From the IMG/VR virus record IMGVR_UViG_3300032236_001613, positions 186,001 through 250,000 of that record: a stretch of 64,000 nt of DNA. The stretch is one strand, 5' to 3'. Numbering within the stretch: the stretch's first letter is position 1; every line of letters starts with the position of its first letter. The notes under the pieces are model-generated. The model had not been told where the DNA came from. It was given only the letters and a program-made list of their open reading frames with translations, and did no database searches. This document shows positions 1 through 64,000 of the stretch, one piece after another. A program made the position numbers and the translations under genes.

Positions 1-461
1 ATTTTAATGTTATGTTCTTTAATTAAATCTTCGGCCTTGGTTAAATCTAGATTAAGCGTTTCCAACTCAATATCAAGAAATACTGGCTCGAATCCTAACT
101 GTAGAGTAGGATTTAATGTAGTAGGAAATCCTGCAATAGGCATTAACACCTTTGTTCCTTTAGGTAAATGATGCCCGCGCTTACTAGTAAGGCTCGCCAT
201 CATAAGTAAATTCGAGCTCGATCCACTATTAGTAAGTATTCCGTGTTTCTTTCCAAAAAGACGAGGAAAGTGCCTTTCAAATTTTGTACTTTGATCCCCC
301 ATCACTAGCCATCCGCTTAATAGAGTTTCAACTGCCGCTACATATTCATCAGTTGAAAAATACGGTCCAGCATAGTTAACAAAATCTTTACCGGCTTCCC
401 AAGATTTTTGTTGTTGTTTTTCTTCAATATAGATTTTAATGTCTTCGAGTATCTTTTTCAT
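1..461 (-). CDS. DegT/RfbH-family PLP-dependent sugar dehydratase/aminotransferase (runs off the window start)
   Basis: Manual translation from ATG at 461: MKKILEDIK...YAGPYF...GWLVMG...TNSGSSSNLL...FPTTLNP...PVFLDI, typical of the family. Confidence 0.85.
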   Translation of the reverse strand, partial: MKKILEDIKIYIEEKQQQKSWEAGKDFVNYAGPYFSTDEYVAAVETLLSGWLVMGDQSTKFERHFPRLFGKKHGILTNSGSSSNLLMMASLTSKRGHHLPKGTKVLMPIAGFPTTLNPTLQLGFEPVFLDIELETLNLDLTKAEDLIKEHNIK

Positions 462-1180
462 ATTATAATATAATTCTTGTAATGATTTACTAATTCAATT
501 CTTGTTTTTAAATCAGTTGAAGGCCAATGTATTAACCAATCTCCAAATTGCCAATTTCCGTCAAATCCTAAGCGATCCCTTTGATCAGTATAATGATATA
601 ATTGATAATTAAATGAATTCATGTATCTTTGGGGAACTATTTTAACGATATTTTTATACTCCTCATTAATTTTAAGATCTGTATTTTTTTCAATAAATTG
701 CCATGCAGGATCCGTAGTTCCAGGAATTCCTAACATAGTAGCAATGCATTTTTGCTCTGTATCCCAAAATTTTAAAAAAGCTGGCTCTAGATGAATAATT
801 GTATCTAAAAAATTTAAACTTTCTGGGGAATTTTTAATTAATAAACTATCGGCGTTAACTCCATTAACATCGACTGCTATAATAAAATGGTGATCTTTTG
901 AAATTCTATCTTCAATTTTAATTGAAAAATTAGTGATCATCGAATCTGTCCCTGACCACCAAATCCACTCATACTCAGGATGTTCTCTCAAAATGTCTCT
1001 AGCAAAATGTATCTTTTCGAATCCGGTCATTAAAGAGCCGTTTCTAGATGTGGCAAAATTTGAATCTCTTGCATGTACTGCATATCCATGATATTTTGCA
1101 TACTCTACTTTATTCTGTTCCCACGTCAAATCAGCTAAAGGTTTATATCCAATATCGTGATGAGTAATTAATGCATACAT
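458..1180 (-). CDS. GT34 (GMA12/MNN10)-like glycosyltransferase
   Basis: NKVEYAKYHGY, EWIWWSGTDSMITN, DVNGVNADS, GDWLIHW; ATG at 1180 is a more likely start than 1213. Confidence 0.75.
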   Translation of the reverse strand: MYALITHHDIGYKPLADLTWEQNKVEYAKYHGYAVHARDSNFATSRNGSLMTGFEKIHFARDILREHPEYEWIWWSGTDSMITNFSIKIEDRISKDHHFIIAVDVNGVNADSLLIKNSPESLNFLDTIIHLEPAFLKFWDTEQKCIATMLGIPGTTDPAWQFIEKNTDLKINEEYKNIVKIVPQRYMNSFNYQLYHYTDQRDRLGFDGNWQFGDWLIHWPSTDLKTRIELVNHYKNYIII

Positions 1181-1995
1181 TAGAAATAAAACCCGTTTAT
1201 TCTTGGAAACCAAGTATCTCCGTATCCACCGTGTGGAGTTTTAGTTTGTTCGTAGTTTGAAATAATTTCACACCAATATGTTTTACCTAACCCTATAGCT
1301 ACGCTTAATGCAACACTTTGATTTCCGATAAATTGTTCGCATCCTTGTACATATCGAGCCATTTCTAATAAATCGTTAGTTTTCTGATATTGTATTTTAA
1401 TCTTAAAAAAATCTTCAAACTTAGAATGTTCTTCTTCCGTTCCTAAGAAAACTGCATAATCACCTAGCCCGTTATTAATCCATTCCTCCCATCCAGTTAC
1501 TTGTTGATCTCTTCCGTAAAGATATCTTTCCGTCCTGTTAACCACAATAGGCTTTCCAGATACACGTAATGGAGAAACTGGAGTCAACCAAGGTTCGTAT
1601 AACAATTTCCTTTTGATATCAATATTATGAATGTTTAATCCTTGTGTTAATGCGTAACATTCTGTCTGATTACCTTGCCAGCCTTTAATCAAATGGTATT
1701 TCCAATGGTCGCTAAAATCGTAATCAAACGTTTCACCGTTCCATACAGCGACTTTTTCTATATAATCTTGTGCTTCTAATAAAGGAGCTAATATATTATA
1801 ATCGTGTTGTGTTAATCTTCCAGATGCAGGACCGGCGTTTGGCCAACCTAACACGTTTTTTGCGTAATCGTCAAGAGCGTCAAGTTTCACATACATATTA
1901 CCGCCGCCTAACAGTTTTACTAAACATAAGCTGTAGATAGTATCACCAAAAGTGCCTAACGTATAAAAATTATTTACTTTCATTATTATTCCCAA
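1180..1995 (-). CDS. GT9/heptosyltransferase-like glycosyltransferase
   Basis: N-terminal GTFGDTIYSL and C-terminal LLEMARYVQGCEQFIGNQSVALSVAIGLGK. Confidence 0.6.
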   Translation of the reverse strand: MGIIMKVNNFYTLGTFGDTIYSLCLVKLLGGGNMYVKLDALDDYAKNVLGWPNAGPASGRLTQHDYNILAPLLEAQDYIEKVAVWNGETFDYDFSDHWKYHLIKGWQGNQTECYALTQGLNIHNIDIKRKLLYEPWLTPVSPLRVSGKPIVVNRTERYLYGRDQQVTGWEEWINNGLGDYAVFLGTEEEHSKFEDFFKIKIQYQKTNDLLEMARYVQGCEQFIGNQSVALSVAIGLGKTYWCEIISNYEQTKTPHGGYGDTWFPRINGFYF

Positions 1996-2052
1996 TTGAG
2001 GTTATATTGTAAACTATTTAATTAAGACTTACAAGCGAGAATAATATTTTGA

Positions 2053-2865
2053 TTAAGTTAATATTGTTCTATGAAACGCACTATCATAGTGATAAACACC
2101 AGGACGTCTATACCCTTTCCGAATCTTATCCCATAACCAGTTTAAATCATTTTGAATTTTTTCAAAATCAGGATCTCCAGGAAACGGCCATCTTTCTTTA
2201 TTGCAGATAGTAATACAGTTTGGATTAGTAACTATTCGAAAACCGACCTGACTAATTTTTTGACCTAACCATCCAGGAACGACTCTAGACGACCATTCCA
2301 TATCGTAAGGATCGGTGTGATACATTGACTCATCTAATGGTTCATACAACATCACATGCTTTTTACAAACCCAATACCCGCCGTCGAGACACATATAAGG
2401 AACAAAGCAATCAATGTCTCTGGGAATAGGTGTACACATTGGAATTTCTGGATATCCTGGAATTTGATTAAAACCTAATCTCCACCCATTACCATCAGCA
2501 TATTTGGTTTTTCCAAAAGATTTAGCTCGATTTCTATGTACACAAATATCCCAATCAATACCGAATTTTTCAAATTCAGTGTACCAATTACTATCAAATA
2601 AAACATAATCATGCATTACTACACAAACATCGTAACAGCTAGAAAAAACACCTTGATTCTTTTTTCTAGTTGTCCACGGCTTTTCTGTTATTGATTCATC
2701 AAAAGGAATATGAATGGTATTTTTTCTTTTAATGTTGTTTTTTAATCCGCCAATTAATAATATTTCATATTCTGGAATATTATTTGCTTCGATACTATCA
2801 ATAACTTGCTCAACACCTTCATCATTTGTGCCTGATGTAGTAATAACAAAAGAAATGCCTGTCAT
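2053..2865 (-). CDS. GT-A fold (GT2-like) glycosyltransferase
   Basis: ISFVITT start, KKNQGV, VVMHDYVLFD. Confidence 0.6.
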   Translation of the reverse strand: MTGISFVITTSGTNDEGVEQVIDSIEANNIPEYEILLIGGLKNNIKRKNTIHIPFDESITEKPWTTRKKNQGVFSSCYDVCVVMHDYVLFDSNWYTEFEKFGIDWDICVHRNRAKSFGKTKYADGNGWRLGFNQIPGYPEIPMCTPIPRDIDCFVPYMCLDGGYWVCKKHVMLYEPLDESMYHTDPYDMEWSSRVVPGWLGQKISQVGFRIVTNPNCITICNKERWPFPGDPDFEKIQNDLNWLWDKIRKGYRRPGVYHYDSAFHRTILT

Positions 2866-2903
2866 AATTCACCTTTATAAATAAAACTTCAAGGATATTT
2901 ATA

Positions 2904-4031
2904 ATGTCTAATCACGGTCTAAAATATTTTACTCGAGAAAACTGTTTAATAAACAATAATGAAAAAATCGAAGATATATACTCATTTAAAAAGTTTCCAA
3001 TTTTTATAAATTGTACCAGTGATGAAGATAACTTAAACGATCAATTTTATGATATGAACTGGGGTATCTCTGAATCAGGACATTTACAATTGATAGACTT
3101 GTTAAACCCTACACTAATTTATTCTAACTATCACACTACCGGAGTAGTTGGTAAAATTTGGGATAATCACCATAAAAAAATATTCGATTTTATAAATCAA
3201 GATAATTTTAATAGTGTTTTAGAAATTGGCGGCGCTAGCGGTAAGCTGGTAAAACATTTTTGTAATCTTAATAGAGAATTTAATTGGTCAATTATTGAAC
3301 CTTCGATCAAATTGTCAACCATTGATCATCGAGTGACATGCATATCGGCATTTTTTGAAGATTATTCTTTTAATAAAAAGTTTGATACAATAGTGCATTC
3401 TCATTGCTTAGAACATGTATACAATCCTATTGTTTTTCTTAATAAAGTACACTCTTTACTTAACGACAATGGATACCAATATATTTCTATACCTAATATG
3501 AAATATGGATTAGAAAATAACTTTACTAATACTTTAAGTTTTGAGCATACTTTTTATATTGATGAATTTGTTTTAGAGTACTTACTAAATAAAACAGGGT
3601 TTATAGTTGTAGACAAAATAGTAGAAAACCATTCGATTTTTGTTAAAGCTAAAAAACAGAATAAATTGAATATATTACAAAAGGACTTTTTGTATATTAA
3701 AGAACTATTTTACAAATATATGTCTAATTTAAACAATGATGTTGTTACAATTAATTCAAAAATTAAGGATCAAAACTTTTATTTGTTCGGCGCACATATG
3801 TTTTCTTTATTATTATTAAATCTCGGATTGTACAACAAGAATATTGAATGTATTCTAGATAACGATACACAAAAGCAAAATAAAAGATTATATGGTACAC
3901 CGTATTTTGTAAAATCTATAGATTGTTTGAAAAATAAAGAATCACCTATTGTTGTTTTAAGAGCTGGAATTTATACTGATGAAATTAAAGAATCGATAGC
4001 AAAAGTCAATTCAACAACAATTTTTATATAA
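2904..4031 (+). CDS. Class I SAM-dependent (sugar C-methyltransferase-like) methyltransferase
   Basis: VLEIGGASG, FDTIVHSHCLEHV, FEH, C-terminal LFGA/ILDND domain. Confidence 0.8.
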   Translation: MSNHGLKYFTRENCLINNNEKIEDIYSFKKFPIFINCTSDEDNLNDQFYDMNWGISESGHLQLIDLLNPTLIYSNYHTTGVVGKIWDNHHKKIFDFINQDNFNSVLEIGGASGKLVKHFCNLNREFNWSIIEPSIKLSTIDHRVTCISAFFEDYSFNKKFDTIVHSHCLEHVYNPIVFLNKVHSLLNDNGYQYISIPNMKYGLENNFTNTLSFEHTFYIDEFVLEYLLNKTGFIVVDKIVENHSIFVKAKKQNKLNILQKDFLYIKELFYKYMSNLNNDVVTINSKIKDQNFYLFGAHMFSLLLLNLGLYNKNIECILDNDTQKQNKRLYGTPYFVKSIDCLKNKESPIVVLRAGIYTDEIKESIAKVNSTTIFI

Positions 4032-4040
4032 GGAAATACA

Positions 4041-5087
4041 ATGATTATTTGGGTAAATTGTAAAATAACAGACGTTCCATTAAATTCTTCCCCGTTGCGA
4101 TTTAATCTTAGAAAAGAAAGTAGATTTGATATAGCTCGGTATACTTTTGCTAGTTACGCAGCATTAGATTCATTAACAAGTAAAATCATTTTTAATTTAG
4201 AACTTGGAAACGAATTTTTAAATCGCAAAGAAGAAATGGAAAATTGGATAAAAAGTTTGTTTCCGCCGGAAAAATTGTCTATTTCGTGGTACAGATGCAA
4301 TAATCTAACACAATGGAAAGAAGTGCAAACAGTAATTAACAATATAAACGACGATCTTTTATATCTTGCAGGAAATGACGATCATGTTTTTTTTGATAAT
4401 AGTTTAGATTTATATAAAAAAGGATTAAACATATTAGATAACGATCCTGACGAAGATACCGCTCTAGTAAATTGTCATTATCCTGAAAGTTTAAGAGAAG
4501 CATTAAATCATCCTGAGCATCAGCTAACCGATTGTAAAAATTTTGTAAGTATAATACATCGACATTCGATTGGAATCGTTGTTATTAAAAAAGCACTATA
4601 TAATAGATTTTTATCTAAGGTAACAGACCCTGATAAAATAATGTTTCGTATGGATGATTGGCAAATAGACGGATACACAAAAATTTTTATCCCAACAAAA
4701 GAAATAAGCAAACACTTCGATGGGTACTCCCATGTAAATATCGATCCAAATGTTTGCCCTCCATTAGAAATCCCGCCTGGGTTTTTTGAAAAGAATGTAA
4801 CTATTAGATACGGGTTTGACGACTACGATCCGGAATGTGTAAATATTAATCCATTATCAACTAATTTACATGCTATCGATCCTAACGGAGCTGATTATAA
4901 ATTTTGTTTAAACGATATCCCTATTTTTTGGAGACCATTTATTAAACGTATAGTAATAGCTACTGAGTTAGATTCTCAAAAAATGTTCAAAGCTCGTAAT
5001 CAGCATTATATTGATTTAAGTTCGCCTGTGTTTTTTGGAAAAAAAATAGAGATTCCTCAGGTATGGATTGAAAATCATTTAGTGTAA
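4041..5087 (+). CDS. Hypothetical, possibly GT-A-like protein
   Basis: YLAGNDDHVF motif and glycan-cluster context. Confidence 0.4.
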   Translation: MIIWVNCKITDVPLNSSPLRFNLRKESRFDIARYTFASYAALDSLTSKIIFNLELGNEFLNRKEEMENWIKSLFPPEKLSISWYRCNNLTQWKEVQTVINNINDDLLYLAGNDDHVFFDNSLDLYKKGLNILDNDPDEDTALVNCHYPESLREALNHPEHQLTDCKNFVSIIHRHSIGIVVIKKALYNRFLSKVTDPDKIMFRMDDWQIDGYTKIFIPTKEISKHFDGYSHVNIDPNVCPPLEIPPGFFEKNVTIRYGFDDYDPECVNINPLSTNLHAIDPNGADYKFCLNDIPIFWRPFIKRIVIATELDSQKMFKARNQHYIDLSSPVFFGKKIEIPQVWIENHLV

Positions 5088-5133
5088 AATAAAAAAATCC
5101 AACAAATAAATAAAAGCCAAGAAGGTTTACACA

Positions 5134-6225
5134 ATGAATATAGTAATTCCTATGGTAGGTGCAGGGTCTCGATTTGCTAAAGAAGGTTTTCTCGAACCAA
5201 AACCTTTGATTGATGTCTTAGGTAAAACATTAATCGAGCATAGTATTGATAGCTTTAATGTTGCAGGTAAATTTATTTTTATTACTAGAGATTTTCATAA
5301 TCCCGAACATAATAAAAATTTATCTGAAATCTTAAAAAAGAAAAGACCTGAATCAAAAGAAATACGCTTAAAAAGATTAACAAGCGGAGCAGCCGAATCG
5401 GTATTAGCTGCAAAAGAATTGATTAATAACGATGAACCATTAATCATTTATAATTGCGATCAGCTTATTAATTGGAATCCAGAAGATTTTTTAAAGTTTA
5501 TCGTCAAGAAAAAACCCGATACGGCATTAGTTTTATATGACAGTACTGATCCAAAAAATAGTTTTGTCGAAATTATCCAAGGTAAAATTGTTAAATTTGT
5601 AGAAAAAGTGGTTATTTCAAATCATGCTTCTATAGGGTTTCATTATTGGGCACATGGTAGTGATTTTGTAAAAAGTGCAGAACAATTAATTGATAATTTT
5701 AGAGAAGAAGGCAAAAAAGAATGTTACATCAGCGGAACATTTGATTATTTAAAAGATAAAGTTATACTTCCTTATCATGTTCCGAATAGTGAATTCATTC
5801 CATTAGGAACTCCTGAGGATGTTGCAAAATATGTAGGTAAAGTTAAAGAGTTTACAAATGATAAACCTAAAAGCATCTTTATCGACATTGATGGTACAAT
5901 ATTAAAGCATATGCATACTATTTCTGACGTATATAAAGAAGAAGCTGTAGTATTGCCAGGAGTAATAGAAAAGTTAAATGAATGGGATAGTCAGGGATAT
6001 AAAATAATTCTCACAACTGCAAGAAAAGAGAGCACTAGAGAACACACTGAAGCACAACTTAGAAAATTCGGAATAGCATGGGATTATTTAATAATGGGCG
6101 TTGGAGGAAGAAGATATTTAATTAATGACAAATTGTCAGCAACTGATGCAGATCGTGCAGTTTCGATTAATGTTGTCACTAATGATGGGTTTAAAACTAC
6201 TAACTGGAAAAAACACGATCTATGA
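5134..6225 (+). CDS. Sugar nucleotidyltransferase fused to a C-terminal HAD phosphatase
   Basis: IVIPMVGAGSRF...PKPLI at the N-terminus; FIDIDGT, LTTAR, INDK at the C-terminus. Confidence 0.85.
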   Translation: MNIVIPMVGAGSRFAKEGFLEPKPLIDVLGKTLIEHSIDSFNVAGKFIFITRDFHNPEHNKNLSEILKKKRPESKEIRLKRLTSGAAESVLAAKELINNDEPLIIYNCDQLINWNPEDFLKFIVKKKPDTALVLYDSTDPKNSFVEIIQGKIVKFVEKVVISNHASIGFHYWAHGSDFVKSAEQLIDNFREEGKKECYISGTFDYLKDKVILPYHVPNSEFIPLGTPEDVAKYVGKVKEFTNDKPKSIFIDIDGTILKHMHTISDVYKEEAVVLPGVIEKLNEWDSQGYKIILTTARKESTREHTEAQLRKFGIAWDYLIMGVGGRRYLINDKLSATDADRAVSINVVTNDGFKTTNWKKHDL

Positions 6226-6545
6226 AAATAGTAAAATTAAAAGATATGAAAGACGGATGGTTTGTCGGCGGATTTCAACCTACAGCGTATTATACTAAGG
6301 ATGTCGAAGTAAATTATAGAATTCATCCTAAAGGGCAACTTTGGGATGTGCATTATCATAGCACTGTTACTGAAATTACTTTACTAATAAAAGGTAAAAT
6401 GATTATTCAAGGTAAAGAATTAACAGGCGGCGATATTTTTATTATCGAACCTTGGGAAATTACCGACCCAGTTTTTCTAGAAGACTGCGAAACTATTTGT
6501 GTTAAATTACCTAGTATAAATGATAAAAAAGTAGTTAAAAGTTAG
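6222..6545 (+). CDS. Cupin-domain protein
   Basis: GWFVGGF, HYH...E, GDIFIIEPWE; overlaps the upstream stop. Confidence 0.75.
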   Translation: MKIVKLKDMKDGWFVGGFQPTAYYTKDVEVNYRIHPKGQLWDVHYHSTVTEITLLIKGKMIIQGKELTGGDIFIIEPWEITDPVFLEDCETICVKLPSINDKKVVKS

Positions 6546-6550
6546 TAAAC

Positions 6551-7678
6551 ATGGATACCGTACAGAGAAACAATGATATTGTTTATAATAATAATGATTT
6601 AGAGCTCTTATATACATTTAAAAAATTCCCGGTATTTATGGGATGTACAGAACAAGAAATTAAAGACGATGTTTACTATGATTTAAATTTTTTTATCAGC
6701 CGTAAAAGCGGAATGATACAAATAAATCCAGTTGCACCGTTAGAACTAGTGTATCAGACAGAGCATCAATCCGGAGCAGTCGGAGCTGGTTGGTTTAAAC
6801 ATCATAACACATTTGCTAAATTTATAAAAGATTATAATCCTTGCAATGTATTTGAAATTGGCGGCGGACATGGATATTTAAGTAATGAATACTATACGTT
6901 AGATAGCAAAATAAATTGGACTATGATAGAACCTAATCCTTCTATTGTTGAATCTAATGCTACTGTTATTAAAGGATTTTTTAAAACTGTAGATCAGATA
7001 CCCAATCCAGTTGATGCAGTAGTTCATAGTCATTTCTTCGAGCATTTACATTATCCTGCTCAATTTGTTCAAATCTTGTCTTGTTTAAAGAACGGTATAA
7101 AAGTATTTTTTAGTATTCCTGATCTTAAAAAACAACTGGAACAAAAATATACTAATGTATTAAACTTCGAACATACATTTTATTGTACCGACGACTACGT
7201 CGAATGGATTTGGAATCACTATGGATTTAAACTATTAAAAAAGATTTATTTTGAAAACGGACATAGCATTTTTTATGCATTTGAAAAACAAGATACTACA
7301 AACACAGCCGAATATATTAATTCATATGAAACAAATAAAACTATATACTTAAACTATATTGATTATTACAAGAATTTGGTTAAAGATTTAAACAAGAGAA
7401 TTGAAGAAGAAACTAGCCCTGTTTTTATTTTCGGAGCCCATGCATCAACACAGTATCTACTTGCTTATGGCCTAAATGCTGATAAAATTAATGGAATTAT
7501 TGATAATAGTTCTCTTAAAGAAGGTAAACGTTTGTACGGAACTAAGTTTATAAGTCAAAAAACAAGTATATTAAAGGAAATTGAAAACCCTGTAGTAATA
7601 GTACGTGTAGGTATACAAAACGACGAAATTAAAAAAGATATATTAAAAAATATTAATTCAAATGTTACTTTTATTTAA
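6551..7678 (+). CDS. Class I SAM-dependent methyltransferase, paralog of 2904..4031
   Basis: VFEIGGGHG, VVHSHFFEH, FEH, IFGA, IIDNS, KRLYGT. Confidence 0.8.
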   Translation: MDTVQRNNDIVYNNNDLELLYTFKKFPVFMGCTEQEIKDDVYYDLNFFISRKSGMIQINPVAPLELVYQTEHQSGAVGAGWFKHHNTFAKFIKDYNPCNVFEIGGGHGYLSNEYYTLDSKINWTMIEPNPSIVESNATVIKGFFKTVDQIPNPVDAVVHSHFFEHLHYPAQFVQILSCLKNGIKVFFSIPDLKKQLEQKYTNVLNFEHTFYCTDDYVEWIWNHYGFKLLKKIYFENGHSIFYAFEKQDTTNTAEYINSYETNKTIYLNYIDYYKNLVKDLNKRIEEETSPVFIFGAHASTQYLLAYGLNADKINGIIDNSSLKEGKRLYGTKFISQKTSILKEIENPVVIVRVGIQNDEIKKDILKNINSNVTFI

Positions 7679-7681
7679 AGG

Positions 7682-7710
7682 TTGACAGCAGAGATAAATA
7701 AACGTATATT
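7682..7710 (+). promoter_or_regulatory. Sigma70-type promoter heading the tRNA array
   Basis: TTGACA-N17-TATATT. Confidence 0.8.
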
Positions 7711-7757
7711 AAATGACTACGATGCAATGCGTAGACGTTAATAAACAAGGAATAAAG

Positions 7758-7898
7758 ATGATTGCAACGACATTTACTACTCATAATAGTAAGACCTTTA
7801 AAGCAGGTTCTATACCCGCTTGGTCGTCAATTATGAATTATTCATATGATCGCGGTCAAGAAGGGAGTCCAAGGTCCGGAAGTGAGATGTTAGAGTAA
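7758..7898 (+). CDS. Putative attenuator leader peptide (46 aa; an in-frame ATG at 7722 is also possible)
   Basis: AAGGA SD before ATG 7758; stop codon lies in the antiterminator loop; 33 distinct codons in 46. Confidence 0.6.
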   Translation: MIATTFTTHNSKTFKAGSIPAWSSIMNYSYDRGQEGSPRSGSEMLE

Positions 7899-7935
7899 CA
7901 ACAAAACATCTAAAAACACTTAAAGGACCCTAGGA
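7868..7935 (+). promoter_or_regulatory. Antiterminator hairpin overlapping the terminator 5' arm
   Basis: GGTCC 7873-77/GGACC 7925-29, AAGTG 7880-84/CACTT 7917-21, AGATGTT 7885-91/AACATCT 7905-11. Confidence 0.65.
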
Positions 7936-7962
7936 TTAAGAACCCTGGGGTTTTTTGTTTTT
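7926..7962 (+). terminator. Intrinsic terminator (attenuator)
   Basis: GACCCTAGG/CCTGGGGTT stem followed by TTTTGTTTTT. Confidence 0.8.
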
Positions 7963-7963
7963 A

Positions 7964-8072
7964 GCAGTGTGAAAATAAGGTAACGAGGACCTTGCAGCGC
8001 ACTATAAACATGCTGTAAACGGGCGGAACCGGGGATCAAACCTGTGGCGAAAACGCAGGGAGTAAAATCCGG
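7964..8072 (+). ncRNA. Unidentified structured RNA
   Basis: Stems AAGGT/ACCTT, GCAGCG/TGCTGT, CCTGTG/CGCAGG, CCGG/CCGG; possible AGTGT/GCACT pseudoknot. Confidence 0.5.
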
Positions 8073-8122
8073 AATTTATATACTAAAGCATACCCAGTGC
8101 AGTGTTCTTTAGTATATAAATT
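8073..8122 (+). promoter_or_regulatory. Long hairpin, candidate RNase III processing site before the first tRNA
   Basis: Perfect 16-bp inverted repeat AATTTATATACTAAAG/CTTTAGTATATAAATT. Confidence 0.5.
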
Positions 8123-8126
8123 AATT

Positions 8127-8211
8127 GGGTAAGCGCCGGAGTGAGAGAGCCGGATTTGACTGTAAATCAAACGTCCCGACTGAGTAGGTGCGAATCCTAC
8201 CTTACCCACCA
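8127..8211 (+). tRNA. tRNA-Tyr(GTA)
   Basis: TTTGA-CTGTAAA-TCAAA, long variable arm, T-loop TGCGAAT, CCA. Confidence 0.9.
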
Positions 8212-8217
8212 AATAAT

Positions 8218-8321
8218 GCGGCAGTAAGTGCGTAATGGGCTAATGGTGGCCAATCCTGTCTACATGGATCAAATGTAACGGTTGCACCTTGATGTAGGTT
8301 CGAATCCTATCTGCTGCACCA
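8218..8321 (+). ncRNA. Atypical 104-nt tRNA-like gene, possible CTA anticodon
   Basis: Acceptor GCGGCAG/CTGCTGC-A-CCA and canonical T arm; irregular D and anticodon region. Confidence 0.6.
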
Positions 8322-8407
8322 CATTGCAACGGTTCTACCATCGTTAATCGGTAGCGCATACTTGGATGCGAGAAAAGACCTTTTACGTCGACCAAGACTA
8401 ATTTTAT

Positions 8408-8485
8408 GCTCCCATAGTTTAGAAGGGCCCAGAACATCCGATTCTCAGTCGGAAAACGCAGGTTCGAATCCTGCCGGGAGCGCCA
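8408..8485 (+). tRNA. tRNA-Glu(CTC)
   Basis: TCCGA-TTCTCAG-TCGGA, CCA. Confidence 0.9.
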
Positions 8486-8529
8486 TTTTACTTAATAAAT
8501 ATTACAAATTTTAAAATAAAGGGTTACTA

Positions 8530-9135
8530 ATGAATATCTCAGATTACAAACAATTTATAAAAGATACAGGCACTTTAATACAAATTGGTGCTTTTGATGG
8601 TGTTGCTTGCGAAGACTCAGGGTTTAGAGAATTAGTACTTTATAAAAATTATAATGCTCATTTGGTTGAACCAGTTATAGATTTTTTTCAGGCGTTACAA
8701 AAAAACTATAGTAATGCTACGAGTAATGTTCGATTTTATAATCAAGCAATTTATACAGAAAATGGAGAATTACCTTTTTTTAAAAATTACACTGACCCAT
8801 TACAATGTACTTTTATAAGAGAAAATGTAGCTGAATATCATGGGCAAACAATACTAGTACAGTCACGAACTTTTGATACTTTTTTACAAGAAAATAACAT
8901 TAATGAAATCGAAGGATTATTTATTGATGCAGAAGGTGCCGAAGATACTATACTCCAACAGCTTTTTGAAAAAACGAATATCAGACCTAATATAATTCGT
9001 TATGAATGGCCACATTTGCCTGACCCTGTAAACACAATCAGATACATTATGTCTTATGGCTATACTGTTTCTCCCTGCATCTATTCAGGCGGTCGTGTTG
9101 ATAACATTTGTATTAAAAACGACCTTTTAGTTTAA
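8530..9135 (+). CDS. FkbM-family methyltransferase
   Basis: IQIGAFDG, LVEP, LFIDAEGAE, IRYE. Confidence 0.8.
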   Translation: MNISDYKQFIKDTGTLIQIGAFDGVACEDSGFRELVLYKNYNAHLVEPVIDFFQALQKNYSNATSNVRFYNQAIYTENGELPFFKNYTDPLQCTFIRENVAEYHGQTILVQSRTFDTFLQENNINEIEGLFIDAEGAEDTILQQLFEKTNIRPNIIRYEWPHLPDPVNTIRYIMSYGYTVSPCIYSGGRVDNICIKNDLLV

Positions 9136-9139
9136 TCTC

Positions 9140-9214
9140 GGTTCCATAGTATATCGGTTAATACATCGGCTTGTCACGTCGAAGTGAGGGGTTCGATTCC
9201 CCTTGGAACCGCCA
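9140..9214 (+). tRNA. tRNA-Asp(GTC)
   Basis: TCGGC-TTGTCAC-GTCGA, G73, CCA. Confidence 0.92.
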
Positions 9215-9219
9215 AATAT

Positions 9220-9295
9220 GCCATCTTAGCTCAGTTGGTAGAGCAGCAGACTGAAAATCTGCGTGTCCCCGGTTCAATTCCGGGAGATGGTACCA
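9220..9295 (+). tRNA. tRNA-Phe(GAA)
   Basis: GCAGA-CTGAAAA-TCTGC, CCA. Confidence 0.95.
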
Positions 9296-9299
9296 GTTA

Positions 9300-10020
9300 T
9301 TATGCCCATCTCCCGTGATCAAAGCTATTGTCAGGGTTTTTAAATTTTCTTAAAGATGATTCTATTCCGGTTACCGGCCACGATATGTGATTTTTATATA
9401 AATGATATATCAACATGTTTTGTGGAGTAAAACACACTCCTTCGGTTGTATATTGATCAATATAATTAAAAACAGACGAATATATGGACATGACATCGCT
9501 ATTGCCTATAGCAAACTGATCGTTTATCCCTGCTCCTTGTCTTTCGGTATCTGGTGTTATTATCATTGGTGTGTTTATACGGTCAAGGTATTCTTTAACT
9601 TTATTTAAAAATATGTAATTATTTAAGCATAAATCTGGCCTTGCTCTAATCACTAAATCATATTTGCCAAACATAGCTTCGTATTTTTGTCTAATATGAC
9701 CAACACGTTGTACGCCATTAAACATATACCAAGCATGAGAGGCCCATGTATGAGTACTATGAGGTCCGCCTAAAATATATGGTTTAGTTTCATCAAATAT
9801 AGGTTCGGGTACAATATCAAAATGAACTACATAATTATTTTTTGGTAAATTATTAACCAATTTAACATAAAACTCATGTTTGTTATTATTCCAACTAGGA
9901 GGAACCCCTTTATCAATGGAATTGTTAGAATTCCAAACATGTATAAACCAATCTAATTGATCATAGATCAAAATCCTTAGTAAACCTCGGTCGACCTGAT
10001 AATTCAATTGCTACTTTCAT
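9300..10020 (-). pseudogene. Frameshifted putative glycosyltransferase-like gene
   Basis: ATG 10020 gives MKVAIELSGRPRFTKDFDL*; the body (YDLVIRARPDL, INDQFAIG) is in another frame. Confidence 0.6.
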
Positions 10021-10045
10021 GCGACTATTTATTGTTAGAGTTTAT

Positions 10046-10122
10046 GGGGCCATAACTCAATAGGCTAGAGTAACTGGCTTTTAACCAGTAAGTTGTGAGT
10101 TCGAGCCTCACTGGCCCTACCA
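10046..10122 (+). tRNA. tRNA-Lys(TTT)
   Basis: ACTGG-CTTTTAA-CCAGT, CCA. Confidence 0.93.
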
Positions 10123-10129
10123 TTTCAAT

Positions 10130-10206
10130 GCCTCCGTAACTCAATGGATCAGAGTGCTTGGCTTCGAACCAAGAAGTTGGGAGTTCGAATCTCTCCGGGG
10201 GCGCCA
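10130..10206 (+). tRNA. tRNA-Arg(TCG)
   Basis: CTTGG-CTTCGAA-CCAAG, CCA. Confidence 0.93.
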
Positions 10207-10261
10207 TATTACGTGATAAGTAAACAGCAGACAGTTTACAGAAACACAAAGGAGATTTTTA

Positions 10262-10843
10262 ATGAATAAGTTTATTGTTTCGATTATTGCCGGACTTGCT
10301 TTTGCGAATCTTGCAGTAGCCGCGGATTATGCTGGTGTTGATTATCAAGATAAGCAGAAGGTCGACGTTGCTGAACAACACGATGTATTTGGTGCTTATA
10401 TTGGACATAAGTTTTCTGACACAGGATTCTCTGTTGAAGGACGCTTAGAAAATGAAATTGTGCATGATCCTAGTAAGCATGAAGGGCTCGTTCAGGTAAA
10501 AGGAACTTATAATGTACCTGCAGCAATTCTAGAAGTTTATCCTTATGTCAGCGCCACAGTTGGCTATAAGAGCGAAGCAACTAGTAATTTTGATTTTTAT
10601 GTTTTAGAAACGGGATTAAAGTATACCCAACTACCTAACGTAGAACTACGTTATGGACTACGTCTACGTACTCCGTTTAACGAAAGTTCGGTAGGCGAAG
10701 GCAACCATTACCGTACAGTAGAAAATAGCATCAACGCCGTTTATAAACTAGACAGTCATAATGGCGTTACTTTAAAATATGCACGTGAGCATGGTGATAG
10801 CAATTATCACACTTACGGTGTTGGTCTAGTACACTCCTTCTAA
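10262..10843 (+). CDS. Outer-membrane beta-barrel (porin-like) protein
   Basis: Signal peptide ending AVA, alternating beta-strand pattern, C-terminal YGVGLVHSF. Confidence 0.7.
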   Translation: MNKFIVSIIAGLAFANLAVAADYAGVDYQDKQKVDVAEQHDVFGAYIGHKFSDTGFSVEGRLENEIVHDPSKHEGLVQVKGTYNVPAAILEVYPYVSATVGYKSEATSNFDFYVLETGLKYTQLPNVELRYGLRLRTPFNESSVGEGNHYRTVENSINAVYKLDSHNGVTLKYAREHGDSNYHTYGVGLVHSF

Positions 10844-10847
10844 TCAT

Positions 10848-11297
10848 ATGGCAATAATTGCAGCCTTATTATGTCTGCTAGGCTGGTTTTTGCCATTAAC
10901 AGATTATCTAACTCCTAAATCAGGAGTAGGTTATTGGATGGGTATAGTAGGAGCGTCCATGATGCTCCTACTTTTAACTTATAGTCTGCGAAAACGTTAT
11001 AAATTCTTAGATTGGTCACCCCCACTTAGTAAGTGGTTTAATGCACACATATTTTTAGGTCTATATGGGCCTTTATTAATCTTATATCATTGCGGCTATC
11101 ATTTAGGTGCTTTTAATAGTAATATGGCTTTATGGTCGATGATTATAGTTGCTATTAGCGGAGTTATAGGTAGATTTTTATATAATCGTCCTCAATTTAA
11201 AAAAGCATTCGCTATTTGGCATGTGGCACATTTGCCTTTTGTTTTTATGTTAGCTGCAGCAGCAGTTATACATATACTTGCAGTAAACATATATTAA
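10848..11297 (+). CDS. His-containing multi-pass membrane protein (possible heme b ligands)
   Basis: Hydrophobic helices with WFNAHIFLG, LYH, WHVAHLP, IH. Confidence 0.55.
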   Translation: MAIIAALLCLLGWFLPLTDYLTPKSGVGYWMGIVGASMMLLLLTYSLRKRYKFLDWSPPLSKWFNAHIFLGLYGPLLILYHCGYHLGAFNSNMALWSMIIVAISGVIGRFLYNRPQFKKAFAIWHVAHLPFVFMLAAAAVIHILAVNIY

Positions 11298-11305
11298 AAA
11301 CGTAT

Positions 11306-11381
11306 GGTGGCTATAGTGTAGAGGTTCGCACACTAGGTTGTGGCCCTGGTAGTAAGGGTTCAATTCCCTTTAGTCACCCCA
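11306..11381 (+). tRNA. tRNA-His(GTG)
   Basis: G-1:C73, CTAGG-TTGTGGC-CCTGG, CCA. Confidence 0.92.
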
Positions 11382-11447
11382 AATTATTTTTATAATTAGT
11401 CTAGGAATATAGATAATTTTCTCTTATAATTATCTATATAATTTTTC

Positions 11448-11537
11448 GGAAGTGTGGCAGAGTCCGGTTTATTGCAACAGTCTTGAAAACTGTCGAGTTT
11501 AATCGCTCCGTAGGTTCGAATCCTACTACTTCCGCCA
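11448..11537 (+). tRNA. tRNA-Ser(TGA)
   Basis: ACAGT-CTTGAAA-ACTGT, long variable arm, G73, CCA. Confidence 0.95.
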
Positions 11538-11541
11538 AATT

Positions 11542-11599
11542 TAGGATGCTTCCAGCAAATAAAAAACTTTTCTTGAAAAAAAGCCAAAACAGCATCCTG
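11542..11599 (+). ncRNA. Anticodon-display RNA copy 1 (TGA stem-loop)
   Basis: AGGATGCT/AGCATCCT closing stem, CAGCAA, internal CTTTT-CTTGAAA-AAAAG. Confidence 0.7.
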
Positions 11600-11609
11600 T
11601 TTAATTTTA

Positions 11610-11704
11610 CCTCGATAGCACAGGTGTGCGGCTAGGTCTTATAAACCTGGGAGAGTTGCCAGATTAGCGACAACGGGAAGGATCGTTACCTTCATCGAGG
11701 ACCA
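11610..11704 (+). tRNA. Non-canonical tRNA with TAT anticodon and long variable arm
   Basis: CCTCGAT/ATCGAGG-A-CCA; 6-bp stem CTAGGT-CTTATAA-ACCTGG; T-loop ATCGTTA. Confidence 0.75.
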
Positions 11705-11712
11705 AATTTTAG

Positions 11713-11741
11713 TTGACTAATTGGTAAATGCGTGTTAAAGT
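11713..11741 (+). promoter_or_regulatory. Sigma70-type promoter with extended -10
   Basis: TTGACT-N17-(TGt)TAAAGT. Confidence 0.6.
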
Positions 11742-11751
11742 ATACGCATAC

Positions 11752-11780
11752 GCTAAGAAATTAGCAACGCTCTTTAATAA
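11752..11780 (+). promoter_or_regulatory. rrn-type boxB/boxA antitermination site
   Basis: GCTAA-GAAA-TTAGC hairpin followed by CGCTCTTTAATAA. Confidence 0.7.
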
Positions 11781-11795
11781 ATGAAAATAGTTTAT

Positions 11796-11871
11796 GGTCC
11801 CATCATCTAGAGGCCTAGGATATTGCCCTTTCACGGCAAGTACACGGGTTCAAATCCCGTTGGGACTACCA
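11796..11871 (+). tRNA. tRNA-Glu(TTC)
   Basis: TTGCC-CTTTCAC-GGCAA, CCA. Confidence 0.93.
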
Positions 11872-11908
11872 TACTTTTTAACTAAATATCTAGCTACGGA
11901 GAAATACT

Positions 11909-12364
11909 ATGAGCTTTCTAGACGTTTTCAAGAAAGAAAAAGACAAGCTAGTTGAAGAAGTTACTAAAGTCGAATCTACTGTTGTCGAAGAAGTAAAGAA
12001 AGTAGAAGCAGTGGCTGAACGAGCTGTTGCTGCTACCGAAGCAGTAGTTAAAGAAGTTGTAGTAGATTTTGAAAAGATTTTAACAGAAGCCGAGCAGGCA
12101 GCAGAAAGAACTCTACGCGATGTAGAGTTAGCTCGCCAGTTATACGAAAAAGCACTGGCTAGAGCAAATCTAGCAGCTAATAGAGCTAGAGAAGCTGCTG
12201 AACAAGCAGCAGCAAAAGCCCAAGAAGAAGCTGAAAGAGCCTTGTTGAGAGCTGAACGTGCTGCTAAGTTAGTGATTGGTATTTCAGGATCGGCGCCAGC
12301 TCCGGTTATTGCGCCTCCACCAATCGCTCCTGCTCCACCCCCTACAAGTAATACTACTCAATAA
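11909..12364 (+). CDS. Ala/Glu-rich coiled-coil protein with Pro-rich tail
   Basis: Composition; GGAG SD. Confidence 0.6.
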   Translation: MSFLDVFKKEKDKLVEEVTKVESTVVEEVKKVEAVAERAVAATEAVVKEVVVDFEKILTEAEQAAERTLRDVELARQLYEKALARANLAANRAREAAEQAAAKAQEEAERALLRAERAAKLVIGISGSAPAPVIAPPPIAPAPPPTSNTTQ

Positions 12365-12366
12365 TT

Positions 12367-12442
12367 AGTAGTGTAGCATAGTGGCTAATGCAGCACCTTC
12401 ATACGGTGTTTACCATCGGTTCGAGTCCGATCACTACTACCA
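12367..12442 (+). tRNA. tRNA-CAT (elongator Met or Ile2)
   Basis: GCACC-TTCATAC-GGTGT, paired 1:72, CCA. Confidence 0.88.
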
Positions 12443-12446
12443 GTTT

Positions 12447-12561
12447 TAGGATACCTACAGCAACATAAATTACTCATGCTAAGAGAGAGGTCGTTGGTTC
12501 AAGTCCAACCTAGTCTTAGGACTAGTAGCTCAGTTGGTAGAGCACTAAAATGTGTATCCTG
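12447..12561 (+). ncRNA. Anticodon-display RNA copy 2 containing a circularly permuted tRNA (GCT loop)
   Basis: AGGATAC/GTATCCT closing stem; order is anticodon loop, variable loop, T arm, loop-closed acceptor stem, D arm. Confidence 0.8.
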
Positions 12562-12570
12562 TTTTATTCG

Positions 12571-12648
12571 GCACCGGTGGCAGAGTGGCCCAATGCAAGA
12601 GTCTGCAAAACTCTAAAGTCGTCAGTTCGAATCTGACCCGGTGCTCCA
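12571..12648 (+). tRNA. tRNA-Cys(GCA)
   Basis: AGAGT-CTGCAAA-ACTCT, U73, CCA. Confidence 0.93.
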
Positions 12649-12697
12649 ATATACTTGTATAATAGATAACAAACATATATAATATATGAAATTATAC

Positions 12698-12773
12698 GGC
12701 CTCGTAGCCTAGTGGATCAGGCAACAGCCTTCTAAGCTGTCTTACACAGGTTCGAATCCTGTCGAGGTCGCCA
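12698..12773 (+). tRNA. tRNA-Arg(TCT)
   Basis: ACAGC-CTTCTAA-GCTGT, CCA. Confidence 0.93.
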
Positions 12774-12824
12774 AATTAATTAGTTTGACATCTTAATAAA
12801 GATAAGTAATAATATATCAACAAC

Positions 12825-12898
12825 GCGGAATTGGCATATGGGTTGTGCTCCAGCCTTCCAAGCTGGCTAAACGAGTTCGAGTCTCGTATTCCGCTCCA
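12825..12898 (+). tRNA. tRNA-Gly(TCC)
   Basis: CCAGC-CTTCCAA-GCTGG, U73, CCA; TTGACA at 12785 upstream. Confidence 0.93.
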
Positions 12899-12915
12899 AC
12901 TTTTAAGAGGCTCTA

Positions 12916-13134
12916 ATGAATAATCTCGGTGAATTAAGAGATTACGCTGTTGCTCGAGGATATAAAATCAAAGAGTTTAACGGATATGCACTACATATTG
13001 GGCGTGATACTTATACTATGTTAGCTGGAGAAATTTATCTCAATAAGATTAAAACTCCTACTAAAGAAGTTTTAAAGAAATTTACAGAAAAGTCTGCTGC
13101 AAAAAAAACTGCAGCAACAGCAAAGAAAAAATAG
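12916..13134 (+). CDS. Hypothetical basic protein
   Basis: ORF with GAGG SD. Confidence 0.55.
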   Translation: MNNLGELRDYAVARGYKIKEFNGYALHIGRDTYTMLAGEIYLNKIKTPTKEVLKKFTEKSAAKKTAATAKKK

Positions 13135-13140
13135 TTTTGT

Positions 13141-13221
13141 GCCCTAATGGTGAAATTGGTAGACACGCAAGATTTAGGTTCTTGTCTTCGGGTGGGGGTT
13201 CGAGTCCCTCTTAGGGCACCA
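13141..13221 (+). tRNA. tRNA-Leu(TAG)
   Basis: CAAGA-TTTAGGT-TCTTG, short variable arm, A73, CCA. Confidence 0.92.
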
Positions 13222-13228
13222 ATAGTTT

Positions 13229-13289
13229 TAGGATGCCTACAGCAAATTTAAAAATCAAAATGTCAATTTGAAAACAAATGCGCATCCTG
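13229..13289 (+). ncRNA. Anticodon-display RNA copy 3 (GTC stem-loop)
   Basis: AGGATGC/GCATCCT closing stem, CTACAGCAA, internal TCAAA-ATGTCAA-TTTGA. Confidence 0.7.
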
Positions 13290-13298
13290 TTTAAATAT

Positions 13299-13372
13299 GC
13301 CGGTGTAGTATAATGATAGTGCGACGGTCTCCAAAACCGTTAGTGGGAGTTTGATTCTCTCCACCGGTGCCA
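13299..13372 (+). tRNA. tRNA-Trp(CCA)
   Basis: ACGGT-CTCCAAA-ACCGT, CCA. Confidence 0.92.
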
Positions 13373-13384
13373 AATCGAGGACTT

Positions 13385-13699
13385 ATGACAAAAAAATTTA
13401 CATTTAATGATTTACAACCTAGAGTTGAAATGCTAATCGATGCTCTAGAAAATCGTGGCGCTTGTGCTAGCGGCTTACCATATGCTCCGGGCGTTAAAGC
13501 AGTTGCTGAAAACTATAAGTCAATGTTAGATTTTATAAGAAATAAAACAATTAACAAAGACGATCTCATCAACAGTTTATCAACAGCTAAAGCACTTGTA
13601 TTAGAACGAGCAGGTGGTAATCAAATTGATAGAATACGTAAAATTCTAGATGCTCTTGACTCCTATATGATGAGAGAGTATAATAAACAGAACAGTTGA
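13385..13699 (+). CDS. Hypothetical protein
   Basis: GAGG SD before ATG 13385. Confidence 0.55.
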   Translation: MTKKFTFNDLQPRVEMLIDALENRGACASGLPYAPGVKAVAENYKSMLDFIRNKTINKDDLINSLSTAKALVLERAGGNQIDRIRKILDALDSYMMREYNKQNS

Positions 13700-13721
13700 C
13701 CCTTCGTCTAGCGGTAGGACA
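13697..13721 (+). pseudogene. 5' remnant of a tRNA-Gln-like gene
   Basis: TGACCCT-TC-GTCT-AGCGGT-AGGAC-A: acceptor 5' strand plus Gln-type D arm, no 3' half. Confidence 0.65.
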
Positions 13722-13735
13722 AATATAAATACTAT

Positions 13736-14278
13736 ATGCTTAGTAAAAATATTAGTTCAGAGACAATCGAAAAATTAATTGATTCAGGTTTAAAAACCTC
13801 AGAAATTGCATCTAAGCTCGGTATCTCTACTGCAACAGTTTCTTATTGGAAAAAGAAACTCGGAAAAGAACTTAGTAATATCAAACATGATTGGAAAAAA
13901 ATTCAAGAAGCCCACAACAATGGGTCTACTTATTCTCAATTATACAAAGAGTTTGGTGTTACTAAAAGATCATTACAGAAAGCTAGAGATCGAGGAGATT
14001 TCAAGGTTAGACAGCGTAAAAAATTGTCAAAAGATGACGCTAAAATTAGAAAAAGAATTATATGCAGAGAAGCGTGGATGCGGTATTATAGTAGAAAAAA
14101 ATATCAAACTCCGGCTGATGAAGATATTAAAAAATTACAAGAATTTTATGCTAATTGCCCGGTTGGTTATGAAGTAGATCACATCATACCTATAAGTAAA
14201 GGCGGATTACATACATTGTCGAATCTTCAATACTTAACTATTAAAGAGAATAGACAAAAAGGTAATAAGATATTATAA
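13736..14278 (+). CDS. HTH-HNH homing endonuclease
   Basis: N-terminal SEIASKLGISTATVSYW; YEVDHIIPISKGGLHTLSNLQYLTIKENRQK. Confidence 0.88.
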   Translation: MLSKNISSETIEKLIDSGLKTSEIASKLGISTATVSYWKKKLGKELSNIKHDWKKIQEAHNNGSTYSQLYKEFGVTKRSLQKARDRGDFKVRQRKKLSKDDAKIRKRIICREAWMRYYSRKKYQTPADEDIKKLQEFYANCPVGYEVDHIIPISKGGLHTLSNLQYLTIKENRQKGNKIL

Positions 14279-14289
14279 TTTAACACTAT

Positions 14290-14363
14290 TGGGGAATCTT
14301 CTAACGGCAGGAAGGCGGACTTTGACTCCGCTAATCTAGGTTCGAATCCTAGTTCCCCAGCCA
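14290..14363 (+). tRNA. tRNA-Gln(TTG)
   Basis: GCGGA-CTTTGAC-TCCGC, U1:A72, CCA. Confidence 0.93.
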
Positions 14364-14369
14364 ATTTTT

Positions 14370-14443
14370 GCCCGATTAGCTCAAAAGTAGAGCGCACGAC
14401 TGATAATCGTAAGACAAAGGAGCGTTACCTTTATTGGGCACCA
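14370..14443 (+). tRNA. tRNA-Ile(GAT) with atypical D and T loops
   Basis: CACGA-CTGATAA-TCGTA; T-loop AGCGTTA; CCA. Confidence 0.85.
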
Positions 14444-14459
14444 TATAAATAAAGACAAT

Positions 14460-14535
14460 TGGAGTGTAGCTCAGCGGCAGTAGCGTTCGCCTGTTAAGCG
14501 AATGGTCGTAGGTTCGATCCCTACCACTCCAGCCA
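14460..14535 (+). tRNA. tRNA-Asn(GTT)
   Basis: TTCGC-CTGTTAA-GCGAA, CCA. Confidence 0.92.
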
Positions 14536-14543
14536 AATTTTAG

Positions 14544-14572
14544 TTGACCATTTTCGAAATGTTCAATATAAT
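14544..14572 (+). promoter_or_regulatory. Sigma70-type promoter
   Basis: TTGACC-N17-TATAAT. Confidence 0.7.
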
Positions 14573-14601
14573 ATATTCAAGTTAGTAAATAGTTTCGCGT
14601 T

Positions 14602-14675
14602 GGGGGATTGATGTAGTGATAGCCTGGGACCCTTGCACGGTCTTCGCGAGAGTTTGATTCTCTCATCCTCCACCA
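14602..14675 (+). tRNA. tRNA-Ala(TGC)
   Basis: G3:U70, GGACC-CTTGCAC-GGTCT, CCA. Confidence 0.9.
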
Positions 14676-14683
14676 AAGTTTGA

Positions 14684-14757
14684 TGCAGGGTAGTAGAACG
14701 GAACTACGCTAGGCTCATAACCTAGAGAACTTGGTTCGACTCCAAGCTCTGCTTCCA
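14684..14757 (+). tRNA. tRNA-Met(CAT), initiator-like
   Basis: 1:72 mismatch, CTAGG-CTCATAA-CCTAG, CCA. Confidence 0.85.
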
Positions 14758-14766
14758 GTTTGAAAC

Positions 14767-14854
14767 GGATGGTTGCCTGAGCGGTTAAAGGAGCGGGTTG
14801 CTAACCCGTCGCGGTGAAAACTGCGCATAGGTTCGAATCCTATACCATCCGCCA
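14767..14854 (+). tRNA. tRNA-Ser(GCT)
   Basis: GCGGG-TTGCTAA-CCCGT, long variable arm, CCA. Confidence 0.94.
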
Positions 14855-14876
14855 ATTTGTTATATAGAGGAATAAA

Positions 14877-15092
14877 ATGCAAGAGTATAAGCCGACCGGT
14901 AGTTATCGTATGTCACGTCAAGCCAAGCAGATGTTATCTAGGATCCAGGATCCTATTGAGAGAACTGAAGCAAAACGTTTAATTATTCAAAGTGAGTTGC
15001 ATCTTCAGTTGACTCCTAAGCGTAATCCGCTTGATAAGGATCGCACAACTAAAAATAGTCGCAATAATAAAGACGACTCGTTAGAAGAGTAA
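14877..15092 (+). CDS. Hypothetical protein
   Basis: GAGGA SD. Confidence 0.55.
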   Translation: MQEYKPTGSYRMSRQAKQMLSRIQDPIERTEAKRLIIQSELHLQLTPKRNPLDKDRTTKNSRNNKDDSLEE

Positions 15093-15102
15093 ATAAAGTT
15101 AG

Positions 15103-15178
15103 GCCTTCTAAGCATTGCTGGCGATGCACCGGATTTGTAACCCGGGGATAGTCTGTTCGATTCAGACAGAAGGCACCA
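15103..15178 (+). tRNA. tRNA-Thr(TGT)
   Basis: GCCTTCT/AGAAGGC acceptor, loop TTTGTAA, CCA. Confidence 0.85.
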
Positions 15179-15182
15179 GTTT

Positions 15183-15286
15183 AGACGGACCTGTAACCAT
15201 ATTCCGTCTCCGCCGGAGCGAAAACAGGATGGGCTGCTGCCGCGGGGTTTGACTGTTTCCTGACACACAAATAACAGTCATGTGTT
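15183..15286 (+). ncRNA. Pseudoknotted structured RNA between tRNAs
   Basis: AGACGGA/TCCGTCT with CCTGT/ACAGG; GACTGTT/AACAGTC with ACACA/TGTGT. Confidence 0.6.
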
Positions 15287-15289
15287 TAT

Positions 15290-15364
15290 GCCCGGTTAGC
15301 TCAGGGGTAGAGCGTCTGGTTTACATCCAGAATGTCGGCGGTTCGAAACCGTCACCGGGTACCA
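15290..15364 (+). tRNA. tRNA-Val(TAC)
   Basis: TCTGG-TTTACAT-CCAGA, CCA. Confidence 0.94.
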
Positions 15365-15378
15365 GTTTAGTAAGGTCA

Positions 15379-15454
15379 CGGGGTGTAGCTCAGTCTGGTT
15401 TAGAGCGTCCGCTTTGGGAGCGGAAGGTCCAAAGTTCGAATCTTTGTACCCCGA
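15379..15454 (+). tRNA. tRNA-Pro(TGG), no encoded CCA
   Basis: TCCGC-TTTGGGA-GCGGA, C1:G72, followed by AAAA. Confidence 0.9.
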
Positions 15455-15469
15455 AAAATTAAATTTACA

Positions 15470-15901
15470 ATGAAAATAAAAATTACAGATCAAGATCCTG
15501 ACCGTCATAATCACATAGAATATCCTATGGAGATTGGAGGTCAGGCTTTTGCACCTGTAAAAATCGAAAAAGAAAAAGATCTTATGCTAGCTGTCGCACA
15601 ACTTAGCGCACAGCAAGAATATGATCGCATCATGGAATCTGTTTCTATATTACAACGGCAAGCACAAGCACTACAAAGAAGAATGCATTTAACAGAGATG
15701 GTACATGCTGCTAAGTTTAGTTTTGTGCCAATTCCGGGTAAAAGTTATTGGTTAGTCGAAGATACTAAAAAATCTCAAATTATTTTAACCCCAATGGGTC
15801 CATCAGATTGGAGTTGTTTGGCGCCTGAAGAATATAAGTATGTTGCATATGTACGTTGTTTAGGCGATCAAACCTGGCAAGAAATTATAGAGCCCGATTA
15901 G
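15470..15901 (+). CDS. Conserved hypothetical protein (DUF2452-like)
   Basis: YPMEIG..AFAP, AKFSFVPIPGKSYWL, MGPSDW, DQTW. Confidence 0.6.
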   Translation: MKIKITDQDPDRHNHIEYPMEIGGQAFAPVKIEKEKDLMLAVAQLSAQQEYDRIMESVSILQRQAQALQRRMHLTEMVHAAKFSFVPIPGKSYWLVEDTKKSQIILTPMGPSDWSCLAPEEYKYVAYVRCLGDQTWQEIIEPD

Positions 15902-15968
15902 CTCAGTTGGTAGTAGCAACTGATTAGTAATCAGTAGGTCGGCGGTTCGAATCCGTCATCGGGCACCA
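15892..15968 (+). tRNA. tRNA-Thr(AGT)
   Basis: ACTGA-TTAGTAA-TCAGT, CCA; overlaps the upstream CDS end. Confidence 0.9.
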
Positions 15969-16004
15969 TATAAGAAAGATATATACATTTAAGGAGACCA
16001 TATA

Positions 16005-16250
16005 ATGAGTAAAGGAAGTAGAACTAGACCATTGTCGGTCACTAGAAAAACGTTCGATAGTAATTGGGATCGAATTTTTGGAAAAAAGGAATATGATATG
16101 CAAATTAAAGTAAAAGAAGGATCCTTAGGCAGTTGTCCTTGCGGACGCAGTCCGATTAATCGCTGTGTTGGATGGCACAATCTCAACGAAGAGCAGTTAG
16201 CCAAAGCAAAGGCCGATTATGCAGCTAAAGAAGCAAAGAAAACTGCATGA
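16005..16250 (+). CDS. CDGSH-like iron-sulfur domain protein
   Basis: CPCGRSPINRCVGWH. Confidence 0.65.
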   Translation: MSKGSRTRPLSVTRKTFDSNWDRIFGKKEYDMQIKVKEGSLGSCPCGRSPINRCVGWHNLNEEQLAKAKADYAAKEAKKTA

Positions 16251-16651
16251 TAGAAAAAGTTGTAGTTAACGGCACGTTTGATATACTGCACTTAGGGCAT
16301 ATTAGACTTTTAGAATATGCTCGTGAGCTTGGATGGTATTTACTTGTCTTAATTGATTCAGATCGTAGAGTACAAGAACTTAAAGGCCCTACACGGCCGG
16401 TTAACAATCAAGAAGAAAGAGCCGAAATGCTTCGTGCTATTAAGTATGTTGACGAAGTGCAAATTTTTGACAGTGATGATGAATTAAGAAACCTTATTAA
16501 AGAATATCAGCCGGATTTTATGGTTAAAGGTAGTGATTACAGAAATCGTCCTATTATAGGTAGCGAATATTGTAAGGAAATTAAGTTTTATGAGTATATG
16601 GAAGGCTATTCGACCACAAAAAAAATATCAAGTATTATTGATAGGCGATAG
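16247..16651 (+). CDS. ADP-heptose synthase adenylyltransferase domain (RfaE/HldE domain II)
   Basis: NGTFDILHLGH, LKGPTRP, VKGSDY, YSTT. Confidence 0.9.
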   Translation: MIEKVVVNGTFDILHLGHIRLLEYARELGWYLLVLIDSDRRVQELKGPTRPVNNQEERAEMLRAIKYVDEVQIFDSDDELRNLIKEYQPDFMVKGSDYRNRPIIGSEYCKEIKFYEYMEGYSTTKKISSIIDRR

Positions 16652-17384
16652 TTGTACTGACGTTTATCAATACGGAACTGTGGATAGAATTAGTCCAGAA
16701 GCACCTGTACCTATTTTTAAACATAGTCATACAGAAACTAGGCCAGGAATGGCAGCAAACGTACAGTTGAATCTTGAATCGTTTGGAATCGAAGTTACAG
16801 CATTGCTAGGGCCTGGATCAGTAAAGACTAGGCTAGTTGATCTTCGTAGTCGGCAACATGTTCTTAGAATCGATGATGATGCTAACGCCACTCCTATGTT
16901 ATTCGATTCTAAACTTGATCTAACACACTATCATGCGGTAGTGTTTAGTGATTACAATAAAGGATGGGTTAGTTACGAATTAGTTGAAGTAGTACGACAA
17001 AAGTTCGGTGGACCAATTTTTATTGATACTAAAAAACAAGATCTAGCAAAATTTTGGGACTGTTATGTTAAAGTTAACGAAACTGAGTACAATAACAGAT
17101 GGTCTATCAATAATAAATTAATTGTTACATTAGGTAATCGAGGTGCAGTTTATAAAGAACTTGGTCGCAAAGAAGTAGAATTTCCACCAGACACAGTCGA
17201 GGTAGTAGATGTATGTGGTGCTGGAGACACATTTTTAGCAGCCATAGTTGCAGAATACTTAAATAGTAGAGATATTAATAGTGCAATAAAGTTTGCTAAC
17301 CATGCTAGTGCTATAAGTGTACAGCATAGCGGAGTTTATGCATTAACTCGAGAAGATATTAAGAAGATTAAAAAGCGGGTATGA
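16590..17384 (+). CDS. Heptose-7-phosphate kinase domain (RfaE/HldE domain I, PfkB family)
   Basis: RISPEAPVP, SDYNKG, DVCGAGDTF. Confidence 0.9.
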   Translation: MSIWKAIRPQKKYQVLLIGDSCTDVYQYGTVDRISPEAPVPIFKHSHTETRPGMAANVQLNLESFGIEVTALLGPGSVKTRLVDLRSRQHVLRIDDDANATPMLFDSKLDLTHYHAVVFSDYNKGWVSYELVEVVRQKFGGPIFIDTKKQDLAKFWDCYVKVNETEYNNRWSINNKLIVTLGNRGAVYKELGRKEVEFPPDTVEVVDVCGAGDTFLAAIVAEYLNSRDINSAIKFANHASAISVQHSGVYALTREDIKKIKKRV

Positions 17385-17397
17385 TGTAATCGAACCT
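17375..17397 (+). pseudogene. 5' remnant of a tRNA-Gly-like gene
   Basis: GCGGGTA-TG-ATGT-AATCG-AACCT with no 3' half. Confidence 0.5.
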
Positions 17398-17431
17398 TTG
17401 ACTTATATAAATAAGTATATAGGAGTACGAT

Positions 17432-17914
17432 ATGAAATATTGCCCGAAGTGTAATAATGAACATAATAAACCTGGAATGTTTTGCTCAAGATCATGTGCA
17501 AATAGTCGTGTTTGGTCAGAAGAGACCAATTTAAAAAGATCAATAACATCAAAGGGTAATTCCCCGTGGAATAAAGGTATATCCACCGGAATTAACGAAG
17601 AAAGAAATAAAGTTATACGATTAGTTCGATTGGAAAAAAATAGAAATAAATTTTTAAACGGGTTGATAACCGAAAGATCGGCAATAAGGAAACATCTTAC
17701 AAGAGAACATGGTTATTTCTGTTCTATTTGTTCTATTTCAGAATGGCAAGGACAAAAAATTACATTACAAGTAGATCATATAGATGGAAACGCAGGAAAC
17801 AATTTACCTACAAATCTAAGATTAATTTGTCCGAATTGTCATAGTCAAACTAAAACATTTGGAGCAAGAAATAAAGGTTCAGGAAGAGCATCTAGAGGTC
17901 TTCCGTTAAGTTAA
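17432..17914 (+). CDS. HNH homing endonuclease with N-terminal zinc finger
   Basis: CPKC..FCSRSC, PWNKG, LQVDHIDGNAGNNLPTNLRLICPNCH. Confidence 0.9.
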   Translation: MKYCPKCNNEHNKPGMFCSRSCANSRVWSEETNLKRSITSKGNSPWNKGISTGINEERNKVIRLVRLEKNRNKFLNGLITERSAIRKHLTREHGYFCSICSISEWQGQKITLQVDHIDGNAGNNLPTNLRLICPNCHSQTKTFGARNKGSGRASRGLPLS

Positions 17915-17924
17915 ATAATATATC

Positions 17925-17999
17925 GCGGGATTAATTCAGTGGTAGAATGCAACTTTGCCAAAGTTGATGTCACCGGTTCGAGCCCGGTATCCCGCTCCA
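17925..17999 (+). tRNA. tRNA-Gly(GCC)
   Basis: CAACT-TTGCCAA-AGTTG, U73, CCA. Confidence 0.94.
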
Positions 18000-18014
18000 A
18001 CTTATAGGTGATTA

Positions 18015-18374
18015 ATGACACGATTAGAAGGATATGTTGAAAAAGGTTGGGGACATGAGTTAATTTGGGCCACCAACGACAAATACTGTGGTAAAATGAT
18101 GAAATTTAACAAGGATGCTAAATTCAGTATGCATTTCCACAGTGATAAAGACGAAACTTGGTATATTCTTGAAGGAAAATTTCTAGTAAGATGGATTGAT
18201 ACCAAGACTGCTAAAGTAAATGGAAAAGAATTAAATGCCGGTGATGTCTGGCACAATCCTCCATTACTACCGCACCAAGTATTATGTATGGAAGCAGGCA
18301 CTATTATTGAAGTTTCAACTCCGGATAGTGTTGAAGATAATTATCGAGTATTGCCTGGCGACAGTCAACGTTGA
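18015..18374 (+). CDS. Cupin (sugar isomerase-like) protein
   Basis: KGWGHE, SMHFH..KDETWY, PH, IEVSTPD. Confidence 0.8.
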   Translation: MTRLEGYVEKGWGHELIWATNDKYCGKMMKFNKDAKFSMHFHSDKDETWYILEGKFLVRWIDTKTAKVNGKELNAGDVWHNPPLLPHQVLCMEAGTIIEVSTPDSVEDNYRVLPGDSQR

Positions 18375-18380
18375 TCTTAG

Positions 18381-18412
18381 GGTCTACTATTTTAAGTAGT
18401 AGACCTTTTTTT
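18381..18412 (+). terminator. Intrinsic terminator
   Basis: GGTCTACTAT/GTAGTAGACC followed by T7. Confidence 0.85.
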
Positions 18413-18454
18413 ATGACTATTTTTTCTTAAATACTAAAATATTAAGGAATCCTT

Positions 18455-18613
18455 ATGACTAATCCGATTAATCCCGCACGTATTGCAACAGCTAAGAAAA
18501 AATCAAGATGTATGAAATCTAAAAACGGGAACCATCAATGGAAAGAAGTTGGTGAAATCCCTGGAGCACAGCAACAATGCGACTATTGTAATATTATCAT
18601 TAATTGGAAATAA
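18455..18613 (+). CDS. Small 52-aa putative zinc-binding protein (absent from the ORF track)
   Basis: AAGGA SD; C..H-W..CDYC pattern. Confidence 0.5.
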   Translation: MTNPINPARIATAKKKSRCMKSKNGNHQWKEVGEIPGAQQQCDYCNIIINWK

Positions 18614-18649
18614 TTTGACTTTCTAATAGATTGTTATTATAATAGTTGA

Positions 18650-19192
18650 ATGAAAACTTGGATCACTAGCGACCTTCATTTTGGGCACGAACGTATAAAG
18701 ATATTCTGCCCAAAAACTCGTGAACGCTTTACAGATGTGAAGCATATGAACGAAGCTATGATTTTAGAATGGAATGCTTTAGTGCAACCAGAAGATCTAG
18801 TCTACATATTAGGTGATTTTGCATTTACATCCACCCAAGATGCAGTTAAAATTCTTAAAAGGCTTAACGGAGATAAAATCCTTATTGAAGGAAATCATGA
18901 TCGTAAGCATCTAAAAGATACAAACTTTAGAAATTCTTTTAAAGAAATACACAAATATCTTGATATTGTGTATAATAAGACTAAAGTAGTAATGTTTCAT
19001 TATCCCATTGCAGAATGGGATCAAATGTTTAGAGGTAGTGTACATTTTTATGGGCATCTACACGGAAACTCTTCTGGGCTCGAACAATTTCGAGCTAGAG
19101 ATGTTGGCATGGATGCAACTGGTAATATTGTTACATTACTTGATCATGCTATTGCTGACGCACTAAAAGGTCAGCCTAAAAGCTCTCGCTAA
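18650..19192 (+). CDS. Calcineurin-like metallophosphoesterase
   Basis: SDLHFGH, LGD, GNHD, HYP, GHLH. Confidence 0.9.
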   Translation: MKTWITSDLHFGHERIKIFCPKTRERFTDVKHMNEAMILEWNALVQPEDLVYILGDFAFTSTQDAVKILKRLNGDKILIEGNHDRKHLKDTNFRNSFKEIHKYLDIVYNKTKVVMFHYPIAEWDQMFRGSVHFYGHLHGNSSGLEQFRARDVGMDATGNIVTLLDHAIADALKGQPKSSR

Positions 19193-19199
19193 GGTTAAT

Positions 19200-19406
19200 A
19201 TGACAGAATTAGAACAAGCCGAAGAATGTGTTAAACTAGCAAAAGATGCAATCGAATTTGTATTGCATTGTGCAAACGATGAGCGTAAACTTCTTAAAGA
19301 AAAGAATGTTAACGGGCACTATGTTAAAGCTCTTAACGAACTCAATGCAGTTAAAGCACACGCAGAAGCTAAGTTAAAAAGAGCACAAGCTCTAATAGCA
19401 CAATAA
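19200..19406 (+). CDS. Hypothetical helical protein
   Basis: ORF with AAGG SD. Confidence 0.5.
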   Translation: MTELEQAEECVKLAKDAIEFVLHCANDERKLLKEKNVNGHYVKALNELNAVKAHAEAKLKRAQALIAQ

Positions 19407-19416
19407 AAGGAAAAAT

Positions 19417-19638
19417 ATGGCTAAGAAACATAGAATTTTAAAAGAAGAATTGGACTACGTTTGCGCACAGCGTAACTTAACTCTAGTTCAAAAACAGTTG
19501 AGAACTTTAAAAGCTAAAGGAACCGCTACGGAGGAAGAGCTTGAACTTGCGCAGACTCGTGTAGATTTGTTTAAAGAAAAAGCTAAACAAGCTAACGAAA
19601 GTATTGCTCGGGCAGGATTAAGCAAAGGCGCAATTTGA
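19417..19638 (+). CDS. Hypothetical helical protein
   Basis: ORF with AAGGA SD. Confidence 0.5.
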   Translation: MAKKHRILKEELDYVCAQRNLTLVQKQLRTLKAKGTATEEELELAQTRVDLFKEKAKQANESIARAGLSKGAI

Positions 19639-19643
19639 CCTTT

Positions 19644-19752
19644 GCAGCCGTAAGCGAACGGAACTCGGCATAGCTCCTGGGTAGTCCGGACTACTTTAGG
19701 GAACGGGAGAATATAATTCCCCTTGTAGGTTCGAATCCTACCGGCTGCACCA
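19644..19752 (+). ncRNA. tRNA-Leu-like RNA lacking an anticodon loop
   Basis: GCAGCCG/CGGCTGC-A-CCA, canonical T arm, variable arm; anticodon arm ends in GTAGT-CCGG-ACTAC. Confidence 0.7.
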
Positions 19753-19826
19753 TTTTTTAAAGAATTATATACGTAGATAACGGTATTTTTAAAAATGATA
19801 ATTATAAAGTGTAGGAGATACTGCCT

Positions 19827-20561
19827 ATGACCAATATTAGATATTTTAATTGGTCTGCTCTAGATAGAAGCACTATAAAGTCTATACTCAAAAAAATCGG
19901 GCGAGAAGTTATCAATATTCCATTAACTCCGCTAGCTTTTACTAAAAAAATCAGAAAACAAATTAGAAATGCAGGAATTCCTGTAAAAGTAACTACTTCA
20001 TTCCGAGATGAAACAGACGAAAATTCGATCTGGGTAGCAGGATTATACGAAAGTTATAAAGATAAAAAAAATACCAAGTTTATAACACTAACTCTACAAT
20101 ATAATCCTAACGATAATAAAATTTATTGTTCCTATTTAAAATTTGATAAACTTTGTACAAATATTGCCGATACTTTATTACACGAAGTTATTCATGCACG
20201 TCAATATCGTAGACGTAATTATAAAACTATTGTTGGGTACGAAAGTTTTGCTGATTCAGGAAAACAAAGAATAGATCAAGAATATTTTGGACACGACGAC
20301 GAAATAGATGCATATGGGTTTAATATTGCATGTTCATTAACAGATCAATTCGCGTATAATCATAAAGAAATAATGAAATATTTAAATCAGGACTTAAGTG
20401 ACGATAGACTAAAAAGAAATTCATACAGAGATTATCTTAATGCGTTTGATCATAATCATAACCATCCTGTAATTAAAAAATTAAAGAAAAAAATTATTCA
20501 TTATCTTCCGTATGCTGAAATAGGAAAACCTTATAAAACATCTGACTGGTTAAAGAAGTAA
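19827..20561 (+). CDS. HExxH zinc-metallopeptidase-like protein
   Basis: LLHEVIHARQ...Y...DEIDAYG. Confidence 0.6.
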   Translation: MTNIRYFNWSALDRSTIKSILKKIGREVINIPLTPLAFTKKIRKQIRNAGIPVKVTTSFRDETDENSIWVAGLYESYKDKKNTKFITLTLQYNPNDNKIYCSYLKFDKLCTNIADTLLHEVIHARQYRRRNYKTIVGYESFADSGKQRIDQEYFGHDDEIDAYGFNIACSLTDQFAYNHKEIMKYLNQDLSDDRLKRNSYRDYLNAFDHNHNHPVIKKLKKKIIHYLPYAEIGKPYKTSDWLKK

Positions 20562-20642
20562 TTTTTTTGACTCAGAAATCGTAAACTGTGTAGTTAATTC
20601 AGATAATTAATAGACAATACCTACTATAAAAAAAGGACTAAC

Positions 20643-21428
20643 ATGATTAAAGGTAAACTTAATATTCCGACAAAGACTTCAGACCCTGTTGCTAACACTG
20701 CACCGAAACTTAATATTCCGAGACCATTATCGACTCCGGCAAATAATCCGGCACCTCCTGCTCAATCGCAAGGCGCTTATACTGCAGCACCTCCTCAAGG
20801 GCTCCCGCCGTCAATTATGATTGCTGTTCCTGCAATGGAAATGGTTAATGCAGAATTTGCACAACATTTAGCAATGGCTGCTGCTAATATGGTAGCTAAT
20901 GGTGTTAGAATTAATTGTGCATTTAATATCGGGTCGGTTATTACAATTGCTCGTCGAAATCTAGTTGATATATTTTTACAAAGCGATTTTGATTACATCT
21001 GGTGGGTTGATAGCGATATGAAGTTTCCTATCGATGCTCCTATGAGACTGCTAAGACGTAATGTTGAAATTGTTGGATGCAACTATCGACGACGTCGTTT
21101 TCCAAATGCTAATTTTACCGGCATGAGTGGTGGGCCAGGCACCTACACCGAGTTTGTAACTACAGATCGAAGTCCTCCAATGGAACTAATTGATGTTTTA
21201 CCGCATGGTTGTGTTCTAGTTAAGAGAGAAGTATATGAAAAGGTTGCTCAACCTCATTATTTACAAGATTACATTCCAGCAATGAATCTTGAAATTGGAG
21301 AAGATATTTACTTCTGTCAAAAAGCACAGTCAGCAGGATATAAAGTATGGTGTGATCAGGAATTGAGCCGTGAAATCGCTCATATTGGTATTTTTCATTT
21401 TAATTACAATTTAAGTGTCAACAAATAA
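20643..21428 (+). CDS. GT-A fold glycosyltransferase-like protein
   Basis: ARRNLV, WWVDSDM, GEDIYFC, HIG. Confidence 0.7.
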   Translation: MIKGKLNIPTKTSDPVANTAPKLNIPRPLSTPANNPAPPAQSQGAYTAAPPQGLPPSIMIAVPAMEMVNAEFAQHLAMAAANMVANGVRINCAFNIGSVITIARRNLVDIFLQSDFDYIWWVDSDMKFPIDAPMRLLRRNVEIVGCNYRRRRFPNANFTGMSGGPGTYTEFVTTDRSPPMELIDVLPHGCVLVKREVYEKVAQPHYLQDYIPAMNLEIGEDIYFCQKAQSAGYKVWCDQELSREIAHIGIFHFNYNLSVNK

Positions 21429-21444
21429 TTTAAAAGGTGGTATA

Positions 21445-21606
21445 ATGTTTGATAGCATTGAAATCCGTAAAGTAAAAAATGGCGTTATTGTTACTTTGCG
21501 CAATCTTGACGATGAAGACGACGAGTACGTTTACGATACAGATAGAAAAGCTATTAAGTTTGTTAAAGAACTTTTAGATCGTAAAAAAGAAAGTGGTGTA
21601 GAATGA
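21445..21606 (+). CDS. Small hypothetical protein
   Basis: AGGTGG SD before MFDSIEIRKVKNG. Confidence 0.55.
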   Translation: MFDSIEIRKVKNGVIVTLRNLDDEDDEYVYDTDRKAIKFVKELLDRKKESGVE

Positions 21607-21989
21607 TAAAAGAGTATAATATCAAAGATAGAGTATGGATTCATCTTGGTGAACAGTCTCTCGTAGAAGGTCGAGTTGTAGAAATTATCGACCTAGAACA
21701 CTTAGACGAGGGCTACACGAGAGAACAAGAGTTGTATGTAATTGAAATTTCTACACCGATCGAACCGGTATACGAAGTTAGAACATTTGAAGCAATTAGT
21801 CCAGATGCTGAAGGACCGATCACGCTCTATCGTAACTTACAAGGTGTTGTTGCTGCTAATAGACTGTTAAAAAAGGTGGGGGTGAAACTTCCTGATAATG
21901 CAGCAACAACACCTTCTTTTTCTGATGAAACTGCTACTAAAAAGCCAAAACATCGATACTATAAAAAGAAGAAACACTATCATCAATGA
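21603..21989 (+). CDS. Hypothetical protein
   Basis: ORF with ATGA overlap. Confidence 0.55.
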   Translation: MIKEYNIKDRVWIHLGEQSLVEGRVVEIIDLEHLDEGYTREQELYVIEISTPIEPVYEVRTFEAISPDAEGPITLYRNLQGVVAANRLLKKVGVKLPDNAATTPSFSDETATKKPKHRYYKKKKHYHQ

Positions 21990-22291
21990 ACAAAATAACT
22001 TATAAATTCGACGAAGAGAATAATAAGGTATTAGAGTTTAGAAAAGTAGTAGTTCATAAAATCAAAATAATAGGTGAATCTGCCGATCCGGAGATTGAAA
22101 TTGCTGCCCCTTTTTATGAGTGGCAGCAAACTCCTGCCGGACAATTTATAATGAAAAATGCAGTCGATATTAATTGGACGCATTATTTAGAATTTAACTC
22201 ATTCAGCTACATTTACTATGTAGTAGCCACACTCGAAGCAAAAAAACTAACCGAATATTACTTAAGATTTGACAATACCTTTGTTAAATAG
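21986..22291 (+). CDS. Hypothetical protein
   Basis: ORF with ATGA overlap. Confidence 0.55.
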   Translation: MNKITYKFDEENNKVLEFRKVVVHKIKIIGESADPEIEIAAPFYEWQQTPAGQFIMKNAVDINWTHYLEFNSFSYIYYVVATLEAKKLTEYYLRFDNTFVK

Positions 22292-22302
22292 TATTATTAA
22301 GT

Positions 22303-23145
22303 ATGGCATATCATTCAAATTACTGGAGTTGTTCATCTTTTGCTAACTGGCTCCGTGGCAGTATTAAGCCAGATTACTTTTCTAGCTCAGGATGGGCTAA
22401 CTGGAAGAAAGAAAGTTCTAGTAAACATCCTATACGCTATTGGTTAGCCGAAGAAGGATTAGACTATCTACAAGATTTTCTAACATGGCCACTTGAAAAA
22501 CTAAACAATATTAGATACTACGTAAATAATCGTTTTATTATTCGTAGTCATGCACTTACTTCGCATACAAAAGATTGCAAACGTGGAGAATACAATAACC
22601 TCGGTAATCGTATTCTTCCTTGCTTATTCAATGAACTAGTTAACTTTGTTGAGATTGAAACAGCTTGGCATCATATTGCATGTGATACAGAAGCTAGTAA
22701 ACGCTATCTACCACCCTTTTGGGCAAGAGGACGATTTAAAATTAGTGTATGGCGTTGCGCAGAAGCTGGATTAGAAAATCTTAATTGGCAAGCTAATCTT
22801 GTTTATAATGAAGATTGGGGTCTTTCTCCTGGAGATCCAACATACGGAACACCTACTGAACAAGCTATACGAGCAACAGAAATAATAGAATTATATCATT
22901 GGTGGAAGGAGGTTTACCCTAAACGTCCAGATCCACATGATTCTAGTGGATGGAGTAATTATTGCGCTGTAGTTTCAGCGGGTAGTAACGATTTTATGTC
23001 GATGTTCGAAAATCGTAGCGACGAAGATCGAGCAACATCTCGTGAGATATTAGATCGAACTGATAAAATTGAAGTTGCCTACGAAAAAGAAGACGAGGAA
23101 ATGATGATTCGTCTTATTAAAATTAGAAAATCTTTGTGGACCTAA
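22303..23145 (+). CDS. Trp-rich hypothetical phage protein
   Basis: Long ORF ending LIKIRKSLWT; promoter at 22269-22297. Confidence 0.65.
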   Translation: MAYHSNYWSCSSFANWLRGSIKPDYFSSSGWANWKKESSSKHPIRYWLAEEGLDYLQDFLTWPLEKLNNIRYYVNNRFIIRSHALTSHTKDCKRGEYNNLGNRILPCLFNELVNFVEIETAWHHIACDTEASKRYLPPFWARGRFKISVWRCAEAGLENLNWQANLVYNEDWGLSPGDPTYGTPTEQAIRATEIIELYHWWKEVYPKRPDPHDSSGWSNYCAVVSAGSNDFMSMFENRSDEDRATSREILDRTDKIEVAYEKEDEEMMIRLIKIRKSLWT

Positions 23146-23155
23146 GGAGTTTTTT

Positions 23156-23404
23156 ATGAGTAAAAATGAAAAAATATTGAAAGCTAACATTGATGGGAAA
23201 GAACAAGAAATTAAGCTTTCTTTTGAACCCGGATGTTTTGATGATTTCGAAGGTACACAAGAAGAGTTAGATGAATTTTTAGAAGAGCTCACTAAACAAA
23301 TTGCTAGTGGTGAATTTTTTGAAAATGCCGAAACTTTCGATGTCGATGAATTAGAAATTCAAGATATTATTTGTGAAGCTACAGAGAATAGAAAGTTGCA
23401 TTAA
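23156..23404 (+). CDS. Acidic hypothetical protein
   Basis: AAGGAG SD. Confidence 0.6.
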   Translation: MSKNEKILKANIDGKEQEIKLSFEPGCFDDFEGTQEELDEFLEELTKQIASGEFFENAETFDVDELEIQDIICEATENRKLH

Positions 23405-23811
23405 TGGTCGTTAAACGTACTAACATGGAAGAAGATATGCACAACGCAAGTTGGTTTGTGCTTAAAGTGCGTGAATCTGAAATTTATGCACAAAATCTCT
23501 ATGCCGCTATGTGTAATATGCAATTCCAAAAATTAGAAGTAATTCCAATTCTTAAAGAAGAACGGTGGAGTTGTAGTTGGAGATCTTCCGGCGGTATAGT
23601 TGCAGATCTTCGAGATGAAGGCGATTATATGAACTGGTATTGTTCAGGTATTGGTTCAGGCATTGAAGCCGGATCATTCTGCGATGATGACGAACTCAGT
23701 GTTCCTTATGGTGATAATATATCAGGATACGTTGCCGAAGGCACAGTTACAGAAGAAATACGACAAGATTTACGTAAATTAGGTTGGATTCCGATTCCTT
23801 ATAAAGATTGA
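23404..23811 (+). CDS. Conserved hypothetical protein
   Basis: YAQNLYAAMCN, SWRSSGGIVA, YMNWYCSG. Confidence 0.65.
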   Translation: MVVKRTNMEEDMHNASWFVLKVRESEIYAQNLYAAMCNMQFQKLEVIPILKEERWSCSWRSSGGIVADLRDEGDYMNWYCSGIGSGIEAGSFCDDDELSVPYGDNISGYVAEGTVTEEIRQDLRKLGWIPIPYKD

Positions 23812-23869
23812 CTTTTTTGGTAAAGTTTATTATAATAGTGTTTGTTTAATAACACTTTGGTGAAATAAT

Positions 23870-25039
23870 ATGGCCGCTAAGAAAGAAAAGAAGACTACTA
23901 CTCGTGGCAAAAAAGATCCCGCTCCTCAATGGGCAGGACACGAAGCATGGACTGCAGAACAGTTTACTAAACATTTTCATGCTGCGCAGCAGTATTATAA
24001 TATCGAAGATGCAGGTAAATCTGCTAAACAATATGTTATTAATTGGATGGGGCAGGCCGATTATACCAATGATGTAATTCGTGCATACAAAAAAACCAAA
24101 GATTGGCGTACTAGTACCTCAGTTGGCGGCATCGCTGCTAACCTTTTGAAAGGTATGCCTGCGACCTACCCTGGATTTAATAACAATCGTAATACTGAAA
24201 CTTGGCTTCGAGAGCAAATTTCGGAAATTATTAACGATGGTGAGCAAGATATTGATACGGAAATTGCTAAAGAAGCCAAAGCAGAATCTGCTCCTGTTCT
24301 AAACATTCAAGAACGTATCAGCGACCATGCTGGTACTATGTGTGACGAGATCGAAGAAGCTATTGATAATTTTATTATTAATCCGGATAAGTTCAATCCA
24401 GGCGATGTTAAAGTTGCTACTATGCTTCGTAGTAAGGGTGCAAAAGGCCCTCAAGCTCGTTATATTAAAGGTTTTTATGAATCTAACTATAACGATATTA
24501 ATTTGTTAGTTAATGGTGAAGCAGATGCTAACTTAAAAGAAGGATATCGACATCTTTCTAAGAAAAACATTAAAAAACTTTTTGAATTTTATGAGAATAT
24601 TCGTACTGCCTGCGATCAGATCATCGCCGAAGCTAAAGTACTTAAGAAACCACGAAAGAAGAAATTTAAGAGTGCCGAAGATTTAACTAAGAAAGTTAAG
24701 TTTAAGCTTAGTGATGATAAGCTTGGTATTGCTAGTATTCCAGCTTCACAGGTAGTAGGCGCACAACTAGTTGTTGTGTATAATACAAAGAATCGTAAAA
24801 TTGGGTATTATATTTCTAGTGGTATGGCTGGACTACATATTAAAGGTACTAGTATTACCGACTACAGTCCTAAGAGTGTTCAAAAGACTTTACGTAAGCC
24901 TCCTGAGCAGCTCAAGGAGTTTAAGGAACAAAATACACAGAAACGGTTTGAAACTTGGTTTAAAAATATTAAAACTACAGAAACCGAACTTAATGGTCGT
25001 TTAAATTCGGATATTATTATTTTAAAGGCATATAAATGA
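23870..25039 (+). CDS. Hypothetical phage protein
   Basis: 389-aa ORF behind TTGACT-N17-TATAAT (23808-23836). Confidence 0.7.
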   Translation: MAAKKEKKTTTRGKKDPAPQWAGHEAWTAEQFTKHFHAAQQYYNIEDAGKSAKQYVINWMGQADYTNDVIRAYKKTKDWRTSTSVGGIAANLLKGMPATYPGFNNNRNTETWLREQISEIINDGEQDIDTEIAKEAKAESAPVLNIQERISDHAGTMCDEIEEAIDNFIINPDKFNPGDVKVATMLRSKGAKGPQARYIKGFYESNYNDINLLVNGEADANLKEGYRHLSKKNIKKLFEFYENIRTACDQIIAEAKVLKKPRKKKFKSAEDLTKKVKFKLSDDKLGIASIPASQVVGAQLVVVYNTKNRKIGYYISSGMAGLHIKGTSITDYSPKSVQKTLRKPPEQLKEFKEQNTQKRFETWFKNIKTTETELNGRLNSDIIILKAYK

Positions 25040-25446
25040 AAGTAGGACTTAGCTATAGTCGTTGTATACTTGATATTGTCGAAGGACGAGTAAGCGAAGA
25101 CGATGTATTAGTTATTATTACTCGTACTAACTTCGATCCAACTAATGACAATGAATGGAATGAAATTTGGGGACATTATGTATTTTCAGAGTGGCACCAG
25201 TATGATTACTCCGACAAAGAGCATAACGAGTTATTTAGAAATGTAACTTTAAGTTTGCACAAGAATGGAAAATTGCACCAACCAAGAAAATTCGGCGTAC
25301 ATCCGCATCGAAGATCGGAATATTGGTTGGAGACTGTACTTGTTTCTACAGATTTAGAAAAAAATGAGGCAGCTAAAAAGGCGTGGAATAACTTTAAAGT
25401 GATAGCAGGGTTAACTAACATAAATTTAGATAAGGAATATAATTAA
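25036..25446 (+). CDS. Hypothetical protein
   Basis: Coupled [14 protein letters not shown]...GKLHQPR. Confidence 0.6.
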
Positions 25447-26045
25447 TGATTACTAATAATTTGGTACCGATTGTAATTGAAAAAACAGGATCAGGCGAAC
25501 GAGCGTTTGATATCTATAGTCGTTTGCTTAACGAACGTATTGTTTTTTTAAATGGGCCAGTGCACGACCATAGTGCTAACTTAATTGTTGCACAAATGCT
25601 TCATCTCGAAAGTGTTGATTGCGATAAAGACATTAGTTTTTATATTAATAGTCCTGGTGGAGTAGTAACTGCAGGTATGAGCATTTATGATGTCATGCAG
25701 TTTATTAAGCCCGATGTAGCTACATACGTTATGGGACAAGCATGTAGTATGGGCAGTTTGTTAGCTCAAGCCGGGTCACCTGGAAAGCGATTTATGCTGC
25801 CATACGCAAGGCATATGATCCATCAGCCAAGCGGCGGCGCTAGTGGGCAAGCAACTGACATGCAAATTCAAGTTGAAGAAATCCTTAAGATGAAGAAAGA
25901 ACTTACCGGAATTTACGTTAAACACAATAGTAAGGGTAAAACTTATGAGCAACTTGTTTCTGATATGGAACGAGATAAGTTTATGAGCGCACAAGAAGCA
26001 CTTGATTACGGACTTATTGATCAAATTATTGAAAAGCGTAGTTAA
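25446..26045 (+). CDS. clpP: ATP-dependent Clp protease proteolytic subunit
   Basis: [34 protein letters not shown]. Confidence 0.97.
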
Positions 26046-26102
26046 TTTTAATCTGCTAAATAGTAGAAAAGCTCAAAGCTTTTCTACTATACAGGTTAAA
26101 AT

Positions 26103-27140
26103 ATGGTAAAAGTATTCGAATCAGCACCAACAAACTTTAGCGGTGATCAAATTAATGGTGGAACGATCACTAATTTTGCTAGTACAGGTATTAAGGATAA
26201 TGCTTCTAGCGTTACACTTGTAGTTACAGATGGTAAAATTACAGTTCCGTCGATGTCAGTTAACACCATTGATGGTAACGTTACGGTAAGAGGTGATGTT
26301 AAAGTTTATGGTGTTTTAGATGCTGGCTTTATACGAACTACCGAATTAATTGCAAATCAAAGATACGAAAAACAATACTTAGAATTTGCACCCCCAGAAG
26401 GAAATGCTGTAGGATGTGGGCTATTATGGGTTAGCGGAACCTCTAAACAGTTTATTTTAAGAAATAATCCTGAAAGATTCTATTCAACCGAAAGTATCGA
26501 CATACCTGCAATGCAATCTTATTGTATCGAAGCAGTACCTGTTCTTAGCTACGATTCGCTGGGAAGAAATGTTGTTAATAGTAATCTACAAACTGTCGGG
26601 CTTTTAAGGAATCTAGCAACAACAGGCAACTTAACAGTTGATAATTACATACATTATAGCGGAACTTCAAATAGATTAGGGTTAGGCACGGAAAATCCTA
26701 ATGCTCTATTAAGTGTTTTTGATTTTGTACATGGTGTTGAAGTTGTTGTTGATAGTAATGTTTCAAATGGATACGGTAAAGTTGGAACCTTTAATACAAA
26801 AGGTTTCGAACTGGTTACCGACGATACTGCAAGAATTTCCATTTCAGAAACTGGTAATATTACACTTGGGCAAGAACAAAAAGACAGTACTATTATTAGA
26901 GCTTACGGCAAACTTTCCGTTGGTGTAAAAAACCCAACTGAGCAATTTGAAGTAGCAGGAAACGTTAAATTTGGTAATAGACTCTTTACTAACGGAAACT
27001 CTGCCCCACAGTCAGGAGTTTATCAAGTAGGCGATATTGTTTGGAATACTAACCCTACTCCAGGAACATATGTTGGGTGGGTTTGCCTTGTTAGCGGTTC
27101 CCCAGGTGTGTGGAACGGGTTTGGACTAATTGCCTCGTAA
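26103..27140 (+). CDS. Putative virion structural (fibre-like) protein
   Basis: LGLGTENP repeats, GDIVWNTNP..GWVC tail; TAAATA upstream. Confidence 0.55.
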   Translation: MVKVFESAPTNFSGDQINGGTITNFASTGIKDNASSVTLVVTDGKITVPSMSVNTIDGNVTVRGDVKVYGVLDAGFIRTTELIANQRYEKQYLEFAPPEGNAVGCGLLWVSGTSKQFILRNNPERFYSTESIDIPAMQSYCIEAVPVLSYDSLGRNVVNSNLQTVGLLRNLATTGNLTVDNYIHYSGTSNRLGLGTENPNALLSVFDFVHGVEVVVDSNVSNGYGKVGTFNTKGFELVTDDTARISISETGNITLGQEQKDSTIIRAYGKLSVGVKNPTEQFEVAGNVKFGNRLFTNGNSAPQSGVYQVGDIVWNTNPTPGTYVGWVCLVSGSPGVWNGFGLIAS

Positions 27141-27318
27141 AATGCATTTTTTAAAAATTCTTTTTATCTATTGTTTTCTTGCTATTCTTTCGATATGGGT
27201 AACTGTTCAAGTGTTTATAATGTGTCGTTTTAGAAAAAAAGAATCAGCATTATTAAACGAGATCGTTAACGATATTAAAGAAATAAAAAAGAAATTAGAA
27301 TTACTTAAAGAAGAATAG
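27130..27318 (+). CDS. Small membrane protein
   Basis: One TM segment plus coiled tail. Confidence 0.4.
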   Translation: MPRKMHFLKILFIYCFLAILSIWVTVQVFIMCRFRKKESALLNEIVNDIKEIKKKLELLKEE

Positions 27319-27380
27319 CGGTCTACGGCGTCGTCCCGCTTTACAAATTCCGCTGCCTATGTTACATTATTTCATAGGAG
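27317..27380 (+). promoter_or_regulatory. Candidate cis-regulatory RNA upstream of queD
   Basis: AGCGG/CCGCT stem, CGGCG/CGCTG pseudoknot, CCTATG/CATAGG hairpin over the SD. Confidence 0.5.
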
Positions 27381-27386
27381 TTTAAA

Positions 27387-27917
27387 ATGTATACTAGTAC
27401 AAAGTTTTTTAAAGAAATAGGTCCCTGCGCTTATCGCAATTGGAAATCAGATACAGATTGTTATATGCTTCACGGCTATGACCGCAGTTTTAAGTTTGTG
27501 TTTGGTGCTAGCCATCTAGACAAGCAAGGGTTTGTTGTAGATTTTGGCGGGCTTAAAGCTATTAAGCGACAACTAGAAGACTGGTTTGATCATACTGTAA
27601 TTTTACAAGCCGATGATCCCTTAGTGAATACTTTTAGAGAGCTAACAGCTAAAGGTCACTGCAAATTGCAGACTTTTCCGCTTATTAGCTGCGAAGGACT
27701 TGCAGAGTATGTAGGCGAGTATGTTGACTATATGCTCCATGAAGCAAATGGAGGACGTAATTGGGTCGTTAGTTGCGAAATGATCGAAGCTGAAAAGAAT
27801 AGCGCCATTTATAGTGTAAGACCTGATGATCCTGATCGTATGCTTTGGCACGATTTGCAAGCACTTAACGTCAGTATGGAAGAGGAAGCCGGTAAAATTA
27901 AATTTGAGGATCTGTAA
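27387..27917 (+). CDS. queD: 6-carboxytetrahydropterin synthase (QueD/PTPS family)
   Basis: C..LHGY, VVDFG.LK, FDH, CEGLA. Confidence 0.8.
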
Positions 27918-28849
27918 TGAAAAAAATTTTAGTTACCGGTGGTGCCGGATTTTTAGGCAGTCATCTGTGTGATCGTTTAGTAACACAAGGTCATCACGTA
28001 CTTTGTGTTGATAATTATTTTACAGGTAGTAAGAAAAATATTGAGCCGTTACTTCGATATCCTAATTTTGAAGTAATTCGTCAGGATGTTTGCTTTCCTC
28101 TCTACGTTGAAGTGGATGAGATTTATAATCTTGCTTGTCCTGCAAGTCCTGTATATTATCAACATGATCCTATACAGACCACCAAGACCAGTATCCTAGG
28201 CGCATACCATCTATTAGGGCTAGCCAAACGTACAGGTGCAAAGATTTTGCAAGCATCTACTAGCGAAGTGTACGGCGATCCTTTAGAACATCCACAGCGT
28301 GAAGAATACTGGGGTAATGTTAATCCGATTGGAATTCGTAGTTGCTACGATGAAGGTAAACGTGCAGCAGAAACATTATTTTTTGACTATCATAGACAGC
28401 ATAATGTTCGTATTAAGGTTGCACGTATTTTTAATACGTACGGCCCACGTATGTCAGCAAATGATGGTCGAGTAGTCAGCAACTTTATTGTTCAGGCATT
28501 AAACGGTCAAGCTATTACTATATACGGTGATGGAAGCCAAACACGTAGTTTCTGCTATGTCAGCGATCTAGTAGATGGGTTGATAGCGTTAATGAACACT
28601 AAAGATTCCATTACAGGGCCAATTAACCTGGGTAATCCTAGAGAATTTACTATGCTAGAACTAGCAGAAAAAGTTATTGCAGAAACACAAACTACTAGCA
28701 AACTAGTTTTTAAACCATTGCCCGGCGATGATCCAAAACAACGCCGACCGGATATTACTCGAGCGCAGTTATTCCTAGATTGGCATCCGGAGATTTCTTT
28801 AGAAGATGGATTAGTTGATACTGTTAAATATTTTAAGACCGTGATTTGA
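27917..28849 (+). CDS. UDP-glucuronate decarboxylase (extended SDR)
   Basis: [40 protein letters not shown]. Confidence 0.93.
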
Positions 28850-28909
28850 CTTTAAGGTAAAACCAATATATACTGTATCTATTATATAATCAACAGGATA
28901 AATAGGTAT

Positions 28910-29131
28910 ATGAAACTAAAAGAAATTGAAAATTACTACAACAATCTTACTGAATCTCAGCTGTTCGAACAAATTGATCCGGCTAACGATAGCCCAATTT
29001 CAACACAGGATTTAGTAAAGATTGTTAAAACTAATCGTGCTAACCAATGGCAGGAATTGCCAGTAGATGACAATAGTTTCGATGCATATATTGATTCGTT
29101 AGTGGGTAATAATAATGGCAAACGAAGTTAA
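28910..29131 (+). CDS. Small acidic protein, possible antitoxin
   Basis: Overlaps the downstream RelE-like gene. Confidence 0.45.
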   Translation: MKLKEIENYYNNLTESQLFEQIDPANDSPISTQDLVKIVKTNRANQWQELPVDDNSFDAYIDSLVGNNNGKRS

Positions 29132-29540
29132 ATTTGAGGTGTGCCCTCTGTGGAATACTACAGCAGCCGAACTATTACCAAATAATAAAAAATTAGCCGA
29201 GAAGATCAAAGCTTTTAGAGATTTTAAAAAACAAAACCCTATCGCTGCCTTTGGTGGTAGCGATACTATGTTTGTTGGTGCAGGACCTATTGCAAAGGCG
29301 TTAGGAGAACGTGCAAGACACGCTCATTTAACACAAGATATATGTATAGTATATTCTGTATCTGGTAAAAATCCTACAGTCATTAAACTGTATGGCCTTT
29401 TTAGACACAAAGATATCGGCACCGGTGATACTCCAAATATTAGAAAACAGCAATCCGCTGCTGATAGGATGAAAGATCAAACTTGGAATGATTCCGTTCT
29501 TGAAGGTAAAAAAAGAAAATCTTATGCTCGAAAAAAATAA
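29115..29540 (+). CDS. RelE/YafQ-like ribonuclease
   Basis: RHAHLTQDICIVY...IKLYGLFRH resembles the YafQ C-terminal pattern. Confidence 0.55.
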   Translation: MANEVKFEVCPLWNTTAAELLPNNKKLAEKIKAFRDFKKQNPIAAFGGSDTMFVGAGPIAKALGERARHAHLTQDICIVYSVSGKNPTVIKLYGLFRHKDIGTGDTPNIRKQQSAADRMKDQTWNDSVLEGKKRKSYARKK

Positions 29541-29724
29541 TCGGTGGATTATTACGCCTGAAGAAGATCCTGTAACTGGAGAAGTTATCATCACTTTTCC
29601 TCTAGAGTTATTAGAACAAGTCGGATGGATGGAAGGAGACACACTTAATTGGAGTGTGCGAGATGACGGATCAGTTTATCTAACTAAAAAAGAAGAAATT
29701 GACAAAAAGTCAGAAAGTTGTTAA
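29524..29724 (+). CDS. AbrB/MazE-like DNA-binding protein
   Basis: ITFPLELLEQVGWMEGDTLNW...GSVYL. Confidence 0.7.
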   Translation: MLEKNNRWIITPEEDPVTGEVIITFPLELLEQVGWMEGDTLNWSVRDDGSVYLTKKEEIDKKSESC

Positions 29725-29779
29725 ACTATGATCAAATCCGCATTGTAATAGTGCAATGCGATTACTTCCTGAGGTAGTC

Positions 29780-30805
29780 ATGAAACGAATTGGATTTGCA
29801 TGTAAGTGGATTGATCGTCCTGATCAATGCGACGGTATCTCTGCTAAAGATGATGCTAAACAATACAATACTGCTGGCACTACTGTAGCATGGCTTAATC
29901 GGCAAACTCGAGAAGTAGCCGAACAGAAGCTATGGGACATTATGCAATATAACATTGCAGCAACTAAAAGACTCGTTCAACGAGTAGGAGACTTAGATAA
30001 TAGTCTTCGAATGGTTAGACTTTCTAGTGATTTGCTTCCTGTTTATACCGAATCTAGTTGGGCTTACTTTTGGCGACAGTCTTATGTTAGGCAGTATTGT
30101 GAAAGCAAGTTTGCTGAAGTAGGAAATATTGCTCGTGATCGTAATGTTAGGCTTTCTTTTCACCCTGGACAGTTTACTGTTCTTGCTAGCGACAATCCAG
30201 ATATCGTTGAACGTAGTATAGAAGAATTTGAGTATCATGCTGACATGGCTAGATGGATGGGCTACGGTCAAAAGTTTCAAGACTTTAAAATTAATGTTCA
30301 TATTGCCGGTCGTTTAGGTGCACAAGGCATTCGAGATGTTTATCCGCGTTTGAGCACCGAAGCACGTAACTGTATTACTATTGAAAATGAGGAAATGTCA
30401 CATGGGCTGGATGATTGTTTGTCTCTTGGTGAGTTGTTGCCTGTGGTGCTCGATATCCACCATCACTGGATCCGAGAGGGAGAGTATATCGAGCTCGGAG
30501 ATATTCGTGTCCAACGTGTGCTGGACTCTTGGCGTGGGGTGCGCCCTACTCTCCATTATTCTGTTAGCCGTGAAGATTGTCTTATTAATCATTCACCCGA
30601 ACATTTGCCTGATGCTAGGTTGTTATTAGAAGCTGGACACAAAAAACAAAAGCTCCGAGCACATAGTGACTTTTATTGGAATGATTCCGTCAACAAATGG
30701 GCTTTAAGCTTTTTAGAAAATTTCGATATCATGTGCGAGGCAAAGGGCAAGAATCTTGCTAGCTTTGCCTTACACAATCAAGCAAAACAATTAGACTACC
30801 TTTAA
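29780..30805 (+). CDS. uvsE: UV damage endonuclease
   Basis: RIGFACK, RLSS, SFHPGQF, IENEE, LDIHHH, RAHSD, EAKGK. Confidence 0.92.
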   Translation: MKRIGFACKWIDRPDQCDGISAKDDAKQYNTAGTTVAWLNRQTREVAEQKLWDIMQYNIAATKRLVQRVGDLDNSLRMVRLSSDLLPVYTESSWAYFWRQSYVRQYCESKFAEVGNIARDRNVRLSFHPGQFTVLASDNPDIVERSIEEFEYHADMARWMGYGQKFQDFKINVHIAGRLGAQGIRDVYPRLSTEARNCITIENEEMSHGLDDCLSLGELLPVVLDIHHHWIREGEYIELGDIRVQRVLDSWRGVRPTLHYSVSREDCLINHSPEHLPDARLLLEAGHKKQKLRAHSDFYWNDSVNKWALSFLENFDIMCEAKGKNLASFALHNQAKQLDYL

Positions 30806-31090
30806 TGTAGTTTTCTTCTTTGAAGTTTTCTTCTTTGCTGTCTTTACAGCAGGCTTTGCAACTGTCTTTGTAGCACGAGGTTTACGAACCTTTTTAACCG
30901 GTACTTCGGTAACTGCTTCTGAAACAACAGGAGCAGTTTCGACTACAACATCTGCAGTTACTGGCAGTACATTGACTTCAGCAACTGATGACGACATTGT
31001 TGGTTCATCTGATGATCTGTTTGAAAACTTGTACAATACAACACAAACTAGAACTACCGTTCCTGCAATTAACCATGAAATAAAATCCAT
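30791..31090 (-). CDS. Membrane-anchored protein with Lys-rich tail
   Basis: N-terminal TM segment; AGGAG SD. Confidence 0.6.
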   Translation of the reverse strand: MDFISWLIAGTVVLVCVVLYKFSNRSSDEPTMSSSVAEVNVLPVTADVVVETAPVVSEAVTEVPVKKVRKPRATKTVAKPAVKTAKKKTSKKKTTLKVV

Positions 31091-31184
31091 TGTAGATCTC
31101 CTTTACAATATCAACTATTTAATATCAATAAATACCTACAGAATAATTCTTGATTTAGATAAAATTAAAAAGTATAATAATATA

Positions 31185-31913
31185 ATGATAAAAATAAAAA
31201 ATCTAACAGCTAAAATAAAAGATCTCGAAGTATTAAAAAATATTAACTTAGAAGTAAATCCCGGTGAAATTCATGCAATTATGGGTGCACGACAATCTGG
31301 TAAATCGAGTCTAGTACATGCAATTTTAGGAAATCCAATTTTAGAAATTGAAAAAGGTTCTATACTTCACAAAAATAAATCAATTGCTAAAAAAACAATA
31401 GAACAAAGAAGTAATACAGGAATTTATGTTACTTTTCAATATCTTCCAAGTTTGGATGGTATCACAAATCTTGAACTAGCTCGTAGTATTGTAAAAGCAC
31501 ATAGAATTAAAAAAAGTAACAATCAGATAGAAAAAGAGTTTAAAGAACTAGCATTAAAGTTAGGATTGAGTTCTAACCACGGACATAAAAATGTCAACGA
31601 TGAAACTATGACTCCAACTGAATGTAAAAAAAACGAGTTGTTGCATATGATGTTAATCGATCCATCTTTAATTATTTTTGACGAACTCGATAACGATGTT
31701 GAGGAAGACGAAATAGAAAACTTTGCATTAACTATAAAAGAATTCCTCAATGATAAAAAGAAATCAGCAATTATTGTTTCTCACAATAAACAGTTTTTAG
31801 ACATCATCAAACCATCTCATGTAAATATTATGGTCAACGGAACGATCCAACGTAAAGGATCGAATAAATTATTAAAGAGGATCGTAGAAGATGGCAATAC
31901 ACAGCTTCCTTAA
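31185..31913 (+). CDS. sufC: SufC-like ABC ATPase (divergent)
   Basis: PGEIHAIMG..SGKSS, FQY, DELD, IVSH. Confidence 0.8.
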   Translation: MIKIKNLTAKIKDLEVLKNINLEVNPGEIHAIMGARQSGKSSLVHAILGNPILEIEKGSILHKNKSIAKKTIEQRSNTGIYVTFQYLPSLDGITNLELARSIVKAHRIKKSNNQIEKEFKELALKLGLSSNHGHKNVNDETMTPTECKKNELLHMMLIDPSLIIFDELDNDVEEDEIENFALTIKEFLNDKKKSAIIVSHNKQFLDIIKPSHVNIMVNGTIQRKGSNKLLKRIVEDGNTQLP

Positions 31914-32715
31914 AGCAGAAAAAGGTGATCCAGATTGGCAGTTTAGTCCAGAAGATTATTTTGGAAAAGAATTCAAAATAATCGATGCTAGTATTGTTGA
32001 ACTTCAAGAAGGTAAATCTGAACGTGTTGTTTTACGTCAAAACCCAACAGAAAAAGAATTATTAGCAAAACATTTAAAAATAAATCTTCAAAAAAATTCT
32101 ACTCTAGATTTAATTATCTTAAATGAAGTTGATGCATCTTTACAGCAGGTATTTCTATATGATATACATGTTAAAGAGGGAGCTAATTTAAATTTCGGAC
32201 TATTTGTCAAAGATGGTAAACTTAATAAGCATATTGTGCAGGTAGTTCAAGAAGAGCTTTCTATATTTTCTAGTTACGGACTTATATCAAACTCAGTTGA
32301 TGGTGATACAGAAATCGTAACTAAAATTATACACCAAGGGCCCGAATCTTTCAGTAATCAAATATTTCTAGGAATTGCAGACGGCGAAAGTCAGACTGTA
32401 TTTCAAGGTACTACAATGGTTGAGCCCGAAGCAGTAGCTAGCCAAGTCAATATAGAAAATTCTAATTTAGTAGTTGGAGATGCATCTCGTTGTTATAGTA
32501 AACCAGAAAATTATATAAATTCCGACTATTCTGCGTCGTCAATAGGCTCTGAAACTAGTTCTATTAGTTTAGAAAAAATCGGATATTTACAAACTAAAGG
32601 CATCGGTGAAACAGTTGCTAAACAGATGATAGTTTCAAGTTTTAGAAATCAAGTTATTAACTTAGTTACACAAGATGCAATTAAAGAAGAAGTACGTGAA
32701 ATGTATTTAGATTAA
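31891..32715 (+). CDS. SufD/SufB-like beta-helix protein (divergent)
   Basis: TKIIHQGP...VFQG...YLQTKGI; follows sufC. Confidence 0.75.
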   Translation: MAIHSFLKAEKGDPDWQFSPEDYFGKEFKIIDASIVELQEGKSERVVLRQNPTEKELLAKHLKINLQKNSTLDLIILNEVDASLQQVFLYDIHVKEGANLNFGLFVKDGKLNKHIVQVVQEELSIFSSYGLISNSVDGDTEIVTKIIHQGPESFSNQIFLGIADGESQTVFQGTTMVEPEAVASQVNIENSNLVVGDASRCYSKPENYINSDYSASSIGSETSSISLEKIGYLQTKGIGETVAKQMIVSSFRNQVINLVTQDAIKEEVREMYLD

Positions 32716-32815
32716 GTGCGTACATAACTTCTCCTTTATTCACATTAATAATATTAGGTAAATACCTAATATTATACTACCTAAATTTAAGGTAAATATG
32801 GAATAAGGGATAGAT

Positions 32816-34048
32816 ATGACTACTTCATACCAACCAATTGTTATCGGTGCAAATCCAAACGACGGTACTGGCGATAACATACGCGATGCATTTGATAAAG
32901 TTAACAATAACTTTAATACGTTGTACCAATATATCTTTGGTGTTGGCGGATCAACTACCGGCATTAGATATATCGATTTATCCGATGGTCCTCAAAGTTA
33001 TACCACAGGAACAGTACAATCAGTTAATGGTGTAATTGTAGTAACTGTTAATAATGCCGGTAACCAAATTACTAACCGATTACTCTCAAACGGAAACGGA
33101 ATAATCGTTGATGGTTCAAATAACGGAATATTATCTATTCAAAGTGCCTATACTGCTAGTATAACTGCTACAGCATATACCTTAGTTCTAAGAGACGGGT
33201 CTGGAAATATTGCAGGATCATCTGGCGGAGGCGGCACAGCTTCAACATCGTCTAGTCTACTACTAGTTGATGCTACTACATACGAAACTGGTTCGATTTA
33301 CTCAAGTCCGAATACTATTGCCGCAAGAGATAGTAGCGGAAATATTTCAGCTAACCAATTTAACGGTACAGCAACAAGTTCTTTAACATCATTATTTGCA
33401 ACAAATTCGACCAACTCTACTAATACTAACAACTTATTATTAGGAGCAAGTTATGTTGCTGCTTCAACTAGTACTACGGCAAATACAATAGTTGCTAGAG
33501 ATAGCTTAGGTCAAATAAGAGCTACTAGTTTTATTGGAAATTCTTTTATTGGTACATTAACAGGTAGTGCTAGTTTTGCAACTAGTTCAACCAATTCATT
33601 GTATGCAAATACTGCAACTTATGCTACAAACTTTTCAGCCGGTGTATACAGTTCAGGAAATGTATACCCGTTACTTTCAAATGGTGCAATTATGTCAACT
33701 GCATCATCTTATTATTATAATGCAGGAACCGTTTATGCAGTAGATTTTGCAGCAACTTCTGATGCTACTTTAAAAGATATTACAGGTATTATTGATAATC
33801 CCTTAGATAAACTTACAGGAATTAATGGTGTAAGTTATTTTTGGAATAATAAAGCCATGTCTCAAGGAATACCTTCTGGACAAAGACGATTAGGTGTTTT
33901 AGCACAAGAAGTTCAAAAAGTTGCGCCCGAAGCAGTTTCAGAGAATAACGGGCACCTTAGTGTAAACTATACTCAACTAATACCAATATTAATTGAAGCA
34001 ATCAAAGAGCTTAACAAAAAAATCGACAGTTTATCTGGAGCTAAGTAA
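32816..34048 (+). CDS. Tail fibre protein with C-terminal S74 chaperone
   Basis: IGANPNDGTGDNIRDAFDKVN; SDATLK...GVLAQEV...VNY..LIP.LIEAIKEL. Confidence 0.85.
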   Translation: MTTSYQPIVIGANPNDGTGDNIRDAFDKVNNNFNTLYQYIFGVGGSTTGIRYIDLSDGPQSYTTGTVQSVNGVIVVTVNNAGNQITNRLLSNGNGIIVDGSNNGILSIQSAYTASITATAYTLVLRDGSGNIAGSSGGGGTASTSSSLLLVDATTYETGSIYSSPNTIAARDSSGNISANQFNGTATSSLTSLFATNSTNSTNTNNLLLGASYVAASTSTTANTIVARDSLGQIRATSFIGNSFIGTLTGSASFATSSTNSLYANTATYATNFSAGVYSSGNVYPLLSNGAIMSTASSYYYNAGTVYAVDFAATSDATLKDITGIIDNPLDKLTGINGVSYFWNNKAMSQGIPSGQRRLGVLAQEVQKVAPEAVSENNGHLSVNYTQLIPILIEAIKELNKKIDSLSGAK

Positions 34049-36792
34049 TGTCTCTTCCGGTTTGGATAACTCCTTCAGGATTTTTAGGAACAATAACCGA
34101 AAGAACATCAGCGTCTATTGCATTATCGGTAGTAGACACTGCTACTTTTTCTTTAATTAGTGGAATTCTTCCTGTAGGATTAAATCTCAATAATCAAGGA
34201 ATAATATCCGGAATACCTGCTAGTGTCGGCGGTACTGTAACAACTCAGTTTGTTATTAGAGCATCAGACCCAACCAATTCAAGTTTATTAACTGATAGAA
34301 CTTTTACCATTGATACTCAAGGTCTTAGCAATCTTGCATGGGTAACACCGGCAGGATATCTTAATGTTGGGTTTGGTAAAGAATACTATGTTATTAATAA
34401 AGAAAATGTAGACTATCAATTTATTGCAAATCCTGGTCAATTATATTCTTACCTTTCAACAGCAACAGATGCACAAGTTAATACTTTATATCTAAGCAGT
34501 TTAGACAACGTCGATATGGGACAACCGGGTGCGTATCGAAGAGTTGGTGGATACGGAATACAAACCGGAACTACGATAACAAATATTTCTTACACAATTA
34601 ATCCAGTGTTTAATGGGTATGCTATTGGAATAAGCTTACCTACTAATGCAGCACTTACAGCTACTTCTCAGATTATTTTATACGATTCGTTGCCAGCAAA
34701 CCGACAAATAAAATATTTTATTGCCGACGGCGATGGTGATTTACCGCCAGGATTAACTTTAGATAGTTCTGGTCATCTAATTGGTTTAGTAAAAGATAAT
34801 TTAGGATTAAATTATCAAGTTTCTCTAAGTGGCGGATATGACAGCGAAAAATACGACGGATATCCATATGACCATGCAACATTGCACAATGGACAATATA
34901 CTAGTCAAGTAACTTATTATATTCCTAAAACCTATCAATTTTCAGTAACTGCATCGGACGGATTAAATAGTGTCAAACAAAGTTTTCTAATTAGAGTAGT
35001 TGATCCTTCTAATTTAACAGCAGATATAACTTCCTCTGATGCATCGGGCCCGTACGCTGCAGAATCTTCAAGTTTAGTACCGCCTCTCTGGTTGTCGCCA
35101 GTAAACTTAGGTACTATAAGGGCAGTAACTACAGAAATAATTCAATTAAAGAACTACGATCCTTATCCTAACACTGGGATTAAAACTTATAATGCTACAG
35201 CAAAATATAGATGGGCACCTGATACAAAATACATAAATGGTGAATGGGTAATATATTACCCAGGAAATTATTATTTCTTAGGTGATTGGAACGCAGATCT
35301 TAACTATCCGCCTTTATCAAATTCACAGACAACTATTTTAGCTAATAGTCAATATCTTGTATCTGTTGCCGGATTGCAAAATCTCGGTAACGGAAGCATT
35401 TATTACGAAATTGGTGATTTAATAATTTACGACGGTATGTCTTGGAACCGAATACCGAATTATGAGAACTCCTATATATGTAATACTGATCATATGTCTT
35501 CTAACACATTTGATACTGCATATTGGACTCAAAATCAGTTGCCATCTTATTTTAGTTTAGACAAAAAATCCGGAGCACTGTACGGTAAATTACCTTACAT
35601 TCCTGTATACACAGAAGTTGTAAATTTTTATATAAGAATTGATAAACAAGATATATTCCATAATAATGTAGTTTATGCTAATAGGCATTTTAATTTAACT
35701 ATTAAAGGATTAATTGATAATACTATATACTTTGTTACTAAGCCAGATTTAGGATCTCTAAATATTGGGTACTTAAGCGAGATGTTAATACAAGCAGCAC
35801 ATAGTAATTCACCAATAAATGTTTCTTATCAAATTATTGGCGGGAGACTACCACCAGGATTATCATTAAAGCTCGACGGCTCGATTGTAGGAAGAATAAC
35901 ATACGGTACTACAATTGGTGAATATAACTTCACTGTAAGAGCTACTGATATATACAAACAAACAGTTGAACAAAATTTCTTTATTAATGTAACTCAATAT
36001 GATAATGCGGAATATACCCAGATATTTGTAACTCCATTCCTATCTCTAGATAAAAGAGACGAATACAAGTCATTTATTAACGACTTAAGCATTTTTAACA
36101 GAGATTACATATATAGAGTTGACGATCCTGATTTTGGTATACAACAAGATTTAAAACTTTATTTAGAACACGGTATTGAGAAAGCTAACACCAGTGATTA
36201 TTTTGCACCTATGGTTGAGTTTTTTAAAAATAAAAATTTAATCTTCGGAGATGTACAGGTTAAACAAGCTAAAGACTTAAACGGAAACTATTTCTACGAT
36301 GTTGTATACTTAGATATCAGAGAAACTGAATTAAATTCCTTTGGTCAGCCAGTAGATGTTAAGTCTAATACAGCATATCCTAGTAGTATAGCTAATATGA
36401 GGACATTATTAGAAACCGTAATAAGTAACAGTGGAAATATTACGGTTAAAACTGATCAATATCAGTTACCTAGTTGGATGAGAACTTATCAAAGCAGCAC
36501 CGGAAATATTTTAGATTATGTTCCTGCAGTAGTATTATGCTATTGTAAACCTAACACAGGCGATATAATTAGAAAACAAATTAAGGATAGCAACTTCAAT
36601 TTTAATACAATTAATTTTGAAATTGATAGGCTAATTGTCGAAAGTACGCTGGATAATAACAATAGGCAGTACTTAATATTCCCAACAATTATGAAGGATG
36701 GTAATGGAAATCTAATAGATCCGCAAGCTTCTTACTTGTATGGCGCAGGAATAATGCTTACAGAAAACGGGCAAATACTAACAATTAACTAA
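34048..36792 (+). CDS. Large structural protein with putative Ig repeats (baseplate-like)
   Basis: Repeated LPPGL.L..G motifs; structural context. Confidence 0.65.
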   Translation: MSLPVWITPSGFLGTITERTSASIALSVVDTATFSLISGILPVGLNLNNQGIISGIPASVGGTVTTQFVIRASDPTNSSLLTDRTFTIDTQGLSNLAWVTPAGYLNVGFGKEYYVINKENVDYQFIANPGQLYSYLSTATDAQVNTLYLSSLDNVDMGQPGAYRRVGGYGIQTGTTITNISYTINPVFNGYAIGISLPTNAALTATSQIILYDSLPANRQIKYFIADGDGDLPPGLTLDSSGHLIGLVKDNLGLNYQVSLSGGYDSEKYDGYPYDHATLHNGQYTSQVTYYIPKTYQFSVTASDGLNSVKQSFLIRVVDPSNLTADITSSDASGPYAAESSSLVPPLWLSPVNLGTIRAVTTEIIQLKNYDPYPNTGIKTYNATAKYRWAPDTKYINGEWVIYYPGNYYFLGDWNADLNYPPLSNSQTTILANSQYLVSVAGLQNLGNGSIYYEIGDLIIYDGMSWNRIPNYENSYICNTDHMSSNTFDTAYWTQNQLPSYFSLDKKSGALYGKLPYIPVYTEVVNFYIRIDKQDIFHNNVVYANRHFNLTIKGLIDNTIYFVTKPDLGSLNIGYLSEMLIQAAHSNSPINVSYQIIGGRLPPGLSLKLDGSIVGRITYGTTIGEYNFTVRATDIYKQTVEQNFFINVTQYDNAEYTQIFVTPFLSLDKRDEYKSFINDLSIFNRDYIYRVDDPDFGIQQDLKLYLEHGIEKANTSDYFAPMVEFFKNKNLIFGDVQVKQAKDLNGNYFYDVVYLDIRETELNSFGQPVDVKSNTAYPSSIANMRTLLETVISNSGNITVKTDQYQLPSWMRTYQSSTGNILDYVPAVVLCYCKPNTGDIIRKQIKDSNFNFNTINFEIDRLIVESTLDNNNRQYLIFPTIMKDGNGNLIDPQASYLYGAGIMLTENGQILTIN

Positions 36793-36834
36793 CTGCCCAA
36801 TAAAATAAATATGACATAAGAGAGAAAATTTACT

Positions 36835-39800
36835 ATGCCTACAATTTCCAGTTTACCGAGTTTATCTACAACAACAAATTTAAATAATGTGGTATTTCCA
36901 GTAGTTGAAACTGTAGGAAATGTTTCAGTTACTAAAAATGCAACTTTAGGACAGGTTATATCTGCTGCAGTAAGTAGCTCACCGGTAAAATCAGTTGCAG
37001 GGCAAACTGGAAATGTAACATTATCGTACAGAAATATAACAGGAACACCTCCTGTTGCTACTAAAAGCGTAGTAGGAGCTGTTTCTGTAGGTTCCGGTAT
37101 CGGAGTAAGTGCTGCAGGTGTTATTTCTCTTGCTGCAGCTACTACTACTGCATCCGGTGGTGTTGTAATTGGCTCGGGACTTAAAGTTGATTCTAGCGGT
37201 ACAGTTAGTCTAGCTACTGCTACAACTGCAACACTCGGCGGTGTTATAATCGGAAGCGGTTTATCTATAACTACTTCCGGCGTTCTTAGCTCAGTTGCTA
37301 CCATGGGATATGTCGGTTCAATCGGAGCATTAGGATACGCAGGATCGAGAGGATATAACGGATCTGGAGGATTAGGATATACCGGATCAGCCGGAGCAGC
37401 CGGATTACCCGGATCAACGGTACTAATTACCGGAATTACCAGTGTAACAGCAGGCACCGGATTAACAGCAGTTACATCGCTTACTGTTGTTACGCTTAGT
37501 GTTCCGGTAGCTAGTACTACTACATTTGGATCTGTAAAAATCGGTAGCGGACTAACAGTAACATCAGGCACTATTAGTGTAACAGGTGGTGCGGGTGGTG
37601 TTGGATATACCGGATCAGCCGGATCTGGCGGTACTGGAAGTAATACTACTATTGTAGCAGGAACTGGGATCTCAGTAGTTTCGTCAGGAAGCACAGTCAC
37701 AATTAGTGTTCCGGTAGCTAGTACTACTACATTTGGGTCTGTAAAAATCGGTAGCGGACTAACAGTAACATCAGGCACTATTAGTGTAACAGGTGGTGCG
37801 GGTGGTGTTGGATATACCGGATCAGCCGGATCTGGTGGCACTGGCAGCGGATATACAGGTAGCCAAGGTGTTGCTGGTACTACTGGTTATGTCGGATCGG
37901 CAGGATCGGGCAGCACATTTACCGGCGGTACTGTAGCTAACCCCACAACATTTAGTACAACTGCAAGCTTTAATTCGACTGTAAACTTTAGTAGTGCAGT
38001 AACTGCAGTTGGCATTATAGGTTCGACTATAAATAATTTTACAATACTCGGCGGGCTAACAGTAGCTAATGCATTTGGTACAACACAAGGTGCAAGCACT
38101 AACTCAACTACCGGAGCTTTAGTTGTTACCGGCGGGGTTGGTATAAGCGGCAACGTAAATATTGGCGGTAACTTAACTGTTAACGGGCAATCATTATCGT
38201 CAAATGGTTCTAACTCTGCTAATGCAGTATTCACCGGAACAGTTACTGCAGCAAGCTTTGTTTCAACCACAACCGGAACACCGACATTATACGGAGCCAG
38301 TAATTTAAATCTTGCTGCAGTTGGTAGAGTGCAAGTAAGCCAAAGCCCTCTTAGATTATGGTCAATAACATCTGCAACTAGAGCTACTTTAGCACCTGGC
38401 AACGGAGATTTAATTTATAACTCCGATGTTAATAAATTCCAAGGTTATGCAAATAGTGCGTGGGTTGATATCACAGGTGCAAGTGGAAGTGGAAATGGGT
38501 ATACTGGATCAGCAAGTACTGCTGCCGGTTATAACGGATCACTTGGATATACAGGTAGCGCCGGCGCAGGATACACTGGATCAGCAAGTACTGTTGTTGG
38601 TTATAACGGATCACTCGGATATACAGGTAGTACAGGAGCAGGATATACAGGCTCGGCAAGTACTGTAATTGGGTATACAGGGTCGTCGGGCACTTATACC
38701 CAAGGATCTACCGGCACTGTTACACGAACAATAACAGCAAAATTACAAGAATCTGTTAGTGTGCTTGATTTTGGTGCTGATCCTACCGGCGTAGCTGATT
38801 GTACAACAGCATTTAAAAATGCCTTTGCAGTATGGCCATCAAGTGGCACATTGCTTATTCCGGCCGGTACTTATATGTTTACCGGAACAGTTACTACACC
38901 TTCCCTTCCAACTAACGGGTTAATAAAAGGTGCAGGAAATAGTTCGTCTATATTAAAATTCACCGGCGCTGGTAACGGATTAGTATTATCTGCTTCTCAA
39001 TCAATAGAAGATGTACAAATACAAGCAGCAAATGCATCAAACAATATTGGTTTGCAAATTTCTGGATTAAATCAGACTGTTAAACGTGTACAAATTCAAA
39101 ATGGATCAGGTGCATGGTTAATTGGTATTCAATGCTCTGGAACTGTTACAACATTAATCGAAGGGTGTTATACAGGTGCTACAGTAAATTACGGAATACA
39201 GGCAATTAATAACGGCGCTACTGCAGTTACAGGATTGACGCTTGTATCAAACGAGATAAGAGCAAATAGCGTAGGATTGAATATTACTACCAATGGATAT
39301 TCTAATAATGTTGGTGCGTCGTCGGTATGTATATATGGCGGTTCAATTGAGGTGACTAATACAACCGGTCTCTTAATTGATTATCTAACTACTTCAGTTG
39401 CGCATACTGTTATGGTATACGGTACACAGTTCCAACAAAATTTCATAGACGACATTAAAATGACGTCACATGGTATGTTATCACTTTATAACACTCGACA
39501 CGTTGCAGCATCAGGCGGAGCAAATTATGCAGTTAACTGCAGCGGTGTACAAACTAATTCTGTTGTTCGATTAAATGGAATTAGTGTTGACAACGCAGGA
39601 GTCAACACCTCTGCTGTAACAATAGGTGCTAATGTTGCTAATGCATCTATAATAGGTTGTTCTATAAGTGGATCGAAGTTAACATTATCAGCACCTTCTA
39701 AGGTCATGTTATTAGACAACTACTTCTTCGATGGTACTTACAAAGGAAACGTACTAAAAGATGACGGCAGTGGTAACGTTAAATTAACTTTACAAGGAGC

Positions 39801-42129
39801 AACGTACTCGTCTGTATCGCAGCTTTCTAATTCTACTGGTGCTTTCTCCTTCTTTAATAACGGTGTACAATCTTATCAAATTGATTCAGTAGGACGTTTG
39901 AACATGTACAACAAACTGTATCCTGCAAAAGATACTGCTACAACGCAAAGTGTAACAGGATTATATGCAGGATCAGGCGCTCCAAGTAATACAAACGGTA
40001 ATATTGGAGATTTTTATCTACGTGGAGATACTCCAAGCACGGCAGGTCAAAGAATTTATGTAAAAAATTCTAGCACATGGGTTGGTATCGATAGTGGAGG
40101 GGCAGCAGTTAGCGTTGCCGAGTATGGTGCAGTTGGTGATGGTACCACTGACGATACTGCAGCAATTCAAGCAGCATTAAATGCTGTTTCAGCTGCCGGA
40201 GGCGGTCGTGTTATAATTCCGAATAATTTCCGTTGCTTAATTGATAGTGCAAATCTTATTATTCCTAATAGAGTAAACTTAGCAGGTCCGCATCAACGAC
40301 CAGGCCAGTGCTTGCCATTTACTGATGCGACTATTACAGCTACTACCGGCGCAATCATCTTAAATCCTCTTTATACCATTAACCTTGCACCAGGGGTCGC
40401 AGGGTCTACCGGAATTAGTGGTTTATATATTTTTGCTAAAGGGTTAACACTACCTACATCAGATGCTGACGCTATTGCTAAAGTTGCAGCATGGACTGGT
40501 ACTGCTATTACTCTCGGTAGTATTGTACCTATAAAAGATCTTAATACCGGGCACGACAGCTATGTCGGACACTGTCATATATTAGGATTTAATCAAGCAA
40601 TACACGGCGATTGGTGTGCTAGATATGCAATTGAGTATATCACCGGTGATTGCCAAAACGGTATATACATGGCTCATATCTACGATATGGGTCGTATACA
40701 TGACTGTCATTTTTGGGATTTCTTTACCTACGGTCGACCTGCAACAAATTGGCGCTCTGGAACAGCATATTATTTTGATGTAGGCGCCGATTGGGTAACC
40801 GTAGAAAACTGCTTTACATTCGGACATTACACTGGATTCCGTATCGACGGAGCAATAGAAGTAAAATTAATCGGATGTAGTTCAGATGGAAATTCAAGCA
40901 ACAAACCGGCAGGTTCAAAATCTTTCTATATTACTAATACAGCAACAACGCTTGCTCTTAATACTAACCTTGTCTGCTGTCAGGCATCGAGCCATGATAC
41001 CGGGTATTATATTGATGCTACCGATTGGACTAGCTTAGTAATGTGTACAGCGTTTTCAACGTCGTCAAACCATGTCTTTATGGATAAAGGGTCTGTAAAA
41101 ATACTTTCAAGTCATTTTTATAATCCGACACAAAATGCGTCAATTGTAACCGGATCAACACTTAAATGGGCACATCTTTCAGACAATTCGTTTGATACTG
41201 TAGGTAATGTTTATTCATTAAACACAGCTACCCAATACAATGTTGAAATTTTACAGAGTAACAATTATTTTAATTCATTGGGTATCGATGCAAGTACTGC
41301 AAAAATTGTTACCGGCGCTGAATGCGGCGAAAGCAGGTATTCAATTGGCGGTGCAAACGGATATCAACTCCGTTTCTACCATTCAACAGGAACAACAACT
41401 TCACCACGAGTAGTCAATTCCGGCGAACAACTAGGAACTTTATGTTTCTATGGTTATAACGGCAACAGTTTTTACTCAGACACTCAATTATATCCTCATT
41501 TATCACTTAGAGCCCATGTAGACGGACCAGTTAATGGGGCTTATGTTCCAACAGGTTGGATCGTTTCGACATCGCCAAATAATGGACTTATAGCAGATCG
41601 TAACGTCACAGATAGTGCAGGCGATTTTAGACCATTAGCAAATAATGCATATAACTTAGGCAGAGCAGGGGATAGTGCTTGGAAAAACATTTACTCAACT
41701 AATGGAACTATTCAAGTGTCTGACGAAAGGACTAAGACTGAAATTACTACCGCAACATTAGGATTAGATTTTATAAATGCATTACATCCGGTATCTTATA
41801 AATTTAAGGAAGGTAGTACTGTTGTAACTGGACAAATTTATAGAGATGCCGACGGCAACGAATGCTCTGCAGATGCAACCGGTGCAAGACCTGCAGAAAT
41901 TATTTCTCATACTGTACCCGGCGCACGTACTCATTGGGGATTAATTGCTCAAGAAGTTAAACAGGCAGTCGATGCTGCAGGAGTCGACTTTGGAGGATGG
42001 ATATTAACCGATATAAACGATCCAGATAGTCAGCAAGCGTTGAGATACGAACAGTTTATTGCTCCGTTAATTAAAGCAGTTCAAGAACTAACTGCTCAAG
42101 TAAAAGATCTACAGAGTAAGATTAAATGA
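36835..42129 (+). CDS. Tailspike/fibre with two pectate-lyase-like beta-helices and S74 chaperone
   Basis: SVLDFGADPTGVAD and SVAEYGAVGDGTTDDTAAIQAA; GYTGS repeats; SDERTK...GLIAQEV...LRYEQFIAPL. Confidence 0.88.
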   Translation: MPTISSLPSLSTTTNLNNVVFPVVETVGNVSVTKNATLGQVISAAVSSSPVKSVAGQTGNVTLSYRNITGTPPVATKSVVGAVSVGSGIGVSAAGVISLAAATTTASGGVVIGSGLKVDSSGTVSLATATTATLGGVIIGSGLSITTSGVLSSVATMGYVGSIGALGYAGSRGYNGSGGLGYTGSAGAAGLPGSTVLITGITSVTAGTGLTAVTSLTVVTLSVPVASTTTFGSVKIGSGLTVTSGTISVTGGAGGVGYTGSAGSGGTGSNTTIVAGTGISVVSSGSTVTISVPVASTTTFGSVKIGSGLTVTSGTISVTGGAGGVGYTGSAGSGGTGSGYTGSQGVAGTTGYVGSAGSGSTFTGGTVANPTTFSTTASFNSTVNFSSAVTAVGIIGSTINNFTILGGLTVANAFGTTQGASTNSTTGALVVTGGVGISGNVNIGGNLTVNGQSLSSNGSNSANAVFTGTVTAASFVSTTTGTPTLYGASNLNLAAVGRVQVSQSPLRLWSITSATRATLAPGNGDLIYNSDVNKFQGYANSAWVDITGASGSGNGYTGSASTAAGYNGSLGYTGSAGAGYTGSASTVVGYNGSLGYTGSTGAGYTGSASTVIGYTGSSGTYTQGSTGTVTRTITAKLQESVSVLDFGADPTGVADCTTAFKNAFAVWPSSGTLLIPAGTYMFTGTVTTPSLPTNGLIKGAGNSSSILKFTGAGNGLVLSASQSIEDVQIQAANASNNIGLQISGLNQTVKRVQIQNGSGAWLIGIQCSGTVTTLIEGCYTGATVNYGIQAINNGATAVTGLTLVSNEIRANSVGLNITTNGYSNNVGASSVCIYGGSIEVTNTTGLLIDYLTTSVAHTVMVYGTQFQQNFIDDIKMTSHGMLSLYNTRHVAASGGANYAVNCSGVQTNSVVRLNGISVDNAGVNTSAVTIGANVANASIIGCSISGSKLTLSAPSKVMLLDNYFFDGTYKGNVLKDDGSGNVKLTLQGATYSSVSQLSNSTGAFSFFNNGVQSYQIDSVGRLNMYNKLYPAKDTATTQSVTGLYAGSGAPSNTNGNIGDFYLRGDTPSTAGQRIYVKNSSTWVGIDSGGAAVSVAEYGAVGDGTTDDTAAIQAALNAVSAAGGGRVIIPNNFRCLIDSANLIIPNRVNLAGPHQRPGQCLPFTDATITATTGAIILNPLYTINLAPGVAGSTGISGLYIFAKGLTLPTSDADAIAKVAAWTGTAITLGSIVPIKDLNTGHDSYVGHCHILGFNQAIHGDWCARYAIEYITGDCQNGIYMAHIYDMGRIHDCHFWDFFTYGRPATNWRSGTAYYFDVGADWVTVENCFTFGHYTGFRIDGAIEVKLIGCSSDGNSSNKPAGSKSFYITNTATTLALNTNLVCCQASSHDTGYYIDATDWTSLVMCTAFSTSSNHVFMDKGSVKILSSHFYNPTQNASIVTGSTLKWAHLSDNSFDTVGNVYSLNTATQYNVEILQSNNYFNSLGIDASTAKIVTGAECGESRYSIGGANGYQLRFYHSTGTTTSPRVVNSGEQLGTLCFYGYNGNSFYSDTQLYPHLSLRAHVDGPVNGAYVPTGWIVSTSPNNGLIADRNVTDSAGDFRPLANNAYNLGRAGDSAWKNIYSTNGTIQVSDERTKTEITTATLGLDFINALHPVSYKFKEGSTVVTGQIYRDADGNECSADATGARPAEIISHTVPGARTHWGLIAQEVKQAVDAAGVDFGGWILTDINDPDSQQALRYEQFIAPLIKAVQELTAQVKDLQSKIK
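37496..37835 (+). repeat. 133-bp near-perfect direct repeat (37496-37628, 37703-37835)
   Basis: One mismatch seen; 207-bp in-frame offset. Confidence 0.9.
38498..38690 (+). repeat. About 60-bp tandem GYTGS/GYNGS coding repeats
   Basis: GGATCAGCAAGTACTG...GGTTATAACGGATCACT recurs at 60-nt spacing. Confidence 0.8.
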
Positions 42130-43772
42130 TGGAACAAGAGTATATTGTTACGTTACAGGACGGTGTTGACTATGATTCATTTTGGGATGAAATGGATTCA
42201 GTTACTTCTGGATTAGCCTTTGTTCCCGATAGAATAGTAGGTATCGTTAATGCGAGAGAACATAATCCGAGAAATACACATTATTCATTAACAGATGATG
42301 AAGCAGTCTTATTAGCGCAAGATCCTAGAGTATTAGCTGTAGAAATTCCACCATGGAAACGACCAGAGCTGGTAATAGGGCATGGAGTAGTTCAAAACTC
42401 AAATTTTACTAAGCCAACACTTAGTACAGCCACGATTGCAGTTAGTAGTACCGGAACTAATGTTAATTGGGGATTAGCTAGATGCTCTTATATTACAGAT
42501 ATTTATAATGCAGGAACATCAACTACTAGCTTGTATAACTATCATCTTGATGGAACCGGGGTTGACATAGTTATTACCGATTCCGGAATAAATCCAAATC
42601 ATCCGGAATTTCAAGATCAAAATGGAACCAGCAGAGTACAGCAGATTGATTGGTACGCTGCTAGTGGAATAACAGGTACTCAAAGCGTATCTCATTATAG
42701 AGACTGGAATGGTCATGGAACTCATGTAGCTGGTATTGCGGCAGGAAAAACTTACGGATGGGCTAAAAATGCAAGGATTTATAGTATAAAAGTTTCAGGA
42801 TTAGAAGGAACAGGTGACGCCGGTACTGGTATAATAGTTCCTGACTGCCTTGATGTTATACGATTATGGCATCAAAAAAAACCAGTAGACCCGGTAACCG
42901 GTTATAAACGTCCTACAGTAGTTAATGCTAGTTGGGGATATACGATTGCATCAGGATATACTATTCTAGGCGGTAATTATCGAGGAACTACGTGGACCTA
43001 TGGCGGAGCTTTTATTTTTCCAGCTATACAAAACAATTATGGTATCTTTAATGGTTGGGCGGCTCCGGGATACGTACCTTCTTTAAATGCTGATTTAGAC
43101 TTATTAGCGCAAGCTGGCGTTATTGTTTGCACTGCAGCTGGAAATTCACCATTTAAAACAGATGTATCAACTGGAGCAGATTATAATAATTATATTTCAA
43201 GTAATGCAAGAGCATTTGCAATAAATTCAAGTAGCACTTATACAACATCAACTTTATATTATTGTAGAGGAATGAGTCCATTAACTACTTATGGTATTAA
43301 CGTAGGGTGCTCTAATATAGGATACTTATATTCTACAGGTACAGAACTTGCTACATCATTCTCTGCTAGAGGGCCGGGGGTTGATGTTTATGCTCCAGGG
43401 CATCAAATTTTTAGTGCAGCTAGCGATCTTAATTCGGGGATAACCGGTGACGGGTATAACGTTGCTCCTTACTACTTAAATTCATCATATAATCAAGCTA
43501 GTATGAATGGAACTAGCATGTCAAGCCCTCAAGTAGCAGGAGTAGCAGCTTTATACTTACAAGCGAATCCGTCAGCATTAATAAACGAAGTAAAACAATT
43601 TATAGTTAACAACTCACAAAAGGTTTTATACACATCTACAGTAACTACTGGTGATGATTGGACTAATGGTAATAGTTTGTTTGGTGGTAAAGGAAATCTG
43701 TTATATTTTCCATATGCATCGAGCCTTAAAATACAAAACAATGCTACAATAATTGGCGCTAGCATACCGTAA
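42126..43772 (+). CDS. Subtilisin-like S8 peptidase
   Basis: ITDSG, HGTHVAG, AAGN, GTSMSSPQVAG. Confidence 0.95.
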   Translation: MMEQEYIVTLQDGVDYDSFWDEMDSVTSGLAFVPDRIVGIVNAREHNPRNTHYSLTDDEAVLLAQDPRVLAVEIPPWKRPELVIGHGVVQNSNFTKPTLSTATIAVSSTGTNVNWGLARCSYITDIYNAGTSTTSLYNYHLDGTGVDIVITDSGINPNHPEFQDQNGTSRVQQIDWYAASGITGTQSVSHYRDWNGHGTHVAGIAAGKTYGWAKNARIYSIKVSGLEGTGDAGTGIIVPDCLDVIRLWHQKKPVDPVTGYKRPTVVNASWGYTIASGYTILGGNYRGTTWTYGGAFIFPAIQNNYGIFNGWAAPGYVPSLNADLDLLAQAGVIVCTAAGNSPFKTDVSTGADYNNYISSNARAFAINSSSTYTTSTLYYCRGMSPLTTYGINVGCSNIGYLYSTGTELATSFSARGPGVDVYAPGHQIFSAASDLNSGITGDGYNVAPYYLNSSYNQASMNGTSMSSPQVAGVAALYLQANPSALINEVKQFIVNNSQKVLYTSTVTTGDDWTNGNSLFGGKGNLLYFPYASSLKIQNNATIIGASIP

Positions 43773-43799
43773 GAATAAATAAATTTAAAGAGACTTAAC

Positions 43800-44417
43800 A
43801 TGACTAGTACAGTAACAAATTATAGCAGCAATATCAATGTAGCGTTCCCAATTACCGGGGTAGTGAATTCTAGCCAAGGTTTTAGGGATAATTTTAGTAA
43901 TATTTCTAACGCATTTACTGTAGCATCAAGCGAAATTTCCGATCTACAATTAAATGTTGACTCTTTGCTAAACACTCCATATTTAGGTAATAGTTTAACT
44001 AGTTTTACGGTAAACGGTACAGTTACTGCCACTAATTTTGTCGGTACATTGACTGGTGATTTAATTGCTGTAAATGTAACAGCAAATAGCGGTACGATTC
44101 AAACTTTTGCAAGCAATTTAGTTTCTGTTAATACTGTTACTATCACCGGAGGAACATCTAACGCCAATGTTAGCATGACAGGGAGAACACTAGTAGCATC
44201 TGGGTTTGATTCAATTGTACTTACTAATCTTACTTCTCAAAATACCGGAACTGTTGCAGTATTTGCTAATGCTGTTCCAACAAATAACAGAGGAACGGTC
44301 GGTGATGTAAGAGGAATGATGTACGCAACAAGCCAGACCATTTACATTTGCTATGCAAATTATGTTGATGGGTCTACACCTATTTGGACAAAAGTAGCAT
44401 CAAGCAGCACTTGGTAA
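43800..44417 (+). CDS. Putative virion structural protein
   Basis: SQGFRDNF N-terminus; Thr/Ser rich. Confidence 0.55.
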   Translation: MTSTVTNYSSNINVAFPITGVVNSSQGFRDNFSNISNAFTVASSEISDLQLNVDSLLNTPYLGNSLTSFTVNGTVTATNFVGTLTGDLIAVNVTANSGTIQTFASNLVSVNTVTITGGTSNANVSMTGRTLVASGFDSIVLTNLTSQNTGTVAVFANAVPTNNRGTVGDVRGMMYATSQTIYICYANYVDGSTPIWTKVASSSTW

Positions 44418-44423
44418 TAAATT

Positions 44424-44669
44424 ATGTTTCATCCGTTAGTTAGTGATTTAAGCGAGATTAAAGATATTGATTTAGAAAATCAAATAAATCAATTAGGAAG
44501 AAAATACTCTATTGCTGCTAGATCCGGTAATAGTGGGTTATGCAATCAAATTGTTATTGTATTAGAACAATATAAAGACGAACAAAGACGCAGACTACTC
44601 GATAAGAGTAAGAAAGTAAATTTAAAAAACGAAAATAAAGATTTGGACGATTTAATAAACATTAATTGA
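44424..44669 (+). CDS. Hypothetical protein
   Basis: ORF. Confidence 0.55.
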   Translation: MFHPLVSDLSEIKDIDLENQINQLGRKYSIAARSGNSGLCNQIVIVLEQYKDEQRRRLLDKSKKVNLKNENKDLDDLININ

Positions 44670-44700
44670 CTTTTAGAGTTGTTTAATTTATACTACCAGT

Positions 44701-45234
44701 ATGAATAATAATAAATTCGGCGAACTTATATTTGATGAAAATGATATTTTTCAATCATTATACCACGGCAAGATTAAAAAACTTTCCGAACTTAATATTA
44801 AAAATAAAAACTTAATTAAACAATTTAATAGTAATATTGAAAGAAATGCCGATAGTATTGATCAATTAAAAGAGTACATTGAACCTAACTTATCTATAGA
44901 AGAATTTGATCAATTAAATCAAAAAGAATGGTTTATACCAGATAATTATTGCCCAGATTTAATATCACATCTTTTTGATTGTTGTAAAACACCTGAACAA
45001 AGAAATCGAGTAGAATTAGAAATAAATCTTTTTATTCAGCATGGCATGCTTGATGTTCTACATGCTCTTAAATACCTAGTAGATTTTATGAGGGAACATA
45101 ATATTGTTTGGGGTGTGGGCAGAGGTAGTTCAGTATCTAGCTACTGCTTATACTTAATTGGTGTACATAAAATTGATAGTCTAAAATATGGTTTAGACAT
45201 AAACGAATTCCTTAAAGGAGAAAAAGATGGCTAA
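44701..45234 (+). CDS. Stand-alone DnaE (Pol III alpha) fragment-like protein
   Basis: RVELE...VWGVGRGSSVSSYCLYLIGVHKIDSLKYGL..FL. Confidence 0.75.
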   Translation: MNNNKFGELIFDENDIFQSLYHGKIKKLSELNIKNKNLIKQFNSNIERNADSIDQLKEYIEPNLSIEEFDQLNQKEWFIPDNYCPDLISHLFDCCKTPEQRNRVELEINLFIQHGMLDVLHALKYLVDFMREHNIVWGVGRGSSVSSYCLYLIGVHKIDSLKYGLDINEFLKGEKDG

Positions 45235-45493
45235 GAAAATTTATAAAACAATGCAAGGTAGAGAAGTTGATCTAGAAGCAATTCGTTCAAAAAACGAACT
45301 TACAGTTGCAGTCGGTAACGTTCAAATGAACGCCCGTGGAGATCAGCTAGGAAATGGAGGTAAGGTTATTAAAAAGAGAGAAGAAGTAGTTGCCGAATAC
45401 TACGAAGACAATCCAAACGCTGCAGTACAACAAAATATAGTAACGCCTCCTGTTGCTAATATTAACAGCGCAGAGGTCAAAAAGAAAGTATGA
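45227..45493 (+). CDS. Hypothetical phage protein
   Basis: AVGNVQMNARGD; AGGAG SD. Confidence 0.6.
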   Translation: MAKKIYKTMQGREVDLEAIRSKNELTVAVGNVQMNARGDQLGNGGKVIKKREEVVAEYYEDNPNAAVQQNIVTPPVANINSAEVKKKV

Positions 45494-45873
45494 ACAAAAT
45501 TAAAGGAAAATTACGTCCTATCAAGGACAAAATTTTAATTAGTCATATGGAATTTGGAATGGAGAAAACCTCTAGTGGAATTTTACTTCATTCTGATAAC
45601 GGAAAGAGATCCGGAATTCATCCCCGTTGGGCAAAAGTATATGCAGTTGGTGAAGAACAAACCGATGTTAAAGTTGGCGATTGGATTCTTTTAGAACACG
45701 GTAGATGGAGCCGAGGTATTGATTACATTACTCCAGAAGGTGAAGAAATTACTATACAGATGGCAGATAAAGATGCTATACTATTGGTTAGTGATAAAAA
45801 GCCCGACGATGTAATGCGCTCAGTATCTGCAGAAGCGGGATCAAATTATAATTTTAACATACCAGGTGCTTAA
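45490..45873 (+). CDS. groES: GroES/Cpn10-like co-chaperonin
   Basis: LRPIKDKIL, KTSSGILL, VYAVG, VKVGD. Confidence 0.8.
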   Translation: MNKIKGKLRPIKDKILISHMEFGMEKTSSGILLHSDNGKRSGIHPRWAKVYAVGEEQTDVKVGDWILLEHGRWSRGIDYITPEGEEITIQMADKDAILLVSDKKPDDVMRSVSAEAGSNYNFNIPGA

Positions 45874-46241
45874 TGACAAATCCATTTAAAGATCAAGAAA
45901 AATTTATGAAAGCCTGCGATCAAACAGTAGGCAAATTTAATGCAGATCAATACGAACTTTATTTTAATCTTATTCAAGAAGAAATGAAGGAACTATTTGT
46001 TGCAATTTTAGAAACAGATCGTAAAGAACAATTAGATGCCCTAATTGATATCTTAGTTGTTACAATTGGTGCTATTCATAGCATGGGTGCCGATGCCGAT
46101 GGCGCATGGAAGGAAGTTATGCGAACTAACTTTGCTAAGATCGATCGAGAAACTGGCAAAGTACGCAAGCGTGAGGACGGCAAAGTTCTTAAACCTGTCG
46201 GCTGGGCTCCTCCTGATTTAGCACCATTCGTTGAGATTTAA
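45873..46241 (+). CDS. MazG-like nucleotide pyrophosphohydrolase
   Basis: IQEEMKEL, DALID, EVMRTNFAK, REDGKVLKP. Confidence 0.85.
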   Translation: MTNPFKDQEKFMKACDQTVGKFNADQYELYFNLIQEEMKELFVAILETDRKEQLDALIDILVVTIGAIHSMGADADGAWKEVMRTNFAKIDRETGKVRKREDGKVLKPVGWAPPDLAPFVEI

Positions 46242-46252
46242 TAAGGAAAAAC

Positions 46253-46417
46253 ATGGATAACGATACCCCAAACCCAAAAAGACATAAACAGATTAGTCTT
46301 GTTAAAAGCGTAATTCGTATTATAGCAGGTGTTGTATTCTGCTATGGAGATGTAGCATTAGGCGGATTTTTGCTTATTTTAGCCGAAGCATTAGGCATTG
46401 CCGAAGAACTTGTATAA
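46253..46417 (+). CDS. Small 54-aa membrane protein (absent from the ORF track)
   Basis: AAGGA SD; HKQISLVKSVIRI...AEALGIAEELV. Confidence 0.6.
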   Translation: MDNDTPNPKRHKQISLVKSVIRIIAGVVFCYGDVALGGFLLILAEALGIAEELV

Positions 46418-46439
46418 AATATAAAAAAGGTAACAAATT

Positions 46440-46757
46440 TTGAAAAGACCTAACTTTTTAAAGCGTTGGCTTTATCGTATAGTAAGAGATGTAGGCGATT
46501 ACAAGGAATGTGACAATCCTACTGCCACTAGTATAGGCAGCGCCCCTCAATATGATCCTCTCGGTAGTCTTGATAGCCTTGATAGGCCTGTGTTAAATTT
46601 TCGTGTACACTTTGCCGACGGTGGTCGAATTGTGCAGATGAATCATTACAATAATCGTACCGACAAATCGAGCAGTAATTTGTATATTATTACCGAAGAC
46701 AAAGACATTGGTACGGAACTTGGTAAGATTATTACTATGGAAGGACTTCGTCGATGA
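46440..46757 (+). CDS. Hypothetical protein
   Basis: TTG start with AAGG SD; coupled to the next gene. Confidence 0.55.
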   Translation: MKRPNFLKRWLYRIVRDVGDYKECDNPTATSIGSAPQYDPLGSLDSLDRPVLNFRVHFADGGRIVQMNHYNNRTDKSSSNLYIITEDKDIGTELGKIITMEGLRR

Positions 46758-47680
46758 GTAAACAACTTTGGACTGAACAATACAGACCAAAAACTGTTGA
46801 CGGATACGTTTTTCGTGACGAAGCGCAGCGTACACAGATTAACAATTGGATTAAAGAAAAATCCATTCCGCATCTGTTGTTAAGCGGTAGCCCAGGTATT
46901 GGAAAAACTACCTTGGCTAAAATTTTACTAAATGCACTCGAAGTTAACGAATATGATATTTTAGAAATTAACGCTAGTCGTAACAATGGTGTAGATTATC
47001 TAAGAGATACTATTAGTAATTTTATTTGTTTAATTCCTTTTGGAGATTTTAAAGTTGTTCTTTTGGACGAAGCCGATTATCTTAGTTTAAATGCACAAGC
47101 AATTTTGCGAGGACTTATGGAGGAATACCATGAGACAGCTCGTTTTATCTTAACTTGTAATTTTCCACATAAGATTATTCCTGCAATTCATAGTCGTTGC
47201 CAGAGTTTCCATGTGGAAAAAACCGATCAAGTAGAATTCACTGCAAGAGTCGCAACTATTCTAGTAACTGAAAATGTCGAATTTGACCTAGATGTTCTAG
47301 ATACATTTGTTAAATTAACTTATCCTGATTTACGTAAGTGTATCAATCTTTTGCAACAAAACTCGTTTGATAAAAAGTTGTCTTTACCATCTAAGGGCGA
47401 TAACGGTGTATCAGACTATAAAATTGATATGATTGAATTATTTAAGAAAGGTAAAATTAGAGAGGCTAGAACGCTACTCTGTAGCTCTGCAAGACCAGAA
47501 GAAATGGAGGACATTTACAGGTGGTGCTACGACAATCTTGACTTGTTTGGCAAAGACGACGAGACTAAAGATAGTGCGTTGTTGATCATCAAACAGGGTC
47601 TAGTCGACCATACTATTTGTGCCGACAGCGAAATAAATCTTGCCGCAACTCTAGTAAAGTTATCTAGACTTCAAAAATAA
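46754..47680 (+). CDS. Clamp loader AAA+ subunit (RFC/gp44-like)
   Basis: LWTEQYRP, GSPGIGKTT, INAS, LDEAD, SRC. Confidence 0.93.
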   Translation: MSKQLWTEQYRPKTVDGYVFRDEAQRTQINNWIKEKSIPHLLLSGSPGIGKTTLAKILLNALEVNEYDILEINASRNNGVDYLRDTISNFICLIPFGDFKVVLLDEADYLSLNAQAILRGLMEEYHETARFILTCNFPHKIIPAIHSRCQSFHVEKTDQVEFTARVATILVTENVEFDLDVLDTFVKLTYPDLRKCINLLQQNSFDKKLSLPSKGDNGVSDYKIDMIELFKKGKIREARTLLCSSARPEEMEDIYRWCYDNLDLFGKDDETKDSALLIIKQGLVDHTICADSEINLAATLVKLSRLQK

Positions 47681-47715
47681 GCGGTGCTATAGTGCAGGTG
47701 TGTTAGCACCGCTTA
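47678..47715. terminator. Hairpin between convergent genes, probable bidirectional terminator
   Basis: TAAGCGGTGCTA/TAGCACCGCTTA. Confidence 0.7.
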
Positions 47716-47720
47716 CTTTA

Positions 47721-48473
47721 TTAATCGTTTTCTTTATAGATTGACAATATTTCTTTGACTACAGGATGTCTTTCGATATCCTGTGGATCAAACCAAACAA
47801 CATCTACCAATCTAGAATTAGAAAAATCGTCAAACAAATTGACAAATTCTAATAATCCATTTTCTCTTGGGCGATCTGCTTGATTTAAATCACCAGTAAC
47901 TGCCATTCTGCTACCGTCACCAATGCGTGTTAATAACATTTTCATTTGGCTTGGAGTAGCATTTTGCATTTCGTCTGCTACAATGAATGCGTTTTTAAAG
48001 GTTCTACCACGCATGTAAGCTAACGGACTTATTTCAATAATTCCGTTTTCAAGCATGCTAGCAACTTCTTTTGGATGATAATATTCTTCAAAAACATCCA
48101 TAATTGGACGAGTCCAAGGTTCCATCTTCTGATTTAATGTACCAGGTAAAAAACCATGTTCTTCGTCAACACTTACTGCTGGACGAGTTATAATAATTTT
48201 TCTGATACTACCTTCTCTATATAGTTTGATAGCCATTTGAACAGCAATCATTGTTTTACCAGTACCTGCTGGTCCTACAGCAAAAACTATATATTTTTTA
48301 GGGTTTTTTAAGGTCTCGACATAGGTTTCCTGTGCTAAATTACGTGGAATTATGTTTACTTCTGTTTGTTTTCGTGTTTTATGTTTAAATTCCAGTAAAT
48401 TTTTATCATCATTTGCAAAACGTGGGTCTCTATCAACTTGGACCATACGGTCCTTTCTACGTGTCTTAGGCAA
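47721..48473 (-). CDS. phoH: PhoH-family ATPase
   Basis: GPAGTGKT, GFLPG, YMRGRTF, DEMQN, GDLNQ; TTG start after AAGGAG. Confidence 0.95.
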   Translation of the reverse strand: MPKTRRKDRMVQVDRDPRFANDDKNLLEFKHKTRKQTEVNIIPRNLAQETYVETLKNPKKYIVFAVGPAGTGKTMIAVQMAIKLYREGSIRKIIITRPAVSVDEEHGFLPGTLNQKMEPWTRPIMDVFEEYYHPKEVASMLENGIIEISPLAYMRGRTFKNAFIVADEMQNATPSQMKMLLTRIGDGSRMAVTGDLNQADRPRENGLLEFVNLFDDFSNSRLVDVVWFDPQDIERHPVVKEILSIYKEND

Positions 48474-48596
48474 ATTAAGCTCCTTATTGAACAATAATTT
48501 CGAGAACACCTGCAACAATATTTAAGAATAAAATTTAAAAACCCATCCAAACAGCTTTATTTTATATCGTATAAATATAAACATAAGAGAATCACT

Positions 48597-49157
48597 ATGC
48601 ACGACATTGTTGACATTATTAAAAACCTACAAACTTTAACAGTAAACGACTCTGCCTTTAAAATTCTAAAGGATTTTGAAAGGGTTCTCGACGAACTCGA
48701 TGTTTACGTATTTGATAATTGGATTGACGGCGAATTATTTGCAGGGCCCGAAGTCGGCAGATACATGGTTACTTGTAAATTTATATGGCCGTATAAGAAC
48801 ATGCCTCATCCTAGAGGCGGATACCGATTATTAGATTATGGGTGTAAAGTATACTATAAGGAAACAGAATTAATGGTTCCTCGCAAGGTTCACAAACCTA
48901 GCGATTTTAGACCTAATACAAAAAAAGGTAAAATAGATGCTCACCCAGTATGGATAGTTACTATTAAAATGCCTAAAAAGCTAATGCAGGATATCTACCA
49001 AGGATATAAAGAAAAAGACAGTCATAGATTAGCTGATTTGATGAAAGACGACACCAGTAAAAATATGACCCCACAGCAAATTGCTCCGGAGACAGAAATT
49101 AATGAACCGCCAGTTCCGCCACCAGCACCACCAGGCCCGCCCCCAACACAAGCCTAA
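48597..49157 (+). CDS. Hypothetical phage protein
   Basis: ORF behind TATAAATA. Confidence 0.65.
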   Translation: MHDIVDIIKNLQTLTVNDSAFKILKDFERVLDELDVYVFDNWIDGELFAGPEVGRYMVTCKFIWPYKNMPHPRGGYRLLDYGCKVYYKETELMVPRKVHKPSDFRPNTKKGKIDAHPVWIVTIKMPKKLMQDIYQGYKEKDSHRLADLMKDDTSKNMTPQQIAPETEINEPPVPPPAPPGPPPTQA

Positions 49158-49893
49158 GCTTTTCGAAGGGTTACGTGCTGACGATCTAAAAGATATGGTT
49201 TCAAACCATTTCAGAATTGATCAATATAAAAGCAAAATGGGTAACGACGACCATATTATTGTAGTGTCGTTCAAAGTTATGGATAAATTTCCTGCTATTG
49301 ATTTGATGGAATTTATCGAAAAAGGTTATGTCGAAGCACTCGACGCAGATATGAGCTCTGGTGAAGAAAAAGATGGAAAATATTCTGTATTTGTTGAATA
49401 TCAAAGAGACGAAACATTTCCAAAGCATATTTCTCAGTTAATTAAAGATATTTCAAAGCTTTGTAATATTGACCAATGGTTTTTTAAATACTTTAAAGAT
49501 CCAGAAACACATTCTTTTACAAAAGAAGCTATAGAAAAATTCGTACCATTAACACCAGAAGATTACAAATTAAGAGTTAAAGAACATACAATCGATAGCA
49601 TCGATGATGTATTAGATCAAGGTACTACAAAAGTAGTCGATGTAGACGAAAATAATAATTTTATTATAACTAGACCCTATTCAGGTAACTTAGAGTTTAC
49701 TTTAGAAAATATCGGTAGTTACGATGAACTTGTTGCAGAATTGCCAGGGCATATACAGCTAGATGAATCTTCAAATAGCGAAGTACTATTTTTAGAAAAA
49801 TATCTAGGTAATTACGAAATATATAAAATTAATGAAAAATTTTTAATTAAGAACAAGAACCGAGCTATTGTAGTTTCTAAAAAAGGATGGTAA
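49081..49893 (+). CDS. Hypothetical phage protein (start uncertain)
   Basis: Long acidic ORF overlapping the upstream gene. Confidence 0.6.
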   Translation: MLRRQKLMNRQFRHQHHQARPQHKPKLFEGLRADDLKDMVSNHFRIDQYKSKMGNDDHIIVVSFKVMDKFPAIDLMEFIEKGYVEALDADMSSGEEKDGKYSVFVEYQRDETFPKHISQLIKDISKLCNIDQWFFKYFKDPETHSFTKEAIEKFVPLTPEDYKLRVKEHTIDSIDDVLDQGTTKVVDVDENNNFIITRPYSGNLEFTLENIGSYDELVAELPGHIQLDESSNSEVLFLEKYLGNYEIYKINEKFLIKNKNRAIVVSKKGW

Positions 49894-49894
49894 T

Positions 49895-50359
49895 ATGTGG
49901 TTTTTATTACATTTAATCCCTGATAGTTTTTTACATTTACTTGTACATGGAGTGACCTTACTCGGATTTATAGGATTTTTATTAGCTATATTTGCTAAAA
50001 AGATTCCTTTAATATCAAATTACGGCGTGATACTAGGATTTGTAAGTATATTAGTACTAGTACTAGGTGTTTACCTAGAAGGCGGCTACGGTGTTGAAAT
50101 GATGTGGCGTAATAAAGCTGCTGATTTACAAAAACAAGTTGCGTTGGCTGAGGAAAAATCAAAGACTGCTAATAGTAAAATAGAAGTACAGGTAGTTAAA
50201 GAAATACAAACAGTTCACGACGTACAAGTCAAGTGGAAAGAAAAACTAGTAACAATAACAGAAAAAATTGATTCGCAATGTACTGTGGATCCTTCGGCAA
50301 TTGATTTACTTAATAAAGCTGCTATGAATCCTCTAGATTATACTGAGGTAACAAAATGA
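49895..50359 (+). CDS. Putative inner-membrane spanin (Rz-like)
   Basis: TM segments, coiled coil, C-terminal Cys; precedes a lipoprotein. Confidence 0.6.
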   Translation: MWFLLHLIPDSFLHLLVHGVTLLGFIGFLLAIFAKKIPLISNYGVILGFVSILVLVLGVYLEGGYGVEMMWRNKAADLQKQVALAEEKSKTANSKIEVQVVKEIQTVHDVQVKWKEKLVTITEKIDSQCTVDPSAIDLLNKAAMNPLDYTEVTK

Positions 50360-50631
50360 AGAGAATAATTTTAATTATGTTACTATCTTCGCTATATGGG
50401 TGTTGTACAACTCCAGTTCCTGTTGAAAGACATTTTCCCGATGTTCCTACAGAATTAAAAACTCCTTGCCCTAGTGATTTGAAAAAAATCGATCCTAACA
50501 CAACTAAACTTAGCGATGTGGTAAACACAGTTATTGATAATTATAGTCAATATCACGAGTGTGGTGTAAAAGTTAGAGCATGGATTGACTGGTATGATCA
50601 GCAAAAGGCTATTTTTGATAGCGTAAAATGA
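50356..50631 (+). CDS. Putative outer-membrane spanin lipoprotein (Rz1-like)
   Basis: Lipobox LYGC, Pro-rich, NY..YHEC....AW..W. Confidence 0.7.
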   Translation: MKRIILIMLLSSLYGCCTTPVPVERHFPDVPTELKTPCPSDLKKIDPNTTKLSDVVNTVIDNYSQYHECGVKVRAWIDWYDQQKAIFDSVK

Positions 50632-51026
50632 AAAAAGTATTATTTTTAATTTTATTTCTTTTAACTGGATGTAGTACGTTAGTTGATTCATATTTAATGA
50701 AGTACGATACTAATGAATATCAGCTTATTACGGAAATAAGAACTACATCACAACTAGCTAAAGAAAAATGCGACACACCTGATGCTGCTAATGATTCAGT
50801 TAAACTATATTCCTTAACAGTTTCTTTTGTAAATTATACACAATTTTTACCACATGATGATAAAGTAAAAAATGCAGCAGTAGAATTAAACAAAATGTCT
50901 ACTGGGTTGAGAGATCAGTATGCTAAAAGCAGTAAAGTTAGCACTGCCTTTTGCAAGATTAAATTTGAGAACATAGAAAATAGTGCCAAAATTATTCAAC
51001 AGGCAGTAGGAGCTAAATCAAGATGA
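50628..51026 (+). CDS. Lipoprotein
   Basis: Lipobox LTGC. Confidence 0.7.
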   Translation: MKKVLFLILFLLTGCSTLVDSYLMKYDTNEYQLITEIRTTSQLAKEKCDTPDAANDSVKLYSLTVSFVNYTQFLPHDDKVKNAAVELNKMSTGLRDQYAKSSKVSTAFCKIKFENIENSAKIIQQAVGAKSR

Positions 51027-51277
51027 CTATAGAATATAACCAAAGTTTATTATCTAAAATTAGTAGCAATAACCCTGACATTAATGCAGCAGCCGCAAAA
51101 GTAAATGAATATACAGAATTAGCCAAAACAGGACAAATTAGCTACGGCGAACTAGCAGATCTAATCGCAGATATACAAAGTCAAGTAAACATACAATCTA
51201 ATATGGCCGAACTTGATGCTATGAATACACTAAACACTGCAATTAACGGATTAATTATGATAGCAAAAATGGCATAA
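51023..51277 (+). CDS. Hypothetical protein
   Basis: Coupled ORF. Confidence 0.55.
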   Translation: MTIEYNQSLLSKISSNNPDINAAAAKVNEYTELAKTGQISYGELADLIADIQSQVNIQSNMAELDAMNTLNTAINGLIMIAKMA

Positions 51278-51336
51278 ACTACTCACTTAATTTTTAAATT
51301 CTGGTTATTAAATACAAAGTTAATACGGAGTTTAAT

Positions 51337-51957
51337 ATGTCTTTTCCTCTAACTGAACAACAGTTATCTCAGATTATTCCTAGTAATCGACATGTACCGG
51401 AATGGTATGAGGTATTAGCACAATGCTTACCCGACTATGATATCAATACTAAGCCACGCATTGCTGCATTCTTAGCTCAATGTGCACACGAAAGTGGTGA
51501 GTTTAAATTAATTAAAGAAAACTTAAACTATAAATCCGAAACTTTAATGAGGATTTGGCCAAGATTATACCCCACTAAAGAAATTGCTGATCAATATGCT
51601 CATAAACCAGAAATGATTGCTAATAGGTCTTATGGTGGCCGGATGGGCAACGGTCCAGAAGCTACCGGTGATGGCTATAAATTCTGCGGTAGAGGATTAA
51701 TACAAATTACAGGAAAGAATAACTATCAGGCATTTGCAGATAGTCTAGAAATAAGTGTCAACGATGTTCCAGAATATATGGCAACGTTTGAAGGTGCTGT
51801 ACAAAGTGCTTGCTGGTTCTGGGAAAGCAATAACTTAAATCAATGGGCCGATATCGGAGACATTGCTACAATAACAAAAAAAATTAATGGCGGAACTATC
51901 GGTCTTGATGATCGAACAAAACGCTATCAACACGCACTACAAATTTTAGGAGCTTAA
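51337..51957 (+). CDS. GH19 endolysin
   Basis: AAFLAQCAHES, ENLNY, GRGLIQITGKNNY, INGG..GLDDR. Confidence 0.92.
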   Translation: MSFPLTEQQLSQIIPSNRHVPEWYEVLAQCLPDYDINTKPRIAAFLAQCAHESGEFKLIKENLNYKSETLMRIWPRLYPTKEIADQYAHKPEMIANRSYGGRMGNGPEATGDGYKFCGRGLIQITGKNNYQAFADSLEISVNDVPEYMATFEGAVQSACWFWESNNLNQWADIGDIATITKKINGGTIGLDDRTKRYQHALQILGA

Positions 51958-51960
51958 TAG

Positions 51961-52527
51961 ATGAGTATAGTAGATACAGTTTTAAAAATGGTAACCAAAC
52001 AACCTAAAGAAGCGCCAACAGGCTCGCGTAGCGAAAGAGAAGCAAAAATTAAAGACAAAGCAGGCTTAGTTATTAACGTATTTGCATTATTACTTGCAGT
52101 AAACACATTTATTGCAGGTGGTCTTAGCAGTACTGTAATGAACAATACAATTAAAGCTAACGATTTATGGAATTTTTATCAGGCAAAAAGCGTTAAACAA
52201 ACACAATATATGTTAGCAAGCGAACAAACTACCGATTCTGTTAAAGCTGCCAAATGGGCAGAAAAAGCAGCTAGTTACGAAAGCGATCCTGCTACTGGCG
52301 AAGGTAAAAAAGAAATATTCGAAAAGGCTAAAAAATTAGAAGCAGATAGAGATGCAGCAAAAAAACGTAGTCCATGGATTGGATATGCTAGCACTGCTTA
52401 TCAACTAAGCATTGTTCTATTATCGGCAAGTATTCTTGCAGTAAACATGTATCTATTCTGGGGAAGTTTTGTAGTTGCAGGAGTAGGATTATTATTAATG
52501 AGCCAAGGTATTTGGATGTGGTTCTAA
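51961..52527 (+). CDS. DUF4337-like membrane protein
   Basis: NDLWNFYQAKS, QLSIVLLSAS, three TM segments. Confidence 0.7.
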   Translation: MSIVDTVLKMVTKQPKEAPTGSRSEREAKIKDKAGLVINVFALLLAVNTFIAGGLSSTVMNNTIKANDLWNFYQAKSVKQTQYMLASEQTTDSVKAAKWAEKAASYESDPATGEGKKEIFEKAKKLEADRDAAKKRSPWIGYASTAYQLSIVLLSASILAVNMYLFWGSFVVAGVGLLLMSQGIWMWF

Positions 52528-52536
52528 GGAGCAATT

Positions 52537-53040
52537 ATGGCCGACGATACAGAGGATAAAGATAAAGAACATTGGATGAACAGTAAATGGCGTCCTGCTA
52601 TGGGGTGGATGTACATGTTTGTCTGCTTTTTTGATTTTGTAATAGCACCAGTAGGCTGGAGTGTTTTACAAGCATTAGAAAAAGGTCAAGTAAACATGCA
52701 ATGGCAACCGTTAACCTTACAAGGTGCCGGATTATTCCATTTAGCAATGGGTGCTGTTTTAGGACTTGCTGCATACGGTCGCACACAAGAAAAGATCGCT
52801 GGTGCAAACAATGGAGGGGCAGGCCCATCTAGCTTAGGCGGAGGGGTTGCAACAGGGTTAGGTACTACCTATACACCACCTCCGCCACCACCACCACAAC
52901 CTGTTGCACCTGCGCCGGTTGCAGCGCCTACTCCTGCTCCAGTTGTACCTGTTGTTAAGGTACCAACTATTAGTCCAGGAGTAGTTACAGGATTTGGAGG
53001 TAAAAAAGCACCTCCTCCACAAGAAGATCCACCAATTTAA
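52537..53040 (+). CDS. Putative 3TM holin with Pro-rich tail
   Basis: WRPAMGW, GAVLG...GRTQEK. Confidence 0.7.
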   Translation: MADDTEDKDKEHWMNSKWRPAMGWMYMFVCFFDFVIAPVGWSVLQALEKGQVNMQWQPLTLQGAGLFHLAMGAVLGLAAYGRTQEKIAGANNGGAGPSSLGGGVATGLGTTYTPPPPPPPQPVAPAPVAAPTPAPVVPVVKVPTISPGVVTGFGGKKAPPPQEDPPI

Positions 53041-53051
53041 GGAGTTTATTA

Positions 53052-53255
53052 ATGAAAAAAATTTTAGCATTGATGGCATGCTTACTACTTGCTCAATCTG
53101 CATTTGCAGGTGGTGTTGATAAAGTAGTTTGCAAAGATAAAACAGATAAAGTAGGCAAAGTTGTTAAAGATAAAAAAGGAAACGTGGTACAGGTTTGTAA
53201 AACCATTAAGGTACATAAAAAGTTAGAAGGTGCAGAACCAGTTCCTAACAAATAA
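53052..53255 (+). CDS. Small secreted protein
   Basis: Signal peptide ending AFA; two Cys. Confidence 0.6.
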   Translation: MKKILALMACLLLAQSAFAGGVDKVVCKDKTDKVGKVVKDKKGNVVQVCKTIKVHKKLEGAEPVPNK

Positions 53256-53275
53256 TGATACCTTGACAATAAATT

Positions 53276-53314
53276 AAAGGTGTACTATACTATTTGTATG
53301 GTACACCTTTTTTT
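53276..53314 (+). terminator. Intrinsic terminator overlapping a sigma70 promoter (53263-53291)
   Basis: AAAGGTGTACTA/TGGTACACCTTT plus T run; TTGACA-N17-TATACT. Confidence 0.65.
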
Positions 53315-54142
53315 ATGACAAACTATTATCAAACATTAGGAATTGACAAAACTGCCGACGAAAACGCTATTAAACAAGCGTACCGTAAAATGGCTATGCG
53401 ACACCACCCCGATCGTGGCGGTGATCAAGCAGAATTTCAAAAAATTCAAGAAGCTTACAGTGTATTAAGCGATCCTGTAAAACGTCAACAATACGATAAC
53501 CCGCAACCTCAACCGCAATTCCATCATTTCCACGGAGGCGGTGTGCCACCTGGTTTTGAAGATCTATTTAGACAGTTTGGTGTGAATTTCGGGTTCGAGG
53601 GCGGATTCCGGCAGCAACCAAGAAATAGAACATTAAATCTTCAAACAACAATTAGTCTAGAAGACTCACTTACTGGTAAAGAACTTGTAGCAAACATAAC
53701 TTTACCAAATGGTAGAGAAAACATTATAAATGTAAAAATTCCTCCTGGCATACAGGACGGAAACACACTTAGACTAAGAGAAATGGGCGACGATTCTGTT
53801 CCAGGAGTGCCTCGAGGTGATGTACATTTAGTGGTGCATGTAATACCTCATAAGGACTTCCAAAGGCATGGCGACGATTTAGTAAAAGAAGTTAGTATTA
53901 ATGTGTTTGATGCAATGCTTGGGTGTATTCTATCTGTTTATACGTTAGACCAAAGATTATTAGAAGTTAATATTCCTGCAGGTACTCAACATGACACTAC
54001 ATTAAGTGTACAAGGGCACGGCATGCCAAATGTAAATGATCCGCGATTCCGAGGAAGACTACTTTTAAATTTAAAAATCTTTGTTCCAAATCTCACTGCT
54101 GATCAGATAGAATTAATAAAAAAAGCAAGTTTGTTAAATTAA
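53315..54142 (+). CDS. DnaJ/CbpA-like co-chaperone without zinc finger
   Basis: J domain with HPD, G/F region, DnaJ C-terminal domain. Confidence 0.92.
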   Translation: MTNYYQTLGIDKTADENAIKQAYRKMAMRHHPDRGGDQAEFQKIQEAYSVLSDPVKRQQYDNPQPQPQFHHFHGGGVPPGFEDLFRQFGVNFGFEGGFRQQPRNRTLNLQTTISLEDSLTGKELVANITLPNGRENIINVKIPPGIQDGNTLRLREMGDDSVPGVPRGDVHLVVHVIPHKDFQRHGDDLVKEVSINVFDAMLGCILSVYTLDQRLLEVNIPAGTQHDTTLSVQGHGMPNVNDPRFRGRLLLNLKIFVPNLTADQIELIKKASLLN

Positions 54143-54170
54143 ATTCAATCAATAAAAAGGAAATTATTAA

Positions 54171-56444
54171 ATGTTAGAACCAGATAAAGAATTGTCTAGT
54201 ATGTTTGAAACAGCTATTATGGTAGCTATTGATAATAAACACGAATACTTAACATTAGAACACTTCCTATACGGAATGGTTTCTAACGATGATTTTGCTG
54301 AAATGCTTAACAAATTTGGTGCCAAAGTTAACGAATTGCAGCAAAATTTAGAAATTTATATTTCAGATGAACTAGCTGACATTGCTACGCTTCAGCCCGG
54401 CCAACGCCCGAAAAAGACTAATATGATCGAGCGTATGCTTAATCGTGCTTTTACACAAGTATTATTCAGCGGGAGGCACGAAATTTCACCAATTGACTGC
54501 TTAATTAGTTTGTTTGCAGAAAAGCATAGTCATGCAAACTACTTTATGAGGAAAGCAGGAATTGAAAAAGATAAGTTCTTAGAATTCTTCATGAAAGATC
54601 ATTCAGTAGTCGAAGAAAAAGAAGCAAACGACACAAATGATAAGCATCTAGAAAAATTCTTAGTTCAATATTGCACAAATCTCTCAGCAAAAGCTAAGAA
54701 CAAGCAAATCGATCCTGTGATTGGAAGAGAAAAAGAAATCGAAGAACTAACACTAATCTTAGCACGTCGTTCAAAGTCAAATGTTATGTTGATTGGCGAT
54801 CCCGGTGTAGGTAAAACAGCTATTGCCGAAGGTGTTGCAAAGAAGATTTTCGAAGGCAACGTTCCTAAGTTTATTCAAGATCATACTGTATATGCTTTAG
54901 ATATTGCAGCAATGCTTGCAGGAAGTAAGTATCGAGGCGATTTTGAGGAACGACTCAAAGCTGTTCTAAATGCACTTGAAAAGAAAAAGAATTGCATATT
55001 GTTTATCGACGAAGCTCACATGATGAGCGGAGCAGGAGCAGTAAGTGGCAGCAGTAATGATATGAGCAATATGCTTAAACCGGCATTAACAAAAAGTTCT
55101 ATTAAAGTAATTGCTTCGACTACTTGGGAAGAGTTCCGCAAGCATTTTGAAAAAGACCGTGCACTGATGCGTAGATTCCAACGTGTTATAGTTAATGAGC
55201 CAGACGAAGAAACTGCTATTAAAATTGTTAGCGGCGTTAAAAAGTATTACGAAAAGCATCATAGCGTTAAAATTACCAAGCAAGCAGTAGTTGATAGTGT
55301 TAAGTATTCTATTAAGTATATGAGTGATAAAAAGCTACCTGATAAAGCATTGGATTTAATTGATTGTGCAAGTGCAAGATTTAAGTTGCGTGACGAAGAA
55401 GGTGGCATTGTCGACCATGACGAAATTGTTTTTGAAGTAGCTAAAATTACCGGCTTGCCTTTAGATCAAATTGCTGCTAAAGAATCAAATAATCTTCAAA
55501 ATCTTGAAAAGAATATGAAGCTAAATCTATTCGGTCAAGAAACCGCAGTTGATGCACTACTTGATAAAATCTTTATTGCACAAGCTGGTTTAAAATCAAT
55601 TAATCGTCCAATTGGTAACTTCTTGTTTGTAGGACCTACTGGTGTAGGTAAGACTGAGGCAGCAAAACAGCTAGCGTCAAACATGGGAGTTTCACTGGTG
55701 CGTTTTGATATGAGCGAGTATCAAGAACAACATTCGGTCGCTAAGTTTATTGGTAGCCCTCCAGGATATGTAGGGTTTGAAGATAATGCTGGTCAATTAA
55801 TTACTAAATTACAAGAGAATCCAAACGGAATTCTATTGTTTGACGAAATTGAAAAAGCTCATCCTAGTGTTGTTACAGTGCTATTGCAATTAATGGATAA
55901 TGGATTTGTTACTGGAAGTAACGGTAAACGTGCCGACGGTAGAAATGCTATTGTTATTATGACTAGTAACTTAGGTGCATCTGACGCTGATAAAAATTCA
56001 GTTGGGTTTGGCAACCTTGAAAAAGAATACGATCCTAAAGATGCTGTTAATAAGTTCTTTTCCCCAGAATTTAGAAACCGTTTAGACGGTATTATTAAAT
56101 TTGGTAAGCTTGATCATAGTACGATGGTTAAAGTTGTTAATAAATTTATTGGTGAACTTAACTCGCTGGTTAAAGATCGTAACGTACACGTTAAGCCTAC
56201 AGCCGAAGCTATTGAATTTTTGATTAAGAAAGGATTCAATAATAAGATGGGTGCAAGACCATTACAACGAACTATTGACGAGTACGTTAAACGCCCACTA
56301 AGTAAAGAAATACTATTTGGAAAACTTGTTAATGGCGGAATTGTAGAAGTTGACGTAATTAACGATGCATTAGTATTAAACTATGTCGATGTTTTGCCAG
56401 TTGTAAAAGTGGAAACAGATGAAAATCAAGAGATTGAAAACTAA
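54171..56444 (+). CDS. clpA: ClpA-family AAA+ unfoldase
   Basis: HEYLTLEH N-domain, GDPGVGKT and GPTGVGKT, VGF loop. Confidence 0.93.
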   Translation: MLEPDKELSSMFETAIMVAIDNKHEYLTLEHFLYGMVSNDDFAEMLNKFGAKVNELQQNLEIYISDELADIATLQPGQRPKKTNMIERMLNRAFTQVLFSGRHEISPIDCLISLFAEKHSHANYFMRKAGIEKDKFLEFFMKDHSVVEEKEANDTNDKHLEKFLVQYCTNLSAKAKNKQIDPVIGREKEIEELTLILARRSKSNVMLIGDPGVGKTAIAEGVAKKIFEGNVPKFIQDHTVYALDIAAMLAGSKYRGDFEERLKAVLNALEKKKNCILFIDEAHMMSGAGAVSGSSNDMSNMLKPALTKSSIKVIASTTWEEFRKHFEKDRALMRRFQRVIVNEPDEETAIKIVSGVKKYYEKHHSVKITKQAVVDSVKYSIKYMSDKKLPDKALDLIDCASARFKLRDEEGGIVDHDEIVFEVAKITGLPLDQIAAKESNNLQNLEKNMKLNLFGQETAVDALLDKIFIAQAGLKSINRPIGNFLFVGPTGVGKTEAAKQLASNMGVSLVRFDMSEYQEQHSVAKFIGSPPGYVGFEDNAGQLITKLQENPNGILLFDEIEKAHPSVVTVLLQLMDNGFVTGSNGKRADGRNAIVIMTSNLGASDADKNSVGFGNLEKEYDPKDAVNKFFSPEFRNRLDGIIKFGKLDHSTMVKVVNKFIGELNSLVKDRNVHVKPTAEAIEFLIKKGFNNKMGARPLQRTIDEYVKRPLSKEILFGKLVNGGIVEVDVINDALVLNYVDVLPVVKVETDENQEIEN

Positions 56445-57072
56445 AAAACTATTTTATAATAAATGGATTTATAAAATTCAATGTGTAGTTAACGGAGGGT
56501 GGTATCTAAGCATGCCACCTAGCCGTTATTCGTATTGGATTGGTAAAATGAAACCAGATTCAGCCCAAGAATTAGATATTGTTAAATCAAAACTAAGTAT
56601 TTTTGCTGATAAAGAAATAAAATTAAGATTTGAATATAATCGTATTAGTATATTTTGTAATGATCGGGCAATATTTACAGATATAGAAGCGACCCTTAAT
56701 GATTGGATAGAGCAAATTTATGAACCGGAGAACGATAAAGAGCAAGATTTTTTATTAAACTCAGGAAGACGTAAACGTCTTTGTAAAATTTATCCAAAAG
56801 GGATGTATCGATACAAAGCGTATTTTAATACAAGAGCAATGAATTCAGATGTAAGAACATCATTCTACGAATGGTTCGTTAAGTACGATGCTAGTAAAAT
56901 GTCCATTCCTAATAAAACAAAAAGATGGCTAACAGGGTTGGACTTTTACGGTGCAACTCCTTTTATGTACGTATCTGATCAAAAAATGCTAGCTTTGGCA
57001 TCAATGCGATTAGGTAACGGAATTAGAATGATTGAAGAGTTTATACTAGAAAATGACATAAATACTGGATAG
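56419..57072 (+). CDS. Hypothetical protein
   Basis: ORF. Confidence 0.6.
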   Translation: MKIKRLKTKKLFYNKWIYKIQCVVNGGWYLSMPPSRYSYWIGKMKPDSAQELDIVKSKLSIFADKEIKLRFEYNRISIFCNDRAIFTDIEATLNDWIEQIYEPENDKEQDFLLNSGRRKRLCKIYPKGMYRYKAYFNTRAMNSDVRTSFYEWFVKYDASKMSIPNKTKRWLTGLDFYGATPFMYVSDQKMLALASMRLGNGIRMIEEFILENDINTG

Positions 57073-57081
57073 GAAACTCTT

Positions 57082-57501
57082 ATGCCAGCTTTAAGTAGTC
57101 AATTTCAATTTATTATAAACAGTGGTTCGTTCACAACAACTACGGTAGCTATACCATCAGCTGCAATTGCTCCAGATGGAACTGCTAATTTTTATTCTAT
57201 TCCTCAAAAAGGCGATGGATACTTTGGAGCAGCTGATGGACTACATACTGTCACTTATACAGTTACTCCAAACTTTTCCGGTAGCTTGAGTATGCAAGCT
57301 ACTCTAGCTACTAATCCCGGCAATGTTGATTGGTTTACAGTAGCGAATTCAACTGTAACTTATACGTTTCCTATCGTTCCAGCAACTACCACTACAAATT
57401 ATGTAAACTTTACAGGTAATTTTGTATGGGTAAGAGCAGTAGTAAATAGAGACGGAACGAATCCAAACGGTACTGTAAACTTTATAAACTACAATCACTA
57501 A
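57082..57501 (+). CDS. Putative virion structural beta-sandwich protein
   Basis: KGDGYFG..DGLHTV, NFTGNFVWVRA; TAAATA upstream. Confidence 0.55.
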   Translation: MPALSSQFQFIINSGSFTTTTVAIPSAAIAPDGTANFYSIPQKGDGYFGAADGLHTVTYTVTPNFSGSLSMQATLATNPGNVDWFTVANSTVTYTFPIVPATTTTNYVNFTGNFVWVRAVVNRDGTNPNGTVNFINYNH

Positions 57502-57552
57502 ATTTTCTTTAATTAAAAATACATAAATACTTCATGTTCATTGGAGTATAAG

Positions 57553-58587
57553 ATGAATCTTAACGAAATTAGTAGCGAACTTGCTAAACGTGTCTCAAAG
57601 CTTCGTAAATTACAGCAATTACAATCTACAGTTAAAGGATTATCGTCATTACATGGCGATGAAGTAGCAAAACATTCTCAAGATGCAGATATGTATTTAA
57701 ATAAAGCCAAGGCTGCTAAAGCATATGCTAATAAACCAACAAAGATTAGGGAGTCATACTCAGCTAAAACAGAAAAAAGAATAAAAGATTTAGAAAGAAT
57801 TGTAAAAGAAGAAATTCGCTTACTTAGACAAGAAATATTAGAACATGATAAAAATTTAAACGAGAAATGGAGCAAAAAATATAAACGTAGTATTAATTGC
57901 TCACACCCTAAAGGATTTAGTCAACGTGCTCACTGTGCTGGAAAGAAAAAGCATAACGAAAGTGCTGTGATGGAAATGATCTGTCCTGATTGCGGAATGT
58001 GCAAGACACATAGCAATCTTAATGAAGATAAGAAAAGACAAATGAGTCGAGCTGCTAAGGGCACTATGAAATACGGCAAAGACGGAATGAAGGCTCTTGC
58101 AAAAGCTGGAAAAGATGGTGCTAGTGAGAAAAAGCTAGACACTATCCGCGACAAATACAATCAATATGACGAAAGTGCAGAGCAAAGACAACTTGAAAAA
58201 AGTTTTGACCTTATTGAACAGATGGTTGAATCTTTAGCTCTAGAGTATAACGTAGATCCTGAGATAATTTGGGAAAAATTTGAAAAAGTTAGCGATCGTA
58301 CTTTATTAAAAGAAGCTGCAGCCTGGCAAAAGAAATCAGGTAAGAACAAAAACGGCGGATTAAACAAGAAAGGTGTTGCAAGCTATCGTAGAGAGCATCC
58401 TGGAAGTAAATTGCAGACTGCCGTTACTACTAAACCGAGCAAACTTAAAAAAGGAAGTAAAGCTAGTAAACGCCGCAAGAGTTTTTGTGCTCGCATGAAA
58501 GGTATGAAGAAAAAACGTACTGGAGCTAAAACTAAGAGAGATCCAAATAGTCGTATAAACAAATCTTTAAGAAAGTGGAATTGCTAA
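57553..58587 (+). CDS. Basic modular protein, probable internal head protein
   Basis: Short Lys-rich modules separated by LNE/IRE/LKE motifs; RRKSFCARM...LRKWNC. Confidence 0.6.
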   Translation: MNLNEISSELAKRVSKLRKLQQLQSTVKGLSSLHGDEVAKHSQDADMYLNKAKAAKAYANKPTKIRESYSAKTEKRIKDLERIVKEEIRLLRQEILEHDKNLNEKWSKKYKRSINCSHPKGFSQRAHCAGKKKHNESAVMEMICPDCGMCKTHSNLNEDKKRQMSRAAKGTMKYGKDGMKALAKAGKDGASEKKLDTIRDKYNQYDESAEQRQLEKSFDLIEQMVESLALEYNVDPEIIWEKFEKVSDRTLLKEAAAWQKKSGKNKNGGLNKKGVASYRREHPGSKLQTAVTTKPSKLKKGSKASKRRKSFCARMKGMKKKRTGAKTKRDPNSRINKSLRKWNC

Positions 58588-58588
58588 T

Positions 58589-59191
58589 ATGAGAGATGAA
58601 GATAAACAAATAAGAGATCAAGCTTATCAAAAAGATAAGTCTAAATTAGCCGATGAATTATTTTGGTTTATACTCGACCATGATAAACTTCATAAAGAAC
58701 ATTTTATGCCTTTAGCAAAGAGAATTAAAAAAGCTCAAAAAGAAAAAAACTTCGACCATAAGGATTATATCAAAGAATGGCTACCTATGGTTGATAAAGC
58801 ATGTTTAGAATACTATAAATTAAACCAGCTCGAAGGTGCTCCAAAAGATGTTTTTACTAAAGAATTTCGTAGAGACATGTGTCATCGTTTAGCTGACCAA
58901 CACCATAGAGATATTGAAAGTGGTGAATATGTTTTAGGTGAATCAGGGCAAGCACAAATGGCCGGCCCAAGTGGTCCACAGTACGACACAACAGGCAATC
59001 AAAGATTAGAATCACAAAAACAGAGATTGGATCCAAAATGCTGGAAAGGATATCGTAAATCAGGAACAAAACTTAAAAGTCGTGGCAAAGGTAAAGGAAA
59101 GATTAGAGTCAATAATTGTGTAAAAGTAAGTGAATCTTGGGAAGCAGAGATTTCTAAGTATGTTCAGCTATTAGAAAAAAAATATAGGTAA
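58589..59191 (+). CDS. Hypothetical protein with CWKGY module
   Basis: CWKGYRKSGTK...VNNCVK. Confidence 0.6.
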   Translation: MRDEDKQIRDQAYQKDKSKLADELFWFILDHDKLHKEHFMPLAKRIKKAQKEKNFDHKDYIKEWLPMVDKACLEYYKLNQLEGAPKDVFTKEFRRDMCHRLADQHHRDIESGEYVLGESGQAQMAGPSGPQYDTTGNQRLESQKQRLDPKCWKGYRKSGTKLKSRGKGKGKIRVNNCVKVSESWEAEISKYVQLLEKKYR

Positions 59192-59198
59192 CATTATA

Positions 59199-59558
59199 AT
59201 GAGAGCTAGTGAATTTATAAAAGAAGATAAACTTAGAAAAGGCGCTGTAGCTGCTGTGCCAGATATGAGAGTACATCCTGGATTAGATAACTCTAGCCCA
59301 TATGCTCCATGGCGATTTGGAATTGCATTAGCAGGATCTCCTGATTTTGATATGGACAAAGAAGGGCCAACTGGTCAGAAACTTGTAACAATAGCTTACA
59401 CCGATGCCGATGCGGAGATTATTAAAGCTACAGAAAAATTTATGGGGTCAAAAGGTAGTAATGTTACTACTGCCGGTAGCCAGGAATTAGAATTTGTTAA
59501 TAAAGTAAGTCCTGTGTCTTCTTGGAATAACAAGAAGAAAGGTAAGAAAAAGAAATGA
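59199..59558 (+). CDS. Probable internal head protein
   Basis: N-terminus MRASEFIKE. Confidence 0.55.
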   Translation: MRASEFIKEDKLRKGAVAAVPDMRVHPGLDNSSPYAPWRFGIALAGSPDFDMDKEGPTGQKLVTIAYTDADAEIIKATEKFMGSKGSNVTTAGSQELEFVNKVSPVSSWNNKKKGKKKK

Positions 59559-59956
59559 AAATAAGAGAACTAATGGAAGGTGTAATGCAGACAGGAGACC
59601 CGGGAATGGGTACTCCTGAAGCTAATAAAGCTGGATGGGGATCGGGTAATTACACTAGTCAACGTCCGGGATCTTGGAACGGCACTGCAGAAGATACAAG
59701 CAATACTCCTAAATCTAAAAAAGTAAAAAAAGTAAAAGAAGCAGCTACCTCCGGTGCAACTAGTTCGGGATCAATCGCTACTGTTGCTAATCCACAATTA
59801 AGTCCAGGTCCTGCACGCGGCAAGAAATCATATACTGGCACACCCGGACATAGTGGAACTAAAGCTCCTCCGCAGCCCAAACCAAAGAATAACACCGGAA
59901 AAAATGCTCTCGATATGAAGGGAGTTAGTATTTTTGGTCAACCAATCAAGAGATAA
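59555..59956 (+). CDS. Probable internal head protein
   Basis: N-terminus MKIRELME; VKEAATSGATS. Confidence 0.55.
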   Translation: MKIRELMEGVMQTGDPGMGTPEANKAGWGSGNYTSQRPGSWNGTAEDTSNTPKSKKVKKVKEAATSGATSSGSIATVANPQLSPGPARGKKSYTGTPGHSGTKAPPQPKPKNNTGKNALDMKGVSIFGQPIKR

Positions 59957-59959
59957 ACT

Positions 59960-60457
59960 ATGAAAAAGAAAAATCTAGTAGCAAAACATGCAAAGTCAAC
60001 TACATCAGGCGCAGGCCCACATAAGGATCGTAAAAAAGCTATGAAAAAAGGCGAAACAAAACATAAAAAGAAATATGTTGAAAACTTTGATGGTGGCGAA
60101 GAATATAATGACGAAGCCGGTATGCTCAAGACTAATCTGCATACTATGATGAGAGCATGTAAAGGACTACATAATCTTGTTAGTTCTGATGAAAATTTAC
60201 CTGAATGGGCTCAAGAAAAAGTTGCACAAGCAAAAGGCATGTTAGTTGCAGTATGGGATTATATGGAAAGCCAGCACGAAGAAGGTAACGTCTATACCAA
60301 CGAAGCAACAAAAAAATCTTTAAAAAATCATCCATGGAAAGGATCCAAAGCTATTGCGGATAAAAATCGTTTAAAATCCGAAAAAGAAAAATCTAAAAAG
60401 TCATACAATGATAAATTAGCCGAATCATTAGAAAGAGCACTGCGTAAATTAAAATAA
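59960..60457 (+). CDS. Basic hypothetical protein
   Basis: ORF, LPEWAQEKV module. Confidence 0.6.
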   Translation: MKKKNLVAKHAKSTTSGAGPHKDRKKAMKKGETKHKKKYVENFDGGEEYNDEAGMLKTNLHTMMRACKGLHNLVSSDENLPEWAQEKVAQAKGMLVAVWDYMESQHEEGNVYTNEATKKSLKNHPWKGSKAIADKNRLKSEKEKSKKSYNDKLAESLERALRKLK

Positions 60458-60510
60458 TAATTGACTTGTTAGTGTAGATCTCATATAGTATCTCTACAAG
60501 GAGAATAATA

Positions 60511-60786
60511 ATGAGTAAAGTATTCGGCGACCCAGAAAAACAAAAGCTTAAGCAAATTGTTTCTGAGGGTGTTACTGTTAAACAGGAAATTCAAGTGCTT
60601 ACAGAAGGTCTTAATGATACTATTAAGTCTATCGCAGAAGAGCTTGATATTTCGGCTGGCGAAATTAAGCAGGCAATCAATATTGCCCTCAAAGGAAATT
60701 GGGATCAAGTTTGGAAGAAGTTCGATACTATCGAAACTATTCTTGATATTACTGGTCATGCAGTCCGAAAGGAGGACGAGGTATGA
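60511..60786 (+). CDS. Small putative DNA-binding protein (T4 DsbA-like)
   Basis: Size and helical pattern; promoter 60461-60489. Confidence 0.45.
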   Translation: MSKVFGDPEKQKLKQIVSEGVTVKQEIQVLTEGLNDTIKSIAEELDISAGEIKQAINIALKGNWDQVWKKFDTIETILDITGHAVRKEDEV

Positions 60787-61142
60787 GTGATTATTGGGGA
60801 TATCATCTAATGCTTGATTGTTCGGGGTGTAATGATAATATTAAAGACCGTGAACAAATTTATCAATTCGCTAAGGAAATGGTAAAACGCATCGATATGA
60901 TTGCGCATGGCGAGCCTATTATCGAATACATGCTGCCTGGAGATCCTAAGGAAGGGTACAGTTTAATGCAGTTGATTCAAACTAGCAATATTTGTGCACA
61001 CTTTGTTAATCCTGACAATACAGCTTATATTGACATTTTTAGTTGCAAGGAATACGACATCGAGACTGCCAAGGCCGTAGTTGCAGAGTTTTTCGCTCCT
61101 ACTAAGGTTCGTGTTAATTTTATTACACGACACGCTAATTAA
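60783..61142 (+). CDS. speD: S-adenosylmethionine decarboxylase proenzyme-like
   Basis: GYHLMLD, GYS..QLIQTSNICAH, YIDIFSC. Confidence 0.8.
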   Translation: MSDYWGYHLMLDCSGCNDNIKDREQIYQFAKEMVKRIDMIAHGEPIIEYMLPGDPKEGYSLMQLIQTSNICAHFVNPDNTAYIDIFSCKEYDIETAKAVVAEFFAPTKVRVNFITRHAN

Positions 61143-61165
61143 ATAAATATTATTAGAACATGGTT

Positions 61166-61220
61166 TGGCCAGCCATAAATGGCCATTTAGACGGTCTGTG
61201 AGCCATAAATCACAAGGAGA
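61166..61220 (+). promoter_or_regulatory. Twin-hairpin translational operator candidate
   Basis: Two different stems with the identical loop GCCATAAA; the second abuts AGGAG. Confidence 0.65.
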
Positions 61221-61226
61221 AAAAAT

Positions 61227-63929
61227 ATGAGTTACGTCGATTCCATGTGGGATCGCGAAAACGATATCGTAAATGTCGTTGAACGTGATCCTGTAAAAGG
61301 AAGAATATTCCAACAATATCCAGCAAAGTATTTGTTTTATTACCCAGATGTTAAGGGTAAGCATAATAGTATATTTGGCACACCTTTAAGTAAGGTTACA
61401 TCAAGAAGTTATAAAGAACACATGAAAGAGCAAAGGATCCATAGTGGTCGTAAGCTCTTTGAAAGCGATATTAATCCAGTATTTCGATGTCTGGAAGAAA
61501 ATTATTTAGGAAAAGATGCTCCTAAATTAAACGTAGCATTTTTCGATATTGAGGTTGATTTTGATCCCGAAAGAGGTTATGCAACCCCTGATGATGCATT
61601 CATGCCAATCACTGCAATTGCAGTACATTTACAGTGGTTAGATACTTTGATATGTCTAGCTGTTCCTCCTAAGACATTAACTATGGAACAAGCTCTCGAA
61701 CAGGTAAAAGATTTTCCTAATACCATTTTGTTCCAAAATGAGTACGAGCTACTTGATACATTTTTAACTCTCATCGAAGATGCAGATGTATTGAGCGGGT
61801 GGAATTCCGAAGGATTCGATATTCCATATACTGTCAATCGAGTAATTAAAGCTCTTAGTAAAGAAGATACTAGAAGGTTTTGTCTTTGGAATCAATTTCC
61901 AAAAAGACGAGAGTACGAAAAGTATGGAAAAACTTCAGTAACTTACGATATTATAGGTCGTGTTCATCTCGACAGTCTGGCTTTATATAGAAAGTATACA
62001 TATGAAGAACGCCATAGCTGGAAGCTTGATTCAGTTGCTGAAGATGAACTTGGTGAGCGTAAAACACAGTACGAAGGTACACTTGACCAATTGTATAACA
62101 ATGATTTTAAAACATTTATTGAGTACAATAGACAAGACTGCGCAATCTTAGAAAAACTCGATAAAAAATTAAAGTTTATTGACTTAGCTAACACAATTGC
62201 ACATGAAAATACTGTGCTACTTCAAACTACAATGGGCGCCGTTGCTGTTACCGAACAAGCTATTATTAATGAGGCACATAGTTTAGGGTTGATTGTTCCT
62301 AGTCGTACTAAACAAGATGACAAGGACATTACCGACGACGATGATGGTCCATCAGATACACAAGCAGCAGGTGCTTATGTAGCATATCCTAAAAAAGGAT
62401 TACATGATTGGATTGGATCAATGGACATTAACAGTCTGTATCCATCTGTTATTCGTGCTTTAAATATGGGTCCCGAGACAATTATCGGTCAGCTAAGACA
62501 AGAATATACTAAGGCAGAAATTTCTGCTAAAATGGCAAAAGGATCTAGTTTTGCTGCTTCTTGGGAAGGCAAGTTTGGAAGTAATGAGTTCGAACTTGTT
62601 ATGTCTAAAGACATTGCACAAGACATAACTGTCGATTGGGAAGATGGCAAAAGCGATGTACTAACCGGTGCACAGATTTATTCTTTAATCTACGAAAATA
62701 ATAATCCTTGGCTGTTAAGTGCAAATGGTACTATTTTTACTGTAGAGAAGGAAGGAATTATTCCTGGCTTGCTAGCACGTTGGTATAAAGAGCGTAAAGA
62801 ACTTCAAAAGAAATTAAAAGCAGCAATTGAAGCAGGAAATAAAGTCGAAGAAGAGTACTGGGATAAAAGACAGCTAGTTAAGAAAATTAACTTAAACAGT
62901 CTTTACGGTGCAATTCTTAATCCTGGTTGCAGATTTTTTGATAATCGAATTGGGCAGTCAACAACATTAACTGGTCGTCGAATTGCTAGACATATGGCAT
63001 CAAAAATTAATGAAATTATTACCGGCGAATATAATCATGTCGGTAAAGCTATCATTTACGGCGATACTGACTCTGCATACTTTAGTGCTTACAGTACGTT
63101 AAGAAATGAAATCAATAAAGGAGTTATTCCTTGGGATAAGGATACTGTAATTCAACTTTATAATACTGTAGCTGAAGAAGTTAACAACACATTTCCTCAA
63201 TTCATGTTAGATGACTTTCATTGCCCTAAGAAGCGTGGTGAAGTTATTAAAGCAGGACGAGAAATCGTTGCTATTAAAGGACTGTTTATTACTAAAAAAC
63301 GATACGCTGTTCTTTATTATGATAAAGATGGTAAACGTCAAGACCTTGGTGGAAAGCCTGGTAAAATTAAAGCCATGGGCCTAGATCTTAAAAGAAGCGA
63401 CACACCAGAATTCATGCAAGAGTTCCTTAGCGAAATTCTAAATAAAGTACTCAACGGTGCAGGTGAGGATGAGATTTTAGAAAGGATTTCTGTCTTTAGA
63501 ACTGAATTTAAATCACGTCCAGGTTGGGAAAAAGGCAGCCCTAAAAGAGCAAATAACATTACCGATTATCAATCGAGAGAAGAAAAAGCCGGTAAAATTA
63601 ATATGCCAGGACATGTTAGAGCAAGTATTAATTGGAATACATTACGTAGAATGAACGATGACAAATATTCATTACAAATCGTTGATGGTATGAAAGTTAT
63701 TGTTTGCAAACTCATTGATAATCCAATGGGGTTTACTAGCGTGGCGTATCCAACGGACGAACAAAGACTACCAAAATGGTTTCAAGAGCTACCTTTCGCT
63801 CATTCAGAGATGGAAGGTGTCATTATTAACAATAAGCTAGAAAATCTTATCGGAGTTCTTGAATGGGATTTGAACTCAACTAAACAGGACTCAACATTTG
63901 GAAGTTTATTTTCGTTTGGATCAGAATAA
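61227..63929 (+). CDS. Family B DNA polymerase
   Basis: FDIE, GWNSEGFD, DINSLYPS, KINLNSLYG, YGDTDS, KKRY. Confidence 0.98.
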   Translation: MSYVDSMWDRENDIVNVVERDPVKGRIFQQYPAKYLFYYPDVKGKHNSIFGTPLSKVTSRSYKEHMKEQRIHSGRKLFESDINPVFRCLEENYLGKDAPKLNVAFFDIEVDFDPERGYATPDDAFMPITAIAVHLQWLDTLICLAVPPKTLTMEQALEQVKDFPNTILFQNEYELLDTFLTLIEDADVLSGWNSEGFDIPYTVNRVIKALSKEDTRRFCLWNQFPKRREYEKYGKTSVTYDIIGRVHLDSLALYRKYTYEERHSWKLDSVAEDELGERKTQYEGTLDQLYNNDFKTFIEYNRQDCAILEKLDKKLKFIDLANTIAHENTVLLQTTMGAVAVTEQAIINEAHSLGLIVPSRTKQDDKDITDDDDGPSDTQAAGAYVAYPKKGLHDWIGSMDINSLYPSVIRALNMGPETIIGQLRQEYTKAEISAKMAKGSSFAASWEGKFGSNEFELVMSKDIAQDITVDWEDGKSDVLTGAQIYSLIYENNNPWLLSANGTIFTVEKEGIIPGLLARWYKERKELQKKLKAAIEAGNKVEEEYWDKRQLVKKINLNSLYGAILNPGCRFFDNRIGQSTTLTGRRIARHMASKINEIITGEYNHVGKAIIYGDTDSAYFSAYSTLRNEINKGVIPWDKDTVIQLYNTVAEEVNNTFPQFMLDDFHCPKKRGEVIKAGREIVAIKGLFITKKRYAVLYYDKDGKRQDLGGKPGKIKAMGLDLKRSDTPEFMQEFLSEILNKVLNGAGEDEILERISVFRTEFKSRPGWEKGSPKRANNITDYQSREEKAGKINMPGHVRASINWNTLRRMNDDKYSLQIVDGMKVIVCKLIDNPMGFTSVAYPTDEQRLPKWFQELPFAHSEMEGVIINNKLENLIGVLEWDLNSTKQDSTFGSLFSFGSE

Positions 63930-63984
63930 ATTAGACATTGACTTTTTTTCGTTTTCTAAATACAATTAACAAAAGGAAATTATT

Positions 63985-64000
63985 ATGAAATCATATTTGC
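63985..64000 (+). CDS. Start of the next gene (truncated)
   Basis: AAGGA SD then ATG. Confidence 0.4.

What the first reader, a model, noticed from the sequence alone, without database searches (positions are those of the whole stretch)
7682..7962. Leader-peptide attenuator controlling the tRNA array (general tRNA-shortage sensor)
Seen: promoter TTGACA-N17-TATATT, then a 46-codon ORF with SD, then an intrinsic terminator (7926-7962) ahead of the first tRNA. The ORF 3' end (7868-7891) can pair with 7905-7935 and sequester the terminator 5' arm, and the stop codon is in that hairpin's loop. The ORF has 33 distinct codons in 46, including all four Thr, five Ser, both Lys, both Glu, ATA and AGG codons; the in-frame extension from ATG 7722 adds Cys and Val for all 20 amino acids. 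Known: trp/his-type attenuation logic. Inference: a ribosome reaching the stop blocks the antiterminator and transcription ends, while stalling on any depleted or cleaved tRNA allows read-through into the phage tRNAs.
Basis: partly seen in the sequence, partly recalled or inferred. Interest (0 to 1): 0.92.

Follow-up and report, generated by a model that had tools for sequence, protein, structure and literature searches.

The report
Translation-gated terminator before phage tRNAs
In front of the first tRNA genes of an uncultured jumbo phage lies a conserved promoter, a small translated gene and a terminator that folds only when a ribosome has read to the end of that gene. This looks like a translation-sensing switch for phage tRNA expression, but it is untested, and the claim that it senses shortage of any tRNA through its codon variety is not supported.

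Summary
All the described parts sit at the stated coordinates: a TTGACA-N17-TATATT promoter, an AAGGA ribosome-binding site, a 46-codon ORF, a long hairpin with the stop codon in its loop, and a 7-bp terminator stem followed by a U-tract.

Eight sequence variants from related metagenomic phage contigs keep every part. Homology with them begins 11-13 nt before the -35 element. The hairpin (antiterminator) and the terminator each have one compensatory A-U to G-C pair.

In free RNA the antiterminator equals or beats the terminator in all 8 variants. Predicted terminator probability is 0.004 or less in seven of them. When a ribosome is modelled along the ORF, terminator probability jumps from about 0.01 or less to 0.99 at codons 32-36.

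The ORF shows a coding signature: core dN/dS is 0.18, against 0.70 and 1.16 in the other two frames.

- The codon variety (33 of 46) is what the ORF's own base composition predicts, and it is not kept in relatives.
- The upstream in-frame extension is absent in 3 of 8 variants.
- There are no regulatory codon runs, and no structure that would make untranslated RNA terminate.

The conserved peptide core is unexplained.

Verdict: a plausible new variant of ribosome-mediated attenuation, at about 0.5 confidence. It would gate only the first RNA and tRNA genes, not the whole array.

The parts
7682..7710 (+). Sigma-70-type promoter: TTGACA, 17 nt, TATATT. The likely transcription start is near 7717.
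   Evidence: 11 of 12 match. The -35 is invariant and the -10 is kept in 7 of 8 variants; L024 has TTGACA-N18-TAAAAT instead. Homology with relatives starts at 7669-7671, while the upstream genes differ.
7717..7734 (+). 5' stem-loop at the start of the transcript
   Evidence: A compensatory C-G to U-A change occurs in the L010/L012/L018 variant. L024 has a different hairpin sequence at the same place.
7747..7751 (+). Shine-Dalgarno AAGGA, 6 nt before the ATG
   Evidence: TAAACAAGGAA is invariant in all variants.
7758..7898 (+). Leader ORF of 46 codons plus TAA. The conserved peptide core is codons 9-36.
   Evidence: Homologous ORFs of 40-47 codons occur in all relatives. Core dN/dS is 0.18 in frame, against 0.70 and 1.16 out of frame. 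I hand-counted 8 nonsynonymous of 18 changes, where 78% would be expected, P = 0.002. One variant has an in-frame +3 insertion.
7818..7868 (+). Predicted helix inside the ORF. It could be a pause or folding element.
   Evidence: Consensus fold. Of its paired columns that vary, five of six vary only by one-sided G-U/G-C changes, one pair is broken in one sequence, and there is no double change.
7862..7946 (+). Antiterminator hairpin. The 5' arm (7862-7891) is ORF codons 36-45. The apical loop (7892-7904) holds the stop codon. The 3' arm (7905-7946) covers the terminator's 5' arm and part of its 3' arm.
   Evidence: It is part of the minimum-energy fold in all variants. 97.5% of cells are paired, and pair 7885-7911 is A-U in 4 variants and G-C in 2. 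It is as stable as or more stable than the terminator state in 8 of 8 variants.
7927..7962 (+). Intrinsic terminator: 7-bp G+C-rich stem, 9-nt loop and a 12-nt U-tract
   Evidence: 95.9% of cells are paired. Pair 7932-7946 is A-U in 5 variants and G-C in 2, and pair 7931-7947 occurs as U-G, U-A and C-G.
7963..8126 (+). Conserved structured RNA of unknown kind. It is the first product of read-through.
   Evidence: Its main part (7963-8076) has 93% mean pairwise identity and its last hairpin (8077-8126) 82%. The consensus fold has four helices with three compensatory pairs. No Rfam match at E up to 10.
8127..8211 (+). tRNA-Tyr (GTA), the first tRNA after the terminator
   Evidence: Rfam tRNA model, 42.1 bits. 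ARAGORN finds it at a relaxed threshold. Present in the relatives that extend this far.
8218..8324 (+). Atypical long tRNA-like gene with a T-loop (GGTTCGAATCC) and an encoded CCA end
   Evidence: Sequence. Rfam tRNA model gives only 15.9 bits. Relaxed ARAGORN calls the anticodon either CTA or CCT with an intron. Absent from L023 and L024.

Best explanation
This is a ribosome-mediated transcription attenuator with read-through as the default state.

Proposed mechanism:
1. Transcripts start from the promoter at 7682 and carry a small translated ORF.
2. The last 12 or so codons of the ORF form, together with the 3' untranslated region, a long hairpin. This hairpin sequesters the 5' arm of the intrinsic terminator at 7928-7950, and partly its 3' arm.
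3. If the leading ribosome is absent, or is delayed anywhere in about the first 33 codons, the hairpin forms first. RNA polymerase then runs on into the structured RNA (7963-8126), tRNA-Tyr, a tRNA-like gene, tRNA-Glu and the genes up to about 9300.
4. If the ribosome keeps pace and is in the last 11 or so codons, or at the stop codon, it melts the hairpin's 5' arm. The terminator then folds and transcription stops near 7955-7960.

Fast translation would therefore shut off this segment, and slow translation would turn it on.

Shown here: the parts, their conservation, the covariation, the energetics and the coding signature.
Inferred: that ribosome and polymerase are coupled in the unknown host, that the terminator works, and that the sensed variable is elongation speed. 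What exactly slows the ribosome is not determined. It could be general tRNA supply, a particular codon, or the conserved nascent peptide.
For: - Conserved unit. The promoter, SD, ATG, stop codon in the loop, hairpin, terminator and downstream RNAs are present in 8 variants from independent metagenomes. The homology block starts at the -35 element although the upstream genes differ.
- Both rival helices are supported. The antiterminator has 97.5% of cells paired and one compensatory A-U/G-C pair, and 10 of 500 shuffles reach the observed covariation score. The terminator has 95.9% paired and one compensatory pair, with 17 of 500 shuffles.
- Energetics. In free RNA (7857-7950 equivalents) the antiterminator state is within 0.3 kcal/mol of the terminator state (window) or up to 4.8 kcal/mol more stable. 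Terminator-core probability is 0.004 or less in 7 variants and 0.117 in L007. The barrier from antiterminator to terminator is 4-12 kcal/mol.
- Comparison with other terminators. The two other clean terminators in the window are part of their minimum-energy folds; this one is not.
- Ribosome model. Moving a ribosome footprint along the ORF gives terminator probability of about 0.01 or less for A-site codons up to 31-34, and 0.99 from codon 36 to the stop, in the four variants modelled.
- The ORF is translated in this frame. Core dN/dS is 0.18 against 0.70 and 1.16 in the other frames. Changes are mostly synonymous (P = 0.002). There is an in-frame +3 insertion, and the SD and ATG are invariant.
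- No sigma-70-like promoter lies on the + strand between 7711 and 8684.
Against: - There are no expression data of any kind.
- Only 8 closely related variants are available, with 88-95% identity in the hairpin and terminator region. This gives two compensatory pairs in all, and the tool itself warns that its shuffle counts are not probabilities.
- There are no runs or enrichment of any codon, and no anti-antiterminator. Untranslated RNA is therefore predicted to read through, unlike trp or his attenuators.
- The peptide core is under purifying selection, which a simple sensor does not explain.
- The window's own variant has the weakest antiterminator, because of AA at 7871-7872. Its terminator and antiterminator states differ by only 0.3 kcal/mol.
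- A conserved TATAAATT lies 12 nt before tRNA-Tyr and could be an independent promoter of another class.
- Later tRNAs have their own promoters.
- The host is unknown, and so is the degree of transcription-translation coupling in it.
Confidence: 0.5

Rival explanations
1. This is an ordinary small early phage gene encoding a 46-aa protein, with its own promoter and a structurally weakened, constitutively leaky terminator. The long hairpin would serve as a 3' stabiliser or a double-strand RNase processing site that separates the mRNA from the tRNA precursor. Nothing is sensed.
For: - The peptide core is under purifying selection, like a normal gene.
- Its synonymous divergence (dS 0.28 against L004) is not lower than that of neighbouring genes (0.06-0.13), so there is no unusual constraint on codon choice.
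- Phage tRNA regions are mosaics of small genes, promoters and terminators.
- The hairpin has about 24 bp interrupted by internal loops.
Against: - No fold is predicted for the peptide (pLDDT 54.5), and no family or structure match exists.
- The peptide's C-terminal 10 residues evolve nearly neutrally (dN 0.109, dS 0.139). Meanwhile an E-to-G change is compensated in the untranslated 3' arm, so the RNA structure is what is selected there.
- The complementarity specifically covers the terminator's 5' arm, and the stop codon is always in the loop.
- A hairpin whose 5' arm is coding is melted at every round of translation, which suits a switch better than a stabiliser.
Confidence: 0.3
2. The attenuator architecture is as in the best explanation, but the sensor is the conserved nascent peptide (an arrest peptide) responding to one specific signal, or to Tyr and other particular codons, rather than to general elongation speed.
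For: - The conserved core, codons 9-36, ends exactly where the modelled switch from read-through to termination occurs.
- Residues H9, W22, M26, S29, Y30, Q34, E35 and G36 are invariant in 10 peptides.
- The first tRNA downstream is tRNA-Tyr, and the core holds the motif N-Y-S-Y-D.
- There is a precedent for leader peptides with a function of their own: peTrpL of Sinorhizobium meliloti (PMC7968998).
Against:
- Two Tyr codons are not an enrichment.
- Y28 is Leu in P0006 and P0011.
- A stall at the end of the core would favour termination, not read-through.
Confidence: 0.1
3. The unit is a non-coding small RNA of about 240 nt, ended by the terminator. The ORF would be incidental and not translated.
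For: - The transcript is unusually structured (z = -4.08).
- The non-coding 3' arm (95% identity) and the downstream RNA (93%) are as conserved as the ORF core (93%).
- A 7-nt deletion in the L007 group shifts the frame of the last codons.
- Most variable pairs in the helix inside the ORF change only between G-U and G-C.
Against: - The low dN/dS is specific to the ORF's frame.
- The SD and ATG are invariant, with 6-nt spacing.
- The ORF is kept open at 59% amino-acid identity in P0006 and P0011.
- There is an in-frame +3 insertion.
- After the 7-nt deletion the frame still closes, 11 nt upstream of the usual stop.
Confidence: 0.07

Closest known systems
Leader-peptide attenuators of amino-acid operons (trp, his, leu, thr, pheA, ilv of enterobacteria)
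   Same: Both have a promoter-proximal short ORF with an SD, and an intrinsic terminator before the regulated genes. Both have an antiterminator that shares a strand with the terminator. In both, a ribosome at the leader's stop codon blocks the antiterminator, and a ribosome stalled earlier allows it.
   Different: - There are no tandem or enriched regulatory codons.
- There is no 1:2 protector or pause hairpin that makes untranslated RNA terminate, so the default here is read-through.
- The leader is longer (46 codons) and has a conserved peptide core.
- The regulated genes are RNAs (a structured RNA and tRNAs) in a phage, not biosynthetic enzymes.
- Rfam His_leader and trpB models score only 16-19 bits, against thresholds of 49-59.
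toiL uORF of the Escherichia coli topAI-yjhQ transcript (PMC12121999)
   Same: A short upstream ORF acts as a broad sensor of translation stress. Ribosome stalling within it switches on the downstream genes.
   Different: toiL works through Rho-dependent termination and unmasking of a ribosome-binding site, not through an intrinsic terminator/antiterminator pair. It is bacterial and controls a toxin-antitoxin pair. There is no sequence relation.
Sinorhizobium meliloti trpL attenuator, which yields the sRNA rnTrpL and the peptide peTrpL (PMC7968998)
   Same: It is an attenuator whose terminated transcript and leader peptide have functions of their own. This would reconcile a conserved peptide with an attenuator.
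   Different: It has Trp regulatory codons and controls trp genes. There is no evidence here for any trans-acting function.
Stable RNAs and small ORFs interspersed in the tRNA clusters of T4 and T5 (from my own knowledge)
   Same: Phage tRNA clusters there also carry extra small RNAs, promoters, terminators and small ORFs.
   Different: To my knowledge no translation-dependent terminator has been described in them. My literature searches found no report of a leader-peptide attenuator before phage tRNA genes.

Membership tests
Ribosome-mediated (leader-peptide) transcription attenuator | Short ORF with a ribosome-binding site close to the promoter, upstream of the regulated genes | tested here: met
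   Promoter at 7682-7710, SD at 7747-7751, ORF at 7758-7898. All are conserved.
Ribosome-mediated (leader-peptide) transcription attenuator | Intrinsic terminator between the leader ORF and the regulated genes | tested here: met
   7-bp G+C-rich stem plus a 12-nt U-tract at 7927-7962, with a compensatory pair in relatives. Its function in vivo was not tested.
Ribosome-mediated (leader-peptide) transcription attenuator | Antiterminator helix mutually exclusive with the terminator | tested here: met
   The 7866-7877 segment pairs with 7925-7937, which includes the terminator's 5' arm. It is part of the minimum-energy fold of all 8 variants and is supported by covariation in the same hairpin.
Ribosome-mediated (leader-peptide) transcription attenuator | Leader stop codon placed so that a terminating ribosome occludes the antiterminator | tested here: met
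   The stop codon (7896-7898) lies in the apical loop, and TAA is invariant there. The modelled footprint gives terminator probability 0.99 from codon 36 to the stop. This is a model, not a measurement.
Ribosome-mediated (leader-peptide) transcription attenuator | Regulatory codons: runs or enrichment of the codons whose tRNA charging is sensed | tested here: not met
   No codon occurs more than 3 times and there are no tandem repeats. The codon diversity equals that of composition-matched shuffles.
Ribosome-mediated (leader-peptide) transcription attenuator | Protector or pause hairpin (1:2) that sequesters the antiterminator when the leader is not translated | tested here: not met
   In free full-length RNA the antiterminator persists in all variants. 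The helix inside the ORF (7818-7868) overlaps it by only 3-7 nt.
Ribosome-mediated (leader-peptide) transcription attenuator | Read-through depends on leader translation | not testable with these tools
   This needs reporter fusions, coupled in vitro transcription-translation, or Term-seq.
Rfam leader families (His_leader RF00514, trpB RF04312) and T-box | Match to the covariance model at its gathering score | tested here: not met
   His_leader scores 16.2 bits against 49. trpB scores 19.3 bits against 59, and only its terminator part aligns. There is no T-box hit at E up to 10.
Known protein families (Pfam, PHROGs, PADLOC, PDB) for the 46-aa product | Significant profile match | tested here: not met
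   The only match is a sub-threshold Phage_pRha hit (17.4 bits against 29.9) to the non-conserved 61-aa extended form. Nothing in PHROGs, PADLOC or PDB. The AF2 model has pLDDT 54.5.

The most novel reading that the evidence does not exclude
The unit is a feedback sensor of translation capacity. Any slowing of ribosomes in the first 33 or so codons of the leader switches on transcription of the phage's own tRNA-Tyr, neighbouring tRNAs and an unknown structured RNA. The slowing could come from a depleted tRNA pool, from tRNA cleavage by host defence nucleases, or from a general loss of elongation capacity during infection. This would be the first attenuator known to control tRNA genes and the first found in a phage tRNA cluster.
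Probability: 0.25. Interest if true: 0.85.

Novelty: new variant of a known kind. Interest (0 to 1): 0.62.

Why it matters
Phage tRNA genes are currently explained either as codon-usage compensation or as a counter to host defences that cleave tRNAs (PMC10264068, PMC11555353). How their expression is controlled is hardly known. A terminator that fires only when translation is running well would make tRNA production respond to need. It would also extend leader-peptide attenuation from amino-acid operons to RNA genes, and to a design without regulatory codons and with read-through as the default. The element is short (about 280 nt) and self-contained, so it can be tested directly in a laboratory strain. 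It could also serve as a compact reporter of translation speed.

Tried and rejected
- **Cultured-phage relatives:** none found by megablast, blastn or tblastn with the region or the peptide. Only remote hits to neighbouring proteins in Synechococcus phage S-SKS1 and some jumbo phages.
- **Neighbouring proteins as bait in IMG/VR:** these returned only the source contig.
- **DNA patterns from the non-coding arm and the downstream RNA:** these found the same three IMG/VR contigs. This gives no detection of relatives independent of the ORF beyond those three.
- **Bacterial and archaeal genomes:** no relative found.
- **DNA of the most divergent homologues (P0006, P0011):** not held, so the most informative covariation test could not be done.
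- **Rfam:** at a permissive threshold, only chance-level hits in 7650-8420 apart from tRNA.
- **Codon diversity as a designed feature:** rejected.
- **The 61-codon extended ORF:** rejected.
- **Enrichment of Tyr/His/Asn/Asp (NAY) codons:** considered and dropped. There are 6 of 46, which by my rough estimate (not computed) is not above what an A+T-rich proteome would give.
- **A register error of my own:** my first count of stem a was one column off. I corrected it.
- **Structure prediction of the peptide:** uninformative.
- **Literature:** searches for a described attenuator before phage tRNA genes found none.

Full report
**Source and setting.** The window is part of IMGVR_UViG_3300032236_001613, a 328-kb uncultured phage contig. 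It covers contig positions 186001-250000, which I derived from the locus ranges. The collection of cultured phages holds no close relative.

The finding lies between a sugar-modification and methyltransferase gene cluster and an array of at least 27 tRNA genes interspersed with small protein genes.

- The promoter is TTGACA (7682-7687), 17 nt, TATATT (7705-7710).
- AAGGA (7747-7751) lies 6 nt before the ATG at 7758. The ORF runs to TAA at 7896-7898 and has 46 codons.
- The terminator stem is 7928-7934 paired with 7944-7950, with a 9-nt loop and the U-tract TTTTTTGTTTTT. The tool's scan allows loops of at most 8 nt, which is why it did not list this terminator.
- The ORF's 3' end pairs with the 3' untranslated region in four stems: 7885-7891/7905-7911, 7880-7884/7917-7921, 7873-7877/7925-7929 and 7866-7870/7933-7937. 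In addition, 7862-7865 pairs with 7943-7946. The stop codon is in the apical loop.
- The transcript folds much better than shuffles (z = -4.08).

**Relatives.** A protein search with the ORF found homologous small ORFs in metagenomes. Their contigs gave 8 distinct DNA variants of the unit: the window, L004, the L007 group, the L012/L018 group, L013, L020, L023 and L024/L025.

Homology starts 11-13 nt before the -35 element and runs for about 730 nt, to 8396, at 89-94% identity. The genes upstream of the promoter differ between relatives. The unit therefore travels as one block: promoter, ORF, hairpin, terminator, structured RNA and tRNA-Tyr.

**Is the ORF translated?** The evidence favours translation.
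- The SD and ATG are invariant.
- One variant has an in-frame ATA insertion.
- For codons 9-36, mean pairwise dN/dS is 0.18 in the ORF's frame, against 0.70 and 1.16 in the other two frames.
- By my count of minimal changes on the alignment, 8 of 18 are nonsynonymous where 78% would be expected (P = 0.002).
- One Gly codon uses all four synonymous forms across the variants.

The peptide's ends behave differently. Codons 2-8 have dN/dS of 1.7. Codons 37-46 evolve close to neutrally (dN 0.109, dS 0.139). In the L007 group a 7-nt deletion shifts the frame of the last codons, and a new TGA closes it 11 nt upstream of the usual stop.

The product has no family, no structural match and no confident fold.

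**Are the two alternative helices real?** Both are supported, on a small sample. On the 8-variant alignment:
- The antiterminator has 97.5% of cells paired. Pair 7885-7911 is A-U in four variants and G-C in two. The change on the ORF side is a Glu-to-Gly replacement, and it is compensated in the untranslated arm.
- The terminator has 95.9% of cells paired. Pair 7932-7946 is A-U in five variants and G-C in two.

Sliding the partner columns by one collapses pairing to 43-67% in both cases. The sample is small and closely related, so this is support, not proof.

**Energetics.** For RNA running from the transcription start to the end of the terminator stem, the minimum-energy fold lacks the terminator in the six variants folded at full length. 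Forcing the terminator costs 0.8-11 kcal/mol.

For the 3' part alone, in all 8 variants, the antiterminator state is as stable as or more stable than the terminator state, even with the terminator's 3' arm left unpaired. The terminator core has probability 0.004 or less in seven variants and 0.117 in L007. The barrier from antiterminator to terminator is 4-12 kcal/mol.

The two other clean terminators in the window are part of their local minimum-energy folds. That is only two controls.

I then removed the RNA covered by, or behind, a ribosome placed at each codon in turn. Terminator probability was about 0.01 or less for A-site codons up to 31-34, and 0.99 from codon 36 to the stop, in the four variants tested. 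The switch point coincides with the end of the conserved peptide core.

- *Codon diversity.* The value of 33 of 46 is high compared with this phage's genes (26.7 +/- 2.9; 1.8% of windows reach 33). However, it equals what shuffles of the ORF's own bases give (32.4 +/- 2.2; 48% reach 33). The ORF is simply less A+T-rich than the genome (40.6% G+C against 35.9%).
- *Conservation of the codon features.* The features cited are not conserved. The Thr-rich N-terminal codons are the most variable part, and AGG is GGG in every relative.
- *The upstream extension.* It has no start codon in L004, L013 and L020, and it would begin at or before the likely transcription start.
- *Attenuator details.* There are no regulatory codon runs and no protector hairpin. 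Membership in the classical trp/his family fails on those two features, although the switch logic is the same.
- *Scope.* Sigma-70-like promoters lie directly before tRNA-Gly, tRNA-Gln and tRNA-Ala. Only the first segment could be gated: the structured RNA, tRNA-Tyr, the tRNA-like gene, tRNA-Glu, an FkbM-type methyltransferase gene, tRNA-Asp and tRNA-Phe.
- *A possible independent promoter.* A conserved TATAAATT lies 12 nt before tRNA-Tyr and might be a promoter of another class.

**Conclusion.** The best reading is a translation-gated terminator, a new variant of ribosome-mediated attenuation with read-through as the default (confidence about 0.5). What the ribosome senses is unknown.

The main rival is an ordinary small gene with a leaky, structured 3' end (about 0.3). 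The conserved peptide core is the chief unexplained fact. It may mean an independent small protein, a nascent regulatory peptide, or a dual-function leader as in Sinorhizobium meliloti trpL (PMC7968998).

The closest functional analogue for broad sensing of translation stress is the toiL uORF (PMC12121999), which works through Rho and not through an intrinsic terminator. I found no report of an attenuator before phage tRNA genes. That search covers only the open-access library.

Noticed in passing
window 7963-8126: A conserved structured RNA of unknown kind lies directly after the terminator and directly before tRNA-Tyr. It has four helices, three of them with a compensatory pair. Its main part (7963-8076) is 93% identical among relatives. 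There is no Rfam match at E up to 10.
   Followed up: partly
window 8218-8324: An atypical tRNA-like gene of about 100 nt, with a 7-bp acceptor stem, the T-loop GGTTCGAATCC and an encoded CCA. Relaxed ARAGORN reads the anticodon as CTA (amber-reading), or as CCT with an intron. It is absent from relatives L023 and L024. TAG is the rarest stop codon in the window (4 of 55 ORFs).
   Followed up: partly
window 8127-8211 and 14370-14440: Two tRNA genes were missed by default ARAGORN but found by the Rfam tRNA model. They are tRNA-Tyr (GTA) at 42 bits and a second tRNA at 54.5 bits. The array therefore holds at least 27 tRNAs.
   Followed up: partly
window 12463-12572: A sub-threshold match to the Y RNA-like family YrlA (44 bits against a threshold of 69; E = 3e-7, full model length). 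It lies between tRNA-Met and tRNA-Cys.
   Followed up: no
window 12785-12813, 14251-14279, 14544-14572: Sigma-70-like promoters matching 11 of 12 consensus positions lie directly upstream of tRNA-Gly, tRNA-Gln and tRNA-Ala. The array therefore seems to be transcribed in several units.
   Followed up: no
window 2876, 13724, 14444, 17406, 48570 (and 8115): TATAAATA occurs 6 times on the + strand, and 5 of these lie 12-28 nt before a gene or tRNA start. The variant TATAAATT lies 12 nt before tRNA-Tyr and is conserved in relatives. This may be a second promoter class.
   Followed up: no
window 2904-7678 and 8530-9135; loci L004, L005-L009, L024, L025: A cluster of sugar-nucleotide and methyltransferase genes (nucleotidyltransferase-HAD fusion, C-methyltransferase, FkbM-type methyltransferase) flanks and interrupts the tRNA array. 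Gene content around the conserved RNA block is mosaic among relatives. In L024 the 375-aa methyltransferase lies downstream of the unit instead of upstream.
   Followed up: partly
window 11610-11704: tRNA-Ile (TAT) is called at 95 nt, which is unusually long for an Ile tRNA. Weak, repeated small-hairpin hits (Dicty_Class_I_RNA model, E 0.02-0.1) lie between tRNAs at 11544-11599 and 13231-13289.
   Followed up: no

Follow-up and report, generated by a model that had tools for sequence, protein, structure and literature searches.

A conserved pseudoknotted RNA upstream of the tRNA gene array in a clade of uncultured freshwater jumbo phages

Phage RNAs described beside tRNA genes and the locus analyzed

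Several structured RNAs have been described in or beside the tRNA gene clusters of phages. GOLLD and ROOL are orphan, highly structured and pseudoknotted noncoding RNAs of 500-800 nt from phages and prophages that lie near tRNA islands. GOLLD was first seen in lake metagenomes and can hold tRNAs in a variable region (PMC12286853). In phage T4 two small stable RNAs of unknown function, rnaC and rnaD (species 1 and 2), are annotated in the tRNA cluster and are made from the same precursor as the tRNAs. Theta ribozymes, i.e., minimal HDV-like ribozymes of gut phages, are associated with phage tRNA arrays, their cleavage site lies within 5 nt of a tRNA, and they adopt the HDV fold (PMC10879173), a nested double pseudoknot (P1, P1.1, P2, P3, P4) with a catalytic C in J4/2. 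Cis-acting processive antitermination RNAs, such as the put RNAs of HK022, the EAR element and the nut-like sites of rrn leaders, are transcribed early in an operon, close behind a promoter and ahead of long or untranslated RNA genes. The put RNA consists of two adjacent plain stem-loops of about 70 nt without a pseudoknot, located between an early promoter and the terminators they override, EAR is a pseudoknotted element of about 120 nt, and rrn leaders are followed by long RNase III stems. Near-perfect RNA helices between two functional RNAs of one precursor, such as the T7 early sites and the 16S/23S stems, are the classical form of RNase III substrates.

The locus analyzed here lies in a window of 64,000 nt, bases 186001-250000 of the 328-kb IMG/VR virus record IMGVR_UViG_3300032236_001613, which is estimated to be 92% complete (positions below are those of the window). 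The window encodes a T4-type family B DNA polymerase and tail-fibre proteins. The nearest cultured relatives by polymerase are Sinorhizobium phage Phosso, Agrobacterium phage Atu_ph07 and the Rak2/GAP32-like jumbo phages, at only 44-50% amino-acid identity. About 27 tRNA genes, all on the + strand, follow the element. The DNA occurs in freshwater and lake DNA metagenomes, with no RNA run among the sequencing runs, so that transcription, RNA ends and abundance are inferred from sequence alone. The G+C content rises from about 27% in the flanking genes to 39-47% over 7800-8490.

The preliminary description of positions 7964-8122 had reported four stems, a possible AGTGT/GCACT pseudoknot and a 16-bp perfect hairpin in a GC-richer non-coding stretch between an attenuator and the first tRNA. 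This observation is confirmed, as all stems, the pseudoknot and the hairpin are present where they had been placed (Table 1), with the one qualification that the fifth pseudoknot pair, U7970·G7999, competes with the closing pair of P3. The element called an attenuator is the ordinary conserved terminator of a small conserved protein gene.

Compared with these systems, the RNA of the window shares with GOLLD and ROOL the context of a phage RNA next to a tRNA island, and in some relatives the tip of the long hairpin P6 holds tRNA-like arms. However, the Rfam models for both do not match, the core has about 110 nt (160-300 nt with the hairpins P6 and P7), it lies strictly at the 5' head of the array on the tRNA strand, and nothing suggests multimeric cages. 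In T4, rnaC and rnaD lie at the 3' end of the cluster, after tRNA-Arg, while the RNA described here is always at the 5' end. The covariance model R1 (see below), run without filters on T4 66000-76000, gave no hit on rnaC or rnaD (best 7 bits, elsewhere in the locus). In contrast to theta ribozymes, its 5' end abuts a terminator or promoter, the core ends 55 nt before tRNA-Tyr, the strand order PK5'-P2-P3(5')-PK3'-P3(3')-J-P4/P5 cannot be mapped onto the HDV order, and no HDV-type model matches. No sequence or fold similarity to put, EAR or the rrn leader sites was found, where the comparison with put rests on its fold, and the Rfam models searched do not match. The fold supported by covariation is an H-type pseudoknot with the further helices P2, P3 and P4/P5, not two plain stem-loops as in put. 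A boxA-like word in the 3' arm of the P6 hairpin of the window (UGUUCUUUA) is not conserved in the family, where the arm reads UGCUUUA, and it is buried in a helix. P6 has the length and near-perfect pairing, roughly two turns, of an RNase III processing stem, but the sequence of its base is conserved across the family, which RNase III alone does not require, and its tip tolerates large insertions.

A search of window positions 7650-8520 against all 4,227 models of Rfam 15, including riboswitches, ribozymes, tmRNA, RNase P, 6S, GOLLD, ROOL and leaders, at E <= 10 with permissive filters, returned nothing in 7964-8072. Only a 15.7-bit chance miRNA match was found on the minus strand of the hairpin. 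At gathering score, Rfam likewise gave nothing on the element, and twelve homologous loci gave only tRNAs and one group I intron elsewhere. Neither ARAGORN nor the Rfam tRNA and tmRNA models detected a cloverleaf or tRNA-like domain in 7964-8122. A blastn search of 50,697 cultured phage records with the window region and with a main-type homologue gave no real match. Model R1 run on Sinorhizobium phage Phosso, Agrobacterium phage Atu_ph07, Escherichia phage A4, Xanthomonas phage XbC2 and Cronobacter phage GAP32 gave only hits of E 0.03-0.18, which lie away from tRNAs, the GAP32 hit being in what reads as coding DNA. A pattern scan of 185,579 prokaryote genomes gave at least 120 hits, and as none of 120 has the P2 stem plus the pseudoknot, they are regarded as chance matches and give no clue to the host. 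Literature searches by topic and by sequence words found no description of the RNA, although prior detection without a name in a catalogue of 8,495 IMG/VR structured-RNA candidates (PMC10690425) cannot be excluded.

Structure and conservation of the RNA

Table 1. Features at and around the element in the 64,000-nt window (on the + strand from the promoter at 7682-7710 to the tRNA array).
Feature	Position	Description	Supporting observations
Promoter	7682-7710	Near-consensus sigma-70 promoter, TTGACA-17-TATATT; likely start of the transcript carrying the small ORF, the RNA and the first tRNAs	11 of 12 matches
Small protein gene	7758-7898	46 aa from the ATG at 7758, frame open from 7713; motif ..W.xI..(Y/N/S)DR(G/T)(Q/P)(E)..	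Peptide conserved in relatives with synonymous changes; no Pfam or PHROG family
Intrinsic terminator of the small gene	7921-7962	GC stem ACCCUAGG/CCUGGGGU, 9-nt loop and U-run, flanked by an A-tract	-17.7 kcal/mol, z -3.2; conserved and covarying in relatives
Element under study	7964-8122	Pseudoknotted core and long hairpin	Whole stretch folds with z = -4.4
Covariance model R1 match	7961-8075	Core	74.3 bits, E 2.7e-18
Pseudoknot	7966-7969 with 8000-8003	AGUG pairs with CACU in the P3 loop	Alignment pair 6-53 is AU 62, UA 13, CG 2, GU 4
P2	7977-7993	AAGGU 7977-7981 with ACCUU 7989-7993, 5 bp; almost invariant 7-nt loop AACGAGG	94% paired, 4 of 5 pairs show double changes; A-U changed to G-C in a close relative
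P3	7994-8016	GCAGCG 7994-7999 with UGCUGU 8011-8016, 6 bp with two G·U pairs at the ends; 11-nt loop CACUAUAAACA (8000-8010), whose first four bases form the pseudoknot	Alignment helices 42-48 with 78-88 are 87-97% paired; closing G·U pair in 71 of 96 sequences
J3/4	8017-8026	AAACGGGCGG, most conserved single-stranded segment of the family	AACGGGCGG at least 90% conserved
P4/P5 arm	8027-8072	P4 CCGG(G) 8029-8033 with (U)CCGG 8068-8072; internal loop GAUCAAA / GAGUAAAA; P5 CCUGUG 8041-8046 with CGCAGG 8054-8059, loop GCGAAAA; 'AGUA' subtype	All six P4 pairs covary
P6	8073-8122	Perfect 16-bp hairpin, 8073-8088 with 8107-8122, extending to 20 bp with one C·U mismatch and an 8-nt loop	z = -6.83, 0 of 200 shuffles fold as well
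tRNA-Tyr(GUA)	8127-8208	First tRNA of the array, long variable arm; 5' end 4 nt after P6	Rfam tRNA, 42.1 bits; missed by ARAGORN
tRNA array	8127-17999	About 27 tRNA genes	
Promoters within the array	12785, 13656, 14251, 14544	Further strong promoters	

Searches through the flanking methyltransferase genes did not lead to relatives, whereas the DNA polymerase led to about 600 related viral contigs. In a DNA search of five large relatives the only nucleotide-level similarity to the closest of them, at 85%, covers exactly the terminator plus the RNA core. Four homologues read by eye already showed compensatory changes. A degenerate pattern drawn from the invariant words hit at least 120 viral contigs, many of them 190-380 kb long. 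A covariance model (R1) was then built from 21 main-type sequences and it found 97 matches in 96 loci of related IMG/VR jumbo-phage contigs. The absence of conservation and covariation in related phages, which had been named beforehand as the finding that would speak against the reading as a structured RNA, was thus clearly not what was observed.

In the model alignment 90.6% of cells are base-paired, compared to 54% in shuffles and at most 41% with slid partners, and the covariation score is 0.70 compared to 0.17 in shuffles and at most 0.09 with slid partners. The model alignment leans toward the given structure, although both controls are far below the observed values. Of 23 nested pairs, 21 change on both sides. 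The pseudoknot pairs xGUG upstream of P2 with CACx at the start of the P3 loop and its fourth pair covaries, with AGUG/CACU in 77 of 79, UGUG/CACA in 15 of 15 and CGUG/CACG in 2 of 2 sequences. The consensus order is the 5' strand of the pseudoknot, P2 (5 bp), P3 (6 bp), J3/4 with the consensus RAACGGGCGG, P4 (6 bp), an internal loop starting with GGAUG, and P5, which occurs in two architectures within the family. Frequent G·U pairs, such as the closing pair of P3, place the fold on the + strand RNA only. About 30 unpaired bases are at least 90% conserved and lie in AACGAGG, UAAA, AACGGGCGG and GAU. Mutual-information analysis recovered the helices and the pseudoknot but found no tertiary pair beyond these, because the candidate positions are invariant. 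A small ORF within the RNA (AUG in GGAUGG) is not conserved between subtypes.

P6 is the only perfect inverted repeat of 16 bp or more with a loop of 40 or less in the whole 328-kb genome, and ten shuffled genomes have none. It is the local form of a family-wide stem with the base UAUUAAAGCA/UGCUUUAAUA and a variable tip of 3 to more than 100 nt. P6 starts within a few bases of P4 in most loci, is conserved as a 15-25 bp stem, and has at least 12 bp in 87 of 97 loci, with a median of 17 bp and 13% G·U pairs, so it is an RNA helix. It is not a terminator, as no U-run follows it. In the window the stem is AU-rich and is followed by AAUUGGG, which is the start of the tRNA, and a terminator scan reported none there. 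Many relatives add a second conserved and covarying hairpin, P7 (ACACAUUC-loop-GAGUGUGU), before the first tRNA, which the window lacks. A T4 late-promoter-like word (TATAAATT, 8114-8121) and a MotA-box-like word (TGCTTTA in P6 of relatives) were seen by eye, but they are not positioned consistently and lie inside the helix, and these readings were therefore dropped.

Genomic context

tRNAs lie downstream on the same strand in 86 of 97 loci, the other loci being too short to tell, and almost never upstream. The first tRNA is most often tRNA-Tyr(GUA). In some relatives, ORFs of up to about 1.2 kb separate the RNA from the first tRNA. One copy per genome was found in five of five large records. 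Most copies lie behind a near-consensus sigma-70 promoter or directly after a terminator. A promoter of this quality lies within 400 nt upstream on the same strand in 57 of 92 loci, compared to a background of 0.44 per kb, and in 17 of them it is placed so that transcription would start 5-40 nt before the pseudoknot. An intrinsic terminator lies within 200 nt upstream in 31 of 62 loci. The 4 kb downstream are nearly free of intrinsic terminators, with 8 in 213 kb compared to 11 on the opposite strand.

Three upstream arrangements occur, namely terminator then RNA, as in the window, where no promoter lies between the two, terminator, promoter and then RNA, found in several lineages, and a 51-aa basic ORF (ORF-B) ending just before the RNA. 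ORF-B is encoded directly upstream of the RNA in about 37 relatives but is absent from the genome of the window, so it is not an obligatory partner.

Possible roles of the RNA

The analysis establishes the structure, conservation, strand, position, copy number and promoter association of the RNA, while co-transcription with the tRNAs and cleavage by RNase P and RNase III are inferred, and an action on the polymerase remains speculative. The interpretation given in the preliminary description, a cis-acting processivity or antitermination RNA (put-like) or a ribozyme followed by an RNase III-type processing stem, is partly supported. Structured RNA and the pseudoknot are supported by covariation and a cis-acting role fits the position, whereas put-like is only an analogy, ribozyme has no support, and the RNase III-type stem is plausible from its length and conservation only.

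The reading that is tentatively preferred is that the RNA forms the leader of the tRNA-array transcription unit in a clade of 0.3-0.4 Mb freshwater jumbo phages. In this view it would be transcribed by the host sigma-70 RNA polymerase, in the window by read-through from the upstream promoter past the terminator of the small gene. It would be separated from the first tRNA by RNase P at 8126/8127, and probably by RNase III within P6, with P6 acting as a processing or stabilizing stem. The roughly 30 invariant unpaired bases would form a binding surface through which the leader acts in cis, so that the long untranslated array is fully transcribed and correctly matured. The most likely form of such an action is a processive, anti-Rho type modification of the transcription complex, although this specific mechanism is by itself regarded as unlikely, and stabilization or insulation of the precursor is an alternative. 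The strict head-of-array, same-strand and single-copy position, despite free rearrangement of both neighbors, favors a cis-acting leader, and co-transcription is inferred from the standard promoters, the absence of a terminator after the RNA, and the tRNA 4 nt downstream. However, the scarcity of downstream intrinsic terminators removes the most obvious need for antitermination. Together with the further promoters within the array of the window, it weakens the put analogy and leaves only Rho-dependent termination as a target. The strong terminator directly upstream in the window, the ORFs that separate the RNA from the first tRNA in some relatives, and the lack of similarity found to known antiterminator RNAs also speak against this reading.

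Jumbo phages carry near-complete tRNA sets and how these arrays are expressed and controlled is essentially unknown. A single-copy RNA with a covarying pseudoknot, fixed at the head of the array in at least 97 related phage contigs, gives a concrete and testable handle on this question, and it adds a third, much smaller member to the puzzling group of phage RNAs that accompany tRNA islands (GOLLD, ROOL). RNAs with this conservation pattern have repeatedly turned out to be riboswitches, ribozymes or polymerase- or protein-binding elements. The family is large and diverse enough for experimental study, also in E. coli, because its promoters and terminator are of the standard bacterial type. One possibility, which is doubtful but not excluded, is that the core is a new class of functional RNA dedicated to phage tRNA operons. 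It could be the first riboswitch or the first protein-independent processive antiterminator known to govern tRNA gene expression, or a new ribozyme or protein-binding RNA used by jumbo phages to manage their private tRNA supply.

A less likely but serious rival is a trans-acting, stable small RNA, in which the pseudoknotted core would be the functional molecule that binds a protein or another RNA. It would only be produced together with the tRNAs and be released by RNase P or RNase III, with the 5' pseudoknot protecting one end and P6 the other. The RNA is an autonomous module, as it is kept in one relative in which the hairpin is missing and an ORF follows, and where it lies 0.6-1.3 kb from the first tRNA. 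The invariant unpaired bases suggest a specific partner, a structured 5' end plus a long 3' hairpin is the usual build of a stable sRNA, and T4 rnaC/rnaD and GOLLD/ROOL are precedents (PMC12286853). However, a trans-acting RNA could sit anywhere in or beside the array, no homology to T4 rnaC/rnaD or GOLLD/ROOL was found, no partner has been identified, and the two small neighboring genes are not always present.

A riboswitch is unlikely but also remains a serious rival. The core of pseudoknot, P2, P3 and J3/4 would be an aptamer for a small molecule, perhaps one that reports translational or nucleotide status, and ligand binding would set how much transcription or processing proceeds into the array. 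The size, the H-type pseudoknot, the covarying stems and the invariant junction and loop bases match the conservation pattern of aptamers, the RNA lies in a 5' leader, directly behind a promoter in 17 loci, and the two interchangeable P4/P5 architectures look like a peripheral arm around a fixed core. However, no expression platform is visible, as P6 is not followed by a U-run, the P7 tail is only weakly U-rich, and no ribosome-binding site is sequestered because the downstream genes are tRNAs. Furthermore, no plausible stable alternative pairing to the 16-20 bp P6 stem was found, no Rfam riboswitch model matches even at E <= 10, and no riboswitch is known to control tRNA genes.

A self-cleaving ribozyme of a new class, which would cut the primary transcript, for instance to free the array RNA from the upstream mRNA, is very unlikely. 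The compact pseudoknotted fold with many invariant unpaired bases and the presence of small theta/HDV-like ribozymes next to phage tRNAs (PMC10879173) would fit. However, no known ribozyme model matches even at E <= 10, the strand order does not fit the HDV double pseudoknot, the element is not within 5 nt of a tRNA end, RNase P already defines the 5' end of the first tRNA, and in 17 loci the RNA starts the predicted transcript, so nothing upstream needs removing.

A DNA-level element, such as a protein operator, recombination site or origin palindrome, or a chance GC-rich spacer is least likely, since, although P6 is a perfect DNA palindrome with conserved arm sequences next to a tRNA gene, the spacing of its arms varies while the pairing is kept, its G·U pairs would be mismatches in DNA and on the opposite strand, the core stems covary with strand-specific G·U pairs, and chance is excluded by the 97 homologues and by the shuffles.

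tRNA and tRNA-like genes next to the leader

The tRNA-Tyr(GUA) that starts 4 nt after the long hairpin of the leader has a long variable arm and an unusual T-loop (UGCGAAU), and it is found by the Rfam tRNA model with 42.1 bits but missed by ARAGORN. It is followed by a 105-nt tRNA-like gene, which possesses an 8-bp acceptor stem, a normal T-arm and an encoded CCA but an oversized middle part. The Rfam tRNA model gives it a score of only 15.9 bits, and ARAGORN finds nothing. Upon inspection by eye, one possible anticodon loop of this gene would read CUA (amber suppressor), although the arm is imperfect and this putative assignment rests on visual inspection alone. Between the tRNA-like gene and tRNA-Glu(CUC) lies an 87-nt non-coding spacer that is richer in G+C, for which no Rfam match and no significant fold (z -0.3) was found and which shares a 15-nt direct repeat with the preceding tRNA-like gene.

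In the relatives, a conserved non-canonical tRNA-Tyr(GUA)-like gene (GGAG...CCGGCUGUAACCCGG...GGUUCGAUUCC...CUCCACCA) directly follows the leader at L085, one of the homologous loci (L numbers) that carry the leader, and also at L162, L160, L104, L174, L189, L140, and L134. As this gene is missed by ARAGORN, tRNA-Tyr as first tRNA is more common than the ARAGORN count of 27 suggests. Furthermore, in L085, L165, L161, L189, and L181 the tip of P6, the long hairpin of the leader, carries a tRNA-like insert with a T-arm (GGGGUUCGAAUCCCC) and an anticodon-like loop CUGUAAA or CUGCAAA, which recalls the tRNAs embedded in GOLLD. The only duplication of the leader seen is in L158, in which a second, degenerate copy (32 bits, with the GCAC word lost) lies upstream of a tRNA-Tyr in the same contig as a full copy.

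Positions of features in the window and in homologous loci of relatives
Sequence	Position	Strand	Feature
Window	2904-7678 and 8530-9135		Cluster of methyltransferase and further genes
Window	7758-7898 (frame open from 7713)		Small protein gene, 46-61 aa
Window	8127-8208		tRNA-Tyr(GUA)
Window	8216-8320		tRNA-like gene
Window	8274-8288 and 8325-8339		15-nt direct repeat
Window	8321-8407		Non-coding spacer
Window	11610-11704		tRNA-Ile(UAU), 95 nt, called by ARAGORN and not listed by Rfam
Window	14370-14440		tRNA found by Rfam and lacking in ARAGORN
Window	12785-12813, 13656-13684, 14251-14279, 14544-14572, 18615-18643	+	sigma-70-like promoters (11 of 12)
L085	about 985-1070	-	Non-canonical tRNA-Tyr(GUA)-like gene
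L085	about 1130-1210	-	tRNA-like insert in the tip of P6
L085	1333-1488	-	51-aa ORF
L158	653-766		Full copy of the leader
L158	1388-1486		Degenerate second copy of the leader
L205	6214-6405	-	Group I intron

Small protein genes upstream of the leader

The small protein gene of the window has its own consensus promoter and a conserved terminator, and its peptide motif ..W.xI..DR(T/G)(P/Q)E.. is kept in relatives with synonymous changes, while no match to a Pfam or PHROG family was found. It probably encodes a highly expressed early protein. In L085 and about 37 other loci, a basic, helical ORF of 51 aa (..EQLxKLxxxKxERAxxY..) ends 10-25 nt before the pseudoknot. This ORF is absent from the window's genome, and it could be an RNA-binding or regulatory partner in those lineages that encode it.

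Organization of the tRNA array and its neighbors

Further promoters resembling the sigma-70 consensus in 11 of 12 positions lie inside and after the tRNA array of the window. The array is probably composed of several transcription units, of which only the first has this leader. For two positions of the window the tRNA callers Rfam and ARAGORN disagree, each reporting one tRNA that the other does not. In one relative, L205, a group I intron was identified inside the tRNA array (Rfam 57.3 bits). Just upstream of the array and between its first tRNAs, the window encodes a cluster of methyltransferase genes, two of these with a C-methyltransferase C-terminal domain, together with a nucleotidyl-transferase/HAD phosphatase fusion and an FkbM-type methyltransferase, which suggests a sugar- or nucleotide-modification pathway.

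What the first reader, a model, noticed from the sequence alone, without database searches (positions are those of the whole stretch)
11542..13289. Repeated ncRNA scaffold that displays interchangeable anticodon stem-loops
Seen: three dispersed copies (11542-11599, 12447-12561, 13229-13289), each just after a tRNA CCA end. They share TAGGATRC-Y(1-2)WCAGCAA...GYATCCTGTTT, and the closing stem covaries (GGATGC/GCATCC versus GGATAC/GTATCC). Between A-rich linkers each carries a stem with a 7-nt loop that has U33 and A37-A38 like an anticodon loop: CTTTT-CT[TGA]AA-AAAAG (same loop as the neighbouring tRNA-Ser), CTC-AT[GCT]AA-GAG and TCAAA-AT[GTC]AA-TTTGA. All three anticodons match full tRNAs in this array. 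Inference: a protein-binding scaffold that presents anticodon loops as decoys or inhibitors for host anticodon nucleases (PrrC, RloC, VapC, PARIS-type), or as sensors or donors for tRNA repair. I do not recognise it as a named family.
Basis: partly seen in the sequence, partly recalled or inferred. Interest (0 to 1): 0.95.

Follow-up and report, generated by a model that had tools for sequence, protein, structure and literature searches.

The report
Phage Ro-partner RNAs displaying anticodon loops
The three repeats are real members of a very widespread, apparently undescribed family of small phage RNAs: a conserved terminal clamp holds an anticodon-like hairpin or a whole rearranged tRNA look-alike, and in other phages their genes sit next to the gene of a Ro60-like ring protein that one study found to counter a bacterial defence.

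Summary
Three copies (11543-11601, 12448-12563, 13230-13291, + strand) sit between tRNA genes. All share a 7-bp terminal stem, then NNN-CAGCAA on the 5' side and UGU after the 3' strand. Copies 1 and 3 carry one anticodon-like hairpin.

The family is large: 227 distinct members in 111 viral loci, with a freely covarying stem. It also occurs in cultured phages of E. coli, Listeria, Mycobacterium, Ralstonia, Bacillus, Enterococcus, Staphylococcus, Campylobacter and Sinorhizobium. Hairpins show a tRNA-like signature (5-bp stem, 7-nt loop, C32 U33 A37 A38), and different triplets appear on identical stems.

The family is tightly linked to a DUF2828+vWA protein gene. In 65 of 74 protein-seeded loci an RNA ends 11-150 nt (mostly 12-29) before that gene. 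Its predicted fold matches Ro60/TROVE structures. In phage Bas63 this protein (gp130) counters the Ppl defence.

Best reading: Y-RNA-like partners of a phage Ro60-like protein that present tRNA or anticodon mimics. The partner gene was not found in the window or in the roughly 18 kb flanking it. No binding or function was tested. The clamp also resembles Dictyostelium Class I RNAs.

The parts
11543..11601 (+). Copy 1, short clamp RNA (59 nt). Clamp 11543-11549 pairs with 11592-11598. CAGCAA lies at 11553-11558. The anticodon-like hairpin has stem 11567-11571 / 11579-11583 and loop CUUGAAA at 11572-11578. The 3' GUU is at 11599-11601.
   Evidence: Sequence; repeat families D12/D13; model R1 at 63.8 bits, E 2e-12; Rfam Dicty_Class_I 30.3 bits, below the gathering score of 41.5. 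The loop equals that of tRNA-Ser(UGA). Copies with the same clamp and an NGA loop end 27-28 nt upstream of the Ro-like gene in L006, L063 and L103.
12448..12563 (+). Copy 2, long clamp RNA (116 nt). Clamp 12448-12454 pairs with 12554-12560. CAGCAA lies at 12458-12463. Weak anticodon-like hairpin at 12473-12485 (loop AUGCUAA). Variable region AGGUC at 12488-12492. T arm 12493-12509. Acceptor-like hairpin capped by UUAG at 12510-12525. D arm 12528-12543.
   Evidence: Rfam YrlA RF02553 at 44.1 bits (gathering score 69), E 5e-8. In an alignment of 23 relatives, RNAalifold recovers the clamp, T arm, acceptor hairpin and D arm; 14 of 23 pairs show compensatory changes. ARAGORN and the Rfam tRNA model do not call it.
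13230..13291 (+). Copy 3, short clamp RNA (62 nt). Clamp 13230-13236 pairs with 13282-13288. CAGCAA lies at 13240-13245. The anticodon-like hairpin has stem 13255-13259 / 13267-13271 and loop AUGUCAA at 13260-13266.
   Evidence: Sequence; R1 at 58.1 bits; Rfam Dicty_Class_I 27.5 bits. The hairpin is present in the MFE fold.
8127..17999 (+). The tRNA array (26 tRNA genes, CCA encoded) in which the three RNAs are embedded. They are probably co-transcribed with the tRNAs and released by tRNA processing.
   Evidence: ARAGORN and Rfam. No promoter or terminator lies next to the copies. Family-wide, 81 of 108 members have a same-strand tRNA within 100 nt.
18650..19192 (+). Metallophosphoesterase gene. 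It is a recurrent neighbour of the Ro-like gene in other phages and is the only member of that gene neighbourhood present in the window.
   Evidence: Pfam Metallophos. Second commonest protein cluster in the RNA-seeded loci, 26 loci. Homologues at 63-69% identity sit 1-2 kb from the Ro-like gene.

Best explanation
The three elements are small stable RNAs of a widespread phage family that I call clamp RNAs. They work like Y RNAs.

Proposed mechanism:
1. Each is transcribed within the tRNA array and cut out by the enzymes that mature the flanking tRNAs (inferred).
2. Its two ends pair into a 7-bp clamp. The clamp is followed by single-stranded NNN-CAGCAA on the 5' side and UGU on the 3' side.
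3. This module is proposed to be the binding site of a phage-encoded Ro60-like ring protein (DUF2828 helical domain plus vWA/MIDAS domain). This step is inferred from tight gene linkage and the Ro60 fold.
4. The variable insert is a tRNA-derived module. It is either an anticodon stem-loop alone (copies 1 and 3) or a complete circularly permuted tRNA body with a capped acceptor stem and no CCA (copy 2).
5. The insert presents a particular anticodon loop or tRNA shape but cannot be charged.
6. By analogy with Y RNAs, the RNA would tether or gate the Ro-like protein towards a tRNA-recognising partner, in a counter-defence or RNA-damage setting.

Which partner is engaged, and whether the RNA acts as tether, gate or decoy, is not known.
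For: Family and structure:
- A generic search (any 6-bp stem + 3 nt + CAGCAA ... complementary strand + UG) gives 306 hits in 1.05 Mb of viral loci, against 9 in reversed sequence.
- Stem positions 5-6 covary freely: GC 16, CG 14, AU 11, UA 4.
- The long form has covariation-supported T, acceptor and D arms. It gives YrlA sub-threshold hits in three phage lineages.

Anticodon signature:
- Of 134 short members, 66 fold with a 7-nt loop. Among those, C32 is 71%, U33 91%, A37 92%, A38 79%, and the stem is 5 bp in 80%.
- 138 of 227 members carry such a hairpin, against 29 in shuffled cargo.
- Identical stems carry different triplets.

Linkage to the protein:
- The commonest protein in RNA-seeded loci is DUF2828+DUF7788.
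- In 30 of 34 of its genes, a clamp RNA lies within 400 nt upstream on the same strand.
- Independent protein-seeded tests agree. Nine of 10 cultured phages from several host phyla have clamp RNAs within 2 kb on the same strand.
- In 80 IMG/VR loci there are 175 same-strand elements, 10 on the opposite strand and 12 in the reversed-sequence control. In 65 of 74 loci an RNA ends 11-150 nt (mostly 12-29) before the start codon.

Ro60 fold:
- The AlphaFold2 model has pLDDT 81 and pTM 0.75. Its top four full-length Foldseek matches are all Ro60/TROVE: 9kop (E 3e-9, TM 0.56), D. radiodurans Rsr 2nvo, and human Ro60 9nep and 9nf8.
- The MIDAS motif DxSGS is invariant.

Literature:
- The Bas63 homologue gp130 (bas63_0130) counters the Ppl defence and was noted to be Ro60-like (PMC11482910). 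Four unannotated clamp RNAs lie 340-1170 nt downstream of it.
- The Listeria phage CKA15 homologue CKA15_055 is found in virions and lies downstream of very highly transcribed non-coding regions (PMC12282133).
- In that phage, its three clamp RNAs follow a TTGACA-17-TATCAT promoter.
Against: - No Ro-like gene occurs in this window, in about 8 kb beyond its start or in 10 kb beyond its end. The partner in this particular 330-kb phage is therefore unverified.
- No binding, expression or processing data exist for these RNAs.
- The clamp lacks the Ro-binding motifs known from Y RNAs (GGUCCGA; GNCGAAN0-1G).
- Single-sequence folding z-scores are weak.
- The linkage test in IMG/VR used related phages, so the 80 loci are not independent.
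- My selection of family members required perfect stems. The 99% pairing is therefore partly circular; the reversed-sequence and genome controls carry the weight.
- A/U-rich composition favours A-rich loops.
Confidence: 0.6

Rival explanations
1. Free-standing decoys. The RNAs act without a dedicated protein, as competitive substrates or inhibitors of host anticodon nucleases or other anticodon-directed enzymes. The clamp only stabilises the ends.
For: - The anticodon-arm signature is real, and triplets are interchangeable on fixed stems.
- Displayed triplets include UUU, GUA, GUU and UCU. By my own knowledge, these are anticodons of tRNAs targeted by known anticodon nucleases.
- The window has RNAs but no Ro-like gene nearby.
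- End-healing-type genes (metallophosphoesterase, P-loop kinase, DSP phosphatase) recur in these arrays.
Against: - An invariant single-stranded CAGCAA and UGU are not needed for mere end protection.
- Many cargos are not anticodon-like: 4-6-nt loops, T-arm-only inserts, 150-nt domains and 12-nt linkers.
- The near-obligate position just upstream of the Ro-like gene is unexplained.
- No nuclease has been tested.
Confidence: 0.15
2. Processing punctuation or decaying tRNA remnants. The elements are degenerate tRNA pieces or spacer structures that merely help RNase P/E cut the polycistronic tRNA transcript, and have no function of their own.
For: - They are embedded in tRNA arrays at fixed short distances from flanking tRNAs.
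- The cargo is tRNA-derived. Some members enclose sequences that the Rfam tRNA model scores above threshold, for example the tRNA hit at L047:4447-4517 at 63 bits.
Against: - The clamp is conserved from Firmicute to proteobacterial and actinobacterial phages while its stem covaries.
- Tandem copies occur with their own promoter and no tRNA between them (Listeria, Staphylococcus and Enterococcus phages).
- The linkage to one protein family is unexplained.
Confidence: 0.08
3. A cis-acting leader. The clamp is an operator in the 5' UTR through which the Ro-like protein controls its own translation, and the dispersed copies are by-products.
For: - An RNA ends mostly 12-29 nt before the start codon in most loci.
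- Minimal clamps overlap the ribosome-binding site or start codon in Vibrio phage K571 and lie 15 nt before it in phiM7.
Against: - Most copies are not next to the gene: up to 4.6 kb away in RSP15, downstream of the gene in Bas63, Alf5, the Staphylococcus phage and the mycobacteriophage, and with no gene within reach in this window.
- The elaborate, conserved tRNA-like cargos are not explained.
Confidence: 0.07
4. A small mobile repeat (MITE-like, or associated with homing endonucleases) that spreads within tRNA arrays.
For: - There are several copies per genome.
- HNH and GIY-YIG endonuclease genes are common in the same arrays.
Against: - The paired ends covary rather than being identical between copies.
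- There are no target-site duplications.
- Copies with the same clamp and the same cargo recur across different phages.
- The strand bias relative to the Ro-like gene is 175 to 10.
Confidence: 0.03

Closest known systems
Bacterial and phage Y RNAs, especially YrlA (Rfam RF02553; Chen et al. 2014, PMC4201824)
   Same: - Two-module design: a terminal stem formed by the 5' and 3' ends, plus a variable effector module.
- The long form has a tRNA-like domain in the same permuted order (T arm, capped acceptor hairpin, D arm).
- The genes lie on the same strand within a few kb of a Ro60-fold protein gene.
- Several RNAs occur per genome, some with and some without the tRNA-like domain (like YrlA and YrlB).
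   Different: - The partner is a DUF2828/DUF7788 protein, not a Pfam TROVE protein.
- The protein-side motif is NNN-CAGCAA plus 3' UGU, not GNCGAAN0-1G.
- The clamp joins the tRNA-like body between the D arm and a separate anticodon-like hairpin, rather than continuing the anticodon stem.
- Scores stay below the Rfam threshold (44 versus 69 bits).
- Short forms display an anticodon arm, which is not a known feature of YrlB.
Dictyostelium Class I RNAs (Rfam RF01414; Kjellin et al. 2021, PMC7919456)
   Same: - Length is about 60 nt.
- The 5' end starts with G, preceded by A.
- There is a 6-bp terminal stem that covaries.
- The stem is immediately followed by (C)UUA-CAGCAA.
- The middle is variable and A/U-rich, occasionally more than 100 nt.
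- The 3' strand is followed by UG(U).
   Different: - The linker is one nucleotide longer in Dictyostelium (4 versus 3 nt); phage phiM7 has a 4-nt example.
- Dictyostelium genes have their own DUSE promoter in a eukaryotic nucleus.
- The known binder is an RRM protein (Rnp1A/CIBP).
- The Dictyostelium sequences I read show no evident anticodon-like hairpin.
- Phage copies score 27-30 bits against a threshold of 41.5.
- Homology versus convergence is unresolved.
Phage T4 species 1 and 2 RNAs (rnaC, rnaD)
   Same: They are small stable RNAs of unknown function, encoded inside a phage tRNA cluster and processed from the tRNA transcript. rnaC ends in a T-arm-like hairpin.
   Different: They have no terminal clamp, no CAGCAA and no UGU layout. 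I did not check whether T4 has a Ro-like gene.
Circularly permuted tRNA genes (red alga Cyanidioschyzon merolae; my own knowledge)
   Same: In copy 2 the 3' part of the tRNA comes before the 5' part, and the two acceptor strands are joined by a short loop.
   Different: In the alga, the permuted precursors are circularised and reopened to give normal, chargeable tRNAs. Here there is no CCA, the acceptor stem is capped by a 4-nt loop, and the break lies between the D arm and the anticodon arm, held by the clamp. Nothing suggests maturation into a working tRNA.

Membership tests
YrlA / Y RNA-like (RF02553) | Score at or above the Rfam gathering threshold (69 bits) | tested here: not met
   Copy 2 scores 44.1 bits, E 5e-8. 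Copies 1 and 3 give no hit.
YrlA / Y RNA-like (RF02553) | tRNA-like domain with T arm, capped acceptor-like hairpin and D arm | tested here: met
   Met for copy 2 only. Supported by covariation in 23 relatives. Copies 1 and 3 lack it.
YrlA / Y RNA-like (RF02553) | GNCGAAN0-1G motif near the 5' end (the proposed Rsr contact) | tested here: not met
   The 5' strand reads AGGAUNN-NNN-CAGCAA; no GNCGAA is present.
YrlA / Y RNA-like (RF02553) | Encoded within about 4 kb of a Ro60 (TROVE) gene on the same strand | tested here: inconclusive
   Not met in this window or its flanks. Family-wide, the RNAs are linked to a Ro60-fold DUF2828 protein, not to a Pfam TROVE protein.
Dictyostelium Class I RNA (RF01414) | Score at or above the Rfam gathering threshold (41.5 bits) | tested here: not met
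   Copies 1 and 3 score 30.3 and 27.5 bits. No match of any family other than tRNA reached 41.5 bits in the six further loci scanned; the lowest score listed was 40.8.
Dictyostelium Class I RNA (RF01414) | 6-bp terminal stem starting with G, adjacent 11-nt CCUUACAGCAA motif, CUGU at the 3' end, about 60 nt long | tested here: met
   Stem, CAGCAA, CUGU and length match. The motif is one nucleotide shorter: C-CUACAGCAA or C-UUCCAGCAA.
Dictyostelium Class I RNA (RF01414) | Dictyostelid nuclear gene with a DUSE promoter about 60 nt upstream | tested here: not met
   The window is a tailed-phage genome (tail fibres, family B polymerase, HNH endonucleases). The copies follow tRNAs directly.
Canonical tRNA | Cloverleaf with a free acceptor end (CCA is encoded in this phage), detected by tRNA finders | tested here: not met
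   ARAGORN and the Rfam tRNA model do not call any of the three. In copy 2 the acceptor stem is closed by a UUAG loop.
Intrinsic terminator | Compact G+C-rich hairpin followed by a U tract | tested here: not met
   No terminator-like site is predicted at the copies. The stem encloses 40-100 nt.
Clamp RNA family (defined here) | A-G-started 6-7-bp terminal stem, 3-4 nt, then CAGCAA, variable insert, complementary strand, then UG | tested here: met
   All three copies fit. Model R1 scores 63.8 and 58.1 bits for copies 1 and 3. Copy 2 aligns with 22 long-form relatives.

The most novel reading that the evidence does not exclude
Clamp RNAs plus the Ro60-like protein form a programmable counter-defence particle. 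The clamp docks on the ring protein. The exchangeable anticodon loop or tRNA body decides which tRNA-directed host enzyme is captured or blocked, for example an anticodon nuclease or another defence effector. The same clamp in Dictyostelium Class I RNAs would then mean that this RNA-protein pairing is ancient, or was transferred between phages or bacteria and social amoebae. That would give the long-unexplained Class I RNAs a testable partner, a DUF2828/vWA protein.
Probability: 0.2. Interest if true: 0.92.

Novelty: new variant of a known kind. Interest (0 to 1): 0.8.

Why it matters
Phage tRNA arrays hold many unannotated gaps. This work shows that a large share of those gaps, in hundreds of cultured phages and thousands of metagenomic ones, encode one RNA family with a defined anatomy and a defined candidate protein partner.

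- It gives concrete RNA candidates to two recent papers that only guessed at 'Y RNAs' next to a Ro-like gene: Bas63 gp130, a Ppl counter-defence, and Listeria phage CKA15_055, a virion protein.
- It extends the Ro60/Y RNA principle to a second, much more abundant protein family.
- It shows that the RNAs carry anticodon-arm or whole-tRNA mimics with exchangeable triplets. That points to tRNA-centred conflicts.
- Bas63 grows on E. coli K-12, so the hypothesis is directly testable.
- The unexpected match to Dictyostelium Class I RNAs suggests a partner to look for in an open eukaryotic question.

Tried and rejected
- blastn of the region against cultured phages found only tRNA matches.
- Rfam at gathering threshold found only tRNAs.
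- An Rfam E-value scan of six tRNA-dense loci was swamped by tRNA hits. It showed only that nothing reaches the Class I threshold.
- T4 rnaC and rnaD were checked and lack the clamp.
- HMMER searches of the partner protein against PDB sequences gave only a marginal vWA match, E 0.18. NCBIfam gave nothing.
- The large protein search returned only close relatives and gave no insight into TROVE or eukaryotic relatives.
- I looked for the Ro-like gene in the window's own genome by several routes: tblastn and a profile HMM on six-frame translations of the window and flanks, two contig look-ups, and a relatives scan. All were negative or uninformative. About 250 kb of the 330-kb contig remains unseen.
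- Pfam on 43 window ORFs and three ORFs beyond the window end found no TROVE, RtcB, RNA ligase or Pnkp.
- A search for a DUF2828 protein in the partial Dictyostelium proteome held with the Class I paper found nothing usable. Literature searches for DUF2828 were uninformative.
- I considered and dropped the idea that the clamp is a small ORF start (AGGAUG), because most stems lack AUG.
- The most highly expressed non-coding region of Listeria phage CKA15 is not a clamp RNA. It is a ROOL RNA.
Full report
**1. The observation**

The window carries a + strand array of 26 tRNA genes with encoded CCA, between 8127 and 17999. Three intergenic elements sit in it at 11543-11601, 12448-12563 and 13230-13291. 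They share a 5' end of the form UUUAGGAURC-YUM-CAGCAA and a 3' end GYAUCCUGUUU. The repeat finder reports these as the 3-copy families D13 and D12.

Each copy begins 5 nt after the CCA of a tRNA, and the next tRNA begins 8-9 nt after it. No promoter-like or terminator-like site lies next to them. They are most simply read as parts of the tRNA transcript.

- Copy 1 has the same 7-nt loop as the adjacent tRNA-Ser(UGA).
- Copy 2 matches tRNA-Ser(GCU) at 6 of 7 positions.
- Copy 3 matches tRNA-Asp(GUC) at 5 of 7 positions.

Thermodynamic support from single sequences is weak, with z-scores of -1.3 to -1.6. The copy 1 hairpin is not in the MFE fold. The case therefore has to rest on comparison with relatives.

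**2.

Between the clamp strands, copy 2 holds these parts in order:
- a weak anticodon-like hairpin;
- a typical variable region, AGGUC;
- a T arm with a GGUUCAAGUCC loop region;
- an acceptor-like stem closed by UUAG;
- UA, followed by a D arm that is identical over 19 nt to that of the phage's tRNA-Phe (family D16).

This is a circularly permuted tRNA body without a free acceptor end. Rfam's only non-tRNA hit in the region is YrlA (Y RNA-like), at 44.1 bits against a threshold of 69, E 5e-8.

In an alignment of 23 relatives with the same layout, RNAalifold recovers the clamp (7 bp), T arm (5 bp), acceptor hairpin (7 bp) and D arm (4 bp). Fourteen of the 23 pairs show compensatory changes.

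**3. The family is real and large**

- The 17-nt 5' pattern matches 111 stretches of IMG/VR viral contigs. In 105 of 117 matches the exact complementary strand follows within 200 nt, nearly always with UG after it.
- The same pattern in 596 Gb of bacterial and archaeal genomes gives the number of hits expected by chance. Only about 2 of the 120 fetched have the 3' partner in the family layout. This serves as a negative control.
- I then relaxed the search to any 6-bp stem, 3 nt, CAGCAA, the complementary strand and UG. The viral loci give 306 hits against 9 in reversed sequence. The stems include GGAUGC, GGAUAC, GGUUAG, GGAUAG, GGAUCC, GGAUCG and many others.
- On a 46-sequence alignment, the two inner stem pairs show all four Watson-Crick types: GC 16, CG 14, AU 11, UA 4. 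Because I selected perfect stems, the controls above are the real evidence, not the percentage paired.
- These loci are extremely tRNA-dense: 1384 tRNAs in 1.05 Mb. Of 108 members, 81 have a same-strand tRNA within 100 nt.
- A covariance model built from other phages' short members finds copies 1 and 3 at 63.8 and 58.1 bits. Nothing else in the window scores above 19 bits.

**4. Cargo**

The insert is very diverse. It includes:
- single hairpins;
- a T arm only;
- D arm, anticodon arm and T arm in normal order;
- full tRNA-like sequences that the Rfam tRNA model scores above threshold;
- the permuted body of copy 2;
- structured domains of about 150 nt;
- in phiM7, only 12 nt.

The anticodon idea holds up for a large share of members.
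- Of 134 short members, 66 fold with a 7-nt loop. Among those, C32 is 71%, U33 91%, A37 92% and A38 79%, and the stem is 5 bp in 80%.
- 138 of 227 members have a 5-bp/7-nt hairpin with U33 and R37, against 29 in shuffled cargo. About 22 of the 138 are T loops.
- Identical stems carry different triplets. Differences concentrate at positions 34 and 35 (47 each), then 36 (30).
- Within the copy 1 type (same clamp, stem CUUUU/AAAAG), loops are mostly N-U-(U/G/C)-G-A-A-A. These are the Ser NGA anticodons with only the wobble base changing.
- Displayed triplets match a tRNA of the same locus somewhat more often than chance: 59 of 138 against 42 +/- 5.

**5. The partner**

Clustering all ORFs of the RNA-seeded loci gives one dominant protein. 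It is about 465 aa, present in 34 loci, and matches Pfam DUF2828 plus DUF7788. It has an invariant MIDAS motif.

- In 30 of 34 cases a clamp RNA lies within 400 nt upstream on the same strand, usually 13-28 nt.
- That test is biased by how the loci were found, so I repeated it starting from the protein. Homologues occur in 710 cultured phage records, where some are annotated 'Ro-like RNA binding protein'.
- In 9 of 10 such phages, clamp RNAs lie within 2 kb on the same strand. The hosts were E. coli, Sinorhizobium, Mycobacterium, Listeria, Campylobacter, Bacillus, Enterococcus, Vibrio and Staphylococcus; Fusobacterium was negative by the strict rule.
- In 80 IMG/VR loci fetched by the protein there are 175 same-strand elements, 10 on the opposite strand and 12 in the reversed control. 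In 65 of 74 loci an RNA ends 11-150 nt (mostly 12-29) before the start codon.
- Ralstonia phage RSP15 has the gene and six clamp RNAs spread over 7 kb of its tRNA array.

An AlphaFold2 model of the protein (pLDDT 81, pTM 0.75) has as its four best, full-length Foldseek matches a phage TROVE protein (9kop, E 3e-9, TM 0.56), D. radiodurans Rsr and human Ro60. All other matches cover only the vWA domain. Sequence methods alone see only the vWA part.

Chen et al. 2014 searched only genomes with annotated TROVE proteins and defined a different motif. This RNA family was therefore outside their survey.

**6. Functional hints from the literature**

- In Bas63 (JohannRWettstein), gp130 is reported to be Ro60-like and to counter the Ppl defence. 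Its authors guessed that some neighbouring 'tRNA genes' might be Y RNAs.
- gp130 is bas63_0130, a member of this protein family. Four unannotated clamp RNAs lie 340-1170 nt downstream of it.
- In Listeria phage CKA15 the homologue CKA15_055 is present in virions. It lies downstream of highly transcribed non-coding regions that the authors tentatively called Y RNAs.
- The three clamp RNAs of that phage lie at 25278-25564, directly after a consensus promoter. The paper's strongest region is instead a ROOL RNA.
- End-healing-type genes (metallophosphoesterase, P-loop kinase, DSP phosphatase) recur in the arrays. The window has the metallophosphoesterase at 18650-19192.

**7. Interpretation**

The best-supported reading is a Y-RNA-like system. 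The clamp with CAGCAA and UGU is the protein-binding module for the Ro60-like protein. The insert is a non-chargeable tRNA or anticodon-arm mimic. The setting is counter-defence or RNA damage.

What is shown:
- the anatomy;
- conservation and covariation;
- gene linkage;
- the predicted fold of the partner protein.

What is inferred:
- release by tRNA processing;
- binding to the Ro-like protein;
- the role of the mimic.

The main weakness for this window is that the Ro-like gene is absent from the 64 kb, from about 8 kb before it and from 10 kb after it. About 250 kb of the 330-kb contig was not seen. However, copies with the same clamp and an NGA loop as copy 1 are the gene-proximal RNA in L006, L063 and L103.

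**8. The Dictyostelium resemblance**

Copies 1 and 3 hit Rfam's Dictyostelium Class I RNA model at 30.3 and 27.5 bits, against a threshold of 41.5.

The published features of that class are:
- a 5' G preceded by A;
- a covarying 6-bp terminal stem;
- an adjacent CCUUACAGCAA motif;
- a variable middle;
- a CUGU end;
- a length of about 60 nt.

The published sequences fit my operational definition of the phage family with a 4-nt rather than 3-nt linker. A 4-nt linker also occurs in phiM7.

By the background rate of that definition (about 12 per megabase of strand), such a match to some Rfam family is unlikely but not impossible by chance. I treat it as an open lead, not as membership. DUF2828 proteins are mentioned in plant and tardigrade papers. 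Whether dictyostelids have one could not be tested here.

**9. Verdict**

The elements belong to a widespread RNA family that neither Rfam nor the paper library I searched describes. It is best classed as a new variant of the Y RNA/Ro60 kind, and a tractable E. coli K-12 model is available for direct tests.

Noticed in passing
window 11610-11704; 14370-14440; 8127-8208: Three unusual tRNA-like genes. The first is a 95-nt 'tRNA-Ile(UAU)' with a long extra arm and an odd T loop (AUCGUUA). The second is seen only by Rfam and has a similar T loop (AGCGUUA; repeat family D11). The third is also seen only by Rfam (42 bits).
   Followed up: no
window about 13700-13730: An orphan piece that looks like the 5' part of a tRNA (acceptor strand plus D arm) lies just before the HNH endonuclease ORF at 13736-14278. 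It may be a tRNA gene disrupted by the endonuclease insertion.
   Followed up: no
window 18650-19192: A metallophosphoesterase whose homologues sit 1-2 kb from the Ro-like gene in many other phages. Here the Ro-like gene is missing from that syntenic neighbourhood.
   Followed up: partly
L238:1468-2019 (Listeria phage P100); cka15 record about 26236-26727: A ROOL RNA (Rfam RF03087, 86 bits against a gathering score of 99.1, E 5.5e-16) lies between tRNAs. It is about 650 nt upstream of the three clamp RNAs and about 980 nt upstream of the Ro-like gene. It probably corresponds to the most highly transcribed 'non-coding ORFs' CKA15_059-061 reported for phage CKA15.
   Followed up: partly
L242:2467-2507 (Vibrio phage K571); L236:2451-2485 (Sinorhizobium phage phiM7): Minimal clamps with almost no cargo. 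The K571 one overlaps the ribosome-binding site and start codon of the Ro-like gene; the phiM7 one ends 15 nt before the start codon. This hints at autoregulation.
   Followed up: no
L235:4824-5147 (Alf5), L408:4891-5043 (Bas63), L244:4019-4366 (Staphylococcus phage S-CoN_Ph8): In cultured-phage records, small 'hypothetical protein' CDSs are annotated over clamp RNAs, some on the opposite strand. These are probably mis-annotations.
   Followed up: partly
L241:1690-2400 (Enterococcus phage EfV12-phi1): Four tandem clamp RNAs, one of them with CAGCGA instead of CAGCAA. Each is preceded by a further conserved hairpin of about 30 nt whose stem covaries (GUUCC/GGAAC, GCUUC/GAAGC, GCUCU/AGAGC). The transcription unit may therefore be larger in Firmicute phages.
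   Followed up: no
L237:3962-4209 (Mycobacterium phage CicholasNage): Three tandem clamp RNAs lie directly downstream of the 'Ro-like RNA binding protein' gene. They have AG instead of UG after the 3' strand. The middle one is a YrlA sub-threshold hit (39.8 bits).
   Followed up: partly
window 25446-26045, 53294-54142, 54171-56444: The phage encodes its own ClpP, DnaJ and ClpB-like chaperone/protease set.
   Followed up: no
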